Source of the DNA: an uncultured virus (IMG/VR IMGVR_UViG_3300012950_000001) | Taxonomy: Duplodnaviria > Heunggongvirae > Uroviricota > Caudoviricetes | DNA length: 64,000 nt | IMG/VR virus record: IMGVR_UViG_3300012950_000001 | Strand: one strand, 5' to 3' | Shown here: positions 1 through 64,000 of the stretch, in pieces | Numbering within the stretch: position 1 is the first letter of the stretch | Layout of the letters: every line of letters begins with the position of its first letter | Program-made: the position numbers and the translations under genes | Notes under the pieces: generated by a model | What the model saw: the letters and a program-made list of their open reading frames with translations, nothing else | Database searches by the model: none | Told to the model about the DNA's origin: nothing

Positions 1-3000
1 CGTACTACAGACCCAATATATGGATTGACAAACGTTGCAATTGGAGCAACAACAGTAGATACATTGACCGTCAATGTCGGTGTTAGTACAAATGTACCTA
101 CTAACATATCCACTGCTACTTACATTCCTTCTACGGGTGTTTTAACTATTACTGTTCCAACTGGTCATGGATTAGTCACCAATGATACAATTGGAATTGC
201 AACTGGTGGAATAACAATGACTTGTGCAAGAGACAGTCATTCTTCTAACCATGCATACCCACGTACAACAGATCCATATCATAAGAAAGAGATTGCAATA
301 ACAGGAACTACAGCAACAACACTTTCTATGAATGTTGGTGTATCTACACTACAATATGCTGGTGTTACCACCGCAGTTTATGATGCTTCGACTGGTATAA
401 TGACCATGACTGTTGATCCTGCAACTGTAACTCTTGCAGTTGATAGTCAACTTAAGGTTGGAATCGTTACAAGTGGTATAACATTCAAGTGTGGTAGGGA
501 TAATTATGCAAGTGATCATGCATATCCTCGTGCAACTGATCCTTATAATGCAAAGATAATTTCTATTGCATCTACAACTGCAAGTAGTATTACTGTTAAT
601 GTTGGTGCTGCTGGATCTTCATTAGATGTCTCTGCTGCATCTTATACAGGAATAACTGGAATATTAACTTTAACTTCTGCTAATCATGCACTTGTAGTTG
701 GAGATAATATTGGAATTGCTACTAATTCCTTGATATTCACTTGTGCTAAGGATAGACATGCTAGTAACCATTCATATCCTAGAACAACAGATCCCATACA
801 CAACAAGAATGTTGCAATTGGAGCAACAACTCAGAATACTGTAACATTAAATGTTGGTAAGGCAATCAATACTGGAGATCCTATCGATAATCAAGAGATA
901 GGTATTAAGACACATAGTACAAACTCCATTACAGTTAATGTTGGTATAACCACAATAACTCCCGTAAATGTTACTAATGCTACTTACAATCCTTCTACAG
1001 GATGGGTTGAATTAACAACTGATAATGCACATGGAGTGGATTACAGTAGAAGTGTTGGAATTGTTACAGATTCTCTAACATATACTTGTGCGATGGATGA
1101 TAATTCCACCGAACATAACTATCCTCGATCTTCAGACCCAGCCCATAATTCTAAACTAACTGTTGATACATCTCTACCAAATACTTTAAGTGTAAATGTA
1201 GGTACAACAACTGCTGTTACTTACACCGCTTCGGCTGCAACTTATAATGAAGTTGTGGGTATTATGACAATGACAGTTGGTGCTGGTCATAGTTTCACTG
1301 CTGGAACTAACTTTAAGTATGAACAGGGTGCTTTAACATTCACTTGTACTAGAGATGGTAATGTTCAGGCACATGCATATCCTAAGAAAGGAGATCCTTG
1401 GTTTGATGGTACTAAGGTTACTAGAGTTATCAATAGTACTAAAGTAGAGATGAACGTTGGTTTATCTACTGTACCAACATTCTATAAGACTGGTGGAACA
1501 ATTCAAGGTGCTATTGTTGCTCCAAGACTTGTCAATAATTCAGTAAGTGGATCCGATTATGCTTCTGGTGGAACATTTGTAGATAAGATTATCTCTTCAA
1601 ATGAATATGTTGTTAATGTTGGTATATCTACTTGTGTTCATCACTACAATAGAGGTGGTTCGATGTTCCACGGTAAGAGAGTAACATCTTCTACTGGTGA
1701 TGGATATTCTGGAGTAGATGTTCTAGAAAGAATTGATGGTGGTAGTGTAAGAGTTAATCTCGGTTTAACTACCGAATATGCCAACTTCAAGAGAGGTGGT
1801 AGAATTGATAAACCAATAGATTTACAGATTGTTGAACCAGATCCATACTTTAACCTACCTTTAGATTATATTAGTGGTAGTAGTGGAATAGGAACAGATG
1901 GTGTAGTTGATTTACGTGTTAATGTTGATGGTAATATTGGTCAGTTCAATCTAACTGAAGAAGGAATTGGATATAAGATTACTGAGGCATTAACAGTTGC
2001 TGGACTATCAAGTGACCCTAGAGTTGGTGTTCTTACAGAGTTCCAGTTGAGTGTAACTGATCTAGAGAATGATGACTTCTCATCCTTCTATATGGGACAG
2101 TTTATACTATTTGATAGTATTTCTGCATACTTTAATGGAATACGTAAGAAATTTACTTTATCTGTGACTACTGGTGGAACTACTGAAATCCTAAGTCTTA
2201 AGACTTTGCCTGGTAGTGATATGGATGTTACTAACAATATCTTCATTTACATGAATGATATTTTACAAACTCCTCAATCTGCTTATATCTTTAAGGGTAG
2301 TAGAATCGTATTTACTGAACCACCAAAACCCAATTCCAAGTGTTCTATCTTCTACTTCAGAGGATCTAAGAGAGACGTTGAAACAGTGGAACCACCATTG
2401 ACTGTTAAGGCTGGTGATATTGTTCAGATTAAAGAAAATAAAAATAATATTTTTGATATCGATCAGTTCCCAAGAACAGGTAAGAGAATTGTTGCTTCTG
2501 ATGTTTTAGAAACTGCTGCATACGATAGTATCGGTATTGATACTAATCAAACTGCTGAGAGACCAATTACATGGGAAAAACAGAAGGTAGATAAGGTTGT
2601 TTCTGGTGTTCTAATTTCTAAGGCAAGACCAAGTTTAAAGGCTAGGGTTATTCCTACAACTAGAATTATTAGGAATGTGGGTAGTAGTGATAATATCATT
2701 TGGGTTAATAATGCATATCCAGTATTCTCTGATATTGACCTATTAACACAGGCTGAGAGAAATGCACAGATCTTTGAAGATTATGATATTGAATCGGGTA
2801 TTGTTACTTCTCTAGTTTCTACTTCTTCTAGTATATCTTCTTTGACTATTACAAGTGGCGGATCTGGATATAGTTATCTTACCGATCCAATAATTTCAAT
2901 ATCTAATTCTGCAATTAAGAAGAAGGATATTATTAAGAATTGGAAGTTTGATGGAATAACTGGTGTAACTGATGATGTCCAGTGGAACGCATTTACTACA

Positions 3001-4653
3001 GAAGAACCTTTCCTTGCTGTTGGAAGTAGTAGTAGATACATTAATACTAAGAGTGGCGAGTTCTGGGAAAGGGGAAGTATTGGATTTGGTGGAACAGTTT
3101 CCTTCAATGCCGTTGGCGTTGGTTGGACATATTCTGCTCCTACTGATCTTCATGTTGTTGCTGCAGGAGAATTTGGAAGTCTTGCAAGAGCAATGGGTGT
3201 TGGTAATAGTATTACCACTTGGAAGGAACTGGATCTTAAGGAAGAGAGACAAGTTCCTGCTTTGAATTTGACAGTAACTTATGTAAGTGAATATGCTGGT
3301 AGTTTCAATGATGTACTCTGGGAAGGATCGAAAGATACTTGGGTTGCAGTTGGTGCTGCTGGATCTATCTTTACTGCTACTGGTGTTACTAGTGATTCAT
3401 ACTATAGTAGATTCTCTAATACATTACAGGATCTAAATTCACTGGTTTATGCTCAACAAGAGTTTATTGCAGTTGGAAATGGTGGTGCTGTAATTGCATC
3501 TAATGATGGAACTATATGGTCTCCAAAACAAAGTAATACAAATTATAATTTGAACGATATTATCTACGATGGAAATAGATTCATCACAGTTGGAGATAAT
3601 GGAACTATTGGAGTTTCTTCCGATAAGAACTACTGGGAACCTTGGAGTCAACAACAATATAACAATGCAGTTCATCCTGCTACATTTGACTTTAGAACTC
3701 TTAAGTATATCGATGGCATCTACATTGGAATAAGTACTAGTGGTAGTCTTTATTATTCATTCGATCTAATCAATTGGAATGGTCGTGTAGTAAATCATCC
3801 TAATAACATCAAGGATCTTGTATCGACTAATTATGGTCCAAGTCAGGGTAGAAGAGTTCTTGCTGTAGGATCTGGAACAACTGCTTTCTATGCAGATCCT
3901 ATAGTCAATAGAGCAACTGCAACTGCTTCTGTTACATCAGGTGTAATTACAAGTGTAAATATCATTGATGGTGGATTTGGATATGATGTTGGAAGTTCCC
4001 CTCCAGCTTTAGTTCAATCCGATGTTACTAAGAAGGAAGATATTCTTTCACTTAGAACTAGAGGTGATTTTGGTACTATTGTTGGTATCAATACTTGGAT
4101 GCCTGGTATAGGTGTTACTATTCCACCTAGGTTACAATTCACATTGAAGTCTGATTTCAATGATAATACTAACCTTGGATATGGATATTCTTCACTTAAT
4201 GCCTTGGGAGTTAATTATAGTCAATTGCAGAAAGATGATTACTTTATAGTTTATGATAGTCCTTGTGTTGTTGGTCATGCATTGACTGGAATCACAACTG
4301 CCATTGGTGGACTTAATAATTATCCTTTGAATAAAGTTGGAATAATCACAGCTGGAGATAATCTTGGTGGTATATTCCGAGTTGAATATGCTACAGTAGG
4401 TGATTCTGTTTCTGGTTTAGTGACAGTTACATGTGCCTTCCAGCCTGGTCCAAATAATAACAGTGATATTCAAGTGGGATTTGTCACTTCAACTCTTATT
4501 GATACCTTCTACGGTAAATATACATGGGGTCAAATCTACGGATATCAGAATAGAGGAGCTGGTGCTCCACAAGAATTCTTGGTAAATCCAGACAACGGAT
4601 TAACAGGATTATCCACTGCTGCGGTGGTTTCCAGAATAAAACCTCTAACTTAA
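1..4653 (+). CDS. gp7: Baseplate wedge initiator gp7-like giant structural protein (5'-truncated by window edge)
   Basis: Frame is open from position 1 (RTTDPIYGL...), so the TTG at 25 is not the start. Lies directly upstream of gp8. Tandem ~85-aa HGL...FTC..D...H.YPR..DP...VNVG repeats, a BNR-like propeller (AVG..G...S.DG..W) and GGSGY/GGFGY repeats typical of cyanophage gp7. Confidence 0.75.
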   Translation, partial: RTTDPIYGLTNVAIGATTVDTLTVNVGVSTNVPTNISTATYIPSTGVLTITVPTGHGLVTNDTIGIATGGITMTCARDSHSSNHAYPRTTDPYHKKEIAITGTTATTLSMNVGVSTLQYAGVTTAVYDASTGIMTMTVDPATVTLAVDSQLKVGIVTSGITFKCGRDNYASDHAYPRATDPYNAKIISIASTTASSITVNVGAAGSSLDVSAASYTGITGILTLTSANHALVVGDNIGIATNSLIFTCAKDRHASNHSYPRTTDPIHNKNVAIGATTQNTVTLNVGKAINTGDPIDNQEIGIKTHSTNSITVNVGITTITPVNVTNATYNPSTGWVELTTDNAHGVDYSRSVGIVTDSLTYTCAMDDNSTEHNYPRSSDPAHNSKLTVDTSLPNTLSVNVGTTTAVTYTASAATYNEVVGIMTMTVGAGHSFTAGTNFKYEQGALTFTCTRDGNVQAHAYPKKGDPWFDGTKVTRVINSTKVEMNVGLSTVPTFYKTGGTIQGAIVAPRLVNNSVSGSDYASGGTFVDKIISSNEYVVNVGISTCVHHYNRGGSMFHGKRVTSSTGDGYSGVDVLERIDGGSVRVNLGLTTEYANFKRGGRIDKPIDLQIVEPDPYFNLPLDYISGSSGIGTDGVVDLRVNVDGNIGQFNLTEEGIGYKITEALTVAGLSSDPRVGVLTEFQLSVTDLENDDFSSFYMGQFILFDSISAYFNGIRKKFTLSVTTGGTTEILSLKTLPGSDMDVTNNIFIYMNDILQTPQSAYIFKGSRIVFTEPPKPNSKCSIFYFRGSKRDVETVEPPLTVKAGDIVQIKENKNNIFDIDQFPRTGKRIVASDVLETAAYDSIGIDTNQTAERPITWEKQKVDKVVSGVLISKARPSLKARVIPTTRIIRNVGSSDNIIWVNNAYPVFSDIDLLTQAERNAQIFEDYDIESGIVTSLVSTSSSISSLTITSGGSGYSYLTDPIISISNSAIKKKDIIKNWKFDGITGVTDDVQWNAFTTEEPFLAVGSSSRYINTKSGEFWERGSIGFGGTVSFNAVGVGWTYSAPTDLHVVAAGEFGSLARAMGVGNSITTWKELDLKEERQVPALNLTVTYVSEYAGSFNDVLWEGSKDTWVAVGAAGSIFTATGVTSDSYYSRFSNTLQDLNSLVYAQQEFIAVGNGGAVIASNDGTIWSPKQSNTNYNLNDIIYDGNRFITVGDNGTIGVSSDKNYWEPWSQQQYNNAVHPATFDFRTLKYIDGIYIGISTSGSLYYSFDLINWNGRVVNHPNNIKDLVSTNYGPSQGRRVLAVGSGTTAFYADPIVNRATATASVTSGVITSVNIIDGGFGYDVGSSPPALVQSDVTKKEDILSLRTRGDFGTIVGINTWMPGIGVTIPPRLQFTLKSDFNDNTNLGYGYSSLNALGVNYSQLQKDDYFIVYDSPCVVGHALTGITTAIGGLNNYPLNKVGIITAGDNLGGIFRVEYATVGDSVSGLVTVTCAFQPGPNNNSDIQVGFVTSTLIDTFYGKYTWGQIYGYQNRGAGAPQEFLVNPDNGLTGLSTAAVVSRIKPLT

Positions 4654-4655
4654 CC

Positions 4656-4663
4656 ACTAAATA
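4656..4663 (+). promoter_or_regulatory. T4-type late promoter variant (ACTAAATA)
   Basis: TAAATA core of the gp55 consensus TATAAATA, 25 nt upstream of gp8. Confidence 0.55.
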
Positions 4664-4688
4664 AAGAAAAAAACACCACTAGCTTAAA

Positions 4689-6284
4689 ATGCCTGCCATT
4701 ATTTCTGAACAATTCAGGATTCTGAACGCCGAGACTTTTGTTAAAAGTTTTGTTGGTGTGGGATCGACTGTAAATAAGTATTATGCGTTTCTTGGGTTAC
4801 CCAATTCAATTGAACCCAAAGCTGGTGGTACAAGTACTTGGGCTACTAACACTCCATCTCCTCTAGATGGATTCCAAGAAGAGTATTCCATTAAGGAATC
4901 AACTATTGCAATGAAAAAAATCACGGACAAAGATGTTCGTAGATTGGTGAGAAAGGTTAAGTGGGTTGCAGGTACTACATATGAAATGTATCGACATGAT
5001 TATAACATATACAACTTGACTCCAATTACAAGTCAGGGTAGTCTCTATGAGGCAAATTATTATGTCGTTAATGAAGACTTGAAAGTGTATGTGTGCTTAC
5101 AAAATGGATCAGATCCAGAGAACCCAAAGGGTAGGCCTTCGTATGACCAACCCACATTTATTGACCTTGAACCTAGGGCAGCTGGTACTAGTGGCGACGG
5201 TTATGTTTGGAAATACCTTTACACGATTAAACCTTCGGAAATCGTAAAATTTGATTCCATCGAATATATCCCCGTTCCAGAACAATGGGGTGAGACTGGA
5301 GAAACAATTGCTACTAAAAATAATGCAATTGATGGTAAAATCGAAGTTGTTGTAGTTAATGATAGGGGTGCAAGTTATCAGCCCATCTCTACATCCTTTG
5401 CAAATGTTCCTATTCTGGGAGATGGTGTTGATGGTAAAGCAACCATTACTGTAGATTCTTTCGGAAAAGTATCTGAGGTATTTGTTACCGATGGTGGTAC
5501 AGGATATACTCATGGATCTCTTCAGTTCTTCCCAGGCGCTCCTGGCAGTGAAAGTGGTGGTCCTCTTGCTAACTTAACTAATACTGGTATAGGTACAACA
5601 TCCGTAGCACAATTCAATGTTGTTGTTCCACCAAAAGGTGGTCATGGATATGACATTTATAGAGAGTTGGGTGCTTATAGAGCTCTTCTTTACGCAAGAT
5701 TTGAAACATTAGAAACTAACCCAGATATCATTGAAGGTAATGACTTTGCTAGGGTTGGTATTCTTAAGAATCCTACTGTTTTTGGTAGTGATACTGAACT
5801 ACTTGATACATCCATTGTTAGTGGATTAAAAGCTTTGAAATTAGGAGGACTTACAACTGCAACAACATATGCAGTTGACTCCGAAATAACACAGACAGTT
5901 GGTGTTGGATCAACTGCTGTTGGTTACGTGGCATCATGGGATAAAGTAACTGGAGTGTTGAAATACTATCAACCAATGGGTCTTGCTTCTAGTGCAACTG
6001 GATATAAGATTATTCCATTTACTACTAATCCAGATGCTGGATATGGAGTTACTGTTAATGGTTCTTCTGTGGTTGGATCACTATTATCCATTAATACCGA
6101 TTATAACGGTGTTAGTACGTCAATAAATAATAAGACGTACCAACTTGGAATGAATTTCAGTGCTGGTATATCTTCTGCCGAATTTAATACTAAGTCGGGT
6201 GAAGTCATTTACATTGATAACAGGACCGCTATTCCTCGTTCCGCAAGTCAAAAGGAAGACATCAAGATAGTACTGGAGTTCTAA
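4689..6284 (+). CDS. gp8: Baseplate wedge subunit gp8
   Basis: MPAIIS.QFRILNA start, VYVCL.N, DGYVWKYLYTI, and C-terminal GEVIYIDNR..I.R...QKEDIKIVLEF characteristic of T4-like gp8. Confidence 0.92.
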   Translation: MPAIISEQFRILNAETFVKSFVGVGSTVNKYYAFLGLPNSIEPKAGGTSTWATNTPSPLDGFQEEYSIKESTIAMKKITDKDVRRLVRKVKWVAGTTYEMYRHDYNIYNLTPITSQGSLYEANYYVVNEDLKVYVCLQNGSDPENPKGRPSYDQPTFIDLEPRAAGTSGDGYVWKYLYTIKPSEIVKFDSIEYIPVPEQWGETGETIATKNNAIDGKIEVVVVNDRGASYQPISTSFANVPILGDGVDGKATITVDSFGKVSEVFVTDGGTGYTHGSLQFFPGAPGSESGGPLANLTNTGIGTTSVAQFNVVVPPKGGHGYDIYRELGAYRALLYARFETLETNPDIIEGNDFARVGILKNPTVFGSDTELLDTSIVSGLKALKLGGLTTATTYAVDSEITQTVGVGSTAVGYVASWDKVTGVLKYYQPMGLASSATGYKIIPFTTNPDAGYGVTVNGSSVVGSLLSINTDYNGVSTSINNKTYQLGMNFSAGISSAEFNTKSGEVIYIDNRTAIPRSASQKEDIKIVLEF

Positions 6285-6290
6285 AAGAAA

Positions 6291-9200
6291 ATGCCACAAA
6301 ATACTAATCTCAATTCATCTCCATACTTTGATGATTTCAATGAGAGTAAGAATTATCAGAAGGTGCTGTTTAAGCCTGGATTACCCATCCAGTCTAGAGA
6401 ATTAACCACTTTACAATCTATTCTTCAGAATCAGGTTGAAAAGTTTGGTAAGCATTTCTTTAAAGAAGGTGCTGTAGTAGTTCCTGGCCAATTAGCATAT
6501 GAATCAGATTACACTTGTGTGCAGATTGATGATACACACTTGGGTATTCCTGTTTCACTATATGTTGAGAATTTAATCGGTAAAAAGGTTAAAGGAGAAA
6601 CAAGTGGTGTATCTGCAAAGGTAGAAGGTTATATTGATAATAGAACATCAACTAAAGGGAATTATACTCTTTACATTAAGTATCAAAGTTCTAGTGACAC
6701 TGATTTCTCTAGAAACAGGTTCTCCGATGGTGAGAATTTAATAGTACAGGAAGACGTTACTTATTCTCTTGCTAGTATTAGATCTGGTTCTAGTTTTGCT
6801 ACAACTTTAATATCTAATGCAACATCAGTCGGATCTGCTGCTAAGATTGCAGAAGGTGTATATTTCATCAGAGGATTCTTTGTAACTGTTGGTTCTGCAA
6901 CAGTTATTCTTGATCAATATACAAATACTCCTTCTTATAGGATTGGACTATTAATCAAAGAGGAACTTGTAACTGCATCAAATACAGACAACGATCTGTA
7001 TGATAATGCAAGAGGATTCTCTAACTATGCTGCACCTGGCGCAGATAGATTCAAGATTTCAACTACATTAGTTAAGAAACCTCTTACTGACTTCAATGAT
7101 GAGAACTTCATTGAGTTGATGAGGATTGAAGATGGTAAGATATCCAAGTTTGTTAAAGAGTCAAGTTATAATTTAATTCGTGATGAATTAGCTAGAAGGA
7201 CTTATGATGAGTCTGGTAACTATTACATCAAACCATTCCCTGTTGTTGCTAAGGAATGTTTAAATGATAGGATTGGTAATAATGGTTCTTATTATGAATC
7301 ACAACTAACACAACAAGGTAACAAACCAAAAGAAAACTTGATGTGTCTTTCTATTGGACCAGGCAAGGCATATGTTCGTGGTTATGAAGTAGAAACTTTA
7401 AATACAACAACTGTTGATGTACCTAAACCAAGGGTTACTGAGACAATTGAGAATGAATCTATTCCTTTTAGTGTAGGTAGACAGGTAGAACTTAATAACG
7501 TTTATGGAGCTCCAGACGTTGGTATTTCTACTACTTCATATATTCACCTATACAACAAGAGAACTGCTACTCCAGGCACCGCAAGTGGATTGCATGTTGG
7601 AGTTGCTAGACTATATGACATGAAGTTGAAGAATGTTGCATATTCTGGTGCAGACTCAACATTTGAATCTTCACTTTATGATGTTCAAACATTTACATAT
7701 TTGAATCTTAATACAGCAGTTACTTCACTACAAGTTCCACAGTATATTGAGGGAAGAAGTAGTAATGCTGCTGGATATTTGTATGAATCAGTTAGTGGCA
7801 GAAATCAATTAGTTCTTTATCAAGTTGTTGGTGAATTCCAAGAAGGTGAAGAGATTTGGGCTAATGGTGAATCAATTTCTAGATCAATTACTAGAATCGA
7901 TGATTATGGTATGCAAGATGTATTCCAATTTGTTGGAACTGGATCTACATTCACGGCAGACCCACGATTAACACTTGGACACCTCATTGGACCAACGGCA
8001 ACCCAATTCACTGTTACAGCGGGTAGTGGAGGTGTCTCAACGGTGACTTCTCCTAATGCTAGTTTCCTTAATGTGGGAATTAAGACTGGAGACGTTTTAA
8101 GTTATAGTGTGCCTGGAAATACAACTCCTTCATATGGTGCTATTAATCAAATCACTAGTGGAGAGATTGTTATTGGTCAATTGACAACAGTTGCTGGAGT
8201 TTGTACAGGAACATTACCTTCTGCTACAGTTACTACAAGTGATTTGTATAGAACTACATTAGAAGTTCAGAATAACTCTAAAGCATATTTGTTTGCTGAA
8301 TTAACTAAACCAAACATTGCTTCTGTAGGACTTAATAATGCAAATGTGATCTTTAGAAAATCATATACAATTTCAATTTCAAATAATGCATATAGTGGAA
8401 CTTTGGAATCAGATTCTAATCTTTCTTTAGAACCATTTGATGAAGAAGATTACAACCTTGCTTTCCCTGGCAGTGGAGTTGTTGAAAGTCTTGACAATCA
8501 GAAACTCACTGTAAGTGGAAGAACGGCTACATTAAGTAATTTGAGTACTGCTTCTGGAACTGCTGTTCTGACAGTTACTTGGAAGAAAGTTAATGTAAAA
8601 CCAAAGAATAAGATATTTAAGAGAGCAACTCAGATTACAATTGATAAGTCCAAGTCTAGTATGGCTGGAATTGGTGCAACAACCAATAATAATGGACTTT
8701 CATTCTCTAGCATTTATGGCACAAGAGTAGAAGATAAGAGAATTTCTCTCACTGTACCAGATGTTGCATATGTTTCAGCTATTCTTGAGTCATCTTCAAC
8801 TGCTGAACCACAATTACCTGCTCTGACACTGACTAATTTGAATGCTAATATTCTTAATACAGTACAGGGTGAAACCATTATTGGTAAGCTTTCAGGAGCT
8901 TCAGCTATTTTAGTTGAAAATAATGGATCCAATGAAGTTAAATTTGTCCAACAGAACGAGAATTCATTCCAAGTTGGTGAAGAGATAACATTTGAAGAAT
9001 CAAATGTAGTTGCAGATATATTATCAGCTACTCCTGGCGATAGAGATATTAGAAATAACTTTGAGTTTGATCCAGGCCAAAGGATGGATTATGTTGATTT
9101 TTCTGCTATTGTAAGGAAGCCTGGATCAGAGGCTCCTACAAAGAAATTAAAGGTCATTTACAATAATTTTGTTATTGAGAACTCTGACCCTGGCGATTTT

Positions 9201-12200
9201 GTAACTGTTAATTCATATGATGATGAAATATATTCTTACGGAATACCATTTGTAGCAGGAAGACCAGGCGCTGATATTATTGACTTAAGACCAAGAGCAA
9301 CTTCTGCCGCTGCTGGTCGTTCTCCTTTTGAATTTAATGCAAGATTATTCGATCCATTTACTTCTTCATCAACTCATGTGGTTGCTAAAGATAAGTCAAT
9401 GAATGTAGCTTATGATTATTATCTTGGTAGGATTGATAAACTTTATTTGACTAAAGAAGGGATATTTACTCTTGCTACGGGTATTCCAGCTATTGAACCT
9501 AAGATACCTAATGCTATCGATAATGCATTAGAAGTTGCAACAATAACTTTACCACCATATCTTTACGATTCATCTCAAGCAAAATTGCGTCTTGCAAGAT
9601 ATAAGAGATATCGAATGAAGGATATCTCAGTTATTGAAGATAGACTTAAGAATATCGAATACTATACTGCATTATCACTTCTTGAAAGTGAAACTGCAAA
9701 CATGTCTTTACGTGATCCACAAACTAATCTTGATAGATTTAAGGCTGGATTCTTTGTTGATAACTTTAAATCAGCTGTTGCTGGTGATGTAACTAATACT
9801 CAGTATAAAGCAAGTATTGATGCGGTTTCTGGTAGATTAAGACCTCAACACTATACAACGTCTATTGACTTGTTATTGGGATCTGAGGCTATTGTTGGTG
9901 CTGCAACTTCCGCAAGTCCAGCTGCTGACTATAGATACGTAACGGATCTTGGAGATGCAAACGTCAAGAGAATTGGTGACGTTGTATGTCTAGACTACAG
10001 TGACAAGGTTTATCTTGAGAATAAGTTTGCAACAAGAATTGAGAATGTCAATCCATTTGCTGTTGTTAACTGGATTGGTCAGATTGAACTCAATCCATCC
10101 ACTGATACTTGGATTGAGACAAGAAGGAGTACTGCTACCTATGACATAGAAGGATCCTATAATGGATTCATGGGAATGACTGGTGCAGATAGTAATACTG
10201 GTCTATCTCCAATTGACTGGGGTTCATGGGAGACAACATGGACAGGATCTAGTTCATCTACTGGACCTTCTGTGTTTAGTGATACCAGAACGGCTATGAC
10301 TGGTACAACAGAGACCAGAGGTGAATATGGTCAAGGTGGCCGTCATGGTGTTCCAATTACCACTCATACTCACTTTACAGACACTACTCGGAATTTCAGA
10401 GAACAAACTACAACTACAACTACCAATCAAACTAGAGAAGGTATCCAGTTTAGGGTTGGTGAAAGATTTGATACAACAAGTCTTGGAGATAAGGTAGTTT
10501 CAACTGAAGTTGTTGCTACAATGAGAGCAAGAAATATTGAGTTCGTTTGTAGGAGACTTAAGCCTAATACAAGACTCTATCCATTCTTTGATAACATCGA
10601 CATGCAAAAGTATGTCGTACCAAAACTCATTGAAATTGAGATGGTTAGTGGTACATTTGGACCTGGCGAAGTTGTTGAAGGAAGTCGTCCAAATACCAAT
10701 AATGATGCAATTAGATTCAGATTGGCTAATCAGAATCATAAGTATGGACCATACAATTCTCCTACACAGACATTTAAGGAAAATCCATACAGTCCATCAT
10801 CTTCAATATCTTCCGCTTATTCATCTACAGCTACATTACTTAATGTAGATACTGCTGCATTAGAATTGCAAGCTGCATCTGGTTTCTATGGTTACATTAC
10901 CACTGGTATGAAACTAATAGGACAATCTAGTGGTGCTATTGCAAATGTTAAAGATATTAGATTGGTTACTGATAAAGCAGGAGTCTTGATTGGATCACTA
11001 TACTTACCTGATCCTACTGTTCCTTCTGCACCAACATTTAACACTGGTACTAAGACATTTACATTAACTAGTAGTTCTGCAAACTCCACAATTTCTGGAT
11101 TTACAGATAGTTCTGCTGAGACTAACTTTACTTCTTCTGGAACACTTCAGAATGTAGAGGCTTCTACTTTGAGAATGAGAAATGCTGATGTTCAACGCAT
11201 ACCTCAGTCATCTGACAGAACACTCTCTGATACTGACAGCAGACTTGTCGTTGATACGAGTTTCAATAACAGGTCAACAAGTCAAACAAGATGGGTCGAC
11301 CCTCTTGCACAATCATTTGAAGTACCAGATATTAACGGTGTTTATCTAACTAAGTGTGATGTCTTCTTTAGGGCAAAGGATACAAACCAATTACCTGTTA
11401 CTCTTCAAGTAAGAACACTACAAACTGGTTTGCCTACTCAAGACATTTTACCATTTGGTGAAGTAGTTCTTGATCCATCTGAGGTTGTATTATCTGAGGA
11501 TGGTTCTAAGGCAACAACATTTACATTCCCTTCTCCTGTTTATCTTGAAGGTGGTGGTGAATATTGTCTAGTTCTACTATCTGCATCTAACGAATATTAT
11601 GTCTTTATCTCCAGAATGGGTGAAGAAGATATTACTACAGTTAATGCTGCAGATTCCGAGAAGATTATTGTTTCTTCTCAACCATTACTTGGTTCGTTGT
11701 TCAAGTCACAGAACGGTGCAACATGGGATCCAAGTCAGTTGGAAGACCTTAAGTTTAATCTTTATAGGGCAGACTTCACAACTGAAACTGGTAGAGTTAA
11801 TTTCTATAACCCAGATTTAGAGATTGGAAACAGACAAATTGTTTCACTTGCTCTTAATCCAATTGATATGCTTGAGCATAACAAAGTTGTTGGATTGGCT
11901 AATAGTTTAACTTCCGCACAGATTACAGGACTTACTGAAGGTACAACAATTTACCAACAGAATAATCCAAACTTTAGTGCAAACTTAAGTAAAGTTCTTG
12001 GTGCAATTGGAATTGGAAGTGCTTTGGTTCTAACTAATGTTGGATCTGGATTTACTAATTCTTCTATTGTTTATAATAATGTTCCACTAATTGCACAAAC
12101 TGGTAGTGGTTCTGGTGCTGAGATTAAACTTCACGTTAATAACAGAGTTGGTGTTGCTGCAACTGTATCGATAGGTGGTACAGGATACTCTGCTGGTGAT

Positions 12201-13802
12201 GTATTAACTGTTGATACATCTAAGACTGATAACTTTGGTAAAGATCTAAGATTAACGATTCCAAATAACGTTGGTGTTATTAGTGCATTTAACACAATAC
12301 TACTTAACAGAGTACAGGGATTACCTAAGATCGATGCTTCTTCTGCTATTGTTTATGTTGGTTCTGGTGGAACTACGGTAGTTAATGGTGGTGCTATTAA
12401 GTACCTAAACACTGTAACTGATGGAGTACATTTCAGAGTAAGACATAATAATCATGGTATGTATTCAGTTCAGGATCAAGTTGAATTATTTGGAATTGAA
12501 CCAGATGTTAAACCAGAAAAAGTAACTGCTTCTTTTGATTCTTCAAGTACTTCGGATATTAAAGTATCTTCTGTAGGTATCTTTACTTCATTCGAGAATT
12601 TAGTAGTTGATAGTTCCAATCCAGGCTATGCTAATATTGGTAATGAGGTTATTCAATACACTGGTGTTAATACTTCTCAAGCTACTATAACTGGTATTAC
12701 TAGATCATTTGATACTACTAAGGCTGGCGACTATAACATTAATGATAAGATCTTTAAGTATGAATTAAATGGAGTTTCATTAAGAAGACTTAATACATCC
12801 CACAAATTCACTGATGTTGATCATTCTACATATCCAATTGATGTTGATCATTATTGGGTTAAAGTTGGAGTTTCAAGTCGTGGAGTAGATAGAGCAACTG
12901 GAAACTCTAGTGGATTCCCAGAATTACATTGGAAAGAAACTAAGTCTGGTGGTAGTTATGACCAACAATATGTAATGGTTGGTGTTCCATTCGGACCAAG
13001 AGCGACACAGAATATTCCATTCAATCTTGTTAGACCTAATGTTGGAACCCTTCAACCTGATGGAACAACAATTGATGCTAAGATAAGAACATTTAGTGGT
13101 AATAGTCCAGATGGTTCTTTAACTGCCTATGTTGATCAGGGATATGAACCAATATCATTGAATAGTAATAATACAATGAGTTCTCCAAGAATCGTTAGTT
13201 CTAAGATTAATGAGCTGAATAAGTTGGCAGATTTCCCTGGCAGGAAGTCATTCACTATGCAGTTCTTTATGAAGACTCAGGATTCAAAAGTAACTCCAAT
13301 GATCGACTTGGATAGAGTTAATCTTATCACAACAATGGATAGAATTAACTCCAAGGTTACTGACTATGCAAGTGATTTGAGAGTTAATTCTCTTGATGGT
13401 GATCCAAGTGCTGCAGTTTATCTTTCTAAGATTGTTAATCTTGAAAAGGCTGCTGATGGATTGACAGTCATGTTTGATGCATACAGACATGCAACAAATG
13501 ATATTAGGGTCCTTTATAGGATATTCAGAGTAGATGCTCCACCACAATATCAGTTATTTGAACTATTCCCAGGCTATGATAATTTAGATTCTAATGGTTT
13601 AATTATCAATAAGGCTAAGAATAACGGAAAACCAGATAGAAGGATTCTTTCTTCTTCCACTGAAGCTGACTATAAAGAGTATAAGTTCAGTATTGGAGAT
13701 CTACCTCAGTTTAATGGATTCCAAATTAAAATTATTATGAGTGGTACAAACTATGCGTTTGTTCCTAAACTCCGTGATTTGAGAGCGATTGCTTCTATCT
13801 AA
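6291..13802 (+). CDS. Large virion structural protein, VrlC/DUF4815-like
   Basis: PYFDDF...YQKVLFKPG..IQSRELT.LQS.LQNQ, APGADRF, RRTYDESGNY, GFFVDNF and DPLAQSF motifs; usual position after gp8 in cyanophages. Confidence 0.8.
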   Translation: MPQNTNLNSSPYFDDFNESKNYQKVLFKPGLPIQSRELTTLQSILQNQVEKFGKHFFKEGAVVVPGQLAYESDYTCVQIDDTHLGIPVSLYVENLIGKKVKGETSGVSAKVEGYIDNRTSTKGNYTLYIKYQSSSDTDFSRNRFSDGENLIVQEDVTYSLASIRSGSSFATTLISNATSVGSAAKIAEGVYFIRGFFVTVGSATVILDQYTNTPSYRIGLLIKEELVTASNTDNDLYDNARGFSNYAAPGADRFKISTTLVKKPLTDFNDENFIELMRIEDGKISKFVKESSYNLIRDELARRTYDESGNYYIKPFPVVAKECLNDRIGNNGSYYESQLTQQGNKPKENLMCLSIGPGKAYVRGYEVETLNTTTVDVPKPRVTETIENESIPFSVGRQVELNNVYGAPDVGISTTSYIHLYNKRTATPGTASGLHVGVARLYDMKLKNVAYSGADSTFESSLYDVQTFTYLNLNTAVTSLQVPQYIEGRSSNAAGYLYESVSGRNQLVLYQVVGEFQEGEEIWANGESISRSITRIDDYGMQDVFQFVGTGSTFTADPRLTLGHLIGPTATQFTVTAGSGGVSTVTSPNASFLNVGIKTGDVLSYSVPGNTTPSYGAINQITSGEIVIGQLTTVAGVCTGTLPSATVTTSDLYRTTLEVQNNSKAYLFAELTKPNIASVGLNNANVIFRKSYTISISNNAYSGTLESDSNLSLEPFDEEDYNLAFPGSGVVESLDNQKLTVSGRTATLSNLSTASGTAVLTVTWKKVNVKPKNKIFKRATQITIDKSKSSMAGIGATTNNNGLSFSSIYGTRVEDKRISLTVPDVAYVSAILESSSTAEPQLPALTLTNLNANILNTVQGETIIGKLSGASAILVENNGSNEVKFVQQNENSFQVGEEITFEESNVVADILSATPGDRDIRNNFEFDPGQRMDYVDFSAIVRKPGSEAPTKKLKVIYNNFVIENSDPGDFVTVNSYDDEIYSYGIPFVAGRPGADIIDLRPRATSAAAGRSPFEFNARLFDPFTSSSTHVVAKDKSMNVAYDYYLGRIDKLYLTKEGIFTLATGIPAIEPKIPNAIDNALEVATITLPPYLYDSSQAKLRLARYKRYRMKDISVIEDRLKNIEYYTALSLLESETANMSLRDPQTNLDRFKAGFFVDNFKSAVAGDVTNTQYKASIDAVSGRLRPQHYTTSIDLLLGSEAIVGAATSASPAADYRYVTDLGDANVKRIGDVVCLDYSDKVYLENKFATRIENVNPFAVVNWIGQIELNPSTDTWIETRRSTATYDIEGSYNGFMGMTGADSNTGLSPIDWGSWETTWTGSSSSTGPSVFSDTRTAMTGTTETRGEYGQGGRHGVPITTHTHFTDTTRNFREQTTTTTTNQTREGIQFRVGERFDTTSLGDKVVSTEVVATMRARNIEFVCRRLKPNTRLYPFFDNIDMQKYVVPKLIEIEMVSGTFGPGEVVEGSRPNTNNDAIRFRLANQNHKYGPYNSPTQTFKENPYSPSSSISSAYSSTATLLNVDTAALELQAASGFYGYITTGMKLIGQSSGAIANVKDIRLVTDKAGVLIGSLYLPDPTVPSAPTFNTGTKTFTLTSSSANSTISGFTDSSAETNFTSSGTLQNVEASTLRMRNADVQRIPQSSDRTLSDTDSRLVVDTSFNNRSTSQTRWVDPLAQSFEVPDINGVYLTKCDVFFRAKDTNQLPVTLQVRTLQTGLPTQDILPFGEVVLDPSEVVLSEDGSKATTFTFPSPVYLEGGGEYCLVLLSASNEYYVFISRMGEEDITTVNAADSEKIIVSSQPLLGSLFKSQNGATWDPSQLEDLKFNLYRADFTTETGRVNFYNPDLEIGNRQIVSLALNPIDMLEHNKVVGLANSLTSAQITGLTEGTTIYQQNNPNFSANLSKVLGAIGIGSALVLTNVGSGFTNSSIVYNNVPLIAQTGSGSGAEIKLHVNNRVGVAATVSIGGTGYSAGDVLTVDTSKTDNFGKDLRLTIPNNVGVISAFNTILLNRVQGLPKIDASSAIVYVGSGGTTVVNGGAIKYLNTVTDGVHFRVRHNNHGMYSVQDQVELFGIEPDVKPEKVTASFDSSSTSDIKVSSVGIFTSFENLVVDSSNPGYANIGNEVIQYTGVNTSQATITGITRSFDTTKAGDYNINDKIFKYELNGVSLRRLNTSHKFTDVDHSTYPIDVDHYWVKVGVSSRGVDRATGNSSGFPELHWKETKSGGSYDQQYVMVGVPFGPRATQNIPFNLVRPNVGTLQPDGTTIDAKIRTFSGNSPDGSLTAYVDQGYEPISLNSNNTMSSPRIVSSKINELNKLADFPGRKSFTMQFFMKTQDSKVTPMIDLDRVNLITTMDRINSKVTDYASDLRVNSLDGDPSAAVYLSKIVNLEKAADGLTVMFDAYRHATNDIRVLYRIFRVDAPPQYQLFELFPGYDNLDSNGLIINKAKNNGKPDRRILSSSTEADYKEYKFSIGDLPQFNGFQIKIIMSGTNYAFVPKLRDLRAIASI

Positions 13803-14008
13803 TGGATAAAATAAAAGTCCAAGATAGTACATCGCTTTATAGAGATGTTGAATCTGGTGCAATTCTTAATTGCTCGGATAGTGAATATGATAATTATCTG
13901 CGAATGAAAAATCAAAAACTAACAGAGAAACAAGAACTTGATAACCTAAAGGATGAAATGAATGAGATCAAGTCTATGTTGAACGTAGTTTTGAGTAAAT
14001 TGTCATAA
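13802..14008 (+). CDS. Small conserved cyanophage hypothetical protein (C-terminal coiled coil)
   Basis: TAATG overlap with upstream stop; L.RD..SGAI.N motif; heptad-like C-terminus. Confidence 0.75.
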   Translation: MDKIKVQDSTSLYRDVESGAILNCSDSEYDNYLRMKNQKLTEKQELDNLKDEMNEIKSMLNVVLSKLS

Positions 14009-14011
14009 ATA
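14004..14011 (+). promoter_or_regulatory. Late promoter variant (CATAAATA)
   Basis: 7/8 match to TATAAATA, upstream of the 14034 ORF. Confidence 0.55.
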
Positions 14012-14033
14012 ACTAAAATCTTCCTATTTCACT

Positions 14034-14366
14034 ATGACGGCAAGAAATGTCAATTTAGTTCTTGATCAAGGCGTAGATTTTGAAGCAACCTTTACTATTA
14101 AAAATAATAATAATTCGTCTTTGAATTTGACTGGCTATACTGCCGAATCTAAGATTAAGAAACACCCTGACGCTACAAAATTCAATGCTTTTGTTGTTAG
14201 TTTTCCTGATAGGATAAACGGACAAGTGAAAGTTGCTCTTGCTAGCACGATTACTACTTCAATAGAAGGTGGAAGATACGTATATGATCTCGTTTTGACT
14301 TCACCCAACTCATATAAAACAAGACCCATACAGGGAAATGTTTTAGTTATACCAGGCGTTTCATAA
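14034..14366 (+). CDS. Small virion structural protein (putative Ig-like baseplate/tail adaptor)
   Basis: NL..DQG.DF...F, LNLTGYT....I.K, GRYVYD, R..QG.V.V.PGV pattern typical of T4-like cyanophage structural proteins. Confidence 0.7.
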   Translation: MTARNVNLVLDQGVDFEATFTIKNNNNSSLNLTGYTAESKIKKHPDATKFNAFVVSFPDRINGQVKVALASTITTSIEGGRYVYDLVLTSPNSYKTRPIQGNVLVIPGVS

Positions 14367-15040
14367 TGGCAGATTATCTAGTTACCTTAAATCAACCTGG
14401 CGATTATAACGTTGGTGTTGATTATGAAATTCCTTCAAAATCGATTCAATACGGTAATATCGTACTGGATACTATTGCTGGAATGAATGGGATTGGTAAA
14501 ACATTCTCATTAACTGATCAAGGTGTTGCATACAGTCCAAATAACAATCAACAATTGATTGTATCCAAGAATAATTTACTTTTAAATCCAGCAACGGATT
14601 ATAATATTTCTGGAGATAAGATTGTATTTACAACTGCACCTACTGGTACTGATAATGTTTTCATGATCGCTTTGGCCGCTGCAGCGGATCTTACCCGAAC
14701 TGTAAATTATGTAATTGATAGTGGAACTACTCCAATGATTGCTGGAGATAAGGGTAGAGTAACTATAGATGTAAGTGGAAAGATCGAAAATGTACGAGTA
14801 TTGTGTGATCAAACTGGAGATATTGTTTTCGACATATCAAAAACTACTTTCCAAAATTTCCCAAGTTTCACTAGTATCACTCAAAATCAAAGGGTTCAGT
14901 TGCAATCAACAAATAAATACTTTGATGATGTACTAAATAACTGGGATACCACAATTGTTGCAGGAGACATCCTAAACTTTAACGTGGTAAGCGTGACTAA
15001 TATTAGAAGGTTACTAATCTCTCTAAAATTAAAATTGTAG
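14366..15040 (+). CDS. Putative baseplate-associated structural protein
   Basis: TAATG coupling; contains the module NG..K.F.L...N..L.P...Y.I.G.KIVFT..P also present in the gp7-like protein. Confidence 0.65.
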   Translation: MADYLVTLNQPGDYNVGVDYEIPSKSIQYGNIVLDTIAGMNGIGKTFSLTDQGVAYSPNNNQQLIVSKNNLLLNPATDYNISGDKIVFTTAPTGTDNVFMIALAAAADLTRTVNYVIDSGTTPMIAGDKGRVTIDVSGKIENVRVLCDQTGDIVFDISKTTFQNFPSFTSITQNQRVQLQSTNKYFDDVLNNWDTTIVAGDILNFNVVSVTNIRRLLISLKLKL

Positions 15041-15045
15041 AATAC

Positions 15046-15053
15046 TATAAATA
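15046..15053 (+). promoter_or_regulatory. T4 late promoter TATAAATA
   Basis: Perfect consensus in the intergenic gap, followed by a GAGGAG RBS and ATG 15096. Confidence 0.8.
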
Positions 15054-15095
15054 AGTATAGTTCTTAAAGTCTAACCCCTCAGAGGAGTTGTATCG

Positions 15096-16103
15096 ATGGC
15101 ATTACTAGTCCCTAATATTGGTGAAATTGAGTCACTCAGGTATCTGATAGCGCAAAATAATTTCGTTGCAGATCTAGAAGATAACTCACCTAGAAACCTT
15201 GTATTGAAACTCTTTACAAGTAACACCAACCCAGCTGAAGGGGACGTTCCCTCTGCAACTGCTTACTTTGAACCGTATATTGACGGTAACGTAAATGGTT
15301 ACGGAACTACCGCAAACACTGGATATCCAGTTTGCGTTAACAACAGGGGCGACCAAGATTACAACCAGCAGTACGGAATTCTGCTAAACGGATCGAGATG
15401 GGTTATTAAGAACGTTGGTAGTGGTACAACTGCTACATACCCAGAACAGACTTTCACATTCACGGGACCTGCTGGTAACATCTACGGATATTATGTTACT
15501 CGTGCAAACAACATGCCTGTCGCAGTACAAGGTGTTGTTCATTCCGCTAGTGTCGGCATCGGAACTACAGTTACTAAGGGTAACAACACAGACCCATGTA
15601 TTGGGGTTGTTGGTAACTCTTACATCACTATTGACCCACAGGTTAGTATCAATGATCTAACTCTTGGTCAGTATGTTGCAGGTAACGCAGGTATTCAGAC
15701 TGGAACTCGAATTATTGGTATTGATAGGTCGCTACAGGTCGTGTATCTGGATAAGGCACTTGTTGATAACATTCAGGTTGCTACTGACCCAAGTATTACA
15801 TTTAGTTTCGGTAAGATTTCTATTACTAACCACGGTCTGAAGAATGGTGACATTCTTTATGTCAACTCTGGTGCTGGTAATACAACTCTTGAGTCTAATG
15901 TTTATACTATCTTCGATGTACCTAATGCAGACGAGTTTGTAACAACTCCTGCAATGACTGCTACATCTAACGGTGTATTGGGACTTAATACTGCGACTCT
16001 CTACAGTTCAATCATGTACGCTGAGAGATTCACAAACGGACCTTACAACATTCAGAACAACGGTGACCAAATCAAGATTACCTTGAACGTCGCACTCGAC
16101 TAA
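15096..16103 (+). CDS. Putative virion structural protein
   Basis: Late promoter and strong RBS; LKLFT.N..P, YPEQTFTFTG..GNIYGYYV, AERF..GPY.I...GD.IKIT pattern; Thr/Gly/Asn-rich. Confidence 0.7.
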   Translation: MALLVPNIGEIESLRYLIAQNNFVADLEDNSPRNLVLKLFTSNTNPAEGDVPSATAYFEPYIDGNVNGYGTTANTGYPVCVNNRGDQDYNQQYGILLNGSRWVIKNVGSGTTATYPEQTFTFTGPAGNIYGYYVTRANNMPVAVQGVVHSASVGIGTTVTKGNNTDPCIGVVGNSYITIDPQVSINDLTLGQYVAGNAGIQTGTRIIGIDRSLQVVYLDKALVDNIQVATDPSITFSFGKISITNHGLKNGDILYVNSGAGNTTLESNVYTIFDVPNADEFVTTPAMTATSNGVLGLNTATLYSSIMYAERFTNGPYNIQNNGDQIKITLNVALD

Positions 16104-16110
16104 GAAACAG

Positions 16111-16118
16111 ACTAAATA
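16111..16118 (+). promoter_or_regulatory. Late promoter variant (ACTAAATA)
   Basis: TAAATA core in the intergenic region upstream of the 1569-aa gene. Confidence 0.45.
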
Positions 16119-16129
16119 TTCAATATGTG

Positions 16130-16161
16130 GGGTTTGCTTTATATCTAAGCAGACCCTTTTT
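16130..16161 (+). terminator. Rho-independent terminator
   Basis: Stem GGGTTTGCTT/AAGCAGACCC (one G-U) followed by TTTTT. Confidence 0.7.
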
Positions 16162-16179
16162 AATTATAGGAGGTAGTTC

Positions 16180-19100
16180 TTGACCGTATTCGTATATGAC
16201 AATACGAAGATAGATGAATTCGTTGGAATAGATCAAGGTTCGATCTTGACTTCTTCTTCGGAGAATATCGACTATGGCGATATAAATCAAACAGCGGTTA
16301 TTGAACGAGACGCAAATTATTTTAATGTAGATTATTGGGGTGAGATCAGATGGCTTGGTGATATAGTACCATTCGGCCCAATAAATGTAGTAGATGGAAG
16401 AGATGAGTTCGGTAGATCTAGATCTCAGGTCATCTTCCCAGCAGATAACACAGTATTATTCGACGTAGGTGCTGCGGCACTGACCAATCCTGTTAGACCT
16501 TGGATTGGTTCTGGTACAATATTCGAGATTGGTCATGGACTGGAAAGACTGGTTATACCAGATCTTGGAGCGGCTGGACCAGTTATCTTCAACACCACTG
16601 GTGTTGTTGATGAGTCATATTCAAAAGCGAATTATAAAGGCAACGGTGTTGGTCTGCAAATTAGCCAAACCGCAGCCACAGAATTAGATCAAGTTTATCC
16701 GTGGGATGGAACAGGTACGTTTAATGTATCTGGAGGAACAACAACTCCTGACCACGAAAGTTACCTCCCAGTAATTAAAAACGCTGCGAAGATTAAGGGT
16801 GGTAATAGAAGAAATTATCAGATTGATAGAGTAATATTTGATTATTCTCGTGACCCAAGAGAGACTTGGACACAGGATAATTACGGTTCAGTAACTACAA
16901 GACAAGGTTCTACATTTGGTAGTACATCACTATCATTTGATGATACTATTGAAGATGCTCTTGCTAAGGAAGTATCATTCAGTGATACTTCAGTAATAAC
17001 TGGAGATAATTACGGTTTAATAACAGATACACCAACATCCTTCAGAGACGATGGTGTAATAGAAAGGAAGTTTGGTGGTCAGATATCTCTACATGAGTAT
17101 CAGGCTTATGGTGTTGGTGCTGTTGAATCCAGACCATTCTTCTTCAATGGTTCAGGAAGTATATTCAAACTTGCTGAAGCAACCGATGTTGCTCAGACAC
17201 CAGTTGTTACTGGTTCTGGTACTATTAATGTTTCTGGAACCAACTGGTTCAGTCAGGCTCCACAAAGTACAGTATTTGGTGTTGGTGATACCGTTACTGT
17301 ATCTGGTAGTGCAGATGAGAGGTTCGTTCCTCAGACTCCAGAAGGTACAGTACTCTACAGTGTAACTGGTAACGCTGATACTGCAAGATCTAGAATTACT
17401 ACTGGATCTAGAAATCCATTCAGGATTACTGGATCTGTATCCGATATTAGTATTGTTACTGGTAGTGGTGATAAGTCTAATACCGTACTCTACAGTATTA
17501 GTGGTGGATATACCGATCTTAAGGCCGTTAAGGCAGATGGTAATATAAACCTCTTCGATATTACTGGAGGAATGACACAGGGCAAACCTGTATTCACTCC
17601 TTCTTGGTTCTCTCCTCTTGGAGATCAGGTTACAGAAGAACTGGATTGGGGTCAAATTGTTGCGACTCCAACTCAGCCTGCGGAAGATTGGGAAGTCATC
17701 AGGACAAACGACGAGACTATTCCAAAATCAGCAGAGAATTGGGGATATCTCCTTCCAGACTTCAACTGGGCTCAACTTGGAGGACAACATTATCCAAATC
17801 TGGATTCTCTCTCAACAGGAGAATCTTCTTGGATCAGACAGACTTCTGCTATTACAGAGACTGCGACATTCCTCCTTTCAGAGGATCCAGATGTTGCAGC
17901 TGCACTTGCTTGGGAATCTTCTGGAAAATCTGGTATTGCTACACACAATGCTGGTATATTCATATCTGGAGAACTCTGGTTATCACAGGCTCCACAACAC
18001 ACAGTATTCGGTGAAGAAGGTCAATTTACCATCAGTAGTACTGGTAATGAGTCTATCACTCCTTGGATTCCTGAAGGAAGTGGATCACTCTTTACTCTTG
18101 GTGGATCTGCTGAGGCTACTACTAAGGCACACCTACAAGGTGATTATCAGTACATTGGTGGTACTGCTGGTCAGGTCTTTAGTCCTGCTGTGCCAGGTAC
18201 TGGTTCTATTACCCTCAGTCAGGGTAGAGAGCCAGGTCAGACATACAGTAGAATCATTGATACACCAGAGTTGGCCTTTGGTGGAACCTTCAATATGGTT
18301 GGTCAGGCTCTCAGTCAGGCCTTCTTCGCATATAATACTTCCTCACTATTCGTTGGTCAGACCAATGAGGATTACGGTAATATTACTAATGATCCAGCCT
18401 TCGGTTGGGATCTCAATCAACTTGGTCAGGCTTCTGGTACTGAGACATTCGATGATGAGACTAACAAATATGACCAAGATGTTCTCTTCAGTAGTGGAGG
18501 TCTAACATACGACCAAGGATCTGGTGGTGTTACAGTTCTACCTTCCTTTGATAAGACTAATAGTTACTCTAGTGATCTTTCTACAACTGTTGTATCTCAG
18601 TCTTGGGGTATTCTTGGAGAACAACAGCTTGAACCTAGATCTGACGCTCAATATACTCAAGAGACTCCACACTTCACTGGATTCAAACATCAGAGTGAGG
18701 GTACTAGGAACGGACTTGAAGACTTTGGTTGGGTTAATGAGACTGCACCAACAGCGAACAGGTATCCATTCGAGACTCCAATCAAGATTGTTGATGCTTC
18801 TCCTCCTGCCAAGACTCAGTGGATTCCGAAGTATCACGGTTCTGGAACACTTATTGTTACTGGTCTTTCTACAGCTCCTGTTAGAGTTGCTGTTGCAAGT
18901 AGTAATACAACACTATTCGACTTCCAAGGTACAACTGCACCAGAGAAGTTTATTGCTCAGACTCCAGAGAATACTGTTCTTTACGATACCTCTGGTCTTC
19001 TTGTCGAAAGAACCACCAAGGATTGGGTTGGTCTTGGAACCATCACCCTCCAAAAACATCAGGGTGTTGGATTTACCACTTACAGAAGAATCATCTTCCC

Positions 19101-20889
19101 ACCATCAAGTGGTATTACAACTATCAGTGGTGCTTCAGTCGAGAAATGGAGTGGAGATCCTCCAGAAGGAACATACCTTCACATCTTCGACAATGGCCCG
19201 ATTTACGAGAAGGTTACTCTCGCAGCTCAGGCACAGAAGGTTACTACAAGACTCTACGGTACTCTGGAACATCCAGATATCGACTTCACACCCCATTATG
19301 GTATCGAAAGAAACATCGGTATCGAGACTGGAATTACATTATCGCCTGGTGGTGGTACGGACAGAACTACTGGTATTACAACTTCCAGCTTTATTCCGAA
19401 CTATCCAGGCGGTCAATCTGCTCTTGATGGACAAGGTGGAAAGACTCACGAAGTTATCAAGATCGATGGTCGTTCGATCTCCAGAACCAACGCTCCTATC
19501 AGTACTCACGGTGTTATCTACATTCTGGGTATTGGTACTGCTGGAAACGGTGTTGGAGGCCCAGACGAGAAAGGAGATCTCGATGGAGTCGAATTTGGTG
19601 CAAAAGAACGCTTTATACCTGCAACCGAATACGGTTTCGGGTCGATCATGTTCGACTTTACTGGAACGGCTCCATCCAGAGTCATTCAGGTATTTGGTTA
19701 TTATGGAGACGACAGAGATCCAGGCGCTGGTACAACTGGTCAAATCAGTATCAGGAACGAAGGTTCAGTTGGCTCTTCCGAGAAACTTACTGTTCAGGAA
19801 GTCGGAATATCCACTTACAACTTCAGTGGTGCATACTCAGATTTCAAATCTACATTTACAGAAGTTGGATCTGGATCTCTATACTCCATCGGTGGATCTT
19901 CAGAGAACGTTGCAGCTGCAGAACTTGTTGCTGGAACTTCCATATTCAATGGAACTGCACAAGAATCCTTCATTGCTCAGACTCCAGAGAATACTGCAAC
20001 GCTTACACTCTCTGGAACTGGAGATGCCTTCCGTCAGCGTATATGGGTTGGTACTGGAAATATCTCTCTCAGCAACAACATCAAGGTTGTTACTGGAATC
20101 AGAATTTCCTTGGCTGGAAATGGTTCTCTATTCGGATTCGGTGCTGCTGCAGAAGCAATTCCATATCAAGGATTTGCAAGTTCTGTTCTTGTCGATTTTG
20201 TTGGAGAGGCAGAAACAAGAGAGATCGCAGTTTATCAGGATCACGTTACATCTGGTATTCTTACATTCTCTGGTGCTCTTTCGCATCCACTCATCGACTT
20301 CACTCCTGCTCCAAAGGGATCTGGATTATTCACAGTTGGTGGTACTCTCGATCTCAAGGTATTCACCAGAGAAATTGGATCTGGTTCTGCTACGATTACT
20401 GGTGGATCGGATGTCAAATTCATCAGTCAGGCTGGCGAAGGAACAATTCTTTACGATCTCAAGGGTGCTTCGGCAATCACGAAACTCCATTGGGTCTATC
20501 AGGATTTCGTTACTTCTGGTATTGCTACAGTCTCTGGTCTTGGTGGGACAAAAGAGATTCAGAATTATGGATACTACGGAGACGACAGAGATCCAGGCAC
20601 ATCAGGAATTATTACGATCTCTGGAACACCTCTGGTACATCCAGATGTTCGTTACATTCCACATGTTGGAATTGGAGTCGCAGTTCTATACGATATCGGG
20701 GGAAGCTCTACCGAGAGAAGGGCTTGGGCTCCAGTATACGGAACAGGATCCTTCAAGAAATTTGCATCTCTCGATGAGGCATACGCAAGAACATCCTACA
20801 TTGCTAGTGGTCAAGTTAATATTAATGGTATCGCTCCAACTGAAATTCTGGTCTTCGAGGAAGGAAGAACCTACGTTGTTATTATTTAA
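16180..20889 (+). CDS. Large repetitive Gly/Thr/Ser-rich virion structural protein (fibre/tail-associated, function unknown)
   Basis: 1569-aa ORF; TTG start with SD AGGAGGT at 16168-16174; D[YW]G, AQTPENT, GYYGDDRDPG and HP.IDFTP internal repeats; lies in the structural cluster. Confidence 0.75.
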   Translation: MTVFVYDNTKIDEFVGIDQGSILTSSSENIDYGDINQTAVIERDANYFNVDYWGEIRWLGDIVPFGPINVVDGRDEFGRSRSQVIFPADNTVLFDVGAAALTNPVRPWIGSGTIFEIGHGLERLVIPDLGAAGPVIFNTTGVVDESYSKANYKGNGVGLQISQTAATELDQVYPWDGTGTFNVSGGTTTPDHESYLPVIKNAAKIKGGNRRNYQIDRVIFDYSRDPRETWTQDNYGSVTTRQGSTFGSTSLSFDDTIEDALAKEVSFSDTSVITGDNYGLITDTPTSFRDDGVIERKFGGQISLHEYQAYGVGAVESRPFFFNGSGSIFKLAEATDVAQTPVVTGSGTINVSGTNWFSQAPQSTVFGVGDTVTVSGSADERFVPQTPEGTVLYSVTGNADTARSRITTGSRNPFRITGSVSDISIVTGSGDKSNTVLYSISGGYTDLKAVKADGNINLFDITGGMTQGKPVFTPSWFSPLGDQVTEELDWGQIVATPTQPAEDWEVIRTNDETIPKSAENWGYLLPDFNWAQLGGQHYPNLDSLSTGESSWIRQTSAITETATFLLSEDPDVAAALAWESSGKSGIATHNAGIFISGELWLSQAPQHTVFGEEGQFTISSTGNESITPWIPEGSGSLFTLGGSAEATTKAHLQGDYQYIGGTAGQVFSPAVPGTGSITLSQGREPGQTYSRIIDTPELAFGGTFNMVGQALSQAFFAYNTSSLFVGQTNEDYGNITNDPAFGWDLNQLGQASGTETFDDETNKYDQDVLFSSGGLTYDQGSGGVTVLPSFDKTNSYSSDLSTTVVSQSWGILGEQQLEPRSDAQYTQETPHFTGFKHQSEGTRNGLEDFGWVNETAPTANRYPFETPIKIVDASPPAKTQWIPKYHGSGTLIVTGLSTAPVRVAVASSNTTLFDFQGTTAPEKFIAQTPENTVLYDTSGLLVERTTKDWVGLGTITLQKHQGVGFTTYRRIIFPPSSGITTISGASVEKWSGDPPEGTYLHIFDNGPIYEKVTLAAQAQKVTTRLYGTLEHPDIDFTPHYGIERNIGIETGITLSPGGGTDRTTGITTSSFIPNYPGGQSALDGQGGKTHEVIKIDGRSISRTNAPISTHGVIYILGIGTAGNGVGGPDEKGDLDGVEFGAKERFIPATEYGFGSIMFDFTGTAPSRVIQVFGYYGDDRDPGAGTTGQISIRNEGSVGSSEKLTVQEVGISTYNFSGAYSDFKSTFTEVGSGSLYSIGGSSENVAAAELVAGTSIFNGTAQESFIAQTPENTATLTLSGTGDAFRQRIWVGTGNISLSNNIKVVTGIRISLAGNGSLFGFGAAAEAIPYQGFASSVLVDFVGEAETREIAVYQDHVTSGILTFSGALSHPLIDFTPAPKGSGLFTVGGTLDLKVFTREIGSGSATITGGSDVKFISQAGEGTILYDLKGASAITKLHWVYQDFVTSGIATVSGLGGTKEIQNYGYYGDDRDPGTSGIITISGTPLVHPDVRYIPHVGIGVAVLYDIGGSSTERRAWAPVYGTGSFKKFASLDEAYARTSYIASGQVNINGIAPTEILVFEEGRTYVVII
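18952..19996 (+). repeat. 25-nt exact direct repeat ATTGCTCAGACTCCAGAGAATACTG (18952-18976 and 19972-19996)
   Basis: Read directly; 1020 nt apart, in frame (IAQTPENT). Confidence 0.9.
19705..20598 (+). repeat. 21-nt exact direct repeat GGAGACGACAGAGATCCAGGC (19705-19725 and 20578-20598)
   Basis: Read directly; 873 nt apart, in frame (GDDRDPG). Confidence 0.9.
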
Positions 20890-20892
20890 TTC

Positions 20893-20900
20893 TATAAATA
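20893..20900 (+). promoter_or_regulatory. T4 late promoter TATAAATA
   Basis: Perfect consensus between the 1569-aa gene and the 20934 ORF. Confidence 0.8.
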
Positions 20901-20933
20901 AATCAGAAGCATAACTATTTGACCTCTTGAAAT

Positions 20934-21392
20934 ATGACTAAGCAGGTTCAATTTAGAAAGGGTACAACCGCTGAACACTTTAACTTTACAGGTGCGTTAG
21001 CAGAAATTACCGTTGATACCGATAAAAATACCGCAGTTGTACATGACGGTGCAACGCCTGGTGGATTTGAACTTGCAAAAGCAAGATGGACATTTGTTAG
21101 CGGAAATTATACTGCTGGTACGAACCAGAAATATACTGTTGATTCTACGAACAGTCCAGCGGGATTCGATCTTACTCTCCCCACGCCTCGTGCGGTAGGA
21201 GACTGGATATGGGTGGAGGACTTTTCTAATTTCTTAAGTATTAACCCCATAAATATAGTATCACAATACTCATTTGAAAACGGACATTTGGTTCAGGCCT
21301 CATCTCCTTTTATTATGGATGTGTCAGGGGCATCAGTAACATTCATTTGGAATGGATCTCTGTGGAAGATATTCAATAACAGGAGTAGTTAG
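20934..21392 (+). CDS. Tail-fibre-associated protein: Mtd_N-like N-terminus plus T4 gp34-like repeat
   Basis: QVQFRKGTTAEH..FTGA.AEITVDTDK....VHDG.T.GG is the Mtd/hyaluronidase N-terminal type motif; C-terminal LTLP....GD.I...D....F..NP..I resembles the C-terminus of the 21830 fibre. Confidence 0.7.
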   Translation: MTKQVQFRKGTTAEHFNFTGALAEITVDTDKNTAVVHDGATPGGFELAKARWTFVSGNYTAGTNQKYTVDSTNSPAGFDLTLPTPRAVGDWIWVEDFSNFLSINPINIVSQYSFENGHLVQASSPFIMDVSGASVTFIWNGSLWKIFNNRSS

Positions 21393-21394
21393 AA

Positions 21395-21799
21395 ATGGCA
21401 CTAACCCTAAGTAATTCAATTTCTGGTGAATTTATCCCTTCAGAATCGTCGGGTTTTTTCACCTATGCTCTAAGAAGAGATGCAGAGCATATGCTCTACT
21501 TCTCAAAAGTTAGTGCTGCTGGAACAGAATTAGGAGAGTTCTATCGTTTGGATGGAACTGCTATACCAGAATTTGGTGATGGTGTAGATTATGGTTGTTA
21601 TGATGTCGGTGTTGGTAAAACATCTGTTATCCGATTGGATGTTGCTACCGAGAAAAAATCTTTAGATGACCCAAGTGATAAATATCAACAGATCCGCTTT
21701 GACAGAAGAAATCTGTACTATTACATAGATGATGACGGTTTCTTTGTCATAAGGTTCAATGGGCCAGATTATGATTATTCAACCATCGGACCAAAATAA
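21395..21799 (+). CDS. Conserved cyanophage hypothetical protein (tail region)
   Basis: Tightly packed ORF; YALRRD...LY and KYQQ.RFD.RNL.YYIDDDG.FV.R motifs. Confidence 0.7.
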   Translation: MALTLSNSISGEFIPSESSGFFTYALRRDAEHMLYFSKVSAAGTELGEFYRLDGTAIPEFGDGVDYGCYDVGVGKTSVIRLDVATEKKSLDDPSDKYQQIRFDRRNLYYYIDDDGFFVIRFNGPDYDYSTIGPK

Positions 21800-21829
21800 T
21801 CCCATTCAGATAATTAACTAGGAGAAACA

Positions 21830-24800
21830 ATGGCTGAGTTTAGACTTGGAAGAGTAAAATTCAACTGGACAGGTGATTGGGCTGTATCCAAGTCCTACCT
21901 GATCGATGACATCGTGAAGTTCGGTGGTAACACATATGTTGCTACATCGAATCACACATCGACGGCCAGCACATCGAATTTTTACGCAAACGATTTAGGG
22001 AACTGGAACGTTCATATCGAGGGCCTTGCACAGAAAGGTGCTTGGGCAACTGGTACTTACTATCGTGTCAATGACCTCGTTACCTATGGTAACGTGGTTT
22101 ATCGTGTGACAACGGCTCACACTTCAGAAGGAACTTTCATAGACAATACGAAAGTAACTCCATATGTCTCTGGATTTAAATCCGAGGGAGATTGGGCAAA
22201 TGGTGACGAGTATCAAGCAGGTGACGTTGTTAATTACAACGGATCTTCTTATGTTGCTTTAACAACATCTCTCGCAGGATTTCAACCTCCACAAAACTTA
22301 GGAGTCGCAACCGATCCTAATGCTAAGTGGACAATCTTATCAGATGGTCTTGCTGGTGCCGCTCTTACGTACTCCGAGAACTCTTATTATAGAGGTGACT
22401 TGGTTCAGTATGGTGGTAACATCTACCGTCATAAGATTGGTGTTACAACAAACGTTTCTCCATTACAGGTTGGTCTTGGATCAGTCGCTCCCGAATCATA
22501 TAATGGTGATGCAGTCTGGGATCTCCTAGTAAAAGGTTTTAATTTTGTAGGTAACTTCTCTACAACTTATACCTATCACCCAGGCCATCTTTCAAGATAT
22601 GGTTCAACTTCTTACCTATCAGTTGGTTCATCCCACATTAATGTAATTCCTACTGCTGGAATTGGAACATATTGGGAAGTTCTTGCTCAGGGTGATTCCT
22701 CTGGTGCGATGAACACCAAGGGTGACATCATTACATACAACTCAGGTAATGTAAGAATTGGTATTGGTTCTACAGGTTATGCTCTTGCAGTTCAAGCAAA
22801 CGGATTGCCAGGATACGAGATTGTAGGTAACCAAACAAGAATCTATTATGTTGACTCTGAAGACGGAGTTGATACAAACAACGGTCTTGCACCTAACTTG
22901 GCGTTTAAGACTATTAAGAAGGCTTGCGAAGCTGCACGTCCTCTAACAACTATTACTGGAGTTGATTACACTAGTGCAACTGGTGTTTCAACCGTTACGG
23001 CTCCTGGCCACGGACTACAAAACACTGGTACTTTCGTCCAGTTACAGGGTCTTGACTTTGAGTGTCTATCTGGAGGTAACGTATTCAACATTCTGGGTAT
23101 GGTAATGAACAAGGCAGTTGGTCTTGCGACTATAACTGCTATTGGTCTTGGTGGTGCTCCTGAAGTTTCTATCGGTGAAAAAGTTAGAATCAGGAAATTG
23201 AATGTTACTTATACTGGTTCTGCAAGATTCACACACCAATTCCAGACCGCTGCTACTGGTGCAGTTATCGCTGGTGGTAATTACGCTCATAACTTTATTA
23301 GTTGTGCTGCTAACGGTGTTCAAATCGTTGGTGGATCAAGTGTAACTCCAACAGGTTCTACATACGACCCTGCAAATGGTAACTTAGTACTAACACTGTC
23401 TGGTCATAGTCTATCAACTTCTGATAAACTTACCATTTCCGCTAACGCACTGACATTTACTTGTGCGATGAACGGTAATGCTTCTAACAAGACATATCCT
23501 CGTACAACTGACCCAACATACGGTCAACAGTTGAACATTACAGGAACAACAACAAATACCGTTACGGTTAACGTTGGTGCTTCTGCTCAGGAACTACTTA
23601 CACCGACTGCTGCTACCTACAACGAAAACACTGGTGATTTAACACTTACAATTGCCGCTCACGGTTTAACTGCTGGTACTGCAATCAAACTCGCTAACGA
23701 TGGATTAACATTCCGTTGTTCAATGGACGGTTATACAACCGATCACACATATCCAAGATCAAGTGATCCTAAGTATAACACTTCAATCGATATTACTCAG
23801 GTAACCACTAACACAATTACAATTAACGTTGGTGCGGCTGCTGCAAGTGCTACTATTACAGGTAAGTTCCCTGCTGTACATACTCAAGGTTCTTATGAGT
23901 TCCTAGTAACTGCTGTTCCTGATGCAAACTCTGTTGTATTGAACGTTGGTGTATCAACAGTTGATTACAACTACGCTTCTGGTGGTACTGGATTCGTTGG
24001 TCTAACTACAACCACATATCCTAGAGTTGTTTCCAAGTCTTACTTCGAGATTCTTGAAGTTCCCGACGGTGATACATTCAAGGTTAATGTTGGTGTTTCT
24101 ACTCAGGCTCACGAGTACGTAAGTGGCGGTACAATGACTGACTTGACACCTGCTATCCTGAAACTATCTGCTTCGCAGTTCTATGAGCAACTTCCAATTG
24201 TTGTTCCTCCTTACACTGCTATCGTAGGTAACGCACTTAGAGGTTCTCAGGTTCTACCTGCAACTGGTACATCTGATGATGGTACTACACCAAACAACAG
24301 GTCCCACATGTTCAAGATGTCTGACTCTACAACGATTCAGGCGATCTCCATGAAAGGAATGGAAGGATTCACATATGACTCTAACGCTCCTTGGCAACTA
24401 GACAATTCAAATATCAGAACTGGTATTGGTACAACTGCTTGCGGTATATTCGTCTCCTTCAACCCAGATTCTCCAATTAACGATAAATCACCATACGTTA
24501 AGGACTGTACTGCTTTCTCAGACAATGCTGCAGAGGCAGTTCCTCCAAGATTTGGTGGTGGTGCTTGTGGAGTACTCGCTGATGGTGGAGTACATAATGA
24601 AGGTGCAAAATCGATGGTATTCGATGCCTTCACACACGTCGCATCTGACGGTGCTGGATATGTTCTAGACAGAAGTGCAATCGCTGAGATTGTTTCCTGC
24701 TTCACATACTACGCCCGTTGGGGATACTACTCAGGTGGTGGATCAAGAATTCGTGGAGTTGGTGGTAACAACTCATATGGTGACTATGGAGTCATCTCTT

Positions 24801-26257
24801 CTGGATTCTCAACTGATGAGACACCAAGGACTGCAAGAGTCTTCGGAGACATGATGACAGTTCTTGGTGCTAACAAGGCTGGTACAGTCTCAGTTGGTGC
24901 AACAATGTTCGGTGCAACATCTAAGGCAACTGCATGGATGTTAAACGATCAGATCTCTGCTGATAAGATTTACTTCAAGTATCAAACTGGATACGGTAAC
25001 GCTGGAATCGGAACCACTGGTTTCGTAGATTCAGAGGTTATCTGGTTCGGTGCTGGTGCTGAGGCAAGTTCTGGAGTTGGTTCAATTACCGTCGGTACTG
25101 CTGCAAGTTCAGTCACAGGACAAAAGGGTACAATTCTTGAGGTTGATAATACTTCTGGAGTACTCCTAGTTGGTGACGCTATCGGAATTAAGACATCACT
25201 CTATGGTGCAGATGAAAGATTCTACATCATTAACACAGTTACAAACGTTTCTACCGCATCTACTTACTACGAGTGGAAGGCAGGATCAACCGCAGGTATC
25301 GCAATTACGTTCCCGAATCGTGCTACTCTGACAATTTCGCCAGAGAAGACAATCGGTACATGGGATACAAGGGCTGTAACTAACGCAGGCGCTGGATCTA
25401 CAATTGACGTTAGAACATTGTTCTCACAGTGTCGTCTAACAGGTCACGATTTCCTCGCAGTTGGTACAGGTAACAAAACAGAAACTAACTATCCTAACGT
25501 TGATCTCGCTGGAGTTATTCAGGGTAATGAGACAAACGTATTTGGGCCTGGTAAGGTGTTCTTCGTATCTACCGACCAAGGTGGTAACTTCCGAGTTGGT
25601 GAATTCTTCTCGGTTGATCAGCTAACTGGTCGTGCTACATTGGATGCTTCCGCCTTCAACCTGTCTGGTTTGACAGAATTGAGACTGGGTGCTATTGGTG
25701 GTCAGATTGGTGAATCAATTAGTGAATTCTCCTCCGACCAAACACTTGCAGGTAACGCTAACAACGCAGTTCCAACTGAGTACGCAGTTAGGGGATTCTT
25801 AACTCGTGGCGCAATGGGAACCAAGGCGATGACACCTCCAGTAGGTACAACCGCTCAAAGACCTGGCGGCGTTGATGATGAGTTCAACACTGGTGCATTG
25901 AGATTCAACACTACTCTTGGTTCTCTTGAGTACTATGATGGAACTTCATGGCAACAGCCTGGTAACCTTGCGTTTAGTACATTAACATCTAATACAAACG
26001 TTCTTGCTAATAACGTCTACTTCTGTCAGACCACTGGTGGTCCATTCAGTTGTACTTTACCTGCTGCTCCTAACCTTGGAGACACAATCAGGTTCTTCGA
26101 CGTTGCTAAGACCTTCGACACTAACGCATTGACAATCTCCCGTAACGGAAAACCGATTCAGGGTGATACTTCAGATCTTACCGTAAATACAGAAGGTGCC
26201 GCATTTGAGTTATCCTTCTCTGGTGATACATACGGATGGAGACTATTCACCATCTAA
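21830..26257 (+). CDS. Long tail fibre-like protein with N-terminal carbohydrate-binding-module-like repeats
   Basis: MAEFRLGR.KF.W.G.W; repeated W....Y...D.V.YGG..Y units; YYV...G.D.N.G...AFKTIKKA (pectin-lyase-like start); GHDFL.VGTG; PVGTTAQRP; gp34-like C-terminal repeat; GGAG RBS. Confidence 0.8.
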   Translation: MAEFRLGRVKFNWTGDWAVSKSYLIDDIVKFGGNTYVATSNHTSTASTSNFYANDLGNWNVHIEGLAQKGAWATGTYYRVNDLVTYGNVVYRVTTAHTSEGTFIDNTKVTPYVSGFKSEGDWANGDEYQAGDVVNYNGSSYVALTTSLAGFQPPQNLGVATDPNAKWTILSDGLAGAALTYSENSYYRGDLVQYGGNIYRHKIGVTTNVSPLQVGLGSVAPESYNGDAVWDLLVKGFNFVGNFSTTYTYHPGHLSRYGSTSYLSVGSSHINVIPTAGIGTYWEVLAQGDSSGAMNTKGDIITYNSGNVRIGIGSTGYALAVQANGLPGYEIVGNQTRIYYVDSEDGVDTNNGLAPNLAFKTIKKACEAARPLTTITGVDYTSATGVSTVTAPGHGLQNTGTFVQLQGLDFECLSGGNVFNILGMVMNKAVGLATITAIGLGGAPEVSIGEKVRIRKLNVTYTGSARFTHQFQTAATGAVIAGGNYAHNFISCAANGVQIVGGSSVTPTGSTYDPANGNLVLTLSGHSLSTSDKLTISANALTFTCAMNGNASNKTYPRTTDPTYGQQLNITGTTTNTVTVNVGASAQELLTPTAATYNENTGDLTLTIAAHGLTAGTAIKLANDGLTFRCSMDGYTTDHTYPRSSDPKYNTSIDITQVTTNTITINVGAAAASATITGKFPAVHTQGSYEFLVTAVPDANSVVLNVGVSTVDYNYASGGTGFVGLTTTTYPRVVSKSYFEILEVPDGDTFKVNVGVSTQAHEYVSGGTMTDLTPAILKLSASQFYEQLPIVVPPYTAIVGNALRGSQVLPATGTSDDGTTPNNRSHMFKMSDSTTIQAISMKGMEGFTYDSNAPWQLDNSNIRTGIGTTACGIFVSFNPDSPINDKSPYVKDCTAFSDNAAEAVPPRFGGGACGVLADGGVHNEGAKSMVFDAFTHVASDGAGYVLDRSAIAEIVSCFTYYARWGYYSGGGSRIRGVGGNNSYGDYGVISSGFSTDETPRTARVFGDMMTVLGANKAGTVSVGATMFGATSKATAWMLNDQISADKIYFKYQTGYGNAGIGTTGFVDSEVIWFGAGAEASSGVGSITVGTAASSVTGQKGTILEVDNTSGVLLVGDAIGIKTSLYGADERFYIINTVTNVSTASTYYEWKAGSTAGIAITFPNRATLTISPEKTIGTWDTRAVTNAGAGSTIDVRTLFSQCRLTGHDFLAVGTGNKTETNYPNVDLAGVIQGNETNVFGPGKVFFVSTDQGGNFRVGEFFSVDQLTGRATLDASAFNLSGLTELRLGAIGGQIGESISEFSSDQTLAGNANNAVPTEYAVRGFLTRGAMGTKAMTPPVGTTAQRPGGVDDEFNTGALRFNTTLGSLEYYDGTSWQQPGNLAFSTLTSNTNVLANNVYFCQTTGGPFSCTLPAAPNLGDTIRFFDVAKTFDTNALTISRNGKPIQGDTSDLTVNTEGAAFELSFSGDTYGWRLFTI

Positions 26258-26265
26258 TGTGATTC

Positions 26266-26282
26266 GGGAGGATCTTCCTCCC
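26266..26282 (+). other. Intergenic RNA hairpin (GGGAGG-atctt-CCTCCC) with no U-tract
   Basis: Perfect 6-bp GC-rich stem just after the fibre stop; possible mRNA stability or processing element. Confidence 0.45.
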
Positions 26283-26322
26283 ATTCTATTATGAATTATT
26301 AACCCCTTAAACAGGATTGTAA

Positions 26323-27105
26323 ATGGCAAGTTATCGATCATATAAAAAAGTAACGGCAGCTATGGTTCCTGATGGATCCATAAGTGTAGAGAAACTTGCG
26401 CCAGGTTCTGGTCCATCTTTTTGTGTAAAGCATATTAAAGGATCACCAAACTCATGTACGCCTGGTTGCTGCTGTAACTGGCAAGTACCATCAGGTGCTT
26501 CACGTATTACGTGGGAAGTTTGGGGTGCTGGAGGAAATGGACATGGATCATGTTCCTGCAACAGATGTCAGCACTACAGGGCTGCATCAGGTGGTGCATA
26601 CAATATTAAGACCATTCAGACTTCTGGTGGTTGTCAATATAGTGTATGTGCTGGAGGAGTTTATAGATGTTGTTCTAGGGAATGTAACGGTTGCGAAGGA
26701 TGTTCATCTTACGTAAATGGTTATAACTTATCCAACTTCTGTGCCAGAGGTGGTGCAAGAGGTTGTGCAAACACTGACTGGTCAAACCATTGTCACTCTA
26801 CTTGGTGGTGCTGCATGGCGCCAGGAAGTTGGGGTGGAGACTTTACCATGAGTGGTCACCAGGCACACTGGTCTGGTCACTGGAACTGTCATTGTGGTTC
26901 AACCGTTGGTAACGTTTGTTCGCCAGGAGCTCCGTTCCTTGCAATGGGTCAAGAACACAGAATGACTCACTGTTGGCAACGTTGTGGTTGCTGGACTGCG
27001 CCTTATGCAACAGGAGGCGGTGGGGCTTTAACATCCTACTGTGGTCGTTGTTGTGGTCAGGGTGGCCAGGGTGGATCTGGCGTTGTACGTATTACTTGGA
27101 TGTAA
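26323..27105 (+). CDS. Cys-rich glycine-rich-domain protein, paralogue 1 (putative fibre-tip/adhesin)
   Basis: WEVWGAGG.G ... GG.GG.G.V.I.W glycine-rich fibre-tip framework; 29 Cys in 260 aa by count. Confidence 0.7.
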   Translation: MASYRSYKKVTAAMVPDGSISVEKLAPGSGPSFCVKHIKGSPNSCTPGCCCNWQVPSGASRITWEVWGAGGNGHGSCSCNRCQHYRAASGGAYNIKTIQTSGGCQYSVCAGGVYRCCSRECNGCEGCSSYVNGYNLSNFCARGGARGCANTDWSNHCHSTWWCCMAPGSWGGDFTMSGHQAHWSGHWNCHCGSTVGNVCSPGAPFLAMGQEHRMTHCWQRCGCWTAPYATGGGGALTSYCGRCCGQGGQGGSGVVRITWM

Positions 27106-27114
27106 GGAGCAGAA

Positions 27115-27909
27115 ATGGCTGATTATTCGTCTTACAAAAAAATTAATGGAGATACCTTTGAAGCTGGTATCTTAGATGGGAACAAATTTAGTTCTTCTCC
27201 CACATCTACCTACGGTGTTAAGTGGGTATATGGAACAATGTGTAGATGCTCGCCTGGTTGTTGCTGCAACTGGACTGTACCTACAGGAGTTACTAAACTG
27301 TGGGTCCAACTTTGGGGTGCAGGTGGTAACGGAACAGGAGCTTGTTCCTGTAACAGATGTCAGCACTATAAAGCTGCTGGTGGTGGATACTATAACAGTC
27401 AGATTGCTACTACTCAAGGTGGTTGTACATACAGTGTATGTGCTGCTGGTGTTTATCCTTGCCTTTCACGAGAGTGTTACGGTTGCAATGGATGTTCTTC
27501 TTACATTAATGGTTATGGATTCTCTAATTTCTGTGCCGTAGGTGGTGGTCGAGCATGTGCTAATACATCTTGGTCAACAGAATGTACATCTGATTGGGCA
27601 TGTTGTGCATCTCCTACCACTTGGGGTGGAGAAATGGCAATGGGTAACCACTATGGTGTATGGAGTAACGCAAGTTATGATACATATAGAGGTTGGTGTC
27701 ATTGTTATAACCAAGGTATTACACCTACCAGTGCTCCTTTAATCGGTACTATGGTCCAACAGGCAACAAGAGGCTGTTGGGTACGTTGTGGTTGCTGGAT
27801 CGTACCTTATGGTAATGGCGGACAAAGCGCTATGACAAACTACTGTGGTCGCTGTTGCGGTCAAGGTGGTACAGGTGGCGGTGGATTAGTTAAAATTACA
27901 TACTTCTAA
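27115..27909 (+). CDS. Cys-rich glycine-rich-domain protein, paralogue 2
   Basis: Same framework (PGCCCNW, CSCNRC, RCGCW, YCGRCCGQGG); AAGGAG RBS. Confidence 0.7.
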   Translation: MADYSSYKKINGDTFEAGILDGNKFSSSPTSTYGVKWVYGTMCRCSPGCCCNWTVPTGVTKLWVQLWGAGGNGTGACSCNRCQHYKAAGGGYYNSQIATTQGGCTYSVCAAGVYPCLSRECYGCNGCSSYINGYGFSNFCAVGGGRACANTSWSTECTSDWACCASPTTWGGEMAMGNHYGVWSNASYDTYRGWCHCYNQGITPTSAPLIGTMVQQATRGCWVRCGCWIVPYGNGGQSAMTNYCGRCCGQGGTGGGGLVKITYF

Positions 27910-27922
27910 GTAAGGAGAAACG

Positions 27923-28711
27923 ATGGCCAATTATTCATCATACAAACAGATTAAGAACTCGCAGGTAACGGATGGTACTATTCCAACCTCTGCGCTGGCT
28001 TCGGGTGCTTTCTCCAACTGGAACATTAAATGGGTATATGGTACTCCAAACTCATGTACGCCTGGATGTTGCTGTAACTGGCAAGTACCAACTGGAATAA
28101 ACAAGATTAGTTTTGAAGTTTGGGGTGCTGGTGGTAATGGTCACGGTACTTGTTCATGTAACAGATGCCAAAACTGGTTCGGTGCAGGTGGTGGATTCTA
28201 TAACACAAAAACTATTGGAACTCAAGGTGGTTGTCAATATAGTGTATGTGCTGGTGGAGTTTATCGTTGTTGTTCGAGAGAATGTACTGGATGTCATGGA
28301 TGTGCATCCTACGTTAATGGTTACAACTTAAGTAATTTCTGTGCCTTGGGTGGTACAAGAGCTTGTGCAACCAGTGGTTGGACAAACGCATGTTACTCAC
28401 AGTTTGAGAGATGCTGCTTACAACCAGGCGCATGGGGTGGAGACTTCGGTATGGGTAACCATGCTGGAACATCATACAAATTGTATGGTTGGGATTGTCA
28501 CTGTTTCTACAACATGGAACACCCAACAGGTGCTCCGTTCATTGGAACCCTAGGTGTTGTCTCTGCTGTTAGGCATTGTTGGATACGTTGTGGTTGCTGG
28601 ACTGTACCTTATGGCCACGGTGGCCAGAGTGCTTTGACTGCATATTGTGGTCGTTGTTGTGGTCAGGGAGGACAAGGTGGTTCTGGTCTAGTTAAGATTA
28701 CTTACGTCTAA
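27923..28711 (+). CDS. Cys-rich glycine-rich-domain protein, paralogue 3
   Basis: Same framework; AAGGAG RBS. Confidence 0.7.
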   Translation: MANYSSYKQIKNSQVTDGTIPTSALASGAFSNWNIKWVYGTPNSCTPGCCCNWQVPTGINKISFEVWGAGGNGHGTCSCNRCQNWFGAGGGFYNTKTIGTQGGCQYSVCAGGVYRCCSRECTGCHGCASYVNGYNLSNFCALGGTRACATSGWTNACYSQFERCCLQPGAWGGDFGMGNHAGTSYKLYGWDCHCFYNMEHPTGAPFIGTLGVVSAVRHCWIRCGCWTVPYGHGGQSALTAYCGRCCGQGGQGGSGLVKITYV

Positions 28712-28712
28712 G

Positions 28713-28859
28713 ATGTCAGATACTAATCCTACTAGTTACGACCCATCGACTGATCCTAGAATTACTAGGTCTACACCGTCGGTGGTAAATACCTCAACTA
28801 CTTACGATCCAAAACAGGATGCAAGAGTTACTCGTGTAGGTGTTGCAACAGATAAATAA
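28713..28859 (+). CDS. 48-aa peptide with internal duplication (not in the ORF track)
   Basis: ATG 1 nt after the upstream stop; MSDTNPTSYDPSTDPRITRSTPSVVNTSTTYDPKQDARVTRVGVATDK; ends just before a terminator. Confidence 0.6.
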   Translation: MSDTNPTSYDPSTDPRITRSTPSVVNTSTTYDPKQDARVTRVGVATDK

Positions 28860-28879
28860 AAAAAGTTCGAGATGGATCG

Positions 28880-28906
28880 GAGGGGTTACAACACCCCTCT
28901 TTTTTT
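28880..28906 (+). terminator. Rho-independent terminator
   Basis: GAGGGGT-tacaac-ACCCCTC followed by a T7 tract. Confidence 0.85.
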
Positions 28907-28915
28907 ATGTAAATG

Positions 28916-28923
28916 TATAAATA
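28916..28923 (+). promoter_or_regulatory. T4 late promoter TATAAATA
   Basis: Perfect consensus directly after the terminator, upstream of 28961. Confidence 0.8.
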
Positions 28924-28960
28924 AAAGGCGAAGGAGTAAACCCGAATAAATCCAATAAAA

Positions 28961-29722
28961 ATGGCAACTAAAATTATTTCACATGCGTGGAAGATGAAAC
29001 TTCCTAACAACTTCCTTGTTGATCACTCTTTTAGTGACAATAAGACTAGGGACTGTACGTATGACGGTCCAGATAAAATCTACCTACAGTTAGGAGCTGA
29101 TGGTAAAGAAAAGTATGGTCCTCTAACAGAAGACGATATTGCAGATGGTCGTCCAAGACCCGCTGACGTAGTTGAGTGGTTCGAGGTTGATTGCGCCGCA
29201 AGTGACACAAATGCTTTAATTTGTCAGTTACGTGGCCCAGTTATCGACGAGAAAGAAGAGGAACGAGGTACTGGAGAGGTAATCCACCAAGGATCACCTA
29301 ATATCTCAGCAGACTATCCAAGGTTCTCTTATAGTACTCCATTAATGTCTGATGATGTGTATGATTTCAATACCATCAAAAAGAATGGTTCTAATCAATT
29401 AGAGATTAGTGCATTTAGTGTTCAGGAAAAAATTAATGGTGCAACTGAAGATCTAACTTGGGATAACATCAGAAGTCTGAGAGATAGAGTTCTCCAAAAC
29501 AGTGATGGAACCATTGCTGAAGATATGCCTGATGCTTTGAAAGATAAGTGGAAAACATATCGTCAGAAGTTGAGAGACTTCCCTGCTACTATGGCAGGTG
29601 CATCTGTTGAACCCAACATTGCTCAGTTCATGATGCCCGAAGAACCTGAGTTCAGCCCTCCAGCTGATGATCCAGAACCAAATGCAGATGGATCTGCTCC
29701 TTGGGCCCCACCAAACGGATAA
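28961..29722 (+). CDS. Tail fibre assembly chaperone-like protein
   Basis: C-terminal W..IR..RD..L..SD.....D.P......W..YRQ.LRD.P motif of phage tail assembly chaperones; follows the fibre genes. Confidence 0.75.
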   Translation: MATKIISHAWKMKLPNNFLVDHSFSDNKTRDCTYDGPDKIYLQLGADGKEKYGPLTEDDIADGRPRPADVVEWFEVDCAASDTNALICQLRGPVIDEKEEERGTGEVIHQGSPNISADYPRFSYSTPLMSDDVYDFNTIKKNGSNQLEISAFSVQEKINGATEDLTWDNIRSLRDRVLQNSDGTIAEDMPDALKDKWKTYRQKLRDFPATMAGASVEPNIAQFMMPEEPEFSPPADDPEPNADGSAPWAPPNG

Positions 29723-29743
29723 TCTTGCATATATAAATTAACT

Positions 29744-29769
29744 AAGATGATCGAAAGGTCATCTTTTTT
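29744..29769 (+). terminator. Rho-independent terminator with GAAA tetraloop
   Basis: AAGATGATC-GAAA-GGTCATCTT plus T-run; late-promoter-like TATAAATT at 29732-29739 immediately upstream. Confidence 0.7.
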
Positions 29770-29785
29770 AATGCTTGGGAATATC

Positions 29786-30442
29786 ATGTTTGAAGTAAAT
29801 GACTATCAGGTACAAGTTCATAAATTATATGATCATTATAAAGATAATGATGCTGGATATGTTTGGAGAAAGGTTTTTATAATAGATAATTTCTATAAAA
29901 ATCCAGATGAGGTTCGTAATTATGCTTTATCATCTGAAATAACTGATAAAGAACAATATACTGGAGACCTAATAGGTAAAAGAGTATGGGAGGACAATTT
30001 AGAATTAAGAAAAAACTTAAAACCAATATATGAGTTTCTCTGCAAACAACCTACTTGGGATAATATTGAATATGATTCTGATGATTTTGATTCTAAATGG
30101 GACAATATGAAATTTATGGTAAATGTAAGTTATGGATCAGACTTCGCTAAACGACAAGATAATTTTTTTGGAGATGTAGTTACATATCATAAAGATAATA
30201 CAAAATATAAATGGGCATCTCTTGTATATTTAAATCAAGAGGATGAGTATGATGGTGGTACTAAATTTTATGCTTTTAAAGAAGGTTGGCCAGGATTTAA
30301 ACCATCTGAAAAAGATGCATTTACATGCGAAATGAAGTATAATAGAATGGTGTTATATGAAGCTAGACATACACATGGAGCGATTCTAAATAGGGATATG
30401 TTTCAAACAAAACCCCGTCTAACACAGGTAGTTTTTATGTGA
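29786..30442 (+). CDS. 2OG-Fe(II) oxygenase-like protein (DUF6445-type)
   Basis: IIDNFY.NPD.VR..AL, H.D (YHKD), W..LVYL, GGT.FY, MKYNR.VLY....HG, RL.Q. Start placed at 29786 because ATG 29747 lies in the hairpin. Confidence 0.75.
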   Translation: MFEVNDYQVQVHKLYDHYKDNDAGYVWRKVFIIDNFYKNPDEVRNYALSSEITDKEQYTGDLIGKRVWEDNLELRKNLKPIYEFLCKQPTWDNIEYDSDDFDSKWDNMKFMVNVSYGSDFAKRQDNFFGDVVTYHKDNTKYKWASLVYLNQEDEYDGGTKFYAFKEGWPGFKPSEKDAFTCEMKYNRMVLYEARHTHGAILNRDMFQTKPRLTQVVFM

Positions 30443-30499
30443 CTATATAGTTATAGGAATCATGAAAATCATTATTCTACTTACTTGAGGTGAAAAAAA

Positions 30500-31735
30500 A
30501 TGAGATCGAAAGCCTTTTTCATTAATGGCGGAGCAGGGCGTGTAATTTGCTCTATTCCCGCTTTAGAGAAATATACAGAAGAGAATCCAGATGATGATTT
30601 TGTTATCATTTGTGAGGGTGGTACAGACTTTTACAAAGGTCATCCAACATTAGATGGAAGGGCATATGATGTATGGCATAAGAATGTATTTGAACATCAT
30701 ATTAAAGACAGACAATGTGTTACCCTAGAACCATATAGAGTTTGGGACTACTATAATCAGAAGTGTAGTCTTACTCAAGCTTTTGATATTCAAATTAATA
30801 ATTTAGAAGAACCAAGAGAAGTATCAAAACCAACACTTAACCTCTCTAAGATGGAAGTTATTGCTGGTTATAATGTTGTTCAAGAAGTAAAATCAGTAAC
30901 AGGTAATGATAAAGTTCTTGTTATTCAACCATTTGGAAGAGGGGTTGAACAACTGGGAGATTTTGTTGCAGATGGTAGTTCTAGAAGTCTATCTCTAGTT
31001 AATATTGTTGATATCATTAATCAACTCAAGAAGGATTATGCTGTCATTGTAATGAGTGAGATTCATTTCCCAGTAGAGGAAGATGAAGAGAAGTCGAAAT
31101 ATAAGATTGCAAGACCACAGATCCAAGATATGCGTCATTGGGCTGCTGTAATTGATGTTGCAGATCACTTCTTAGGTTGTGATAGTATGGGACAACATTT
31201 AGTAAAAGCTCTTGATGGAACTGCAACTGTAGTTGTTGGATCTACATTCCCAGTTAATATATCATATCCTAATGATAAGGACTTTGATGTAATTGATATT
31301 GGTGATGGTAGAAGGAAATATTCTCCAATTAGAATAAGTCAAGAAGAGCATATTGAAAGGTTTAATGACCAATCAATGGAGATGGATAAATCTCAGATTA
31401 AACAAGTTGTTGATTCTGTAAGAAAGAGACTTGGAAAACCAACCAAGTTCACTGGAACATATGTTCCTATACAACAAGAACAACAAGCTTGTTGCGATAA
31501 TCCTAAGCACGATCATGTTTCTGGTGCAACAGCAGCTGCTTATGCTGGTGCTCAAAATACATCTCAATCTGCATATCAAGGCACAGGTAGAATTAAACCA
31601 CAAGCTCCAACACCAAACTTTACTTTAGAACCAGCCAAACCACCTAAAGTAAATAAAGGATTTGCACAAGAAGTAAAAAGCTTGTTGAAATCTGACAAAC
31701 CCTCTATAAAAATTGAGAAAAAAAGTGAGGCTTGA
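30500..31735 (+). CDS. GT-B glycosyltransferase, family 9 (heptosyltransferase)-like
   Basis: N-terminal GGAGRVICSIPALE resembles the GT9 G.GD.....P.L motif; AAVIDVADHFLGCDSMGQHLVKAL matches the GT9 A.LI..AD.F.G.DSG..H.A.AL signature; GAGG RBS. Confidence 0.65.
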   Translation: MRSKAFFINGGAGRVICSIPALEKYTEENPDDDFVIICEGGTDFYKGHPTLDGRAYDVWHKNVFEHHIKDRQCVTLEPYRVWDYYNQKCSLTQAFDIQINNLEEPREVSKPTLNLSKMEVIAGYNVVQEVKSVTGNDKVLVIQPFGRGVEQLGDFVADGSSRSLSLVNIVDIINQLKKDYAVIVMSEIHFPVEEDEEKSKYKIARPQIQDMRHWAAVIDVADHFLGCDSMGQHLVKALDGTATVVVGSTFPVNISYPNDKDFDVIDIGDGRRKYSPIRISQEEHIERFNDQSMEMDKSQIKQVVDSVRKRLGKPTKFTGTYVPIQQEQQACCDNPKHDHVSGATAAAYAGAQNTSQSAYQGTGRIKPQAPTPNFTLEPAKPPKVNKGFAQEVKSLLKSDKPSIKIEKKSEA

Positions 31736-31737
31736 TA

Positions 31738-33543
31738 GTGACACAATGGATTGCAGCAATTGCTAGGGGTCACAACTCTGGTGTTTGTCTTCTTGCTGAT
31801 GGTGAATTAGTATTTGCTACTGAAGAAGAAAGGTTCTCTAGAAAAAAATATGATGGTGGTCCTTATGCTTCCATCGTTAAGATTTTAGATTACACAGATA
31901 AATTGGATCATCTTGTCATTGCACATACTCAACCATTGAGTGATGCAGGTCAGGTTGATTTTACAGGAGAGAACGTATATACAGGACTAGCAAGTAAGTT
32001 AGGATTAATAGAAAGGAACGTAGAGAATTTGTGGGAACATCCACAGGTTACGGATTATAGTCATGTCCATCATAAACTCCATGCTGCATGTGGTTTGTAT
32101 AGATCTGGATTTGAAAGTGCTGTTGCTGTTATTGTAGATGGTGCAGGGACATTCATCCCTATGCGTATAGGTGGTCAAGAAGAAATGACTTGGGAATTGG
32201 AAACAATTTTTAAGTGTTCTTATCCAGATAATTTTAAAACTCTTTATAAACATCAAGGGGGTAGAGGTCCTTGGCCAGGAGTAGAGATACCTGATTTCCC
32301 AGCTAAAAGAGAAAAAGAGGAAGGAACGTATCATCTTACATTAGATGATTCTGCTGGTATTGTTAAAGCATATGAAGCAGTAACTCAATATTGTGGATGG
32401 CAACCTATTGAAGCTGGTAAGACTATGGGGTTATTTCCTTATGGAAAACCCAATGATAATATTCCAGAAATTTATACTGATTATGATGGAATGTCTTTTT
32501 GGAAAACTACTAATAGAGATGTTATAGTACCAACGTATCCTAATGGAGCGATGGTAAATCAAGGTAGATTTAAGGAGTTATATACTAATCCAGAAGAACA
32601 GAATGGGGATTTGACAAAACTCCAAAGTCGTAGAGATATGGCGTATGCCATTCAGACAGAATCTCAAGAGATGGTTTTGGATCTTATTCTCAAAGCAGTT
32701 GAGATCAGTGGTGAGAAAAATGTAATTCTATCTGGTGGATATGGATTAAATTGTGTTGCAAACTATTGGTTACTTCAGGAATTGGAACATGAAGATATTA
32801 ATCTATTTGTAGAACCAGTCAGTAATGATGCTGGTACTGCTCTTGGTGCAGCTTATCTACATTATCATAACCTATCAAAAGACGCTACAGTAAGACCTCA
32901 TGTTCATGACTTATACACAGGACCAGAGTACCAGTATGAGAATGATGAAATTTTGGCAGTTGCTGAAAAATATAATGCAACAAGAGTCTTTGAAGCTAAC
33001 CATAAAGATGCAGTAGAACTTATTACTAATAAGAATATTGTTGCCTTGTTCCAAGGTAAATCAGAAGCAGGGCCTCGTGCATTAGGTAATAGATCTATTC
33101 TTTATGATGCTCGTGATCCAGAAGGTAAGGATCATGTTAATCATGTTAAACGTCGTGAGTACTTCAGACCATTTGCAGGTTCTATTCTAAAAGAACATGT
33201 ACATGATTGGTTTGATCTTCGTGGTATGGATGAAACTCCATTCATGATGTATGCTGTTAATTGTAAGGAAGGTATTCAGGAAAGGATTCCAGCAATCATT
33301 CACGTTGATGGTACATGTAGGATTCAAACTGTTACTTCAGATCAGAATAAAAATTACTATGATATCATTCATGAGTACTATAATCAAACAGATTGTCCTA
33401 TTATATTCAATACATCCTTCAACCTTGGTGGAGAACCCCTTGTAGAGACCCTAGACGACGCTCTAAGGACTCTTGCGAACAGTTTGATAGAATACCTCTA
33501 TCTTCCTGAATACGGTCTTATAATAGAAGTGAGGAACGACTAA
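31738..33543 (+). CDS. Carbamoyltransferase (NodU/CmcH/TobZ family)
   Basis: H.S, EEERFSR.K, HH..HA, VDG.G, GKTMGL, SGG..LNC.AN, NDAG, GPRALGNRS, KRRE.FRPFA, HVDGT.R.QTV, NTSFN..GEP.V; probable GTG start at 31738. Confidence 0.93.
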   Translation: MTQWIAAIARGHNSGVCLLADGELVFATEEERFSRKKYDGGPYASIVKILDYTDKLDHLVIAHTQPLSDAGQVDFTGENVYTGLASKLGLIERNVENLWEHPQVTDYSHVHHKLHAACGLYRSGFESAVAVIVDGAGTFIPMRIGGQEEMTWELETIFKCSYPDNFKTLYKHQGGRGPWPGVEIPDFPAKREKEEGTYHLTLDDSAGIVKAYEAVTQYCGWQPIEAGKTMGLFPYGKPNDNIPEIYTDYDGMSFWKTTNRDVIVPTYPNGAMVNQGRFKELYTNPEEQNGDLTKLQSRRDMAYAIQTESQEMVLDLILKAVEISGEKNVILSGGYGLNCVANYWLLQELEHEDINLFVEPVSNDAGTALGAAYLHYHNLSKDATVRPHVHDLYTGPEYQYENDEILAVAEKYNATRVFEANHKDAVELITNKNIVALFQGKSEAGPRALGNRSILYDARDPEGKDHVNHVKRREYFRPFAGSILKEHVHDWFDLRGMDETPFMMYAVNCKEGIQERIPAIIHVDGTCRIQTVTSDQNKNYYDIIHEYYNQTDCPIIFNTSFNLGGEPLVETLDDALRTLANSLIEYLYLPEYGLIIEVRND

Positions 33544-33632
33544 TGTGGTATGTGATTACTTGGACTGCAATTACAATGTTTGTATTGGTTCAATTAGGTG
33601 TTTTTAAGAAGAGTCACTGGAAGAAAAAATGA
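33543..33632 (+). CDS. 29-aa single-helix membrane peptide (not in the ORF track)
   Basis: MWYVITWTAITMFVLVQLGVFKKSHWKKK; TAATG overlap upstream and ATGA overlap downstream. Confidence 0.6.
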   Translation: MWYVITWTAITMFVLVQLGVFKKSHWKKK

Positions 33633-35110
33633 AAATCGTTATAGTTGGTGGAGGAACTTCTGGGTGGTTATCTGCTGCGGCACTTAAACATAGATGTCCT
33701 TTTATTGATGTAACTTTAATTGATAAAGAGGTATCGACTCCAGTTTCAGTTGGTGAAGCTACTCTTCTTAACTTTGAAAAATTTTTATCTGATCATTGTG
33801 GTCTTGATTCTAATGAGTTTTTAAAGGAGATTGATGCTACTTTAAAGGGTGGTATCTTATTTTCAGATTGGGCATATGAAAATAGTAAAATATGGCATCC
33901 TTTTTACTTCTTAGATTTTCCATCTAATGATCCACAACCGTCATCAATGATAGATGGGTGGTCCCATGAACAAGATTATGACTTTGCTTCACTAATGGCT
34001 TTATACCAAGTTAGTATGGGTAATAAAGTCGATAGGGATCAATTAGGTGGGTCTTATGCTTTACATATTGATTGCATAAAATTAATTGAATATCTCCGTA
34101 AGAAGTTGGAGAATAAAATTACTATTATAGAATCAACAGTTGAATATAGTATTAGAGATGGTGATGGTAATATAACGGAATTGGGATTAAAAGATGGTAC
34201 GGTACAGGGGGATTTGTTTATAGATTGTACTGGCCATGGAAGTATTCTTAAAGATAAGAGAGATACTGTAGATCTATCGGATCGTTTATATGTTAATGCT
34301 GCTCTTGCTGGTCATATTCCTTATACCAATAGAGAAGAACAACTTAAACCTTATGTTAGTTGTCCAGTAGTAGATAGTGGTTGGATATGGGAGATACCAT
34401 TACAATCTAGGATTGGATCTGGAATTGTTTTCAATATGGATATAACCACTCCAGAAGAAGCTAAACAAGAATTTTATAACCATTGGGGTCAAGAAGTAGA
34501 TTTAAAATTAATAGATTGGACTCCATATTATGATAAGAATCAATGGGATAAAAATGTAATATCCATTGGATTGTCAGCAGGATTTATTGAACCACTTGAG
34601 AGTACTGGGGTAGCTTTGATATGTGAAGGTATTGCTACTGCTTGTAATCTATTAGAGAGTGGTTATTATACAAATCATGATATTCAATATTTCAATAGTT
34701 GGATGATACAAGGATTTGAAACATGTACAAACTTTGTGAATATGCATTACTCAAAATCATATAGAGATACTAAGTTCTGGAGATATGTGAGAGGGTGTTA
34801 TCAAATGTCGGATCCACAAAAATTCTATCTTGATAATATGAAATCAAAAGATAGATCTATGCTTGGTGGTAAAAATTGGATGTTTGGCGGAATAAACTGG
34901 GTTCATTGGTTAATACAAATGGGATTTGAAATATCTCCTAAAGATCATATGGTGAGACATGACGTAAAAAATATATTGGAACAATCAAACGAATGTTTGA
35001 GTCAAGGAGAGAATCTAATGAATCATCATGAATTTGTTGATACATATTTAAAGAAAAGACCAATGGCTAAATTGTCCCACTTTAGAAATGCCCACTTGAA
35101 ACATAATTAA
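33629..35110 (+). CDS. Flavin-dependent (tryptophan) halogenase family protein 1
   Basis: GGGTSGW FAD motif, VGEAT, AT.K.GI.F..W (catalytic Lys position), FIDCTG, GWIWEIPL (WxWxIP), FIEPLESTG. Confidence 0.88.
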   Translation: MKIVIVGGGTSGWLSAAALKHRCPFIDVTLIDKEVSTPVSVGEATLLNFEKFLSDHCGLDSNEFLKEIDATLKGGILFSDWAYENSKIWHPFYFLDFPSNDPQPSSMIDGWSHEQDYDFASLMALYQVSMGNKVDRDQLGGSYALHIDCIKLIEYLRKKLENKITIIESTVEYSIRDGDGNITELGLKDGTVQGDLFIDCTGHGSILKDKRDTVDLSDRLYVNAALAGHIPYTNREEQLKPYVSCPVVDSGWIWEIPLQSRIGSGIVFNMDITTPEEAKQEFYNHWGQEVDLKLIDWTPYYDKNQWDKNVISIGLSAGFIEPLESTGVALICEGIATACNLLESGYYTNHDIQYFNSWMIQGFETCTNFVNMHYSKSYRDTKFWRYVRGCYQMSDPQKFYLDNMKSKDRSMLGGKNWMFGGINWVHWLIQMGFEISPKDHMVRHDVKNILEQSNECLSQGENLMNHHEFVDTYLKKRPMAKLSHFRNAHLKHN

Positions 35111-35112
35111 TC

Positions 35113-36666
35113 ATGAAACGATTTAAAAAAGTAAAAAATATTACTATAGTTGGTGGTGGTACTGCTGGATGGCTTACTGCAATGTATTTTGCTAGAAGGA
35201 TATCTGTTCATCAGTGTTCCCCATGTATGCCATATGGTGATGAACTAGAGATAACAATTATTGATAAAGAAGTTCCAAACCCAATTGGAGTTGGAGAAGC
35301 TACTATATTGCAGTTTGGTAACTTCATGGAGAATATGGGATTCACCAGAGAGTATTGGATGAAGGAATTACATGCAATTTATAAGGGTGGTATTTTATTT
35401 TCTGGATGGACAGATGGTAGTGAAACCGATAATGTTTGGCATCCTTTTGGATTTACTGATATAACATACAATAAAGTAAAGGTATCTGATGTACCCAAGT
35501 ACTCAGAGTCGTGTTATAAAGTAGCACCTATGTGGGATATATGGAGTAAGTATAGAGATAAGTTTAATCTGATAGAGACATTAGCTTGTTACCATTCTGC
35601 AATGCAGAATAGAGTTGAGATGGAGAAAATAAATGTTTATGCTGACCATTTAGATGCTTCAAGGTTACCTATATTCTGCAAGAAACATACTAAGGATTTG
35701 GTTAATCATATAGAAAGTGATGTTGTAGATGTTATATGGAATGGGGAAGACGTTGATCATGTGGTTTTAAAAGACGGAAGAGAAATTAAATCGGATTTAT
35801 TTGTCGATTGTACTGGGTTTGCTAAATTATTATCCAAAGATAATAAACATGATATAGATTTAAGTGATAGGTTATACACTAATACTGCTGTTGCTGGAAG
35901 AATAGAATATCAGGATAGAGATACTGAAATGCATCCATATACTCATGCATGTGCAATGGATGATGGATGGGTTTGGATAACTCCTATAACATCTAGGATA
36001 GGATCTGGAATGGTTTTCAATAGAGATATTACTGATATAGAAGATGCAAAAGAAAGTTTCTGTAACTTCTGGGAAGGTAGAATATCCAAAGATGAACTGA
36101 AAGTGTTACAATGGAATCCAGTAATGTCTTCAGAACCTTGGAGAGGTAATGTTGTGAGTATTGGATTGAGTAGTGGTTTTATTGAACCCCTTGAGAGTAC
36201 AGGTATTGCTTTAATTTGTAGAGGTATTGAATTTATAGAAGAGACTATAAAGGGAGGTTGTTATGAAAAAGATGAAGTTGATGGATTCAATAGTAGGATG
36301 AGAGGTAACTATAATAATGCAGCTGATATTGTTAATATACATTATGCATATAATAAGAAAGACACACCTTTCTGGAGGTACGTACAATCCAAACATCAAA
36401 AGTCTGATCTGCAAATGTTATTTGAAGATGACATGGCAGATCCAGATAGAGTAACCAGACAAACCGTTAAGAACGGTATATTTGGTGGCCACAATTTTGC
36501 AGTATTAACTGCTCAACATGATCCAGATATCCTTGCAACTAAAAACTATTTTTGTAGGGAAGAAGGTGAAGAACACTTGATGTCCTTTAATGTCGATAAG
36601 TATTTTAAAGATTTGAGAGGATTTATCGACAGATCAGTACCCCTTAAGGAGGTTATCCATGACTAA
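35113..36666 (+). CDS. Flavin-dependent (tryptophan) halogenase family protein 2
   Basis: GGGTAGW, IGVGEAT, YKGGILF.GW, FVDCTG, GWVWITPI, FIEPLESTG. Confidence 0.88.
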   Translation: MKRFKKVKNITIVGGGTAGWLTAMYFARRISVHQCSPCMPYGDELEITIIDKEVPNPIGVGEATILQFGNFMENMGFTREYWMKELHAIYKGGILFSGWTDGSETDNVWHPFGFTDITYNKVKVSDVPKYSESCYKVAPMWDIWSKYRDKFNLIETLACYHSAMQNRVEMEKINVYADHLDASRLPIFCKKHTKDLVNHIESDVVDVIWNGEDVDHVVLKDGREIKSDLFVDCTGFAKLLSKDNKHDIDLSDRLYTNTAVAGRIEYQDRDTEMHPYTHACAMDDGWVWITPITSRIGSGMVFNRDITDIEDAKESFCNFWEGRISKDELKVLQWNPVMSSEPWRGNVVSIGLSSGFIEPLESTGIALICRGIEFIEETIKGGCYEKDEVDGFNSRMRGNYNNAADIVNIHYAYNKKDTPFWRYVQSKHQKSDLQMLFEDDMADPDRVTRQTVKNGIFGGHNFAVLTAQHDPDILATKNYFCREEGEEHLMSFNVDKYFKDLRGFIDRSVPLKEVIHD

Positions 36667-37186
36667 AACAGTATTTGTAAATGGAACATTCGATATACTC
36701 CATCCAGGCCATATGCAACTCTTTAAAGTTGCAAGGTCATTGGGTGATAGAGTTATATGTGCAACGGATAGTGATGAGAAGATTAGAACTGATAAACCTA
36801 ATACAGGGAAACCTATAAACAATCTTCCTTTTAGACTCACTATGTTGGAGTCTTGTAAATACATCGATACGGTCTTGTGGTTTAATACTCGACAAGAATT
36901 GTCCGATCTGATACAATTATATACTCCAGATGTTTTATTGTTGGGTGATGACTGGAGAAATGGAGTTGTAATTGGACAAGAGTTTGCTAAAGAAGTTAGA
37001 TTCTTTCCAAGGATACCTTTCTATTCCAGTACTAAAGTGATAGAAAAAGTAAGAGAAGGATGGACATCAGAGACGGAACTATCAAGTTTTGATTCTACTA
37101 TTGATACATCAAATTTAAAACCCAGACCCATTAGAAGAAAAGTGGGTGATGAAATGTACAAATCTCAAGAACACAGATATGAGTGA
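36659..37186 (+). CDS. Heptose-1-phosphate nucleotidyltransferase (HldC/RfaE domain II-like)
   Basis: VFVNGTFDILHPGH (HxGH), DSD..IR..K...PIN, PD.L..G.DW, C-terminal RIPFYSST. Confidence 0.85.
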   Translation: MTKTVFVNGTFDILHPGHMQLFKVARSLGDRVICATDSDEKIRTDKPNTGKPINNLPFRLTMLESCKYIDTVLWFNTRQELSDLIQLYTPDVLLLGDDWRNGVVIGQEFAKEVRFFPRIPFYSSTKVIEKVREGWTSETELSSFDSTIDTSNLKPRPIRRKVGDEMYKSQEHRYE

Positions 37187-37982
37187 CATTCTTATCATTG
37201 GAGACAAGTGTGAAGACAAATACATCTTCGGAGAGTGTAAACGTCTTAGTCCAGAACAACCTATACCAGTTCTAGATCAAACTAGTACAGCGTCTAGACC
37301 TGGCATGGCAGGTAATGTTGAAGAAAATTTGAGAGCTTTTGGACACAATACTCTTTTGTTACACCAAAGGGAACCTATTACTAAGACTAGATTTGTAGAT
37401 TCGACTAGTAAATATCAATTATTACGATTAGATGAAACACCAGAGGTTACTAGAATAACCTCATCAGAAGTTAAATTGGCTCTAATGCATATGAGTCCAT
37501 CAGCTTTGGTTATATCAGATTACGACAAAGGTTATCTTACTTCTGATGATCTATTATTGTTGTGCAATAACGTTAATGTACCAGTATTTGTCGATACTAA
37601 GAAGAAAAAACTTTTTCAAAAGGATAATGTATTTTGGAAAATAAATCAAAAGGAATATGATGAATTGGATCATGAGTATGAATTACCTAATGATACTCAT
37701 CTCATTGTCACCCTAGGAAACATGGGAGCAAGATGGAATAATATGGTATATACTTCAGAAAAAGTTCCTTGTTTTGATGTATGTGGTGCAGGTGATACCT
37801 TTATGACGGCTCTTGTACATAAATTCTTAGATACAGATGGAAATATGCCAGAGTCTATACACTTTGCAAATAAAGCTGCAGCTATATCTGTTCAATATCC
37901 AGGCGCATACCACCTAACTAAAGAAGAAATTGAGAAAATATCTAAGAAACCACGTAAGAAAAGAACTAGAAAAACTAAATGA
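37179..37982 (+). CDS. Heptose-7-phosphate kinase (HldA/RfaE domain I, PfkB family)
   Basis: IGD...D.Y..G...RLSPE.P.PV, GMAGNV..NL, ISDYDKG, VDTK, DVCGAGDTF, AN.AA; ATG 37179 overlaps the upstream stop region. Confidence 0.87.
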   Translation: MSDILIIGDKCEDKYIFGECKRLSPEQPIPVLDQTSTASRPGMAGNVEENLRAFGHNTLLLHQREPITKTRFVDSTSKYQLLRLDETPEVTRITSSEVKLALMHMSPSALVISDYDKGYLTSDDLLLLCNNVNVPVFVDTKKKKLFQKDNVFWKINQKEYDELDHEYELPNDTHLIVTLGNMGARWNNMVYTSEKVPCFDVCGAGDTFMTALVHKFLDTDGNMPESIHFANKAAAISVQYPGAYHLTKEEIEKISKKPRKKRTRKTK

Positions 37983-38509
37983 TAGAATCCCCTGTAGTTT
38001 TTAATAAAATATTACCTGATGATAAGTTTGATGCAGTAGCTTCCTTGTTTGAAGACTTTGGTGAATGGAGACTGTCTAATGTTTCCGATGCAGAAAAGGG
38101 TGGATATACTAGTTGGGAACTGAATGAAACGACTGTAGTTCGCCCATCAAATTTAATTTATTATGATGTTGCGTCTTACATTAAACTAATAATTAAGAAA
38201 TTCATTCGTCATGATATTGAATGTATAAGACTTCATACTAATGGACAAACGTTTGGTCAGGGATCAGAATTTCACAAGGATTTTGATAGTGATGAATATT
38301 ATACTTTCTTATTATTCACATCTCCAAACTGGGATGTTCAATGGGGTGGAGAATTTGTTTGTAGAAATGAGGATAATTTCTGGGCAATACCATATCAATC
38401 TAATGGAGGAGTATTGTTTAAGTCCAATTGGGACCATTATGGCCAATCTCCTAATATTTTGACTGATAGAATAAGGACTTCTTTAGCCTATAGTTATAAA
38501 GAAGTCTGA
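37979..38509 (+). CDS. 2OG-Fe(II) oxygenase (prolyl-4-hydroxylase-like)
   Basis: NGQT.GQ...FH.D, W...WGGE, H.G..P, R.SLAY. Confidence 0.8.
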   Translation: MIESPVVFNKILPDDKFDAVASLFEDFGEWRLSNVSDAEKGGYTSWELNETTVVRPSNLIYYDVASYIKLIIKKFIRHDIECIRLHTNGQTFGQGSEFHKDFDSDEYYTFLLFTSPNWDVQWGGEFVCRNEDNFWAIPYQSNGGVLFKSNWDHYGQSPNILTDRIRTSLAYSYKEV

Positions 38510-38515
38510 GATCCA

Positions 38516-38932
38516 TTATTCTATCAGGTCGCCAGCTAATATCCTATGTGAATCTGTATCAGAATGTTCTGTACTGAACTCAAATAGTTCGGTATCTTCT
38601 AGTGCGTACATTCTATGTTTCAGACCAATAGGTACATGGAACTTATCTCCTCTCTCCAATATGGTTATATGTGCATGTTCAATATCATCTTCCCATCCGT
38701 GGAAGAGTTTAATCTTTCCGCTTTGAACAAAAAATACTTCGTCTTTTAGTTTATGGTAATGCCATGAACACTGTTTGCCCTTGACAATAAACAATAACTT
38801 ACCACAATATTTCTCACAGTTCGCTATCCATTTTTCATATCCCCAACCCTTCGGAACATACTTGACAGGTTCCGCCGCCCTCGCATTACGAGGCCTTCTA
38901 CTAGCACTAGGAGATTTAGGATAAGTTCTCAT
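38516..38932 (-). CDS. Cupin-domain sugar isomerase-like protein
   Basis: V.KGWG.E.WI.N...YCGK.L....G..CS.HYH..KDE.F.V..G, P.G..H, E.ST...D.D (metal-binding H-x-H...E...H). Confidence 0.8.
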   Translation of the reverse strand: MRTYPKSPSASRRPRNARAAEPVKYVPKGWGYEKWIANCEKYCGKLLFIVKGKQCSWHYHKLKDEVFFVQSGKIKLFHGWEDDIEHAHITILERGDKFHVPIGLKHRMYALEDTELFEFSTEHSDTDSHRILAGDLIE

Positions 38933-39273
38933 TTCACATCTTTAAAGAAAACATGATCAGGCCAAGCCTTATCATCAATGAACATATCTGCATGAGGTTT
39001 GCCCATGATTAGTTCGTGATACTTAACGCCCCACTCTTTAAGTTGTTTTTGAGTCAACTCAAATAGGACTGCTGAAGCCTTTGCTGCAGCGATGGGATAT
39101 TCCTCAGTAGAGAATCTACCCATTGCACGAGCAGTGAAGTAAATAATATAATTTCCTTCATCATACAATTTATTTAGAGTATGAATTCTAGTCTCATATG
39201 GTTGAGCACTCTCATAATCCCTTCCCTTGGTTGGGGTGCATATAGTACCATCTATATCAACGCAATACCTCAT
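38929..39273 (-). CDS. Minimal HAD-superfamily phosphatase (GmhB-like role inferred)
   Basis: YCVDIDGTIC (DxD motif I), FTAR (II), GKP (III), IDDK (IV). Confidence 0.8.
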   Translation of the reverse strand: MRYCVDIDGTICTPTKGRDYESAQPYETRIHTLNKLYDEGNYIIYFTARAMGRFSTEEYPIAAAKASAVLFELTQKQLKEWGVKYHELIMGKPHADMFIDDKAWPDHVFFKDVK

Positions 39274-40051
39274 TGATGTAATTCCTCACTGTAATAAATT
39301 TATAATCACCCCATACTGGTAAAGCAGAAGTGAATTCTTGATACTTGCCTCGTAAGTGTTCAGGGAATGGTATTAATTCTATTTCACCATTATACTTGTT
39401 TGCAACTAATTCCGCAACATCTTGGAAAGTAACTGCATTACTTGTGCCCAAATCATATATTCCAGAACCCTTTTGATTGCTCAAAACAATTGCAACCACA
39501 TCTTCAACACAAACGAAATCTCTGAAGTACATATCAGAACCTTCAAAGAGTTTTATCTTACCTGTTTCTTGTACTTGTTTGGAGAATTTACTTACTGGAC
39601 TTGCTTGATTACCTTTATGTTCTTCTCCTTCACCATAGACATTAAAGTATCTAAACCCTTGTACTGATTTGAATTCTGTTATGTGATCATTAACCCAGTA
39701 ATCAACAGCAACTTTAGATAATGCGTAGTAGTTTAATGGATTAATAATCTGTTCCATATGTCCATATACCGATGCCGAAGATGCATATTTAACTGGTATC
39801 TGGTATTCTATTGCTTTTTTGAATAGTTCAATTGTAAATTCTACATTATACTTATGGATCTTATTTAAATCTGTTTCTGTGGTACTTGATATTGCACCTT
39901 GATGTATTATTAATTTTACTTTATCCCAATTCTTATATTCCTCCAGAAACTTAAAAGCTCCTTCTGCTTCTACTCTATAGAGATTTTCTGGATCAAGTAC
40001 CTTAGTAAATGCTTGACCTATAAAACCTTGGTATCCAGTAAGTATTATCAT
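39257..40051 (-). CDS. hldD: ADP-L-glycero-D-manno-heptose 6-epimerase (HldD/RfaD-like)
   Basis: TG..GFIG, HQGAIS.TTE, YASSASVYG, PLNYYA.SK, FRYFNVYG..E.HKG..AS, RDFV.V.DV, P..L.GKYQ.FT.A. Confidence 0.88.
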   Translation of the reverse strand: MIILTGYQGFIGQAFTKVLDPENLYRVEAEGAFKFLEEYKNWDKVKLIIHQGAISSTTETDLNKIHKYNVEFTIELFKKAIEYQIPVKYASSASVYGHMEQIINPLNYYALSKVAVDYWVNDHITEFKSVQGFRYFNVYGEGEEHKGNQASPVSKFSKQVQETGKIKLFEGSDMYFRDFVCVEDVVAIVLSNQKGSGIYDLGTSNAVTFQDVAELVANKYNGEIELIPFPEHLRGKYQEFTSALPVWGDYKFITVRNYINEVLR

Positions 40052-40764
40052 TGTTTAGGCCATGGAAAATGTAATGGTAAGAAGATCACCTGAACTAACC
40101 TGTGTAGGTCATCTTTGTATATAAGATCTTTATCATATGCTCCATGTAGGATACTGTCGGGATAGAATACCATTCTATTGTATTTCATTTCAGCGAGATG
40201 TATTAATTCCCAATCACCATCACTATCTGTAATATACTTATCTCTAGGAATATCTTTACACTCTTCAGATTTTGGATTGATTTGCATACCCTTATAGGTA
40301 TAGAAACCAGTTCCACCATTACATTCATCATCTTTATTTAAGTATATAACACTAGCCCATCCTCTAGTTTTAAGACCAACTGGAAAATCTACATGTGGTA
40401 TTCTATCTCTTCCTTCTGACTGGGTAACATTAACAGAGAATGGAACATTTCTCATTGATTGTTCCAATACTACAGATTCATCTTTTGTTAATCCATATAC
40501 ATTTTCTAGCATCTCTTTCCATACGGGAAAGAAATTATCCAGATCCATGTTCATATCTACTCTTACTCCAGGCAATCCTGCACATACTCTATTGTTTTTA
40601 GTGCCTGGTACTCTAAGTGTTAGATCTCTAACTTTATCTGGGTACTTATAGAAGTTATCAATATAGATTATTGGGGTCTCTTCCCATCCCATTATCTCTA
40701 CTCTTGCACCCAATTCGTCATTGATTGCGAAAGTCTCGTGTTCATCAATAAAATACTTTTTCAT
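40048..40764 (-). CDS. 2OG-Fe(II) oxygenase-like protein (DUF6445-type), paralogue of 29786
   Basis: IDNFYK.PD.VR, PH.D, WASVIYLN, GGT.FY, MKYNR.V.Y....HG, RL.Q. Confidence 0.75.
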   Translation of the reverse strand: MKKYFIDEHETFAINDELGARVEIMGWEETPIIYIDNFYKYPDKVRDLTLRVPGTKNNRVCAGLPGVRVDMNMDLDNFFPVWKEMLENVYGLTKDESVVLEQSMRNVPFSVNVTQSEGRDRIPHVDFPVGLKTRGWASVIYLNKDDECNGGTGFYTYKGMQINPKSEECKDIPRDKYITDSDGDWELIHLAEMKYNRMVFYPDSILHGAYDKDLIYKDDLHRLVQVIFLPLHFPWPKQ

Positions 40765-40768
40765 ATAA

Positions 40769-40776
40769 CCTAAATA
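40769..40776 (+). promoter_or_regulatory. Late promoter variant (CCTAAATA)
   Basis: TAAATA core upstream of gp13. Confidence 0.55.
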
Positions 40777-40803
40777 CTTCGGAGAAACTTATGAATTACT
40801 GGA

Positions 40804-41622
40804 ATGGCGAAACCAATCAGTAAAGACGGGTTGAAAGAGTACGCTCTTAGGAAACTCGGAAAACCAGTACTGGAAATCAATGTCGATGATGATCAAGTAG
40901 ATGATCTAATCGATGATGCCGTCCAATATTTTCACGAGAGACATGGTGAGGGAATAGATCGTGTCTTTCTTAAACACAAACTAACAAAAGCTGAGAAGAC
41001 TACTCTCACGGGAGTTGCTTCTACAACAACAGTAACCAGTACTCAAGGTGGAATACCATCATTAGAGTATGAAGAAAATGCCAATTTCCTTCCTTTACCT
41101 GACTCAGTTATTGCAGTCAATAAGGTATTTAAAATGGACTCATCCACCTTATCGGCGGGTATGTTCAATGTAAAATACCAGATCTTCCTTAATGATTTAT
41201 ACTACTACGGTGCAATAGATTTATTGAACTATAGTCAAACAAAATCATACTTGGAGACTATCGATTATCTACTTAATCCAGATGTTCAAGTAAGATTTAA
41301 TAAGAAAAACGGTAAGTTATATCTTGATTTAAACCTAAAGGAATTGGTTGATGACCATTATCTAATTATAGATTGTTATAGGGTTGTTGATCCAGAAAGT
41401 GAAACAGCAGTTTATAACGATCACTGGCTTAAACAGTATACCACTTCTTTGATCAAAAGGCAATGGGGTCAAAATTTAATTAAATTCACAGGTGTTAAAC
41501 TACCTGGCGGATTGGAATTAAATGGTCGTCAGATATATGACGATGCTGTTGCAGAAATTGAGAAACATGAGGAGAAGTTAATGTCAGAGTATGCTTTGCC
41601 ACCTTTAGATATGGTAGGATAA
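40804..41622 (+). CDS. gp13: Neck protein gp13
   Basis: LK.Y.LR.LG.PV.EINV...Q..D.I..A, W...Y...L.K.QWG.NL.KF.G..LPGG..LNG..I. Confidence 0.93.
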   Translation: MAKPISKDGLKEYALRKLGKPVLEINVDDDQVDDLIDDAVQYFHERHGEGIDRVFLKHKLTKAEKTTLTGVASTTTVTSTQGGIPSLEYEENANFLPLPDSVIAVNKVFKMDSSTLSAGMFNVKYQIFLNDLYYYGAIDLLNYSQTKSYLETIDYLLNPDVQVRFNKKNGKLYLDLNLKELVDDHYLIIDCYRVVDPESETAVYNDHWLKQYTTSLIKRQWGQNLIKFTGVKLPGGLELNGRQIYDDAVAEIEKHEEKLMSEYALPPLDMVG

Positions 41623-43914
41623 ATGCCTTTATCTCCTTTCTTTTTACACGGATCACCAAGCGAACAAAGACTTGTTCAGGATTTGGTGAATGAACATCTG
41701 AAGATGTTTGGTCAGGATGTCCTGTACATGCCTAGAAGGATTGTTAATGAGAACACAGTTATAAAGGAAATAACTGCTTCTAGATTTGACGATAGTTTTA
41801 GGTTAGAAGCATACTTAGTGAATGTTGATGGATTTGGTACTCCATCGGATGTACTATCTAAGTTTGGTGTTCGTGCAACTGATGAGATAACATTGGTTGT
41901 TTCTAAAGAAAGGTATGATGATTTCATATCTCCATTCTTAAAGTTATGGCCAGCAGATGAAATTAAGGTTGCTCATACTCCACAAGAAGGAGACTTAATA
42001 TATCTTCCATTAGATAATGGATTGTTTGAGATCAAATACGTAGAAAGAAAAGTACCTTTCTACCAGATGAATGACCTATTCATGTATGAACTTAGATGTG
42101 AGCTCTTTGAAGTTGAAGATGAAGTTATTGATCTACCAGATAGTCTCACCGATAAGGAAGGTGTTCCTGTAGAGGATACTATTGCAACTATGGGTCAAGT
42201 AGTAACATTACAGATGGCTACTGATGATTATCAGAATGCTGTTGCTAATGTATCTCTTGCCTCTACTATCATTGGAACTAAGTCTGTTCAGATGATTAAG
42301 TTGTTTGATGATGGTAACTATAAGGGAACTCCAGCAGTTACTATTAACAAACCAACTAGAGGAGGACAAGCGATTGGTACTGTTACCATTGCTGATGGTG
42401 CAATTCAAACTACAAACATTACATTTGCAGGTACTAATTATTTAAATGTCCCAAGCGTATCCTTTACTCCACCAAATCGTACAGCATCATCCCAGATTAA
42501 GTTTGGAAACAATTCGTTATACCATAGTAACGATACTGATGTTAATGGTGCTAACTTTAAATTTACATCGAATGTAGATTCATTCCAAGCTGGGGATGGA
42601 AGATTATCCTTTAGTTGTTGGATATATCCTACACAATTCGATCAAGATCCTAATTATGGTGCAGCCATAATGTGGACTAATAGATTCAAAATATATCATA
42701 GAGAAACAGGAAACGTAGTATTTGCTTCTGGTTCTGGATCTATAGAGAATACTACACCACTAACTCTAAATGCGTGGAACTTTATTAGAGTAGAACAGTA
42801 TGAACAGGATGCTACTATATCTGTCAATGGAAACGTAAGTAACAATTTAGGTACTGCTGATCCTATTCTATTCTTTGCAAACGATCAATTAAAGTTTGGT
42901 GCTGATACCTCTGGTGCTGGTAAAAATCCCATTGTCACAAAGGGATTTAAAGGATATCTAGATCATGTCACTGTAAATTTAACAGGAGATAATGCATTTA
43001 GAAATACCAGTTCTCAACTTGTTCCAACTACTACTGTACAACAAGAGAGTGATCCACAGACATCTACTGTTGCTCAGTTTATTAACAATCTTAATAATGA
43101 GTTACCAATAGTAACTGCTGCGTTAAATTCTGATAGGGAAGTTGATAGTCTTACGATTAACCACCCAGGCAACGGATACACTTCTGTTCCTATAATGACT
43201 ATTGGTGCAGCTGATCTTGGTGATCAGGCAACTGCTGTTGCTATTATGACTAGTAGAAGTGGTGTTCCTAATAAAGCTATTGATAGAATTTTATTAGTAA
43301 ATCCTGGCACAGGATACACTACTCCACCAACCATAACATTTACTGGTGGTTCTCCGACTTCTGTTGCAATTGCTACTGCTATTGTATCCGAAGCATGTCT
43401 TGGTCCAGTTGCAATCACCACTGGTGGTACGGGATATACATATCTACCAACAGTTGGTATTACTCCTGTATGGGTTCAACAGTCTAATGAAACAACAGAG
43501 TTACTGTGGAACGCACAAGCAGAGGCAGTTGTAAGTACTGCTAATACTGTTACTGAAATTAGATACAGTAATGCTGGTGCTGGTTATACAAGTACTAATG
43601 CACTTGTTTCTATATCTTCCATTACCTCACCATCATTTGGTGATTATGAAGGTGGAGAAATAGTTAAGGGAGTCTCTACTGGTACTAGTGCATATGTTTC
43701 TAGTTGGGATGCATCAACTAGGATACTTAAACTCAGTATTCCGAACGGTAACTTTGCATTAGGTGAAGCAATTGTTGGTGCTGGAGCAAGTTATACAGTA
43801 TCTTCCGTTAAGGATGATTTTGGTAATTTGGACTTTGCTTCTAATGATGAAATAGAACTAGAAGCTGATTCAATATTAGATTTCACAGAGAACAATCCAT
43901 TTGGTGAGTTCTAA
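41623..43914 (+). CDS. gp14: Neck protein gp14 with large inserted decoration domains (LamG-like)
   Basis: EQ.L..DLV.E.....G..V.Y.PR, LSKFG, P.EGDLIY.P, FEI..VE...PFYQ, C-terminal DF.E.NPFG; insert with SFSCWIYP...W..I...G..D LamG-like pattern. Confidence 0.88.
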   Translation: MPLSPFFLHGSPSEQRLVQDLVNEHLKMFGQDVLYMPRRIVNENTVIKEITASRFDDSFRLEAYLVNVDGFGTPSDVLSKFGVRATDEITLVVSKERYDDFISPFLKLWPADEIKVAHTPQEGDLIYLPLDNGLFEIKYVERKVPFYQMNDLFMYELRCELFEVEDEVIDLPDSLTDKEGVPVEDTIATMGQVVTLQMATDDYQNAVANVSLASTIIGTKSVQMIKLFDDGNYKGTPAVTINKPTRGGQAIGTVTIADGAIQTTNITFAGTNYLNVPSVSFTPPNRTASSQIKFGNNSLYHSNDTDVNGANFKFTSNVDSFQAGDGRLSFSCWIYPTQFDQDPNYGAAIMWTNRFKIYHRETGNVVFASGSGSIENTTPLTLNAWNFIRVEQYEQDATISVNGNVSNNLGTADPILFFANDQLKFGADTSGAGKNPIVTKGFKGYLDHVTVNLTGDNAFRNTSSQLVPTTTVQQESDPQTSTVAQFINNLNNELPIVTAALNSDREVDSLTINHPGNGYTSVPIMTIGAADLGDQATAVAIMTSRSGVPNKAIDRILLVNPGTGYTTPPTITFTGGSPTSVAIATAIVSEACLGPVAITTGGTGYTYLPTVGITPVWVQQSNETTELLWNAQAEAVVSTANTVTEIRYSNAGAGYTSTNALVSISSITSPSFGDYEGGEIVKGVSTGTSAYVSSWDASTRILKLSIPNGNFALGEAIVGAGASYTVSSVKDDFGNLDFASNDEIELEADSILDFTENNPFGEF

Positions 43915-43938
43915 ATACTATTATAAGGTGGTAATATT

Positions 43939-45003
43939 ATGCTAACCAATCATTTCTATCACGAAATAATTCGTAAAACAATTGTTTCGTTTGGTACTCT
44001 TTTTAATAACATTGAAATTCAGCACACAGATAAGGCTGGAAAAGTTGTTAGTGTAATAAAAGTTCCAGTATCATACGGACCAACTCAGAAATTTCTTGCA
44101 AGATTAGAACAAGGTAGGGACTATAACGATGGAGTTGCTGCAGCTCTTACTCTACCAAGGATGTCTTTTGAAGTAATTGGTATGCAATATGACTCGACCA
44201 GAAAGGTTTCTACTATGCAGACCTTTAAGTCAGTCAATAAGAGTACCAATAAACTGATTAAAGGGTTCATGCCTGTTCCTTATAATATTAGTATGCAAAT
44301 GAGTATCCTTGCAAAGTTAAATGAGGATGCCATTCAGATTTTAGAACAGATCTTACCATATTTTCAACCAGCATTTAATCTAACGATAGATTTGGTAAGT
44401 ATTATTGGTGAGAAAAGAGATATGCCAATAACTCTTGAGAGTATTGGTATGGAAGATAATTATGAAGATGATTATCTAACAAGAAGGGCATTGATTTATA
44501 CTCTTAATTTTAATTGTAAGACATTCCTATTTGGTCCTATTAACAATAGTAGTGAAGGACTAATTAAGAAAGTTCAAGTTGATTACACTAGTGACACTGC
44601 AAATCTTAAAACTGCTCCAAGACAAGTTAGATATCAAGCAGTTCCAGTTGCAGTTAAGGATTATAATGCAGATGATACCGCAAGAACAAATGAAGTATTC
44701 AATGAAACTGTAACTTCATTTAATGTTAGTTCTGCAACTCCATTTAATAAAGGTGATTATATTCAGATAGATGAGGAGAAGATGTTAATTAAGTCCAAGT
44801 CTGGACAAAGATTAACTGTAAGAAGAGGAGAGTATGGAAGTACTCCTGTTCCACATGACATCGATGTTCCTATAAATGCTATTACTATACAGGATACGGC
44901 TCTCATAGAAGAGGGTGATGACTTTGGTTTCGGTGAAACTAAGAGCGAATTCGCAGATGGTCTAGTATTCAGTATCAGTCAGCAAACTGATTCCGACTTA
45001 TGA
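43939..45003 (+). CDS. gp15: Tail sheath stabilizer/terminator gp15
   Basis: FYH...RK....FG.LFN.I, KVP..YGP..KFL, LPRMSF, QI.EQILPYFQP; TCTAAATA at 43910. Confidence 0.93.
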   Translation: MLTNHFYHEIIRKTIVSFGTLFNNIEIQHTDKAGKVVSVIKVPVSYGPTQKFLARLEQGRDYNDGVAAALTLPRMSFEVIGMQYDSTRKVSTMQTFKSVNKSTNKLIKGFMPVPYNISMQMSILAKLNEDAIQILEQILPYFQPAFNLTIDLVSIIGEKRDMPITLESIGMEDNYEDDYLTRRALIYTLNFNCKTFLFGPINNSSEGLIKKVQVDYTSDTANLKTAPRQVRYQAVPVAVKDYNADDTARTNEVFNETVTSFNVSSATPFNKGDYIQIDEEKMLIKSKSGQRLTVRRGEYGSTPVPHDIDVPINAITIQDTALIEEGDDFGFGETKSEFADGLVFSISQQTDSDL

Positions 45004-45434
45004 AACATGAATTTGATGCTATAGATGATGCTTTGGAAGTTTCTTCAGAGATAATCCCTACAAAAGATATAGAGAAGAGACCAACTAGAACCAGCATTAA
45101 GAAATCCTCAGAAGATTCTCCAGAGATTCAAAGGGATTATGAATATAGTAGAGCTCAGTTATATTCGTTAATTGAGAAGGGACAGGAAGCGGTTGATGGT
45201 ATTCTTGATGTTGCCGAACAAAGTCAATCTGCAAGATCGTATGAAGTTGCTGGTCAGTTAATCAAACACGTTGCTGACACTGCTGATAAGTTAATGGATC
45301 TTCAAAAGAAGGTTAAAGACATTGAAGAAGTAGATACTAAACAAACTACTAATGTCACTAATAATGCGTTGTTTGTAGGTAGCACTGCTGAATTGCAGAA
45401 GATGCTTAAACAGACAATGAAGGATTCTAAATAA
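45000..45434 (+). CDS. gp16: Terminase small subunit gp16
   Basis: DYEY.R..L...I.KG..A......A.....R.YEV, F.GST..L. Confidence 0.9.
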   Translation: MKHEFDAIDDALEVSSEIIPTKDIEKRPTRTSIKKSSEDSPEIQRDYEYSRAQLYSLIEKGQEAVDGILDVAEQSQSARSYEVAGQLIKHVADTADKLMDLQKKVKDIEEVDTKQTTNVTNNALFVGSTAELQKMLKQTMKDSK

Positions 45435-45456
45435 TCAAGGAGACCTGCGTTCTACT

Positions 45457-45705
45457 ATGAAATCATATAGAAACTTACGAGAAGAAAATTGGGATAGGTT
45501 GAACAAGTACGGCGCAACTTATTCTATAACGTTCATCTTTAGAGGACAAACTAAGTTCCTTCAGATGTTCTTCCCACAAAGAGGACGACCTTTTAAGAGG
45601 GATGTTCAACATGAATTGGAGAAAGTATATCCAGGCGGTAGAGTAATATATTTCTGTCCTTCTGACAAAGACCCGACTAAACCTTTACTTGTAATTAATC
45701 CCTGA
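45457..45705 (+). CDS. Conserved cyanophage hypothetical protein between gp16 and gp17
   Basis: GGAG RBS, TCTAAATA at 45426, stop overlapping the gp17 start. Confidence 0.7.
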   Translation: MKSYRNLREENWDRLNKYGATYSITFIFRGQTKFLQMFFPQRGRPFKRDVQHELEKVYPGGRVIYFCPSDKDPTKPLLVINP

Positions 45706-47363
45706 TGGCTAAAGAATCTGATAATGTATATCTTGGTAACCCGAATCTAAAGAAAGCCAACACACCTATTAATTTCACTAAGAAACAGATTGCTGAGTTT
45801 CTGAAATGTAAAGATGATCCCGTATATTTTACTGAGAAGTTTATAAAAATTATTAACTTGGATGAAGGTCTAGTACCTTTTGACATGTATCCATTTCAAA
45901 GGAAGTTAATTCATAATTTCCATAGTGGTAGATTTAATATATGTAAGATGCCTCGACAGTCTGGTAAATCAACGACTGTGGTATCTTATCTTTTGCATTA
46001 TGCATTGTTCAATGACAGTGTAACTATAGGTATTCTTGCAAACAAAGCTGCAACCGCTAGGGATCTACTAGGTAGATTGCAGATTGCATATGAGGCATTA
46101 CCTAAGTGGATGCAACAAGGTATTATTGCATGGAACAAAGGTTCTATGGAATTAGAGAATAAGTCTAAGATTGTTGCTGCATCTACCTCTGCATCTGCGG
46201 TTCGGGGTATGTCATTCAACATCATATTCCTAGACGAATTTGCGTTCATTCCCAACCATATTGCAGAGGATTTCTTTAGTAGTGTATATCCTACTATTAG
46301 TTCTGGTAAGTCTACTAAGGTAATTATTGTTTCTACCCCTCGTGGTATGAATCATTTTTATCGATTGTGGCATGATGCAGAACTTGGTAGAAACGAGTAT
46401 ATAACCACGGACGTTCATTGGACAGAAGTTCCAGGCAGAGATGAAGCGTGGAAAGAACAAACGGTTAAGAACACATCAGAAGCTCAGTTCCGAGTTGAGT
46501 TTGAGTGTGAGTTCTTAGGATCTGTTGATACTTTAATATCTCCAGCTAAATTAAAAGTCATGGCCTATGACGAACCAACAGGTAAGGGCCCAAGAGGAGG
46601 AGAGATATATACAAATCCAGTTTCTGGTCACAATTATATCATAACAGTTGATGTTGCAAGAGGTGTAGAGAAGGATTATTCTGCTTTTATTGTTGTTGAT
46701 ACTACAGAGTTCCCGTATAAGGTAGTTGCTAAGTATCGAAATAATAATATAAAACCTATGATATTCCCCAGTGTTGTACAGGAATTTGCTAAAGCATATA
46801 ATAATGCATATGTTTTAGTAGAAGTAAATGATGTTGGGGATCAGGTTGCATCTATATTATTCTATGATTTGGAATATGAAAATTTATTAATGAGTTCTGT
46901 AAGAGGAAGAGCTGGTCAGGTATTAGGTATAGGTTTCTCTGGTAATAAGACGCAGTTAGGCGTTAAGATGTCTAAGACGGTTAAGAAGATTGGTTCTCTT
47001 AATTTAAAGACTTTAATTGAATCTGATAAATTACTTATAAATGATTATGATATAATTGCAGAACTAACTACCTTTATCCAAAAGGCTCAATCGTTTGAGG
47101 CAGAAGAAGGATCTAATGATGACCTTGCAATGTGCTTAGTAATATTTGCATGGTTGGTATGTCAGGATTTCTTTAAAGAGATGACTGATGATGATGTTAG
47201 AAAGAGAGTTTATGATGAACAGAAGAATGAGATTGAACAGGATATGGCTCCTTTTGGATTCGTGGATGATGGTTTAGGAGAAGATAGTTTTGTTGATACT
47301 ACAGGAGATAGATGGAATACAGATGAATACGGCGACAGATCTTACATGTGGGAATACCTCTAA
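45705..47363 (+). CDS. gp17: Terminase large subunit gp17
   Basis: YLGNPNLK, RQSGKST Walker A, LDEFAF Walker B, STP.G.NHF, RNase H-like D...G...DYS and DD..M. Confidence 0.96.
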   Translation: MAKESDNVYLGNPNLKKANTPINFTKKQIAEFLKCKDDPVYFTEKFIKIINLDEGLVPFDMYPFQRKLIHNFHSGRFNICKMPRQSGKSTTVVSYLLHYALFNDSVTIGILANKAATARDLLGRLQIAYEALPKWMQQGIIAWNKGSMELENKSKIVAASTSASAVRGMSFNIIFLDEFAFIPNHIAEDFFSSVYPTISSGKSTKVIIVSTPRGMNHFYRLWHDAELGRNEYITTDVHWTEVPGRDEAWKEQTVKNTSEAQFRVEFECEFLGSVDTLISPAKLKVMAYDEPTGKGPRGGEIYTNPVSGHNYIITVDVARGVEKDYSAFIVVDTTEFPYKVVAKYRNNNIKPMIFPSVVQEFAKAYNNAYVLVEVNDVGDQVASILFYDLEYENLLMSSVRGRAGQVLGIGFSGNKTQLGVKMSKTVKKIGSLNLKTLIESDKLLINDYDIIAELTTFIQKAQSFEAEEGSNDDLAMCLVIFAWLVCQDFFKEMTDDDVRKRVYDEQKNEIEQDMAPFGFVDDGLGEDSFVDTTGDRWNTDEYGDRSYMWEYL

Positions 47364-47597
47364 ATGATGGACTTTGACGACCAATTTGATTTAGGACATC
47401 TATTTTTACAAGAGAGGAAATGTAGAACTTGTGGAGATGTAAAGGATCTTATAGGTGGTTTTTATTTGACACGTAAGAATAGAGGAGCTCTTGCTTCTTC
47501 ATATTCATATGAATGTAGGATATGTACGGTTAAACGTATAGTTAAAAGAAGAAGAGAAAATAAAGTTTTACCAGATGAACTATATCCAGATTGGTAG
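47364..47597 (+). CDS. Small CxxC...CxxC zinc-finger protein
   Basis: CRTC ... YSYECRIC, C-terminal YPDW; position between gp17 and gp18. Confidence 0.7.
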   Translation: MMDFDDQFDLGHLFLQERKCRTCGDVKDLIGGFYLTRKNRGALASSYSYECRICTVKRIVKRRRENKVLPDELYPDW

Positions 47598-47684
47598 TAT
47601 GTTCATGGATTGTTTCCCCATTAAAAAGCTCTAATCAATAAATAAGTTTAGGGAAAAAGATGAAACTCTTCAAGGGGAACTAAC

Positions 47685-50102
47685 ATGGCGTTAAATTTAG
47701 TATCACCAGGCGTTAGAGTCAAGGAAATTGATTTAACCATCGGCAGAATTGACGATATCAACGATCAGGTTGGTGCAATTGCAGGTCCTTTTGAAAAAGG
47801 TCCAGTTAATGTACCGATTTTAATTGAGACAGAAGCCGAATTACTCAATACGTTTGGGTCACCAAAATCTTCTGATGCTCAGTACGAATATTGGATGACT
47901 GCATCCGCTTTCTTGTCTTATGGTGGAGTACTTAGAGTAATTAGGACAAGTGGAGATAAACTCTCCAATGCTAACACACCTGTTGGTGCTGCAGTTACTA
48001 ACTTGTCTATCGAGTCTGCTGAAGACTATTTCAATAATCACACTATCGATCCACTCTGGAAGTATTCTGCAAGGAACCCTGGCTCATGGGCAAACGATCT
48101 TAAAGTTTGCATCGTTGATGGTAAGGCAGATCAAAGACTTGCAATTGGTACTGATGGACTTGCAGTTGGATATGCTGTTACCGCTGGTTTCTCTACTAGT
48201 GTTGCTCTAACAGATGGTACTGTTGGTGTTCAAACTGGATACCTTAAGGGACAGATCACTGCAATCAACAAAGGATCCTTTGACGTTAAGATCATTAGTA
48301 AGTTTGACAGTTCAACTAGTGTCTGGTCTGAAACCGACTATGAAGAAGGTTCATCTACTAATGCTTTCCAAGGATATGAACAGGGAATCTTCGATTGGCA
48401 GAACACTAATCAAGTTCCTAACGTTAACTATCCTAACCGTATAAGAGTTTTCAATGCTTCTGGTATTGAACAAAGAATTGAGAGAACTAGATTCCAAGCA
48501 ACAATCGGAATTGGTTCTACTGGTATTGATTTTGGTTCTGATTTAGACACCTATAAGGCACATATCGGAGACCAGATCAAGTCCGTTAATGGAACATACA
48601 CTGGTAATATAGTTGGTTATTCAACTATCTTCAACCGTATCATTATGGACACTTCTGCTACAGTGTCGTTTGCAAATACAGACTTCGTTGTTAGTTCTGG
48701 TGTTGGTAGTGGTATTAACTTACGTGTAGGTAATACTGCAACTGATTGGTATCAACAACAGACACTCGGACTTTCTAATAGTAATTTCTATTGGAAGAAC
48801 GTTGCTCCTGCTCCTAGCACATCCGCATATGCTAAGGAAAGGAATTCAAGATTTGATGAAGTTCATGTTGTAGTTGTTGATGATACTGGTTCTGTAACAG
48901 GTACAGCTGGTAACATCCTAGAGAAATGGACTGGATTATCTAAGGCACTTGATGCTAAGATCTCTCCAAGTACAGCTACTTACTACAAGGATTACATCGC
49001 TAACTACTCTGATTACGTTTTCGCTGGTGCAGTTGAAACTGGAATCGGACTTAAGTACTCCACTAATAGTGGATATACTGTTGATGCAACAGGTACTTGG
49101 GGTCAGAACGCTCAGAACGTTACCTTCAATGGTGTAGGTGCTGTTGCAAATACACTCGCAAGTGGTAATGACTATGGATCTGTTAATTCATACAATACTA
49201 CTCTCGGAGACGTTGTTAGTTCCTATACAGTTTTAGAAAATCCTGCTGAATACGATGTTAATTATCTAATTCAGGGACCATCTGGCGGATCTTCAATCTA
49301 TGAAGCTCAGGCCAAGGCTAATAAACTAATTCAGATTGCAAATACCCGTAAGGATTGCATCGCTTGTATTTCACCATACAGATCTGGAGTAGTTGGTTTA
49401 ACTAACTCTGACACTCAGACAAGCAACGTAGTTACTTTCTACGATAGTTTGTCGTCTAGTTCCTATGCAGTATTTGACTCTGGTTACAAATACACCTTCG
49501 ATAGGTTTAATAACACATTCCGTTATATTCCTTTGAATGGTGATATTGCTGGAGTTATGGCAAGAACATCTATTAATTCTTATCCTTGGTTCTCACCTGC
49601 TGGTTCTACAAGGGGTACAATTAATAATGCAATCAAACTTGCATATAATCCTTCTCAGGCACAAAGAGATCTTCTCTATCCTAAGAGAATTAACCCTGTT
49701 GTCTTCTCTGCTGGTGCAGGAATGATTCTCTTCGGAGACAAGACAGGACTTAAGGATGCCTCTGCTTTCGATAGAATCAACGTTCGTCGTTTGTTCTTAA
49801 CAATCGAAAGTACAATTGAAAGGGCTGCAAAAGCTCAACTATTTGAATTCAACGATACTCTTACAAGAACAAACTTCTTGAATATTGTTGAACCATACCT
49901 TCGTGATGTTAAGGCTAAGAGAGGTATTACAGACTTTGTGGTTGTCTGTGACGAGTCTAATAACACACCTGATGTTATTGACGCTAACCAGTTTAAGGCA
50001 GACATATTTGTGAAGCCTGCCAGATCGATCAACTTTATCGGTCTAACCTTTGTTGCAACTAGGACTGGCATCAGTTTTGATGAAGTCATAGGTACTGCTT
50101 GA
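47685..50102 (+). CDS. gp18: Tail sheath protein gp18
   Basis: LVSPGV...E.D, F..GP, ARNPG.W.N, PWFSPAG..RG, SAFDRINVRRLF, FEFND..TR, KPARSINFI.L.F.A; AATAAATA at 47637. Confidence 0.96.
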   Translation: MALNLVSPGVRVKEIDLTIGRIDDINDQVGAIAGPFEKGPVNVPILIETEAELLNTFGSPKSSDAQYEYWMTASAFLSYGGVLRVIRTSGDKLSNANTPVGAAVTNLSIESAEDYFNNHTIDPLWKYSARNPGSWANDLKVCIVDGKADQRLAIGTDGLAVGYAVTAGFSTSVALTDGTVGVQTGYLKGQITAINKGSFDVKIISKFDSSTSVWSETDYEEGSSTNAFQGYEQGIFDWQNTNQVPNVNYPNRIRVFNASGIEQRIERTRFQATIGIGSTGIDFGSDLDTYKAHIGDQIKSVNGTYTGNIVGYSTIFNRIIMDTSATVSFANTDFVVSSGVGSGINLRVGNTATDWYQQQTLGLSNSNFYWKNVAPAPSTSAYAKERNSRFDEVHVVVVDDTGSVTGTAGNILEKWTGLSKALDAKISPSTATYYKDYIANYSDYVFAGAVETGIGLKYSTNSGYTVDATGTWGQNAQNVTFNGVGAVANTLASGNDYGSVNSYNTTLGDVVSSYTVLENPAEYDVNYLIQGPSGGSSIYEAQAKANKLIQIANTRKDCIACISPYRSGVVGLTNSDTQTSNVVTFYDSLSSSSYAVFDSGYKYTFDRFNNTFRYIPLNGDIAGVMARTSINSYPWFSPAGSTRGTINNAIKLAYNPSQAQRDLLYPKRINPVVFSAGAGMILFGDKTGLKDASAFDRINVRRLFLTIESTIERAAKAQLFEFNDTLTRTNFLNIVEPYLRDVKAKRGITDFVVVCDESNNTPDVIDANQFKADIFVKPARSINFIGLTFVATRTGISFDEVIGTA

Positions 50103-50138
50103 TATCCACTAAATAAATTACGAAGGAGCTAAAAAGGC

Positions 50139-50825
50139 ATGGGCACTAAAAATCCAAATGGACCACAGGTAAAAGATCGCACTATCGACATTTTCAAGTC
50201 GAAACTAATCGGTGGTGCTGCAAGACCTAACCTGTTTGAGGTCAAATTACAATTCCCTTCTTATGTACAGGGAAACCAGTTGGATGATTTTTCATCCTTT
50301 ATGGTTAAGGCTGCTGCACTTCCTGCCTCGAATGTTAATGTTATTAACGTGCCATTCAGAGGAAGAGAGTTAAAGATTGCAGGTGACAGGTCATTCGATA
50401 TCTGGACAATCTCTGTAATTAATGACGTTTCATTCAATTTAAGAAACGCATTTGAACAGTGGATGAACGGAATCAATAAGCATGATAGTGCAATGGGTTA
50501 TATCAATCCTACACAATATCAAACAGATGCTTATGTTCTTCAGTTAGGAAGAAACGATATACAAAGCACTAGACAGGCAAAGGCTGGTACTATTAATCAA
50601 GACATTCCAAAAGGTAATGATAAAGTTCCTGTACTTAAGAAGTATAAGTTCAATGGTGTCTTCCCAACCAATGTAAGTGCAATTGAAGTTTCTTACGACG
50701 CTGCTGATCAAATAGAAGAATTTACAGTTGATCTACAAGTTCAATGGTGGGATGCTTGGGATGGAGAAGAGAATAATCTCTTCAATACTGAGTCTGCTGT
50801 TGAAAACGAACAACTTGCACCATAA
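50139..50825 (+). CDS. gp19: Tail tube protein gp19
   Basis: GGAARPNLF.V, PFRGR.LKIAGDR.F..W..., FP.....I......D.IEEF.V; ACTAAATA at 50108. Confidence 0.93.
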   Translation: MGTKNPNGPQVKDRTIDIFKSKLIGGAARPNLFEVKLQFPSYVQGNQLDDFSSFMVKAAALPASNVNVINVPFRGRELKIAGDRSFDIWTISVINDVSFNLRNAFEQWMNGINKHDSAMGYINPTQYQTDAYVLQLGRNDIQSTRQAKAGTINQDIPKGNDKVPVLKKYKFNGVFPTNVSAIEVSYDAADQIEEFTVDLQVQWWDAWDGEENNLFNTESAVENEQLAP

Positions 50826-50854
50826 ATATCTCTATTTGATAAGAGGGATATTTT
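50824..50854 (+). terminator. Probable terminator hairpin after gp19
   Basis: AAATATCTCT...AGGGATATTT stem; AT-rich and weak. Confidence 0.45.
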
Positions 50855-50897
50855 GATGTAATAAATAACTGGGAAGAGCCCAGTTAGTGATAGTTAG

Positions 50898-52583
50898 ATG
50901 GCTAAATTATTTGGTTTTAAAATTCAGAAGGACGATGAGGCTGTAAAGTCCGTCGTTTCTCCTGTTCCAAAATCCGAGGAGGATTCCTCGGATTATTATG
51001 TGTCTAGTGGTTTTTACGGACAGTACGTAGACATCGATGGTGTCTATAAATCTGAATTTGATTTAATCAAAAGATATAGAGAGATGGCATTACATCCCGA
51101 AGTGGATAATGCTATCGAAGATATTATAAACGAAGCGATTGTTTCCGATCAGAATGATTCTCCTGTTCAGATTGACTTGGAGAATACTCCAGGCTCTGAG
51201 AAGTTAAAGGAATTAATCAGACAAGAATTTAAATCCGTTAAAGAACTCATGAACTTCGATAAGAAGTGTCATGAGATTTTGCGTAATTGGTATATTGATG
51301 GCAGAATCTTTTATCACAAAGTCATTGATATAAAAAAGCCAGAACAAGGAATACAAGAAGTTAGAAATATAGATCCACTTAAAATAAAATTTATTAGAAA
51401 GTTGAAAGAGGATAAGACTCTTAATGGCGCTCTACAAAGAGTTAATCAGGATCAAATTCAAAATGTAGATAATCCAGAGATTGAAGAATATTATCTTTAC
51501 GATCCAGGCACTAATGCTAATAAAGCTGGAGTAGGTGGTATTGGACAACCATTTAAGAGTTCATTAAAACCAGTAAAACTTGCGCCAGATTCCGTTACAT
51601 TCGCTCATTCTGGTTTAGTAGATAGAAATAAGAATACCATTCTTTCTTATCTAAACAAGTCCATTAAGGCACTTAATCAGTTAAGAATGATTGAGGACTC
51701 CCTTGTTATCTACAGGTTGAGTCGTGCTCCTGAAAGAAGGATCTTTTATATTGATGTAGGTAATCTTCCAAAGATTAAAGCGGAACAATACCTCAAAGAG
51801 GTTATGAACCGTTATAGAAATAAGTTAGTATATAACGCATCAACTGGTGAGATCAGGGATGACAGAAAGCATATGAGTATGCTGGAAGATTTCTGGTTAC
51901 CACGTAGAGAAGGTGGTAGGGGTACTGAGATCACTACTCTTCCAGGCGGACAAAACCTTGGAGAACTTGCTGATATTGAGTACTTCCAAAAGAAACTTTA
52001 TCGTTCATTGGGAGTTCCCGAATCACGTATCGCTGGTTCAGGTGAAGGATTTAATCTTGGAAGGTCTTCTGAGATCTTAAGAGACGAGATTAAGTTCACC
52101 AAGTTTGTTGGTAGAATGAGAAAGAGGTTCTCAAGTGTCTTCCTTGACATGTTGAAGACTAATCTAATTCTTAAGAACATAGTTACCCCAGAGGACTGGG
52201 AAGTTCTTTCAGATCATATACAGTTTGATTTTGTATATGATAATCATTTTGCAGAACTTAAAGATGTAGAACTTCTTAATGAGAGACTTGGTGTTGTTGC
52301 CGCAGTCGATCCTTATGTTGGTAAGTACTACTCAATGGATTATGTAAGAAGACATGTCCTTAAACAAAAGGATGAAGAGATCATTGAGATCGATAAGCAG
52401 ATGGATAAGGAAATCAAAGACGGCAAGGTTATGGATCCTATGGAAACTCAACAATTAGGTATGGGTATTCATCCAGAACAGATGCCTGGCGGTATGCTTA
52501 ATCCTGTTGATCCTTCAATGGATCCTGCTGCTCAACAGCAACAACAACCACCTGCCCAAATGCCTAAAGGTGGTGAGATATAA
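50898..52583 (+). CDS. gp20: Portal vertex protein gp20
   Basis: NQL.M.ED..VIYR..RAPERR.FYIDVGN.P..KAEQY, EDFWLPRR.G..GTEI.TLPG. Confidence 0.97.
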   Translation: MAKLFGFKIQKDDEAVKSVVSPVPKSEEDSSDYYVSSGFYGQYVDIDGVYKSEFDLIKRYREMALHPEVDNAIEDIINEAIVSDQNDSPVQIDLENTPGSEKLKELIRQEFKSVKELMNFDKKCHEILRNWYIDGRIFYHKVIDIKKPEQGIQEVRNIDPLKIKFIRKLKEDKTLNGALQRVNQDQIQNVDNPEIEEYYLYDPGTNANKAGVGGIGQPFKSSLKPVKLAPDSVTFAHSGLVDRNKNTILSYLNKSIKALNQLRMIEDSLVIYRLSRAPERRIFYIDVGNLPKIKAEQYLKEVMNRYRNKLVYNASTGEIRDDRKHMSMLEDFWLPRREGGRGTEITTLPGGQNLGELADIEYFQKKLYRSLGVPESRIAGSGEGFNLGRSSEILRDEIKFTKFVGRMRKRFSSVFLDMLKTNLILKNIVTPEDWEVLSDHIQFDFVYDNHFAELKDVELLNERLGVVAAVDPYVGKYYSMDYVRRHVLKQKDEEIIEIDKQMDKEIKDGKVMDPMETQQLGMGIHPEQMPGGMLNPVDPSMDPAAQQQQQPPAQMPKGGEI

Positions 52584-52586
52584 ATA
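52579..52586 (+). promoter_or_regulatory. T4 late promoter TATAAATA
   Basis: Perfect consensus overlapping the gp20 stop. Confidence 0.75.
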
Positions 52587-52616
52587 TCTTTAGTCCAATC
52601 TTAAATTATTACTGTT

Positions 52617-52934
52617 ATGGATTCTGATTTGATTGATATGATAGCGAAAAATGAATCTCCAACGGACATTCATTCAAAGATAAAGGATATTCTATTTGCA
52701 AAATCTGCTGAGAATATCGATACTGTTAAACCAGCAGTAACTTCTTCTTTGTTTGGAGGACCCAATCCTTGGGCCGACGATCCTGAAGCAACTGCCGATG
52801 CAGAAGATTCTAACAATTCGGAAATTGAAGCTAGTCAAGAAGAGGAACCGACTTCTGAAGTTGATTCTGAAACCCCTAGTGCCGAGTTGGAAACTGAAAC
52901 GGATACCACTGAAGAAGAAAAACCAGAGGCCTAA
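52617..52934 (+). CDS. Acidic prohead core protein (gp67/68 position)
   Basis: Between gp20 and gp21; Glu-rich C-terminus. Confidence 0.6.
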   Translation: MDSDLIDMIAKNESPTDIHSKIKDILFAKSAENIDTVKPAVTSSLFGGPNPWADDPEATADAEDSNNSEIEASQEEEPTSEVDSETPSAELETETDTTEEEKPEA

Positions 52935-52937
52935 AAA

Positions 52938-53663
52938 ATGAAACTCATTAGAGAAGAGATCGAAACTGCGAAGGTTCTTATCGAAGAAAAAGACGGTAAG
53001 AAGTCTATGTTTATTGAGGGTATTTTCTTACAAGGAAACCTTAAGAATAGAAATGGTCGTTTCTATCCTACCGAAGTTCTTGAAAAAGAAGTCGCTAGGT
53101 ATAATGAGTCATATGTTGGAAAAGGCAGAGCTCTGGGAGAATTAGGTCATCCAGAAGGTCCAACTGTTAATTTGGACAGAGTATCTCACAAGATTATAGA
53201 TCTCCATAGGGAAGGAAATAATTTTGTAGGTAAAGCAAAGCTTTTAGAAACTCCAATGGGGGTTATCGCCAAGAATCTTTTAGATGAAGGCGTTAGTCTT
53301 GGAGTTTCATCAAGAGGCATGGGTTCTCTTAGAGACACTAACGAAGGTTACAAAGTCGTTGGTGAAGACTTCATGCTCGCAACAGCAGCAGACATTGTTG
53401 CTGATCCATCCGCTCCAGATGCTTTCGTAAACGGCATCATGGAGGGAGTTGATTGGGTTTGGGAAGCTGGCCTACTTAGGGCTCGTGAAGCTCAATTGGT
53501 TGTCAAGGAGAGTACTCCAGAACCAGTTGCAGTGACAGAGCCTGAGAAGGTAGTCGAACAAGCAATAGAGAAAGCTCAAGAATCAATAAATAAGATTGTT
53601 GATCCTAATGAGCTTGAGGAGAAGAAGTTGGAAATCTTCCAAACCTTCCTATCAAATCTCTAA
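52938..53663 (+). CDS. gp21: Prohead protease gp21
   Basis: IEGIF.Q....NRNGR.Y, GELGHP, GVSSRG.GS, D.V..PS..A. Confidence 0.96.
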   Translation: MKLIREEIETAKVLIEEKDGKKSMFIEGIFLQGNLKNRNGRFYPTEVLEKEVARYNESYVGKGRALGELGHPEGPTVNLDRVSHKIIDLHREGNNFVGKAKLLETPMGVIAKNLLDEGVSLGVSSRGMGSLRDTNEGYKVVGEDFMLATAADIVADPSAPDAFVNGIMEGVDWVWEAGLLRAREAQLVVKESTPEPVAVTEPEKVVEQAIEKAQESINKIVDPNELEEKKLEIFQTFLSNL

Positions 53664-53718
53664 TTTAATAAATAAATACAGATTACGATATCTACTAAAG
53701 CCTTAGAGGAGAGTTCAA

Positions 53719-54831
53719 ATGTCTCGTGGAGATTTACAAGAAATGGAAGTAGGCACAAAGCAATCCAAGACTGCTGTTAACGCCAACGCTGGTGCAGGCG
53801 ATCCAATGCCTTCAACACCCGATTACGTTGCTGGTAGTCAAGCGGTGGAAGATCTGGGAGGTCCTACTCCACAGAACTCTAAGCCTGACGACGACTCTAA
53901 CAAACTTAAGACTCCAACAGCGACGATTAAGCAAGTTAAAGACGTAGTAAACAAAGGAGCTGGGAAAGCTGACGCCATGCCTACTGCATCAAAAGGAAAA
54001 GTTTCTTACGAAGAAACAGAAACCAAAGAAGATGAGAAAGTGGAGGCCATCGCTGAAGATGAAACCGCTACTAAGGAAGATGAATCTAAGGTTGATCTTA
54101 ACGCTGCTATCGAGGAGGACGTAACTGCCCTTCTAAGTGGTGAAGAACTCTCCGAGGAATTCAAAGAAAAGGCTAAGGTAATCTTTGAAGCATCAATCAA
54201 TGCTAAGATTACTGATATCGAGAATCAACTTAATGAGGCATATGCCAAGAAACTTGTAGAAGAGACTGCCGAAGTTAAGGTAGAACTCACCGAGAGACTT
54301 GACTCATACCTCGAATATGTCGCAGGAGAATGGTTAGAGGAAAATGCACTCGCAGTTGAGCGTGGCATTAAGTCCGAAATGACCGAATCTTTCCTAGACG
54401 GCATGAAGAATCTTTTTGAAGAACATTATGTAACTTTACCTGAAGACAAATATGATGTACTTGAGAGCATGGTAGACAAGCTTGATGAAATGGAGACAAA
54501 ACTCAACGAGCAGATAGAGAAGAACGTATCCCTCAATAAGAGATTATCTGAGAGTACTGCTCAAACTGTCTTAAACAATGTTGCAGAAGGACTCGCAGTA
54601 TCCCAAAAGGATAAACTTGTGAATCTCTCTGAAGGTGTTGAGTTTGAAAGTGAAGAATCTTATCGTGCAAAACTAGAAACACTTAAGGAGTCTTACTTCG
54701 GAAGTAAGTCTGGTTCTGCAAAGGACGGACAGACTCAGGAGTTGAAGGAAGAAGCTGAGCATGTAGAAGCCCCTTCGGGATCTATGGCCACTTATCTTGC
54801 TGCTCTCTCCGCTGCCCATTCTAAAAATTGA
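53719..54831 (+). CDS. gp22: Prohead scaffolding core protein gp22
   Basis: Acidic coiled coil, FEA.I, YL.Y...EW..EN, F.EH; between gp21 and gp23. Confidence 0.9.
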   Translation: MSRGDLQEMEVGTKQSKTAVNANAGAGDPMPSTPDYVAGSQAVEDLGGPTPQNSKPDDDSNKLKTPTATIKQVKDVVNKGAGKADAMPTASKGKVSYEETETKEDEKVEAIAEDETATKEDESKVDLNAAIEEDVTALLSGEELSEEFKEKAKVIFEASINAKITDIENQLNEAYAKKLVEETAEVKVELTERLDSYLEYVAGEWLEENALAVERGIKSEMTESFLDGMKNLFEEHYVTLPEDKYDVLESMVDKLDEMETKLNEQIEKNVSLNKRLSESTAQTVLNNVAEGLAVSQKDKLVNLSEGVEFESEESYRAKLETLKESYFGSKSGSAKDGQTQELKEEAEHVEAPSGSMATYLAALSAAHSKN

Positions 54832-54871
54832 GTTAACTATTTTTTAAATAACACCTAAAGAGCATATAACA

Positions 54872-56269
54872 ATGCAACAAAACATCAATTATCAGGCGCT
54901 TACTGAAAAGTGGGCCCCGCTCCTCGATTACGACGGAGTAGATCCAATCAAAGATGCACACCGTAGAAATGTAACGGCTGTTCTTCTTGAGAACCAAGAG
55001 CAATGTCTCCGTGAGAACCAAGAATTCCTTGGAGAGGCTTCACCAACTAACTCTGCTGGAACAGGTGGATTTAGTGGTTCTTCAACACCATCTGGTCCAG
55101 TTGCAGGTTTCGACCCTGTACTGATCTCATTGATCCGTCGTGCAATGCCTAACTTGGTCGCTTATGACCTCGCTGGCGTACAACCAATGAGTGGTCCTAC
55201 TGGACTTATCTTCGCAATGCGTTCTCGCTACACGAATCAGAGTGGAACTGAAGCTCTATTCGATGAGCCAGATTCAGCATTCTCTGGACAGAACAGCGCT
55301 GAGAGCCTTACAGGAGGATTCTCTGACGGCAACGCTGGTTTCGGTACTACTTCTCAAAGTGGTTCTAACCCATCTGTTCTTAACCCAGTTGGTTCTGCTA
55401 CAACCTCTGCCTACGACGTAGGACAAGGTATGCAGACAGGAGACTCCGAAGCTTTAGGCGACGGTGCTTCTAACCATTTCCAAGAAATGGCCTTCAGCAT
55501 TGAGAAAGTAACAGTTACTGCGAAATCTCGTGCGCTAAAAGCTGAGTACAGTTTAGAATTGGCTCAGGACCTTAAGGCAATCCACGGACTAAACGCTGAG
55601 TCTGAACTCGCAAACATTCTCTCAACAGAGATTCTTGCTGAGATCAACCGTGAAGTTATCCGTACAATCTATAAGATTGCTGAACAGGGTGCAACAGTTA
55701 ATACTGCAACTGCTGGTGCTTTCGACTTAGACGTTGATAGTAATGGTCGTTGGTCAGTTGAGAAATTCAAGGGACTTCTCTTCCAAATCGAAAGAGATGC
55801 TAACCAGATCGCTCAAAGAACTCGTCGTGGAAAGGGTAACGTTGTCCTTTGCTCTGCTGACGTTGCTTCTGCATTGACAATGGCTGGAATCCTTGATTAC
55901 ACACCTGCACTTAATGCTAACTTGAACGTTGATGACACTGGCAATACATTTGCTGGAACATTGGCTGGTAAGTTTAAGGTCTATATTGACCCATTCGCTG
56001 CTAACAATAGTGCTGATCAGTACTATGTAATCGGTTACAAGGGATCTAACCCTTATGACGCTGGACTGTTCTACTGCCCATACGTTCCTCTTCAGATGGT
56101 TCGTGCAGTTGGACAAGACACCTTCCAACCAAAAATTGGCTTTAAGACTCGTTACGGAATCGTTGCAAACCCATTTGCCGAAGGTAACGTATCTAACCAA
56201 GGTCTTGGAAGACTTCTTGCTAACGCTAACCGTTACTACAGACGTGTTAAGGTTCAAAACCTTATGTAA
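54872..56269 (+). CDS. gp23: Major capsid protein gp23
   Basis: KW.PLL, GVQPM.GPTG..FA.R, AKSR.LKA.YS.ELAQDL.A.HG, EINRE, YCPYV, FQP..GFKTRYG. Confidence 0.98.
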   Translation: MQQNINYQALTEKWAPLLDYDGVDPIKDAHRRNVTAVLLENQEQCLRENQEFLGEASPTNSAGTGGFSGSSTPSGPVAGFDPVLISLIRRAMPNLVAYDLAGVQPMSGPTGLIFAMRSRYTNQSGTEALFDEPDSAFSGQNSAESLTGGFSDGNAGFGTTSQSGSNPSVLNPVGSATTSAYDVGQGMQTGDSEALGDGASNHFQEMAFSIEKVTVTAKSRALKAEYSLELAQDLKAIHGLNAESELANILSTEILAEINREVIRTIYKIAEQGATVNTATAGAFDLDVDSNGRWSVEKFKGLLFQIERDANQIAQRTRRGKGNVVLCSADVASALTMAGILDYTPALNANLNVDDTGNTFAGTLAGKFKVYIDPFAANNSADQYYVIGYKGSNPYDAGLFYCPYVPLQMVRAVGQDTFQPKIGFKTRYGIVANPFAEGNVSNQGLGRLLANANRYYRRVKVQNLM

Positions 56270-56298
56270 GACAGAAGGAAATAATTCCTTTATTCAAG

Positions 56299-56327
56299 AG
56301 AGACTCCTTTGGGGGGTCTCTTTTTTT
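56299..56327 (+). terminator. Rho-independent terminator after gp23
   Basis: AGAGACTCC...GGGGTCTCT stem followed by a T-tract. Confidence 0.85.
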
Positions 56328-56359
56328 GTGCCTATATACTAAACCATATTATTGTCATT

Positions 56360-56914
56360 ATGAATAAATGGATTGGCATTAGTTTGGGTGCGGTCATAGG
56401 ACTATCACATATTGGTATGATAGGTATGATATCCAGACAAAGTAAGTTTCCTGTAGTAAATGTTCCTGTTGGTCCTTATACATCTTATGAAGTAGAGGCA
56501 GGACAGAAAGGATATAGGATTCAATATCGTGCAAACGATCCCAAGGTGATGCATGTGGAACGGGATATAAAGAAGAAAGGTGGCTTTCTGGGATTGGGTA
56601 ACAACACCGTTAAAGTCAGGCAACAATACACAATGGATGGGATTCAGAACTTGGTTAATCCAGTGGGAGGACAACAAGACCCAAAGAATGTCGCCTGCAT
56701 CGAGGCAATCGGTGGTGGAAAGTCAACAGGAAAAATGGTCGGTGCTAGTGTTGGTGCTGCTGTGGCCCCTGCTCTCACTGGGATTCCCTTCGTTGGTTGG
56801 GTTCTTGCTGGAGCGGCTACGATGATGGGCATGGATGCAGGTTCTGATGTTGGTGGTACTATGGTTGAAAGTATCAATCCTAATTGTGATCCTCCAGAAT
56901 TACAAGATAAATAA
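56360..56914 (+). CDS. Hypothetical membrane protein with glycine-zipper C-terminus
   Basis: N-terminal hydrophobic helix (WIGISLGAVIGLSHIGMIG); GxxxG repeats GASVGAAV...GWVLAG...G...G...GG; start at 56360 because the 56309 start lies in the terminator. Confidence 0.7.
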   Translation: MNKWIGISLGAVIGLSHIGMIGMISRQSKFPVVNVPVGPYTSYEVEAGQKGYRIQYRANDPKVMHVERDIKKKGGFLGLGNNTVKVRQQYTMDGIQNLVNPVGGQQDPKNVACIEAIGGGKSTGKMVGASVGAAVAPALTGIPFVGWVLAGAATMMGMDAGSDVGGTMVESINPNCDPPELQDK

Positions 56915-56926
56915 AAGTAAAAGCCA

Positions 56927-57487
56927 ATGGCAACAACTGGATCTGGCAAGGCAACTGCCTGGGATAGACAATTAAAGAATAGGAACTTTCTATCCCCTGC
57001 TGGATTTAAGTTCAATTTGTCTAGAGCTCCAAAGGTTGATTTCTTTTCTAACTCTGTAACTATACCAAATATAAATTTGGGAGTTGCAATTCAAGCAAGT
57101 TATCTTAAGGATATACCAGTTCCTGGCGATAAAATATCTTATGGTGATCTTGAAGTACAGTTCTTTGTAGATGAAAATCTAGAGAATTATTTACAGGTAC
57201 ATGATTGGATTAGAGCCTTAGGTTTTCCAGAGTCAATAAATGAGACAATACCTTTAACAGTCAATCCAGATGATCTTGAAGGTAGTGCATATTCCGATGG
57301 AACACTATTGGTTTATAACAGTAGTTTCAATGCAGTAGCGAAAGTAACATTCCAAAGTCTTTTTCCTTCTTCATTAACCTCAGTGGAATTTAACGCTCAG
57401 ACTACTGATATAAATTATATTATGGCGACAGCCTCTTTCAAATATACTATTTTTAATGTGGAGAGTTTAGTAGGTAATGAATCTTGA
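56927..57487 (+). CDS. gp3: Tail completion/tube terminator gp3
   Basis: N.LSP.GF.F, IP.I.LG, PGD.I.Y.DL...F.VDE.L.NY..I..W, F...FP.SL. Confidence 0.88.
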   Translation: MATTGSGKATAWDRQLKNRNFLSPAGFKFNLSRAPKVDFFSNSVTIPNINLGVAIQASYLKDIPVPGDKISYGDLEVQFFVDENLENYLQVHDWIRALGFPESINETIPLTVNPDDLEGSAYSDGTLLVYNSSFNAVAKVTFQSLFPSSLTSVEFNAQTTDINYIMATASFKYTIFNVESLVGNES

Positions 57488-57905
57488 ATTTATACAGGAA
57501 CTTTGGGAAAAGGACTCTGTAATTGATAATGAATTATTGCACTCCGAATCAACAAGAGTGCCAGCTCTACATGCTAAGTATTATAAAATCTACAATAATA
57601 TCTTAACGCTTAAGAGAGCTCAAGAGACTAAGTATAAAGTTTTAAAGAAAGAGAAGTGGCAATATTATACAGGTAAAGCATCACCAGAGGTGTATCAAGA
57701 AAAACCTTTTGACTTTAAAGTCATAAAGTCTGACTTGGGAATATACTTTGATGGAGATGAGGATCTAATTAAATGTATTGCTAAGATAGATTACTATCAG
57801 ATAATGTTAGATTATCTTGATAGTATTTTAAAGGTTATATTGAATCGAACATACCAAATAAAGAATGCCATTGAATGGCAAAGATTTACGAGGGGTTATG
57901 ACTGA
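57477..57905 (+). CDS. uvsY: Recombination mediator UvsY
   Basis: D..ID...L..ES...P.LH.KY, YY.G, R.YQIKNAIEW..F..G; upstream of uvsW. Confidence 0.9.
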   Translation: MNLEFIQELWEKDSVIDNELLHSESTRVPALHAKYYKIYNNILTLKRAQETKYKVLKKEKWQYYTGKASPEVYQEKPFDFKVIKSDLGIYFDGDEDLIKCIAKIDYYQIMLDYLDSILKVILNRTYQIKNAIEWQRFTRGYD

Positions 57906-59358
57906 TCTTACTATTGCTAAGAAGAACGAGGTCTATCTAACTGTAGATGCACAACCTCATGTTCAACAGGAACTATCAGATTATTGTACGTTTGATGTCC
58001 CTGGCGCAAAGTTCATGCCTCAGTATAAGAGTAGGCATTGGGATGGTAAGATAAGATTATTTTCAACTGCTACTGGTGAGATATATGTTGGTCTTCTTGA
58101 TAAGGTTGTTGCATGGGCAAAGAAGTCAGAATATACAGTACAGTTTCTTAACAATGAACATTATGGACCACCCTTTGAACAGAACGAAGAGATATCAAAG
58201 ACTGGTGTAAAAGATTATATGGATTCAATCTCTCAAATTAAACCAAGAGATTATCAGATTGAAGGAGTATATGATGCATTAAAACATAATAGGAGACTAG
58301 TCATATCCCCTACGGGATCTGGTAAATCTTTAATGATATATTCTATTGCAAGATATCATGTTGGATATAAACGTAAAACTTTATTAGTTGTTCCAACAAC
58401 ATCTCTTGTTGAACAGATGTATAAAGACTTTGAACAGTATGGATGGGATTCTGAGAAATATTGTCATAAGGTATATTCTGGCCAGCATAAAAGTACCAAT
58501 AAAATTGTAACCATAACAACATGGCAATCAATCTATAAACTGGATAAGAAATGGTTTAGTCAATTTGATGTTATAATAGGAGATGAAGCACATCAATTTA
58601 AATCCAAATCATTAGTTGGTATCATGTCTAAACTTAGAGATACGAAATATAGATATGGTTTTACTGGAACTTTAAGTGGAGCACAGACACACAAGTGGGT
58701 ACTAGAAGGATTGTTTGGACCTAGTTATAGTGTAACCAGAACAAAAGATCTCATAGATAAAGGTCATTTATCTAAATTAGATATTAGAATATTAGTATTG
58801 AAACATGAACCTAGGACGTTTGATACCTATGAAGATGAAGTTCAATACATCATTTCACATGAGAAAAGAAATAATTTTATACGAGATTTATCTTTAACTC
58901 TAAAAGGTAACACTTTAATTCTTTACAGTAGGGTTGAAACCCACGGGGAAATATTATATAATTCTATAAATAGTTCGGTAGATGATGTACGTAAGGTCTT
59001 TTTTATCCACGGTGGTGTAGATGTTGAAGATCGAGAGTCCGTCAGAGAAATAACGGAGAACGAAGAAAATGCTATCATTGTTGCGTCTTACGGGACTTTC
59101 AGTACTGGTATTAACATTAAGCGTTTGCACAATATCGTGTTCGCAAGCCCCAGTAAGTCCAGAATTAGAAACCTCCAGTCAATCGGTAGAGTCTTAAGAA
59201 AAGGAAAAGGTAAGGTACGAGCTATGCTTTATGACATAGCTGATGATACAACCTGTGATCATATTCGTAATTATACATTGAATCACTTAGTTGAAAGGAT
59301 CAAGGTGTATAATGAAGAGAAATTTAATTATGAATTTAACTCAATAAGGCTGAAATAA
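57898..59358 (+). CDS. uvsW: SF2 DNA helicase UvsW
   Basis: WDGKIRL, PTGSGKS, DEAH, TGT, STGINI, QSIGR.LR; probable ATG at 57898. Confidence 0.95.
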   Translation: MTDLTIAKKNEVYLTVDAQPHVQQELSDYCTFDVPGAKFMPQYKSRHWDGKIRLFSTATGEIYVGLLDKVVAWAKKSEYTVQFLNNEHYGPPFEQNEEISKTGVKDYMDSISQIKPRDYQIEGVYDALKHNRRLVISPTGSGKSLMIYSIARYHVGYKRKTLLVVPTTSLVEQMYKDFEQYGWDSEKYCHKVYSGQHKSTNKIVTITTWQSIYKLDKKWFSQFDVIIGDEAHQFKSKSLVGIMSKLRDTKYRYGFTGTLSGAQTHKWVLEGLFGPSYSVTRTKDLIDKGHLSKLDIRILVLKHEPRTFDTYEDEVQYIISHEKRNNFIRDLSLTLKGNTLILYSRVETHGEILYNSINSSVDDVRKVFFIHGGVDVEDRESVREITENEENAIIVASYGTFSTGINIKRLHNIVFASPSKSRIRNLQSIGRVLRKGKGKVRAMLYDIADDTTCDHIRNYTLNHLVERIKVYNEEKFNYEFNSIRLK

Positions 59359-59359
59359 T

Positions 59360-59770
59360 ATGGACGAAGAATTCTATGGATCGATAAAATTGGTTTCTGG
59401 CGAAGAGATCTTCGCTGAAGTTCTTCCTGTGGAAGAAAATGGTCGCACCGTTTTGGTTTTGTCGGACCCCGTAGAAATTGAAACTGTTGCAGTTAATGGA
59501 TCTGCTGAAGGTCTAAGAATGATGCCTTGGTTACGTAGCATCCCTAAAGAGGGACTAGTAATCATTCCTATGGATAAAGTTATTACAGTAGTAGAAGCTT
59601 CTGAAGATTCTGAAGTAGTTTCTTACTATACAAAATTTGTTATGGCTAATTTTACTAATGGTTCTGAAAGAATTAAAGTAACCAAGAAGATGGGTTATTT
59701 AAATTCTGTCGAGAAGGCTAGAGAACAATTAGAGAAGCTTTATAACAATACTCCAAATACACCAGATTAG
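59360..59770 (+). CDS. Conserved cyanophage hypothetical protein (Sm-like fold suspected)
   Basis: IKL.SGEEI...V, L..P, PW; usual position between uvsW and gp55. Confidence 0.7.
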   Translation: MDEEFYGSIKLVSGEEIFAEVLPVEENGRTVLVLSDPVEIETVAVNGSAEGLRMMPWLRSIPKEGLVIIPMDKVITVVEASEDSEVVSYYTKFVMANFTNGSERIKVTKKMGYLNSVEKAREQLEKLYNNTPNTPD

Positions 59771-59817
59771 CATCCCTTTGAACCCTGGCAGAGTTATCAT
59801 ACTGATAAACGGGGGAC

Positions 59818-59846
59818 TTGTCAAGTAGGTATAATTATGGTAGTAT
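59818..59846 (+). promoter_or_regulatory. Sigma70-type promoter for gp55 (TTGTCA-N17-TAGTAT, extended -10 TG)
   Basis: -35 at 59818-59823, TG at 59838-59839, -10 at 59841-59846. Confidence 0.6.
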
Positions 59847-59875
59847 ATAAACAAAGTTAGATTGTCAAAGATGAT

Positions 59876-60358
59876 ATGCCCGCAGCAAAAGGCCGAAAGA
59901 GATCAGAACACTATGTAAATAACAAGGAATTTCTGTACGCTATCGTACAGTATAAAACGGATGTAAAGGAAGCTTTAGAAAAAGGTGATCCTAAACCACG
60001 TATTAGTAATTACCTTGGTGAGTGTTTCTTAAAGATTGCGACACACCTGTCGTACAAACCAAACTTCGTGAATTACATGTTTAGGGAGGATATGATTTGT
60101 GATGGAATTGAAAATTGCGTTCAATACATACATAACTTTAATCCAGAGAAATCTACAAACCCTTTTGCTTACTTCACCCAGATTATACACTACGCATTTC
60201 TTCGGAGGATCCAGAAAGAGAAGAAACAAATGGAGATCCGTACAAAAATCATTGAGAAGTCGGGGTACGATGAAGTATTCACTGTTGATGATGATTACGG
60301 CAGTCCTTCTGACTACAATTCTATAAAGGAAGCAGTTCAAACGAAGATGTATCAATGA
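59876..60358 (+). CDS. gp55: Late-transcription sigma factor gp55
   Basis: HYVNN.EF, IA..LS...NF..Y....DMI.DG.E, NF.P.K..NPFAY.TQI...AF..RI.KE. Confidence 0.95.
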   Translation: MPAAKGRKRSEHYVNNKEFLYAIVQYKTDVKEALEKGDPKPRISNYLGECFLKIATHLSYKPNFVNYMFREDMICDGIENCVQYIHNFNPEKSTNPFAYFTQIIHYAFLRRIQKEKKQMEIRTKIIEKSGYDEVFTVDDDYGSPSDYNSIKEAVQTKMYQ

Positions 60359-60522
60359 AGATCACCCAAAAGATTATTGATGACCTGACTGAGGCATTGG
60401 CACATACCAAGAAGGATGGTACTGAGAATTGGAAAGATGGGGATGATATAGATGTATGTCTTGCTGGCACCTTTGCTAACGATAAATTCATTAGTCTTAT
60501 TAATAGATCTAAAGACAAATGA
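60355..60522 (+). CDS. 55-aa hypothetical protein (not in the ORF track)
   Basis: MKITQKIIDDLTEALAHTKKDGTENWKDGDDIDVCLAGTFANDKFISLINRSKDK; ATGA overlaps at both ends and fills the gp55-gp47 gap exactly. Confidence 0.7.
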   Translation: MKITQKIIDDLTEALAHTKKDGTENWKDGDDIDVCLAGTFANDKFISLINRSKDK

Positions 60523-61562
60523 AGATTGCAATTATAACTGACACTCACTTTGGTGGAAGGAGGGGGAGCAAAACTTTTCATGAGTTCTGGCAAAAATTTT
60601 ATGATAATGTTTTCTTTCCTGAGTTAGAGAAGAGGGATATAAAGTATTGCATCCACATGGGTGATGCTTTTGATAATAGAAAGAATGTAGATTACTGGTC
60701 TCTTAATTGGGCAAAAGAGAACGTATATGATAAGTTTAAAAATCTAGGTGTAAAAGTTTGGCAACTTGTAGGTAATCACGATGTTTATTATAAGAATACC
60801 AATAAGATTAACTCTGTTGATTCTCTTCTATGCAGTTACGATAACATTGTCCCTATATCTAAGCCTGGAGAATATGATATTAACGGGTTCAAAGCCTTCA
60901 TGCTCCCTTGGATCTGTGAAGACAATTTTATAGAAACTGAATCTGCTATTGCATCCACGGAATCTAAGATTGCTTTTGGCCACTTAGAGTTGCATGGGTT
61001 TGAATTGTATCCAGGCTGTGTTCAACAGAGAGGTATTGATAAGGAAATTATTTCCAAGTTTGATACAGTATTCTCAGGACACTATCATACTAGAAGTAAT
61101 GATGGTCAAACCTTTTACTTAGGTAATCCATATGAGATGCATTGGAATGACTGTGGTGATAAGAGGGGGTTTAATATTCTTGATACGGATGATATGACTA
61201 TTGAGTTTGTTGAGAACCCATATCATATATTTGAGAAGATATATTATGAAGATACTCCCGCTGCTGCCTTTCCTGCACATCGGTATCAGGATAAGATTGT
61301 TAAATTAATTGTCAGGAAGAAAACAAATCAGTTGCAATATCAGAAGTTTGTTGATAGACTGCTTGACTCTGGGGTATCGGACCTCAAAATTATAGAAAAC
61401 ACGGAGATCAATGATGCAGAGGTAGAGTTTGATGGCGAAAAGGTAGAGGATACCTTAACACTCTTAAATAAATATATTGAAGATTCAGATTTTGAACTTA
61501 AGAAGGACCGAGTAAAGGAACTTTTAAAGGAAGTCTACATGGAAGCTTGCGAAATGGTTTGA
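60519..61562 (+). CDS. gp47: Recombination endonuclease subunit gp47 (Mre11/SbcD-like)
   Basis: D.H.G, GD.FD.R, GNHD, GH.E, SGHYH metallophosphoesterase motifs. Confidence 0.95.
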   Translation: MKIAIITDTHFGGRRGSKTFHEFWQKFYDNVFFPELEKRDIKYCIHMGDAFDNRKNVDYWSLNWAKENVYDKFKNLGVKVWQLVGNHDVYYKNTNKINSVDSLLCSYDNIVPISKPGEYDINGFKAFMLPWICEDNFIETESAIASTESKIAFGHLELHGFELYPGCVQQRGIDKEIISKFDTVFSGHYHTRSNDGQTFYLGNPYEMHWNDCGDKRGFNILDTDDMTIEFVENPYHIFEKIYYEDTPAAAFPAHRYQDKIVKLIVRKKTNQLQYQKFVDRLLDSGVSDLKIIENTEINDAEVEFDGEKVEDTLTLLNKYIEDSDFELKKDRVKELLKEVYMEACEMV

Positions 61563-61565
61563 CGT

Positions 61566-61853
61566 ATGTTTATACTATCCCTTTCTGGACAAGAAGGCTT
61601 AGGAGCCTATGCTTGTAAAGACGATCAAGGCAATCAAGCTTTGTATTTGTTCCAGCAAGAGGATGATGCAACAAGGTATATGGGTCTCCTAGAAGCAGAT
61701 GACTCAGCACCATTATCAGTAGTCGAAATAGACGACCAACTTGCTTTTGAAACTTGCAAAAACCACAACTACAGATATGTTATCATCACTCCTGATGATA
61801 TTGTGATACCACCAACTGATTATGATTACATTCAAGACGATACGGTGGCGTAA
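61566..61853 (+). CDS. Conserved cyanophage hypothetical protein between gp47 and gp46
   Basis: GAY, L..F....DA.RY...L, C-terminal D.VIPP; tight packing. Confidence 0.7.
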   Translation: MFILSLSGQEGLGAYACKDDQGNQALYLFQQEDDATRYMGLLEADDSAPLSVVEIDDQLAFETCKNHNYRYVIITPDDIVIPPTDYDYIQDDTVA

Positions 61854-63534
61854 CTTTCTATCCACAGGTAATATGTGGATTGAGATTGATATTACAAAAT
61901 CTACTACAAATTTAATAGTTGGTGCGAATGGTGCTGGAAAGAGTACTATTTTAGATGCATTGTGTTTTGTTTTATTCAACAAACCTTTTAGAAAGATATC
62001 AAAAGGTCAGTTGGTTAATACAATGAATGAGAAGGAATGTGAAGTACAAGTATCATTTTCTATAAGTTCTAGAGATTATCAGATCGTTAGGGGAATAAAG
62101 CCAAATTTATTTGAGATCTATATTGATGGAAAGCTTCAAGACCAGTTTGCTTCTGCTATAGATCAACAGAAACATCTTGAAGATAATATTTTAAAACTTA
62201 ATTTCAAGTCATTTACACAGACGGTCATCTTAGGTTCTGCAACCTTTGTACCATTCATGCAATTAAAATCCTCACATAGGAGAGAGATTGTTGAGGATCT
62301 TTTAGACATTAAGATATTCTCAGGTATGTCGACTATCCTTAGAGAAAGGATGCGTGGCATAAATGAAACAATAAGGGAACTCTCTGTTAAGAAAGATATT
62401 GCAGAAGAGAAGATCCAGATGCAAAAGAGTTTTATTGCGGATCTTGATAGAAAGAGTAAAGATACTATTAAGAATAGAGAGGGAAGGTTAGATGGCCTTC
62501 ATAAGGATATTAAAGAGTTGTTAAAAGAGAATGAGGATTATCTTAGTAAGTCCAAGTCTCATCAAGAAGAGTTACAGACTTTATCTTCTTCAAAGACTGC
62601 TCTTAAAAAGATGAATACAATCCAGGCTAAACTGGATCAACGGATACAAACTATAACATCAGAACATAAATTTTTTAATGATAATACGGTTTGTCCTACA
62701 TGCGAACAGGATATCCAAGAGGACTTTAGGCTAAATAGGGTGGGTGAAATCGAGGAGAAGGTAAATGAGATTAACTCCGCTTACAAGGATCTTCAAAAGT
62801 CTATAACCAAAGAACAAGAAAAGAACCAAAGGTTTATAGATGTCTCTCAGCAGGTCACACAATTAACGAATGACGTTTCAACAAACAATTTTAAAGTATC
62901 TGAATATCAACGACAAATCAGAGAATTTGAACAAGAAGTTCAAGACATTACCGATCAGATTGCAGACAGAGATACTGAAAGATCTACCCTTGAGAAACTG
63001 CAAACAGACCTGAAGGAAGCAGAAAGTAATAAGTCCATACAAACAGAAGACATGTCTTACTTGGAGTTTGCAAGCTCTTTGATGAGAGATGGTGGGGTCA
63101 AGTCTAAAATTATTAAGAGATATCTTCCTATAATGAATAAGCAGATAAATCATTATCTGCAATTGATGGATTTCTATATTAATTTTACTCTTGATGGTGA
63201 GTTTAATGAAATAATAAAGTCACCTATCCATGAGAAATTCAGTTACGAGTCCTTCTCTGAAGGTGAAAAAATGCGAATTGATCTTGCTCTTCTCTTTACT
63301 TGGAGAGATATTGCTAAGATGAAAAATTCTTCTTCCACCAACCTATTGATCCTTGATGAGATCTTTGATAGTTCATTGGACAATGGTGGTACAGACGAGT
63401 TTGTAAAGATAATTAGATATGTAATTAAGGATGCTCACATCTTTTTAATTACACACAAGTCGGAGGATTTGAACGATAGGTTTGATAACCTTATTACTTT
63501 TGAGAAACTCAATGGGTTTAGTAAGATGGTATAG
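61822..63534 (+). CDS. gp46: Recombination endonuclease subunit gp46 (Rad50/SbcC-like ATPase)
   Basis: NFLS.GN, G.NGAGKST Walker A, CPTC zinc hook, FSEGEK signature, LDE..D, H. Confidence 0.96.
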   Translation: MITFKTIRWRNFLSTGNMWIEIDITKSTTNLIVGANGAGKSTILDALCFVLFNKPFRKISKGQLVNTMNEKECEVQVSFSISSRDYQIVRGIKPNLFEIYIDGKLQDQFASAIDQQKHLEDNILKLNFKSFTQTVILGSATFVPFMQLKSSHRREIVEDLLDIKIFSGMSTILRERMRGINETIRELSVKKDIAEEKIQMQKSFIADLDRKSKDTIKNREGRLDGLHKDIKELLKENEDYLSKSKSHQEELQTLSSSKTALKKMNTIQAKLDQRIQTITSEHKFFNDNTVCPTCEQDIQEDFRLNRVGEIEEKVNEINSAYKDLQKSITKEQEKNQRFIDVSQQVTQLTNDVSTNNFKVSEYQRQIREFEQEVQDITDQIADRDTERSTLEKLQTDLKEAESNKSIQTEDMSYLEFASSLMRDGGVKSKIIKRYLPIMNKQINHYLQLMDFYINFTLDGEFNEIIKSPIHEKFSYESFSEGEKMRIDLALLFTWRDIAKMKNSSSTNLLILDEIFDSSLDNGGTDEFVKIIRYVIKDAHIFLITHKSEDLNDRFDNLITFEKLNGFSKMV

Positions 63535-63592
63535 ACAGTTGTAGAAGCTGCACACCATTGTCCCATTACCCTCTAGATGCTGTTATTATAAG
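63534..63592 (+). promoter_or_regulatory. Putative early (host sigma70) promoter with upstream cyanophage-type motif
   Basis: GACAGTT...GCTGCACAC element, then extended -10 TG-T-TATTAT (63581-63589), then GAGGA RBS. Confidence 0.45.
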
Positions 63593-63610
63593 TGCATACA
63601 AGAGGACAAG

Positions 63611-64000
63611 ATGTTTTACGGATTTAGATCAAGCAGACCAAAAGTTAAGTCTTCCGTGAATTATGAGGTCAAAGGACAACTAGCTAAATTGCTTGCTACC
63701 GAAGACATCATAATCGAGAATCGCAAGGTCCCCACGGCTTCATTTGATGTGGTTAGAAGGATTCTTACCCTCCCACTATGGGAGAAGGCTTCTGAGGTCG
63801 TATATGACCTTTTGGTAGGACATGAAGTTGGCCATGCATTATATACTCCTGATGAAAATTGGAAACTAAAGTATCCAAAAATCCCAATGTCCTTTGTTAA
63901 TATTCTTGAGGACGTTAGGATTGAGAAGTTGATGAAACGTAAGTATCCTGGCCTTATAAAGACATTTCGTAAAGGGTATTCTCAACTAAGTGATATGGAC
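63611..64000 (+). CDS. HExxH metallopeptidase-like protein (3'-truncated)
   Basis: LA.LLATE.I...., TA.FD...R.L.LP.W, GHEVGHAL.T, N..ED.RIE; frame open to the window end. Confidence 0.8.
   Translation, partial: MFYGFRSSRPKVKSSVNYEVKGQLAKLLATEDIIIENRKVPTASFDVVRRILTLPLWEKASEVVYDLLVGHEVGHALYTPDENWKLKYPKIPMSFVNILEDVRIEKLMKRKYPGLIKTFRKGYSQLSDMD

Follow-up and report, generated by a model that had tools for sequence, protein, structure and literature searches.

Off-frame stop codons are selectively removed from segments of a cyanophage tail-module gene that hides no conserved second protein

Stop codons outside the reading frame of a gene are generally expected to be neutral or helpful. Why, then, has a long part of one gene in a marine cyanobacterial virus lost nearly all of them, in both alternative frames of the sense strand? 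The gene is located in the tail module of a T4-like cyanophage, on a stretch of 64 kb of viral DNA that was analysed as a whole and is referred to below as the window. The following features define the locus:

16129–16157, + strand: terminator-like hairpin with 11 pairs and a T run after it, separating the upstream gene from the gene under study
16168–16182, + strand: Shine-Dalgarno sequence AGGAGG, 6-nt spacer and TTG start codon
16180–20889, + strand: tail-module gene encoding 1569 aa, repeat-rich, with no Cys and 3 internal Met
18906–20774, + strand: the zone initially reported, 1869 nt with a single stop triplet, spanning two paralogous modules of ~300–340 aa each
19425–19427, + strand: the lone stop triplet of the zone, TGA in the +2 frame, private to the lineage of the window
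20893–20900, + strand: TATAAATA, directly past the stop codon of the gene and ahead of the next gene (20934)

At the aligned site, 20 of 25 homologues start with TTG followed by ACC or ACA, and the remaining five with ATG. The motif TATAAATA is presumably related to the T4 late-promoter consensus. A homologue of the gene is SSSM7_110 of phage S-SSM7, and at least 353 relatives were found. Neither the main protein nor the off-frame products matched any Pfam family; in PHROGs, the main protein had a single weak match, to phrog_11522 (function unknown), and the off-frame products had none. A profile search of the PDB with the protein returned no matches with E-values up to 1, a search of the ESM Atlas (recognition value 1330) gave no usable match, and the AlphaFold2 model of residues 465–1569, based on 36 aligned sequences, was unusable (mean pLDDT of 24).

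The initial annotation, made from the letters alone, had stated that the + strand of 18906–20774 contains just one stop triplet, that exactly the three stop codons are depleted there on the sense strand only, and that this is achieved synonymously. Recounting agrees on all three points. The minus strand of the zone carries 104 stop triplets compared to one on the + strand, and 1869-nt segments across the whole window have a median of 118, with a minus-strand minimum of 83. The longest stop-free gaps in the window (1350, 522 and 439 nt) are all found inside this gene; the next one is 151 nt. Comparison with synonymous shuffles gives the same picture: across 2000 synonymous permutations confined to the region, off-frame stops average 51.9 and never number fewer than 38, and drawing codons according to the usage of 14 other genes gives a mean of 81.1 and a minimum of 61, against one observed. 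For the individual frames, permutation predicts 9.2 stops in +1, which has none, and 42.7 in +2, which has one, so that both open reading frames are far longer than codon permutation permits. Stop avoidance resides in the context-dependent choice of synonymous codons.

A signal unrelated to translation might produce such a pattern if the motifs of a strand-specific nuclease, of a primase or of promoter-like elements happened to coincide with the three stops. Absence of stops from frame 0 comes free, leaving only the off-frame depletion to be explained, and both TATAAATA and sigma-70 hexamers contain TAA or TGA. The triplet counts make this explanation highly improbable. In the +2 frame of the zone, TGA occurs once against 22.4 expected (z −6.4), whereas TAA and TAG are absent against 10.1 and 10.0 expected; together with TTT (z −4.3) these are the four most depleted triplets. 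TAC and TAT occur as often as expected, and there is an excess of TGG, CGA, CAG and CAA. Over all frames, the most depleted triplet after the stops is ATG, with a ratio of 0.39. Moreover, the trait is restricted to parts of one gene, and we know of no enzyme with such a three-stop specificity. Only translation treats TAA, TAG and TGA alike. A stop would arise from 13.7% of all synonymous changes possible in the zone; among 15 zone substitutions listed from DNA contigs of four sequencing runs, none creates a stop where about two would be expected, a difference that is not significant. The stop-free state of the zone is maintained by natural selection that is specific to stop codons and to the sense strand.

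The selection is not uniform along the gene, which can be divided as follows:

16180–17058, + strand: N-terminal part, 20 and 33 off-frame stops against 21.9 and 31.1 expected, that is, neutral
17573–18012, + strand: island of 439 nt with all three frames open, with 1 and 0 stops instead of the expected 4.0 and 9.9
17576–20911, + strand: open +1 frame of 3.3 kb with a single stop (18503) and closure at 20912, 25 nt downstream of the main stop
18013–18905, + strand: middle segment, 40 stops in +2 against 38.9 expected, containing the lone +1 stop at 18503
20775–20889, + strand: tail, five +2 stops (neutral density), the main TAA at 20887 and the conserved C-terminus ...EEGRTYVVII

Segments with neutral stop density directly adjoin segments with a density near zero; in other words, selection on off-frame stops is switched on or off per segment. 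The neutral middle segment reproduces the roughly 40 stops in +2 that had been counted by hand in 18012–18905, whereas the longer, nearly clean +1 stretch and the second all-frame-open region, the island, are additions to the initial picture. The island is the best-conserved portion of the protein and the middle segment the least conserved one. The clean zones of the +1 and +2 frames are unequal in extent.

The same test applied to ten other genes of the window showed them to be neutral or almost so. Among the genes at 26323–28711 and 56285–56914, which have a low density of off-frame stops, three match permutations, and the gene at 26323–27102 is slightly low (12 stops in +2 against 17.2 expected, about −2 sd). 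The trait is also missing from further long structural genes of this phage (2504, 1549 and 1474 aa). A genome-wide scan was made in the related S-SSM7 genome (232,878 nt), where the six longest stop-free gaps are all within SSSM7_110 and the next one is 179 nt. A run free of stops in all frames is kept in 24 of 24 complete homologous genes, a set that includes several near-duplicate sequences, with 45–84% identity to the protein of the window; it measures 522 nt in Sf-FS3 and 1197–2145 nt in the 23 others. The +2 frame closes at positions equivalent to 20764–20785 of the window in 21 of 25 sequences, and the 3′ edge of the island is fixed at 18010–18013 in 23 of 25 homologues. The +2 frame of the island is clean in 22 of 25 sequences and is followed by 0.9 kb at neutral stop density. 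The 5′ edge of the clean zone, by contrast, is scattered, up to ~19010 in well-kept lineages. Of the zone and its boundaries, which the initial annotation proposed to compare among homologues, the zone and the 3′ edges are conserved and the 5′ edges are not. Off-frame stops that are conserved within the N-terminal part were also considered, but they track sequence conservation.

Very long +1 open reading frames (796 codons in the gene of the window and 1257 in S-SSM7) invite the interpretation that the off-frames are genuinely coding, for overprinted proteins that evolve fast and are disordered or for trans-frame fusion isoforms made via an unrecognised recoding signal. Off-frames that exceed codon permutation are shared with overprinted virus and phage genes, and such length tests serve to nominate overlapping genes, as described in the available part of PMC6188560. 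However, the comparison of homologues makes this reading unlikely. Third codon positions of the main frame, equivalent to second positions of the +1 frame, are the most variable. Peptide identity to relative L005 is 72% and 70% in the off-frames and 83% in the main frame; to S-SSM7, the corresponding values are 37% and 35%, and ~55%. Pooled synonymous divergence is 0.26–0.28 in clean segments and 0.30–0.33 in the others, a reduction of about the size predicted from the 13.7% of changes that are forbidden. Therefore, neither position conservation nor synonymous divergence reveals any constraint on the off-frame peptides beyond stop avoidance. In addition, no conserved start site was found for an off-frame reading frame, the 5′ edges varying between lineages, the off-frame products lack Pfam and PHROG matches, slippery heptamers are missing (see below), and there is no strong peak of synonymous conservation at the zone edges (the lowest value, 0.33, is at 17215–17257). 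Unlike in overprinted genes, both off-frames are open, without purifying selection on the peptide. Neither off-frame encodes a conserved protein.

Programmed recoding is well known in phage genes, including −1 frameshifting of tail assembly chaperones and the bypass in T4 gene 60; ribosomes that switch frame or position inside a phage structural gene are thus a shared theme. Unlike in those systems, there is neither a slippery heptamer nor a take-off stop here, and no conserved stimulatory element is evident from synonymous conservation at the zone edges. Iterative frameshifting, one of the mechanisms offered initially, finds no footing in the sequence: canonical X XXY YYZ heptamers (Y = A or T counted) are absent from every gene segment, and no A or T homopolymer reaches the length required for transcriptional slippage, the zone having one A run of at least 5 and no such T run. 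Avoidance of homopolymers was seen in every gene tested and is therefore not specific to the zone. Bypass of the gene 60 type requires a stop directly after the take-off codon, and a non-coding gap flanked by take-off and landing codons that match. Because the zone holds no stop besides that at 19425, this configuration is absent, and the internal repeats between which bypass had been envisaged are in-frame copies of protein motifs:

18933–18976, + strand: direct repeat D1, second copy at 19953–19996, 86% identical, 1020 nt apart and in frame; the copies encode F-I-A-Q-T-P-E-N-T at the start of each module
19684–19725, + strand: direct repeat D5, second copy at 20557–20598, 83% identical, 873 nt apart and in frame; the copies encode Y-Y-G-D-D-R-D-P-G

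RNA of the zone is predicted to be more structured than its synonymous permutations (z −6.4), but the N-terminal part (z −3.9) and the next fibre gene (z −5.5) are alike in this respect, so that the structure is not specific to the zone.

Open frames could also be valuable for evolvability, by letting indels or out-of-frame recombination generate new fibre sequence without truncation, which is close to the frameshift-tolerant cassette of the initial annotation. This is indeed a fast-evolving, mosaic tail-module gene. The last modules of L008 and L009 have identical codons at 274 of 274 same-residue positions while the rest of the gene differs, indicating module exchange, and compensated indel pairs are present in L005 (13+1 nt) and in a metagenomic contig (+1/−1), both in the N-terminal part and outside the zone. 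Inside the zone, however, all indels are multiples of 3 in six of six pairwise nucleotide alignments, and no cross-frame protein similarity was detected among 13 homologues (best E-values of 0.13 and 0.85). Both observations contradict a tolerance of frameshifts, and second-order selection is unlikely to hold ~50–80 sites individually. The idea is largely refuted, and we give it very little credence.

Since the depletion affects stops only, on the sense strand only, and is kept in relatives down to ~45% identity, the selected property is most simply non-termination in the off-frames, as had been proposed initially. The explanation that we prefer, tentatively, is that the zone serves error handling at the level of translation, with off-frame ribosomes running to a 3′ anchor instead of releasing a truncated chain. 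Some ribosomes would leave frame 0 through spontaneous slippage, on indel-bearing transcripts or by stray internal initiation, and selection would purge those off-frame stops that could release them within the C-terminal modules. A ribosome in the +2 frame would continue to a fixed anchor ~100–120 nt before the end of the gene, and one in the +1 frame to the main stop or just beyond. The faulty chain would thereby gain a long junk tail and then be discarded, whereas the averted alternative would be a clean, truncated, assembly-competent stub that spoils a multi-copy tail structure. No conserved C-terminal degron is evident on the off-frame products. We infer that ribosomes are the selective agent and truncated protein the source of harm, and conjecture that a junk-tailed chain is less harmful than a stub.

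The clean zones are anchored at their 3′ ends and follow each other in an on/off manner. Fixed 3′ and ragged 5′ edges are expected if only the stop nearest to the anchor is visible to selection. The S-SSM7 subclade supports running to an anchor. It carries a patch of 8–10 stops in +2 at 19462–19588 that is 0.63–0.67 identical at the nucleotide level to the nearest relatives, compared to 0.69–0.81 for its flanks, and thus has the appearance of a segment imported by recombination. In some members, new stops have been gained in the block upstream of the patch, seven in L039 and L055, one or two in L001 and L050, and none in L041. Sf-FS3 has a similar bearing: it shares a stop cluster at 20236–20272 with L067 and L068 and has ~17 stops in +2 upstream of it, while its last 522 nt are clean. 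In contrast, L067 and L068 retain a clean block of 1401 nt upstream of the same cluster, and this, as well as a lone stop at 20581 in L011 and the unequal extents of the +1 and +2 zones, counts against running to an anchor. The clean island followed by 0.9 kb at neutral density is not predicted if ribosomes simply run to the end of the gene, so that one needs to postulate a second anchor at 18010; likewise, absence of the trait from other long structural genes means that a gene-specific cost must be assumed.

Alternatively, off-frame translation might itself be useful, with ribosomes that have entered the off-frames remaining on the mRNA, where they would cover the long 3′ part, unwind it or add to its stability. 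The message of this gene would then be meant for reading in all three frames, with off-frame ribosomes as a working part of its expression, a proposition that, judged from sequence, we regard as doubtful. They might, for example, shield or unwind the 4.7-kb message, itself translated only sparsely, as they move along it, or they might set the timing and the limit of fibre synthesis; the off-frames would then be tracks kept open rather than genes, and frame-independent translation a regulatory device in a DNA phage. Frames kept open without peptide constraint fit such a role, and the same has been argued for narnavirus reverse ORFs (in the accessible portion of PMC8155312). Entry points exist (13 ATG, 20 GTG and 29 TTG in the +1 frame of the zone), and the TTG start together with the terminator-like hairpin could mean that frame-0 ribosomes are sparse. 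Nevertheless, several observations render useful off-frame translation unlikely. Compared to synonymous permutations, off-frame start codons are neither enriched nor depleted, and SD-like motifs are depleted in the zone (GAGG 2 vs 8.2, GGAGG 1 vs 4.9). The ragged 5′ edges imply that no defined entry site is conserved, local RNA folding resembles that of other genes, other long phage genes are without the trait, and junk protein on the kilodalton scale is costly.

The closest parallel is found in ambigrammatic narnaviruses, which have a stop-free reverse ORF across the RdRp gene (as far as covered by the portions available of PMC8155312, PMC8316113 and bioRxiv 10.1101/761890). According to the available text of PMC8155312, in these viruses, as in the phage gene, synonymous choice in the main frame keeps stops out of a long second frame, the peptide is argued to be non-functional, and stops are located near the 3′ end; ribosome association is proposed as the selected property, in the form of a polysome shield. 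The zone likewise contains a long ORF selected to stay open without peptide constraint. However, the narnavirus frame belongs to the reverse strand of an RNA virus genome, is codon-aligned and spans nearly the whole genome (same source), whereas the phage case concerns the mRNA of a dsDNA phage in which both off-frames of the sense strand are open, the trait is limited to segments of one gene with ragged 5′ edges, and the reverse complement, with its 104 stop triplets, is not open. The ambush hypothesis, which views off-frame (hidden) stop codons as a response to frameshift errors (PMC5909447, PMC3700767 and PMC2996987, in the parts available), shares with the phage gene selection on off-frame stops tied to such errors. 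It predicts enrichment or neutrality, as laid out there, whereas the phage gene shows the opposite sign, near-complete removal, and this in one gene only.

A full-text literature search did not find the trait described in print, in line with the initial statement that no system of this kind is known in a phage virion gene, and no described mechanism explains it. The on/off selection per segment, the fixed 3′ versus ragged 5′ edges and the seemingly imported patch in the S-SSM7 lineage, together with the stops gained upstream of it in some members, are new here. Selection strips off-frame stops almost entirely from one gene across a whole phage lineage, without a hidden protein. If error handling is the correct reading, kilobases of synonymous sites can be shaped by what becomes of mistranslated chains, stub or junk tail, and truncated subunits would be tolerated unusually poorly by tail structures. 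If the off-frames are tracks for ribosomes, they would represent a new mode of gene expression. The trait provides a clean, testable signature, involving one gene, synonymous edits and cultured relatives, namely S-SSM7 and Sf-FS3, which grow on Synechococcus WH8109 and WH8102 and carry the trait. For gene finders and screens for overlapping genes it calls for caution, as very long off-frame ORFs may be no genes. The repeats seen in the gene at 16180–20889 did not include any near-identical pair; the gene following it carries an Mtd_N domain, the sole hint toward a diversity-generating retroelement.

The zone at 18906-20774 (+), in the 3' part of the gene at 16180-20889, holds a single stop triplet, a TGA at 19425. 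Its minus strand holds 104, and the median 1869-nt stretch of the 64-kb window 118. This one gene contains the three longest stop-free gaps found on either strand of the window (1350, 522 and 439 nt); the next measures 151 nt. When the protein was kept fixed and synonymous codons were permuted inside the zone (n=2000), off-frame stops, i.e. those in the +1 and +2 frames, averaged 51.9 with a minimum of 38; codons drawn from the usage of 14 other window genes gave a mean of 81.1 and a minimum of 61. Among the 64 triplets in the +2 frame of the zone, depletion is strongest for TGA (z -6.4), TAA (-4.4), TTT (-4.3) and TAG (-4.2), while CGA, CAG, CAA, GAA and TGG are enriched and TAC and TAT occur at the expected level. 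With all frames pooled, the next most depleted triplet is ATG, at 0.39 of its window frequency. The initial annotation was therefore right to describe one stop triplet and a depletion of TAA/TAG/TGA, and its hand count of 40 +2 stops in 18012-18905 is exact.

Across 17576-20911 the +1 frame is interrupted only once, by a stop at 18503, and it closes 25 nt beyond the main stop; the +2 frame is open in two places, an island at 17573-18012 and the zone.

Off-frame stops by gene segment, all on the + strand, observed and permutation-expected (+1, +2)
16180-17058, start of the gene: observed 20, 33; expected 21.9, 31.1
17059-17571, up to the island: observed 3, 20; expected 7.4, 23.6
17573-18012, island: observed 1, 0; expected 4.0, 9.9
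18013-18906, middle segment: observed 1, 40; expected 3.6, 38.9
18906-20774, zone: observed 0, 1; expected 9.2, 42.5
Last 114 nt of the gene: observed 0, 5; expected 0, 4.5

The same permutation test was neutral for six of six control genes of the window and for three of four further genes, the fourth (26323-27102) being slightly low in the +2 frame. Since segments of the gene are either neutral or close to zero in these tests, selection on off-frame stops is switched on or off segment by segment.

The gene extends from a TTG at 16180, the aligned start codon in 20 of 25 homologues, to a TAA at 20887-20889. The TTG is preceded by a consensus AGGAGG, directly 5' of which lies a strong terminator-like hairpin at 16129-16157 (whole region, 16129-16182). 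This arrangement suggests read-through expression of the giant gene, below the level of the preceding gene. Its 1569-aa product has no Cys and three internal Met, belongs to no Pfam family and matches, weakly, only PHROG 11522. Repeated modules within it are recognisable by motifs such as FIAQTPENT and YYGDDRDPG, whose nucleotide copies are in frame. Neighbouring genes encode gp8 (baseplate wedge), a 2505-aa DUF4815 protein, virion structural proteins, a small Mtd_N tail protein and a 1475-aa tail fibre protein, in the same order as in Synechococcus phage S-SSM7, where the homologue, SSSM7_110, is annotated as hypothetical.

Homologues were found in phage records of S-SSM7 and S-SSM6a (47% identical by tblastn across the last 660 aa; 55-58% in our own alignments), Sf-FS3 (45%) and S-SCSM2R (30%), and in a further 13 and 51 IMG/VR loci. 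At least 353 related proteins were detected at E <=1e-5 among the 8000 scored candidates with most words in common. The stop map comprises the window and 24 complete, non-identical genes, several of these 25 sequences being near-duplicates and hence non-independent. Incomplete genes were dropped, as were loci whose longest ORF was a neighbouring gene (L003, L006/L022, L007/L023, L012-L016) and duplicates (L024 = L009, L036 = L011, L030 = L010, L004 = the window's own sequence). In 23 of the 24 relatives the longest run free of stops in all frames measures 1197-2145 nt; in Sf-FS3 it is 522 nt. In positions mapped onto the window, no more than one +2 stop falls in 19010-20760 in 16 of the 25 sequences, and no +1 stop in 18510-20870 in 22. 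For more distant homologues, the 600 nt before the tail were compared: S-SCSM2R has 0 and 3 stops versus 5.5 and 13.0 expected, L013 has 0 and 4 versus 3.1 and 15.0, and L012 and L014 (25-29% identity) show neutral density. The six longest stop-free gaps of the complete S-SSM7 genome (232,878 nt) all fall in SSSM7_110, whose +1 frame is open for 3771 nt; the next gap is 179 nt.

Closing points on the 3' side are fixed: of the 25 mapped sequences, 21 have their +2 frame closed at 20764-20785 and the remaining four at 20839-20854; the island ends at 18010 in 20 and at 18013 in three, and for the +1 frame closure ranges from 11 nt before the last sense codon to 67 nt past it. On the 5' side the edges vary, falling at differing positions up to ~19010 in well-kept lineages. 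Fixed 3' and ragged 5' edges are expected if fitness depends on the length of the off-frame run before release. Only the off-frame stop nearest a downstream anchor, a fixed closing point near the gene end, would be visible to selection; clean stretches would therefore be defended against any new stop, and those 5' of an existing stop would drift to neutral density. In the S-SSM7 subclade, 8-10 +2 stops form a patch at 19462-19588, which was probably imported by recombination: its nucleotide identity to the nearest clean relatives is 0.63-0.67 (flanks, 0.69-0.81), and it is better conserved than its flanks relative to distant homologues. New stops 5' of the patch number seven in L039 and L055, one or two in L001 and L050, and none in L041. 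Sf-FS3, L067 and L068 share a stop cluster at 20236-20272, upstream of which Sf-FS3 has ~17 +2 stops; its last 522 nt are clean.

The off-frames themselves encode no conserved proteins. Codon position 3 is the least conserved in every segment and every pair compared, and peptide identity in the off-frames is 72% and 70% versus 83% in the main frame for L005, and 37% and 35% versus ~55% for S-SSM7. Pooled, 0.26-0.28 of same-residue codons differ in clean segments versus 0.30-0.33 in others, a drop of about the size given by stop avoidance alone, because a stop would arise from 13.7% of the synonymous changes possible there, as counted in the zone. No strong synonymous-conservation peak was found at the zone edges, and the tests for an overlapping gene revealed no off-frame constraint beyond stop avoidance. 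Real off-frame or trans-frame products are thus quite unlikely.

Three mechanisms raised in the initial annotation found no support. Against a frameshift-tolerant cassette, every zone indel seen in six pairwise nucleotide alignments (72-86% identity) has a length divisible by three, with the sole 13+1 indel pair lying outside the zone in the N-terminal part of L005, and off-frame translations of 13 homologues match no main-frame protein (best E 0.13 and 0.85). Evolvability as the benefit of open off-frames is very improbable. As to programmed slippage, the gene holds no X XXY YYZ heptamer (counted for Y = A or T), and long homopolymers are also absent; homopolymer avoidance is present in every gene tested. 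Bypassing of the T4 gene 60 type depends on a stop that follows the take-off codon; the zone lacks a stop in such a position. Neither of these two hallmarks of programmed recoding, the slippery heptamer and the take-off stop, was thus found.

Ribosomes in the off-frames are likely the selective agent, because only translation treats exactly TAA, TAG and TGA alike; a signal unrelated to translation is hardly credible. Our best explanation, held tentatively, is error handling, in which off-frame ribosomes are made to reach the anchor. A ribosome departing frame 0 would run on through the stop-free off-frame, so that a putative multi-copy tail protein would yield a junk-tailed chain and not a truncated stub that might still be competent for assembly. 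Error handling does not fit the defence of the island, though 0.9 kb of neutral stop density follows it, the clean 1401-nt block kept by L067 and L068 upstream of their stop cluster, the lone stop at 20581 in L011, or the lack of the trait in other long structural genes. Off-frame translation serving as a ribosome shield or track is unlikely. The closest described case is that of ambigrammatic narnaviruses, whose reverse ORF is kept free of stops without, as has been argued, encoding a functional protein, the proposed reason being cover by ribosomes (PMC8155312). There the open frame lies on the reverse strand of an RNA genome, whereas here the sense-strand off-frames of a phage gene are involved. 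The ambush hypothesis addresses the same off-frame stop sites with the opposite sign. A description of the present trait was not found in the full-text literature searched.

Several further observations were made in the window and its relatives. Compared with synonymous permutations, T runs >=4 are strongly under-represented in all long window genes tested (z down to -8.1), A runs >=4 likewise in several (genes tested include 1-4650, 6285-13799 and 21830-26254), and canonical slippery heptamers are rarer than expected in the long genes; tracts prone to slippage or resembling terminators thus seem to be avoided throughout the genome. The two C-terminal modules of the giant gene share exact runs of 25 and 21 nt (18933-18976/19953-19996 and 19684-19725/20557-20598) where the protein motifs are conserved, and no synonymous position differs between the copies; gene conversion between modules or codon-level constraint could be responsible. 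Synonymous diversity at the module repeats is mildly low (0.59-0.68 of expected), and the lowest local value in the gene is 0.33 of expected at 17215-17257 (12 informative codons, motif TGSGT...). Between the contigs L008 and L009, 274 of 274 same-residue codons are identical in the last module (window-equivalent 19951-20772) and 14-32% differ elsewhere in the gene, a case of phages having recently exchanged their C-terminal module. Downstream, the 1475-aa tail fibre protein (21830-26257) has three CBM_5_12 carbohydrate-binding modules near its N-terminus, and at its C-terminal end it is similar to the small Mtd_N tail protein (20934-21392, PHROG 9648). Three tandem paralogous genes at 26323-28711 encode proteins of ~260 aa each, very rich in Cys (10-11%) and Gly (17%), with common motifs such as CCCNW and CSCNRCQ, matching PHROG 4205 (unknown function) and, below cut-off, Pfam Gly_rich_2; for two of the three, the low density of off-frame stops is in line with composition, the exception being 26323-27102, slightly low in the +2 frame.

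What the first reader, a model, noticed from the sequence alone, without database searches (positions are those of the whole stretch)
17576..20914. +1 frame of the 1569-aa gene stays open for ~3.3 kb with one interruption
Seen in sequence: the +1 frame has only one stop (18503-18505) between 17576 and its end at 20912-20914, giving the 295- and 796-codon ORFs in the track. A +1 stop needs NTA followed by a purine, or NTG followed by A. By hand count, 23 NTA codons here are followed by a pyrimidine and only one (CTA ACA) by a purine, although most codons in this protein start with a purine. The 5' part of the same gene and the neighbouring fibre gene have many NTA+R junctions. The +1 constraint continues through 18012-18905, where the +2 frame is full of stops, so the two frames are constrained separately. 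Each lone stop (18503 and 19425) could be removed by one synonymous change. The +1 frame ends 25 nt after the main stop and 19 nt before the next gene. Inference: +1-shifted ribosomes run to nearly the same endpoint, giving an alternative C-terminus or translational coupling.
Basis: partly seen in the sequence, partly recalled or inferred. Interest (0 to 1): 0.75.

Follow-up and report, generated by a model that had tools for sequence, protein, structure and literature searches.

The report
Phage fibre-module gene purged of off-frame stops
A fast-evolving structural gene of a marine cyanophage has had stop codons removed by selection from its two unused forward reading frames, although those frames encode nothing conserved, which is the opposite of what is normally expected and is still unexplained.

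Summary
In the 1569-codon gene 16180-20889, the +1 frame has one stop (18503) between 17576 and 20912. The +2 frame is also open: 18906-20775 holds 0 TAA, 0 TAG and 1 TGA on the sense strand, against 104 on the antisense strand.

Synonymous-codon shuffles rule out chance and codon usage. None of the 32 other long ORFs in the window shows the effect. In the complete S-SSM7 genome no other gene comes close; the two weaker outliers reach z -4.0 and -3.2.

The pattern holds at homologous positions in all 38 relatives examined with 42% identity or more. There is no +1 stop in the last ~485 codons of 33 sequences.

The off-frame peptides are not conserved. There is no conserved off-frame start, slippery site, homopolymer tract or DGR.

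My best reading (about 0.4): out-of-frame ribosomes are kept translating to the end of the gene, and the peptide does not matter. The benefit is not known.

Its coupling idea is weakened by a conserved late promoter right after the stop.

This scan has reported the same phenomenon on related DNA three times (e1-6238899, e1-6052903, e1-6098302). My literature searches found nothing in print.

The parts
16129..16157 (+). Terminator-like hairpin with a T-run, between the upstream gene (ends 16103) and this gene.
   Evidence: Consensus scan and the sequence read. Function is inferred only.
16168..16173 (+). AGGAGG Shine-Dalgarno motif, 6 nt before the TTG start codon.
   Evidence: Sequence read.
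16180..20889 (+). Main gene, 1569 codons, TTG start. It is a fast-evolving uncharacterised protein of the baseplate/tail-fibre module and a homologue of S-SSM7 SSSM7_110.
   Evidence: Frame 0 is the coding frame throughout: position 3 is the least conserved. It has no Pfam family.
17576..18505 (+). +1 open stretch a (309 sense codons), ending at the TAA at 18503-18505.
   Evidence: Depletion is 1 stop against 6.9 expected.
18503..18505 (+). Lone +1 stop (CTA ACA). It is shared by 17 of 33 relatives and absent from the others, including S-SSM7.
18506..20914 (+). +1 open stretch b (802 sense codons), running 25 nt past the main stop.
   Evidence: There is no +1 stop in codons 1080-1565 of 33 sequences.
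17544..18014 (+). +2 open stretch a (156 sense codons). It is open at the homologous place across the family.
18906..20777 (+). +2 open stretch b. Together with frames 0 and +1 this makes all three sense frames open. It is interrupted only at 19425.
19425..19427 (+). Lone +2 stop (CTT GAT), specific to the window's lineage. Ten relatives have CTC here.
20893..20900 (+). TATAAATA, the T4-type late-promoter motif, in front of the next gene. It is conserved after the stop in 36 of 36 sequences.
   Evidence: That TATAAATA is the T4 late-promoter consensus is recalled knowledge.
20934..21392 (+). Next gene: a 152-aa tail protein with an Mtd_N domain (phrog_9648).

Best explanation
Stop codons in the two unused sense frames are kept out of this gene by purifying selection on synonymous codon choice. 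As a result, ribosomes that leave frame 0 go on translating to, or close to, the 3' end of the gene instead of terminating inside it.

What is selected is the open frame, that is, the fate of the ribosome and of what it releases. It is not an encoded protein.

Entry into the off-frames is probably spread along the gene, through spontaneous +1 and -1 slips and perhaps stray internal starts, rather than through one programmed site.

The benefit is inferred, not shown. I favour two candidates:
- It avoids releasing truncated fragments of a multimeric virion protein that can still assemble and would poison assembly.
- It keeps ribosomes covering a 4.7-kb late mRNA.

Shown: stop-specific and frame-specific depletion; long-term conservation; unconstrained off-frame peptides; a gradient anchored at the 3' end; no dedicated start or slip signals.
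Inferred: that ribosomes actually use these frames, and why that helps.
For: **The depletion is specific to stop triplets.**
- In codons 936-1532, a third-position T occurs 0 of 35, 0 of 27 and 1 of 58 times before AA, AG and GA. Before AC, AT, GC, GG and GT its share is 0.34-0.66.
- Of all off-frame codons, only the stops are strongly depleted: TGA 1 against 22.8, TAA 0 against 10.1, TAG 0 against 10.1. TGG is enriched.

**It is frame-specific, so it depends on reading frame.**
- In 17576-18905 the +1 frame has 1 stop and the +2 frame has 41.
- The antisense strand is normal, with 104 stops in 18906-20775.

**It is specific to this gene.**
- The 32 other ORFs of 200 codons or more in the window have z between -2.5 and +2.5, against -5.5 and -7.0 here.
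- In S-SSM7, all 600-nt windows with 4 or fewer sense stop triplets lie inside the homologue.

**It is conserved.**
- I examined 51 of the 80 IMG/VR loci. All 38 with 42% identity or more have 0-1 +1 stops in the C-terminal part (one locus has 5) against 5-18 expected. They have 0-30 +2 stops against 42-78 expected.
- The open zones lie at homologous positions.

**There is a gradient towards the 3' end.**
- +1 stop occurrences in 33 sequences: 558 in codons 1-329, 76 in codons 330-1079, and 0 in codons 1080-1565.
- The +1 frame reaches the gene end in 36 of 36 sequences.

**The peptides are unconstrained.**
- Off-frame identity equals the null in every zone, including the control zone.
- Synonymous variation is only slightly lower in the open zones (0.34-0.40) than in codons 1-330 (0.41).

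**There is no single entry site.**
- No conserved slippery heptamer and no homopolymer tract.
- No conserved off-frame ATG with a Shine-Dalgarno-like motif, and almost no ATG at all in +2.

**The wider purge of +1 fits known error patterns.** +1 slips are reported as the commoner error in AT-rich genomes (PMC5909447, abstract read).
Against: - There is no direct evidence that any ribosome reads these frames. Only assembled contigs were available, not raw RNA reads.
- The +2 open stretch at codons 455-610 ends in mid-gene at a conserved stop, which a run-to-the-end model does not explain.
- Lineage-specific stops break the frames while the downstream parts stay open: 18503 in 17 of 33 sequences, and clusters of +2 stops around codons 1080-1190 in several lineages.
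- Selection per stop from spontaneous slips should be weak.
- The model does not say why this gene is affected and the neighbouring 1475-codon fibre gene is not (61 against 61.4 and 139 against 132).
- Density of internal Shine-Dalgarno-like motifs is ordinary.
Confidence: 0.4

Rival explanations
1. Genuine overlapping protein-coding ORFs in +1 (at least ~500 codons) and +2. Their products would act through bulk composition (Leu-rich in +1; Arg/Ser/Trp/Cys-rich in +2), so their sequences would be free to drift.
For: - The ORFs are long, conserved and anchored at the 3' end.
- Where the window's lineage and its closer relatives have a first +2 stop, its position is shared: relative nt 1833-1836, and about 100-121 nt before the main stop in 28 of 36 sequences.
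- Synonymous variation is slightly lower in codons 456-610 (0.341 against 0.412).
Against: - Off-frame amino-acid identity equals the null in all zones.
- The translations match no Pfam or PHROG family.
- tblastn against 50,697 phage records finds only the same gene's off-frames.
- No conserved start codon or ribosome-binding site. The +2 frame of 18906-20775 holds only 2 ATG.
- The ORFs are broken at different places in different lineages.
- Upstream of the strict zone, stops are 15-fold depleted rather than at the normal density expected 5' of a fixed start.
Confidence: 0.12
2. Evolvability. Open off-frames let this host-range-type gene diversify through compensated frameshifts or out-of-register patch recombination without meeting a stop.
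For: - The protein evolves fast. It is 67% identical between the window and L008, where the neighbouring genes are 84-96% identical at similar synonymous divergence.
- 21 of 49 close pairs show paired gaps whose lengths are not multiples of 3. These lie 7-27 nt apart and net to a multiple of 3.
- One metagenomic contig shows +2 and -2 changes 9 nt apart.
Against: - Those short paired gaps cannot be told apart from alignment ambiguity.
- No longer frame-switched segment was found: 0 of 25 tblastn hits between homologues are off-frame at E <= 1.
- There is no cross-frame similarity elsewhere in the window.
- Second-order selection on each single stop would be very weak.
- The model predicts no 3'-anchored gradient and no reason for +1 to reach exactly the gene end.
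Confidence: 0.15
3. Programmed frameshifting or transcriptional slippage at defined sites makes isoforms with alternative C-terminal tails.
For: - Both off-frames open at about the same place (relative nt 1365-1397) in the window's lineage.
- The +1 frame ends near the main stop.
Against: - No conserved X_XXY_YYZ heptamer in the open zones. The only recurrent one is at codon 47, in 9 of 36 sequences.
- No A/T run of 6 or more.
- The 5' boundaries of the open zones differ between lineages.
- The tails are unconserved.
Confidence: 0.08
4. Strand-specific avoidance of the triplets TAA, TAG and TGA for a reason unrelated to translation, such as a nuclease or an RNA-binding protein that acts on the mRNA or on single-stranded DNA.
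For: In 18906-20775 the triplets are missing from the sense strand in every register, while the antisense strand is normal.
Against: - In 17576-18905 the same triplets are common in the +2 register (41) and nearly absent from +1 (1). The avoidance therefore follows the reading frame.
- TGG, TAC and TAT are not avoided.
- The effect is confined to one gene in 233 kb.
Confidence: 0.05
5. Chance, base composition, codon usage, or inheritance from duplicated stop-free repeat units.
For: - G+C is a little higher here (0.42-0.45 against about 0.36).
- The protein has degenerate internal repeats.
Against: - 0 of 2000 synonymous shuffles reach the observed counts.
- DNA repeats are only 40-44 nt motifs at 83-86% identity.
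- The trait has persisted across lineages that differ at 30-45% of residues.
Confidence: 0.01

Closest known systems
Ambigrammatic narnaviruses: a reverse ORF kept open over ~3 kb (PMC8316113 and PMC8155312, abstracts read; 10.1101/761890, search listing only).
   Same: - Stop codons are removed from a frame that is not the protein-coding one.
- The open frame is conserved.
- Analysis indicates no functional protein.
- Translation itself, possibly ribosome cover of the RNA, is proposed as the function.
   Different: - There it is the complementary strand of a small RNA virus, a separate RNA molecule with its own 5' end.
- Here it is the two other sense frames of one gene on a dsDNA phage mRNA, and the antisense strand is normal.
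- Here ribosomes would have to enter by slipping or by internal starts.
- Here only part of one gene in a ~230-kb genome is affected.
Ambush hypothesis (hidden stop codons): Seligmann and Pollock 2004 as cited in PMC8410138 (passages read); refined by Abrahams and Hurst 2018, PMC5909447 (abstract read).
   Same: It concerns selection on out-of-frame stop codons through synonymous choice. It is tested with the same kind of synonymous-shuffle null.
   Different: The sign is opposite. The hypothesis expects an excess of off-frame stops, especially +1 stops in AT-rich genomes. This gene has almost none.
Embedded same-strand overlapping phage genes, such as lambda Rz1 inside Rz in the +1 frame (recalled, not checked here).
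   Same: A +1 ORF lies wholly inside a longer gene on the same strand.
   Different: - Those ORFs are short, have their own start, and encode a conserved functional protein.
- Here the ORFs are 500-1250 codons long, lack a conserved start, and are unconstrained in sequence.
Programmed -1 frameshift in tail assembly chaperone genes, lambda gpG/gpGT type (recalled, not checked here).
   Same: A phage tail-module gene in which a second frame is read by shifted ribosomes.
   Different: That system has a conserved slippery site and a conserved, functional extension. Neither was found here.

Membership tests
Overlapping (dual-coding) gene | An alternative-frame ORF longer than chance allows, and conserved in relatives. 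| tested here: met
Overlapping (dual-coding) gene | Purifying selection on the second frame's peptide, seen as reduced synonymous change in frame 0. | tested here: not met
   Off-frame identity equals the null in all zones. Four-fold-site identity and synonymous differences are about the same in open and closed zones.
Overlapping (dual-coding) gene | Its own conserved start codon and ribosome-binding site. | tested here: not met
   Only two +1 ATGs inside the open zones are present in 24 or more of 33 sequences, and neither has an SD-like motif upstream. There are none in +2.
Overlapping (dual-coding) gene | The product is detected. | not testable with these tools
   No raw RNA reads, ribosome-profiling data or proteomics were available.
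Programmed ribosomal frameshift (gpG/GT or prfB type) | A conserved slippery sequence at the point of shift. | tested here: not met
   No X_XXY_YYZ heptamer in the open zones occurs in 6 or more of 36 sequences.
Programmed ribosomal frameshift (gpG/GT or prfB type) | A stimulatory RNA structure or internal Shine-Dalgarno motif near the site. | not tested
   No candidate site was found to test. The density of internal SD-like motifs is ordinary.
Ambigrammatic (narnavirus-type) ORF preservation | Stops are removed from a non-coding frame by synonymous choice, with no constraint on the peptide. | tested here: met
Ambigrammatic (narnavirus-type) ORF preservation | The open frame lies on the complementary strand. 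| tested here: not met
   The antisense strand of 18906-20775 has 104 stop triplets. The longest antisense ORF is 167 aa.
Phase-variable contingency locus | A hypermutable homopolymer or simple-sequence tract inside the gene. | tested here: not met
   The only run is G5 at 20698. TRF finds three short arrays, each of about two copies. A/T runs are avoided here as in other genes.
Diversity-generating retroelement target | A reverse transcriptase together with a template/variable repeat pair. | tested here: not met
   No reverse transcriptase among the PHROG hits of the 42 window ORFs scanned, of 50 listed, or in the 324 annotated features of S-SSM7. No long direct repeat in 14000-27000.

The most novel reading that the evidence does not exclude
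This gene family is a sense-strand 'polygram'. On one dsDNA-phage mRNA, ribosomes in all three reading frames are deliberately kept translating, and it is translation itself that is selected, not any off-frame protein. The benefit could be ribosome cover of the message or control over what frameshifted ribosomes release. This would be the first such case outside the ambigrammatic narnaviruses, and a clear natural counter-example to the ambush hypothesis.
Probability: 0.35. Interest if true: 0.85.

Novelty: categorically new. Interest (0 to 1): 0.8.

Why it matters
Off-frame stop codons are usually treated as neutral, or as useful brakes on frameshifted ribosomes. Here one gene in a ~230-kb phage genome has had them removed for up to 3.3 kb, over a long evolutionary time, and no second protein explains it.

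If off-frame ribosomes really do run through this gene, several things follow:
- Selection can act on the fate of mistranslating ribosomes strongly enough to shape thousands of synonymous sites.
- This would be a DNA-virus counterpart to the narnavirus ambigram puzzle.
- Long conserved overlapping ORFs would be shown not to be genes by default.

The question can be tested in a culturable system: S-SSM7 on Synechococcus WH8109.

Tried and rejected
- **Whole genome of the window.** None is held. I used the complete S-SSM7 record instead.
- **Sequencing runs.** All 24 runs listed are kept as Logan contigs. Laying X5, X12, X14 and X19 gave strain variants only. It gave nothing on expression, strand, or rare insertions and deletions. 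The RNA-library contigs (X19) are 88-95% alike and cover short parts, so they do not show transcription. Neither 18503 nor 19425 appeared among the 40 differences listed; 80 more were not shown.
- **Structure.** AlphaFold2 on residues 910-1569 with a 20-row alignment gave mean pLDDT 24.4, so I ran no fold search. phmmer against PDB sequences gave only E = 0.04 noise. The ESM Atlas had no usable hit.
- **Cross-frame homology.** None between homologues, within the window, or in the phage collection.
- **Off-frame translations.** No Pfam or PHROG family.
- **Internal initiation as the source of off-frame ribosomes.** SD-like motifs followed by a start codon are no denser here than in other genes, except for a small excess in 17545-18009.
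- **Synonymous-conservation scan.** The lowest 15-codon windows, at codons 346 and 905, lie near where +1 and +2 open. They show only conserved GSGT/SQAPQ motif codons and no recognisable signal.
- **Homopolymer avoidance.** It is general to the phage's genes, not special to this one.
- **Literature.** The searches found nothing on off-frame stop depletion in phage genes. The library covers only open-access papers and preprints.
Full report
**What the window is.** The window is the structural module of a T4-like cyanomyovirus. PHROG hits run from baseplate wedge proteins through tail-fibre genes to neck, terminase, sheath, tube, portal and capsid genes. The nearest cultured relatives are Synechococcus phages S-SSM7 and S-SSM6a, genus Lipsvirus, at about 67% nucleotide identity over this gene.

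The gene in question is 16180-20889: a TTG start six bases after an AGGAGG motif, and 1569 codons. It has no Pfam family. It is the homologue of the hypothetical protein SSSM7_110. At least 366 relatives in the protein collection match its C-terminal part, and none of the 120 listed has a functional name.

**Checking the observation.**
- +1 stops are frequent up to 17573. After that only 18503 occurs before 20912.
- NTA codons from 17576 on are followed by a pyrimidine 23 times and by a purine once. The gene's 5' part has 21 of 40 NTA+purine and the fibre gene 39 of 65.
- The +1 frame ends 25 nt after the main stop and 19 nt before the next ATG.

It has no stop in 17544-18011, and only one (19425) in 18906-20774. 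The stretch 18906-20775 therefore carries 0 TAA, 0 TAG and 1 TGA in any register of the sense strand, against 35, 17 and 52 on the antisense strand. In 1-kb windows the rest of the window holds 25-89 sense stop triplets. The windows starting at 19001 and 19501 hold 1 and 0.

**Is it more than chance or usage?** I shuffled synonymous codons within each stretch, which keeps the protein and the stretch's own codon usage (2000 shuffles).
- +1 in 17576-20886: 16.6 +/- 2.5 expected (minimum 9), 1 observed.
- +2 in 18906-20775: 43.0 +/- 4.4 expected (minimum 29), 1 observed.

The effect is produced by codon context. In codons 936-1532, third-position T occurs 0 of 35, 0 of 27 and 1 of 58 times before AA, AG and GA. 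Its share before AC, AT, GC, GG and GT is 0.34-0.66. In the gene's first 330 codons and in codons 611-935 there is no such difference.

Among all off-frame codons only the three stops are strongly depleted. Their one-letter neighbours (TGG, CGA, CAG, CAA) are enriched, and start codons are unchanged.

The bias is not genome-wide.
- The 32 other ORFs of 200 codons or more in the window have z between -2.5 and +2.5.
- In the complete S-SSM7 genome I examined 132 ORFs of 200 codons or more, two of which are the gene's own off-frame ORFs. The homologue stands out with z of -6.7 and -8.0. The next strongest are a fibre gene (+1, z -4.0) and one 341-codon ORF (+2, z -3.2).
- Every 600-nt window with 4 or fewer sense stop triplets lies inside this gene.

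**Relatives.**
- S-SSM7 has no +1 stop at all for 3774 nt, and has patchy +2 openness.
- Two scans of IMG/VR gave 87 loci in all. From the 80 of the second scan I analysed 51, those whose match covers all or nearly all of the C-terminal region. I left out 29 that were cut by contig ends or were near-duplicates.
- All 38 loci with 42% identity or more show the depletion in that region: +1 has 0-1 stops (one locus has 5) against 5-18 expected, and +2 has 0-30 against 42-78 expected.
- The 13 loci at 28-31% identity, which encode mostly ~1090-aa proteins (three are 1122-1800 aa), show little depletion. Some of these still lack +1 stops in their last ~400 codons.
- On a protein-guided map the zones lie at homologous positions. 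+1 is closed up to about codon 330 and then open to the end. +2 is open at about codons 455-610, closed at 611-935, and open at about 936-1530.
- The 18503 stop is shared by 17 of 33 sequences. The 19425 stop occurs only in the window's lineage.

**What it is not.**
- *A conserved second protein.* Frame 0 is the coding frame everywhere, since position 3 is the least conserved in all regions. The protein evolves fast: 67% identity between the window and L008, where neighbouring genes are 84-96% identical. I shuffled codon pairs among alignment columns with the same amino-acid pair. Off-frame peptide identity then matches this null in every zone, including the stop-rich control zone. Synonymous differences are 0.34-0.40 in the open zones and 0.41 in codons 1-330. 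The off-frame translations are 23% Leu in +1 and rich in Arg, Ser, Trp and Cys in +2. They hit no Pfam or PHROG family, and in 50,697 phage records they hit only the same gene.
- *A programmed frameshift or slippage site.* There is no conserved slippery heptamer in the open zones and no A/T run of 6 or more. No conserved off-frame ATG has a Shine-Dalgarno-like motif.
- *A record of frame switching.* 0 of 25 tblastn hits between homologues are off-frame. Gaps between close relatives are multiples of 3, or nearby pairs that net to a multiple of 3.
- *A DGR or repeat effect.* There is no reverse transcriptase, and only 40-44-nt motif repeats.
- *Register-blind motif avoidance.* In 17576-18905 the +2 register holds 41 stops and the +1 register holds one.

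**Anatomy that bears on mechanism.** In 33 non-redundant sequences, +1 stops occur as follows:

| Codons | +1 stop occurrences |
|---|---|
| 1-329 | 558 |
| 330-1079 | 76 (35 distinct alignment columns) |
| 1080-1565 | 0 |

If tolerated stops fell evenly over codons 330-1565, the chance that none of 35 columns lies in the last 486 of 1236 codons is about 3e-8. This is my own arithmetic and treats the columns as independent.

The +1 frame reaches the gene end in 36 of 36 sequences, with its stop anywhere from -11 to +67 nt. The +2 frame is strictest in codons 1190-1530. In 28 of 36 sequences its first stop lies 100-121 nt before the main stop.

So the requirement is anchored at the 3' end, gets stricter towards that end, and survives breaks further upstream. 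This fits many entry points and a premium on not terminating inside the gene. It fits poorly with a single ORF that has a fixed start.

Directly after the stop lies TATAAATA, in 36 of 36 sequences. I recall this as the T4 late-promoter consensus. The next gene therefore has its own promoter, which weakens the coupling idea. Upstream lies a terminator-like hairpin at 16129-16157.

**Best reading and rivals.** I put about 0.4 on selection that depends on translation but not on the peptide. Ribosomes that slip out of frame, +1 more often than -1 in AT-rich genomes according to PMC5909447 (abstract), are kept going to the gene end. The benefit is inferred. Either truncated fragments of a multimeric virion protein that can still assemble are avoided, or ribosome cover of a long late message is maintained.

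Points against this reading:
- There are no expression data.
- The mid-gene +2 open zone is unexplained.
- It is unclear why only this gene is affected.

Rivals:

| Rival | Confidence |
|---|---|
| True overlapping proteins acting by composition | 0.12 |
| Evolvability through compensated frameshifts | 0.15 |
| Programmed frameshift isoforms | 0.08 |
| Non-translational triplet avoidance | 0.05 |
| Chance or composition | 0.01 |
| Something not yet thought of | the remainder |

**Comparison with what is known.** The nearest analogue is the reverse ORF of ambigrammatic narnaviruses. There too stops are purged, the peptide appears non-functional, and translation itself is proposed to matter (PMC8316113, PMC8155312; abstracts read). 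That case concerns the complementary strand of an RNA virus. This one concerns both alternative sense frames of one gene of a dsDNA phage.

The finding is the reverse of the ambush hypothesis (PMC5909447 abstract; PMC8410138 passages). It fails defining tests for dual-coding genes, programmed frameshifts, contingency loci and DGR targets.

Five literature searches found no description of off-frame stop depletion in phage genes.

Earlier agents of this scan reported the same phenomenon on related DNA (e1-6238899, e1-6052903, e1-6098302). These are not independent evidence. What I add here:
- the register-specific context table;
- the homologous zone map;
- the 3'-anchored gradient over 33 sequences;
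- the conserved late promoter after the stop;
- the absence of start and slip signals.

**Limits.**
- The sequences are related, so counts over 33-38 relatives are not independent events.
- The alignments are MAFFT protein-guided.
- The shuffles keep amino acids and codon usage but not every higher-order context, so neighbouring genes and the rest of the genome serve as the control for that.

Noticed in passing
window 15046, 20893, 28916, 52579, 58965: All five exact TATAAATA motifs in the window lie on the + strand. At least four sit 38-50 nt upstream of a gene start (15096, 20934, 28961, 52617). They look like T4-type late promoters, although their number is not above chance (5 found against 6.9 expected).
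   Followed up: partly
window 16129-16180: A terminator-like hairpin with a T-run is followed at once by AGGAGG and a TTG start. The fibre-module gene may be expressed by read-through from the promoter at 15046, with a weak start codon.
   Followed up: no
window 26323-28708: Three tandem paralogues (260-264 aa, all phrog_4205). The 1-kb windows starting at 26001-28001 have fewer sense-strand stop triplets (25-37 per kb) than the 55-80 typical of most of the window. Per-gene shuffle z-scores are ordinary (-2.1 to +0.9).
   Followed up: partly
window 6291-13799 and 25-4650: The 2503-codon and 1542-codon structural genes avoid A4/T4 runs very strongly: 30 against 105.6 expected (z -9.5), and 14 against 42.0 (z -5.2).
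   Followed up: no
window 19662-19682, contig of run X14: One metagenomic contig differs from the window by a dense patch of substitutions, two inserted bases, and a 2-base deletion 9 nt downstream. It is either a short compensated frameshift or an alignment effect in a divergent patch.
   Followed up: no
L090 (GU071098.1) 22237-29235: The 2332-codon 'fiber' gene of S-SSM7 shows a mild +1 stop deficit (88 against 105.0, z -4.0) with a normal +2 frame. It is the only other outlier of note in that genome.
   Followed up: no
window 18933-20880: Motif repeats spaced 1020, 1014 and 873 nt apart (all multiples of 3) suggest that the stop-free 3' region is an ancient tandem duplication of a module of about 300-340 codons.
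   Followed up: partly
window 31732-40764: An auxiliary gene cluster lies inside the structural module: a carbamoyltransferase, two tandem tryptophan halogenase-like genes, heptose and nucleotide-sugar enzymes, and a cysteine dioxygenase-like gene. Part of the cluster is on the minus strand.
   Followed up: no
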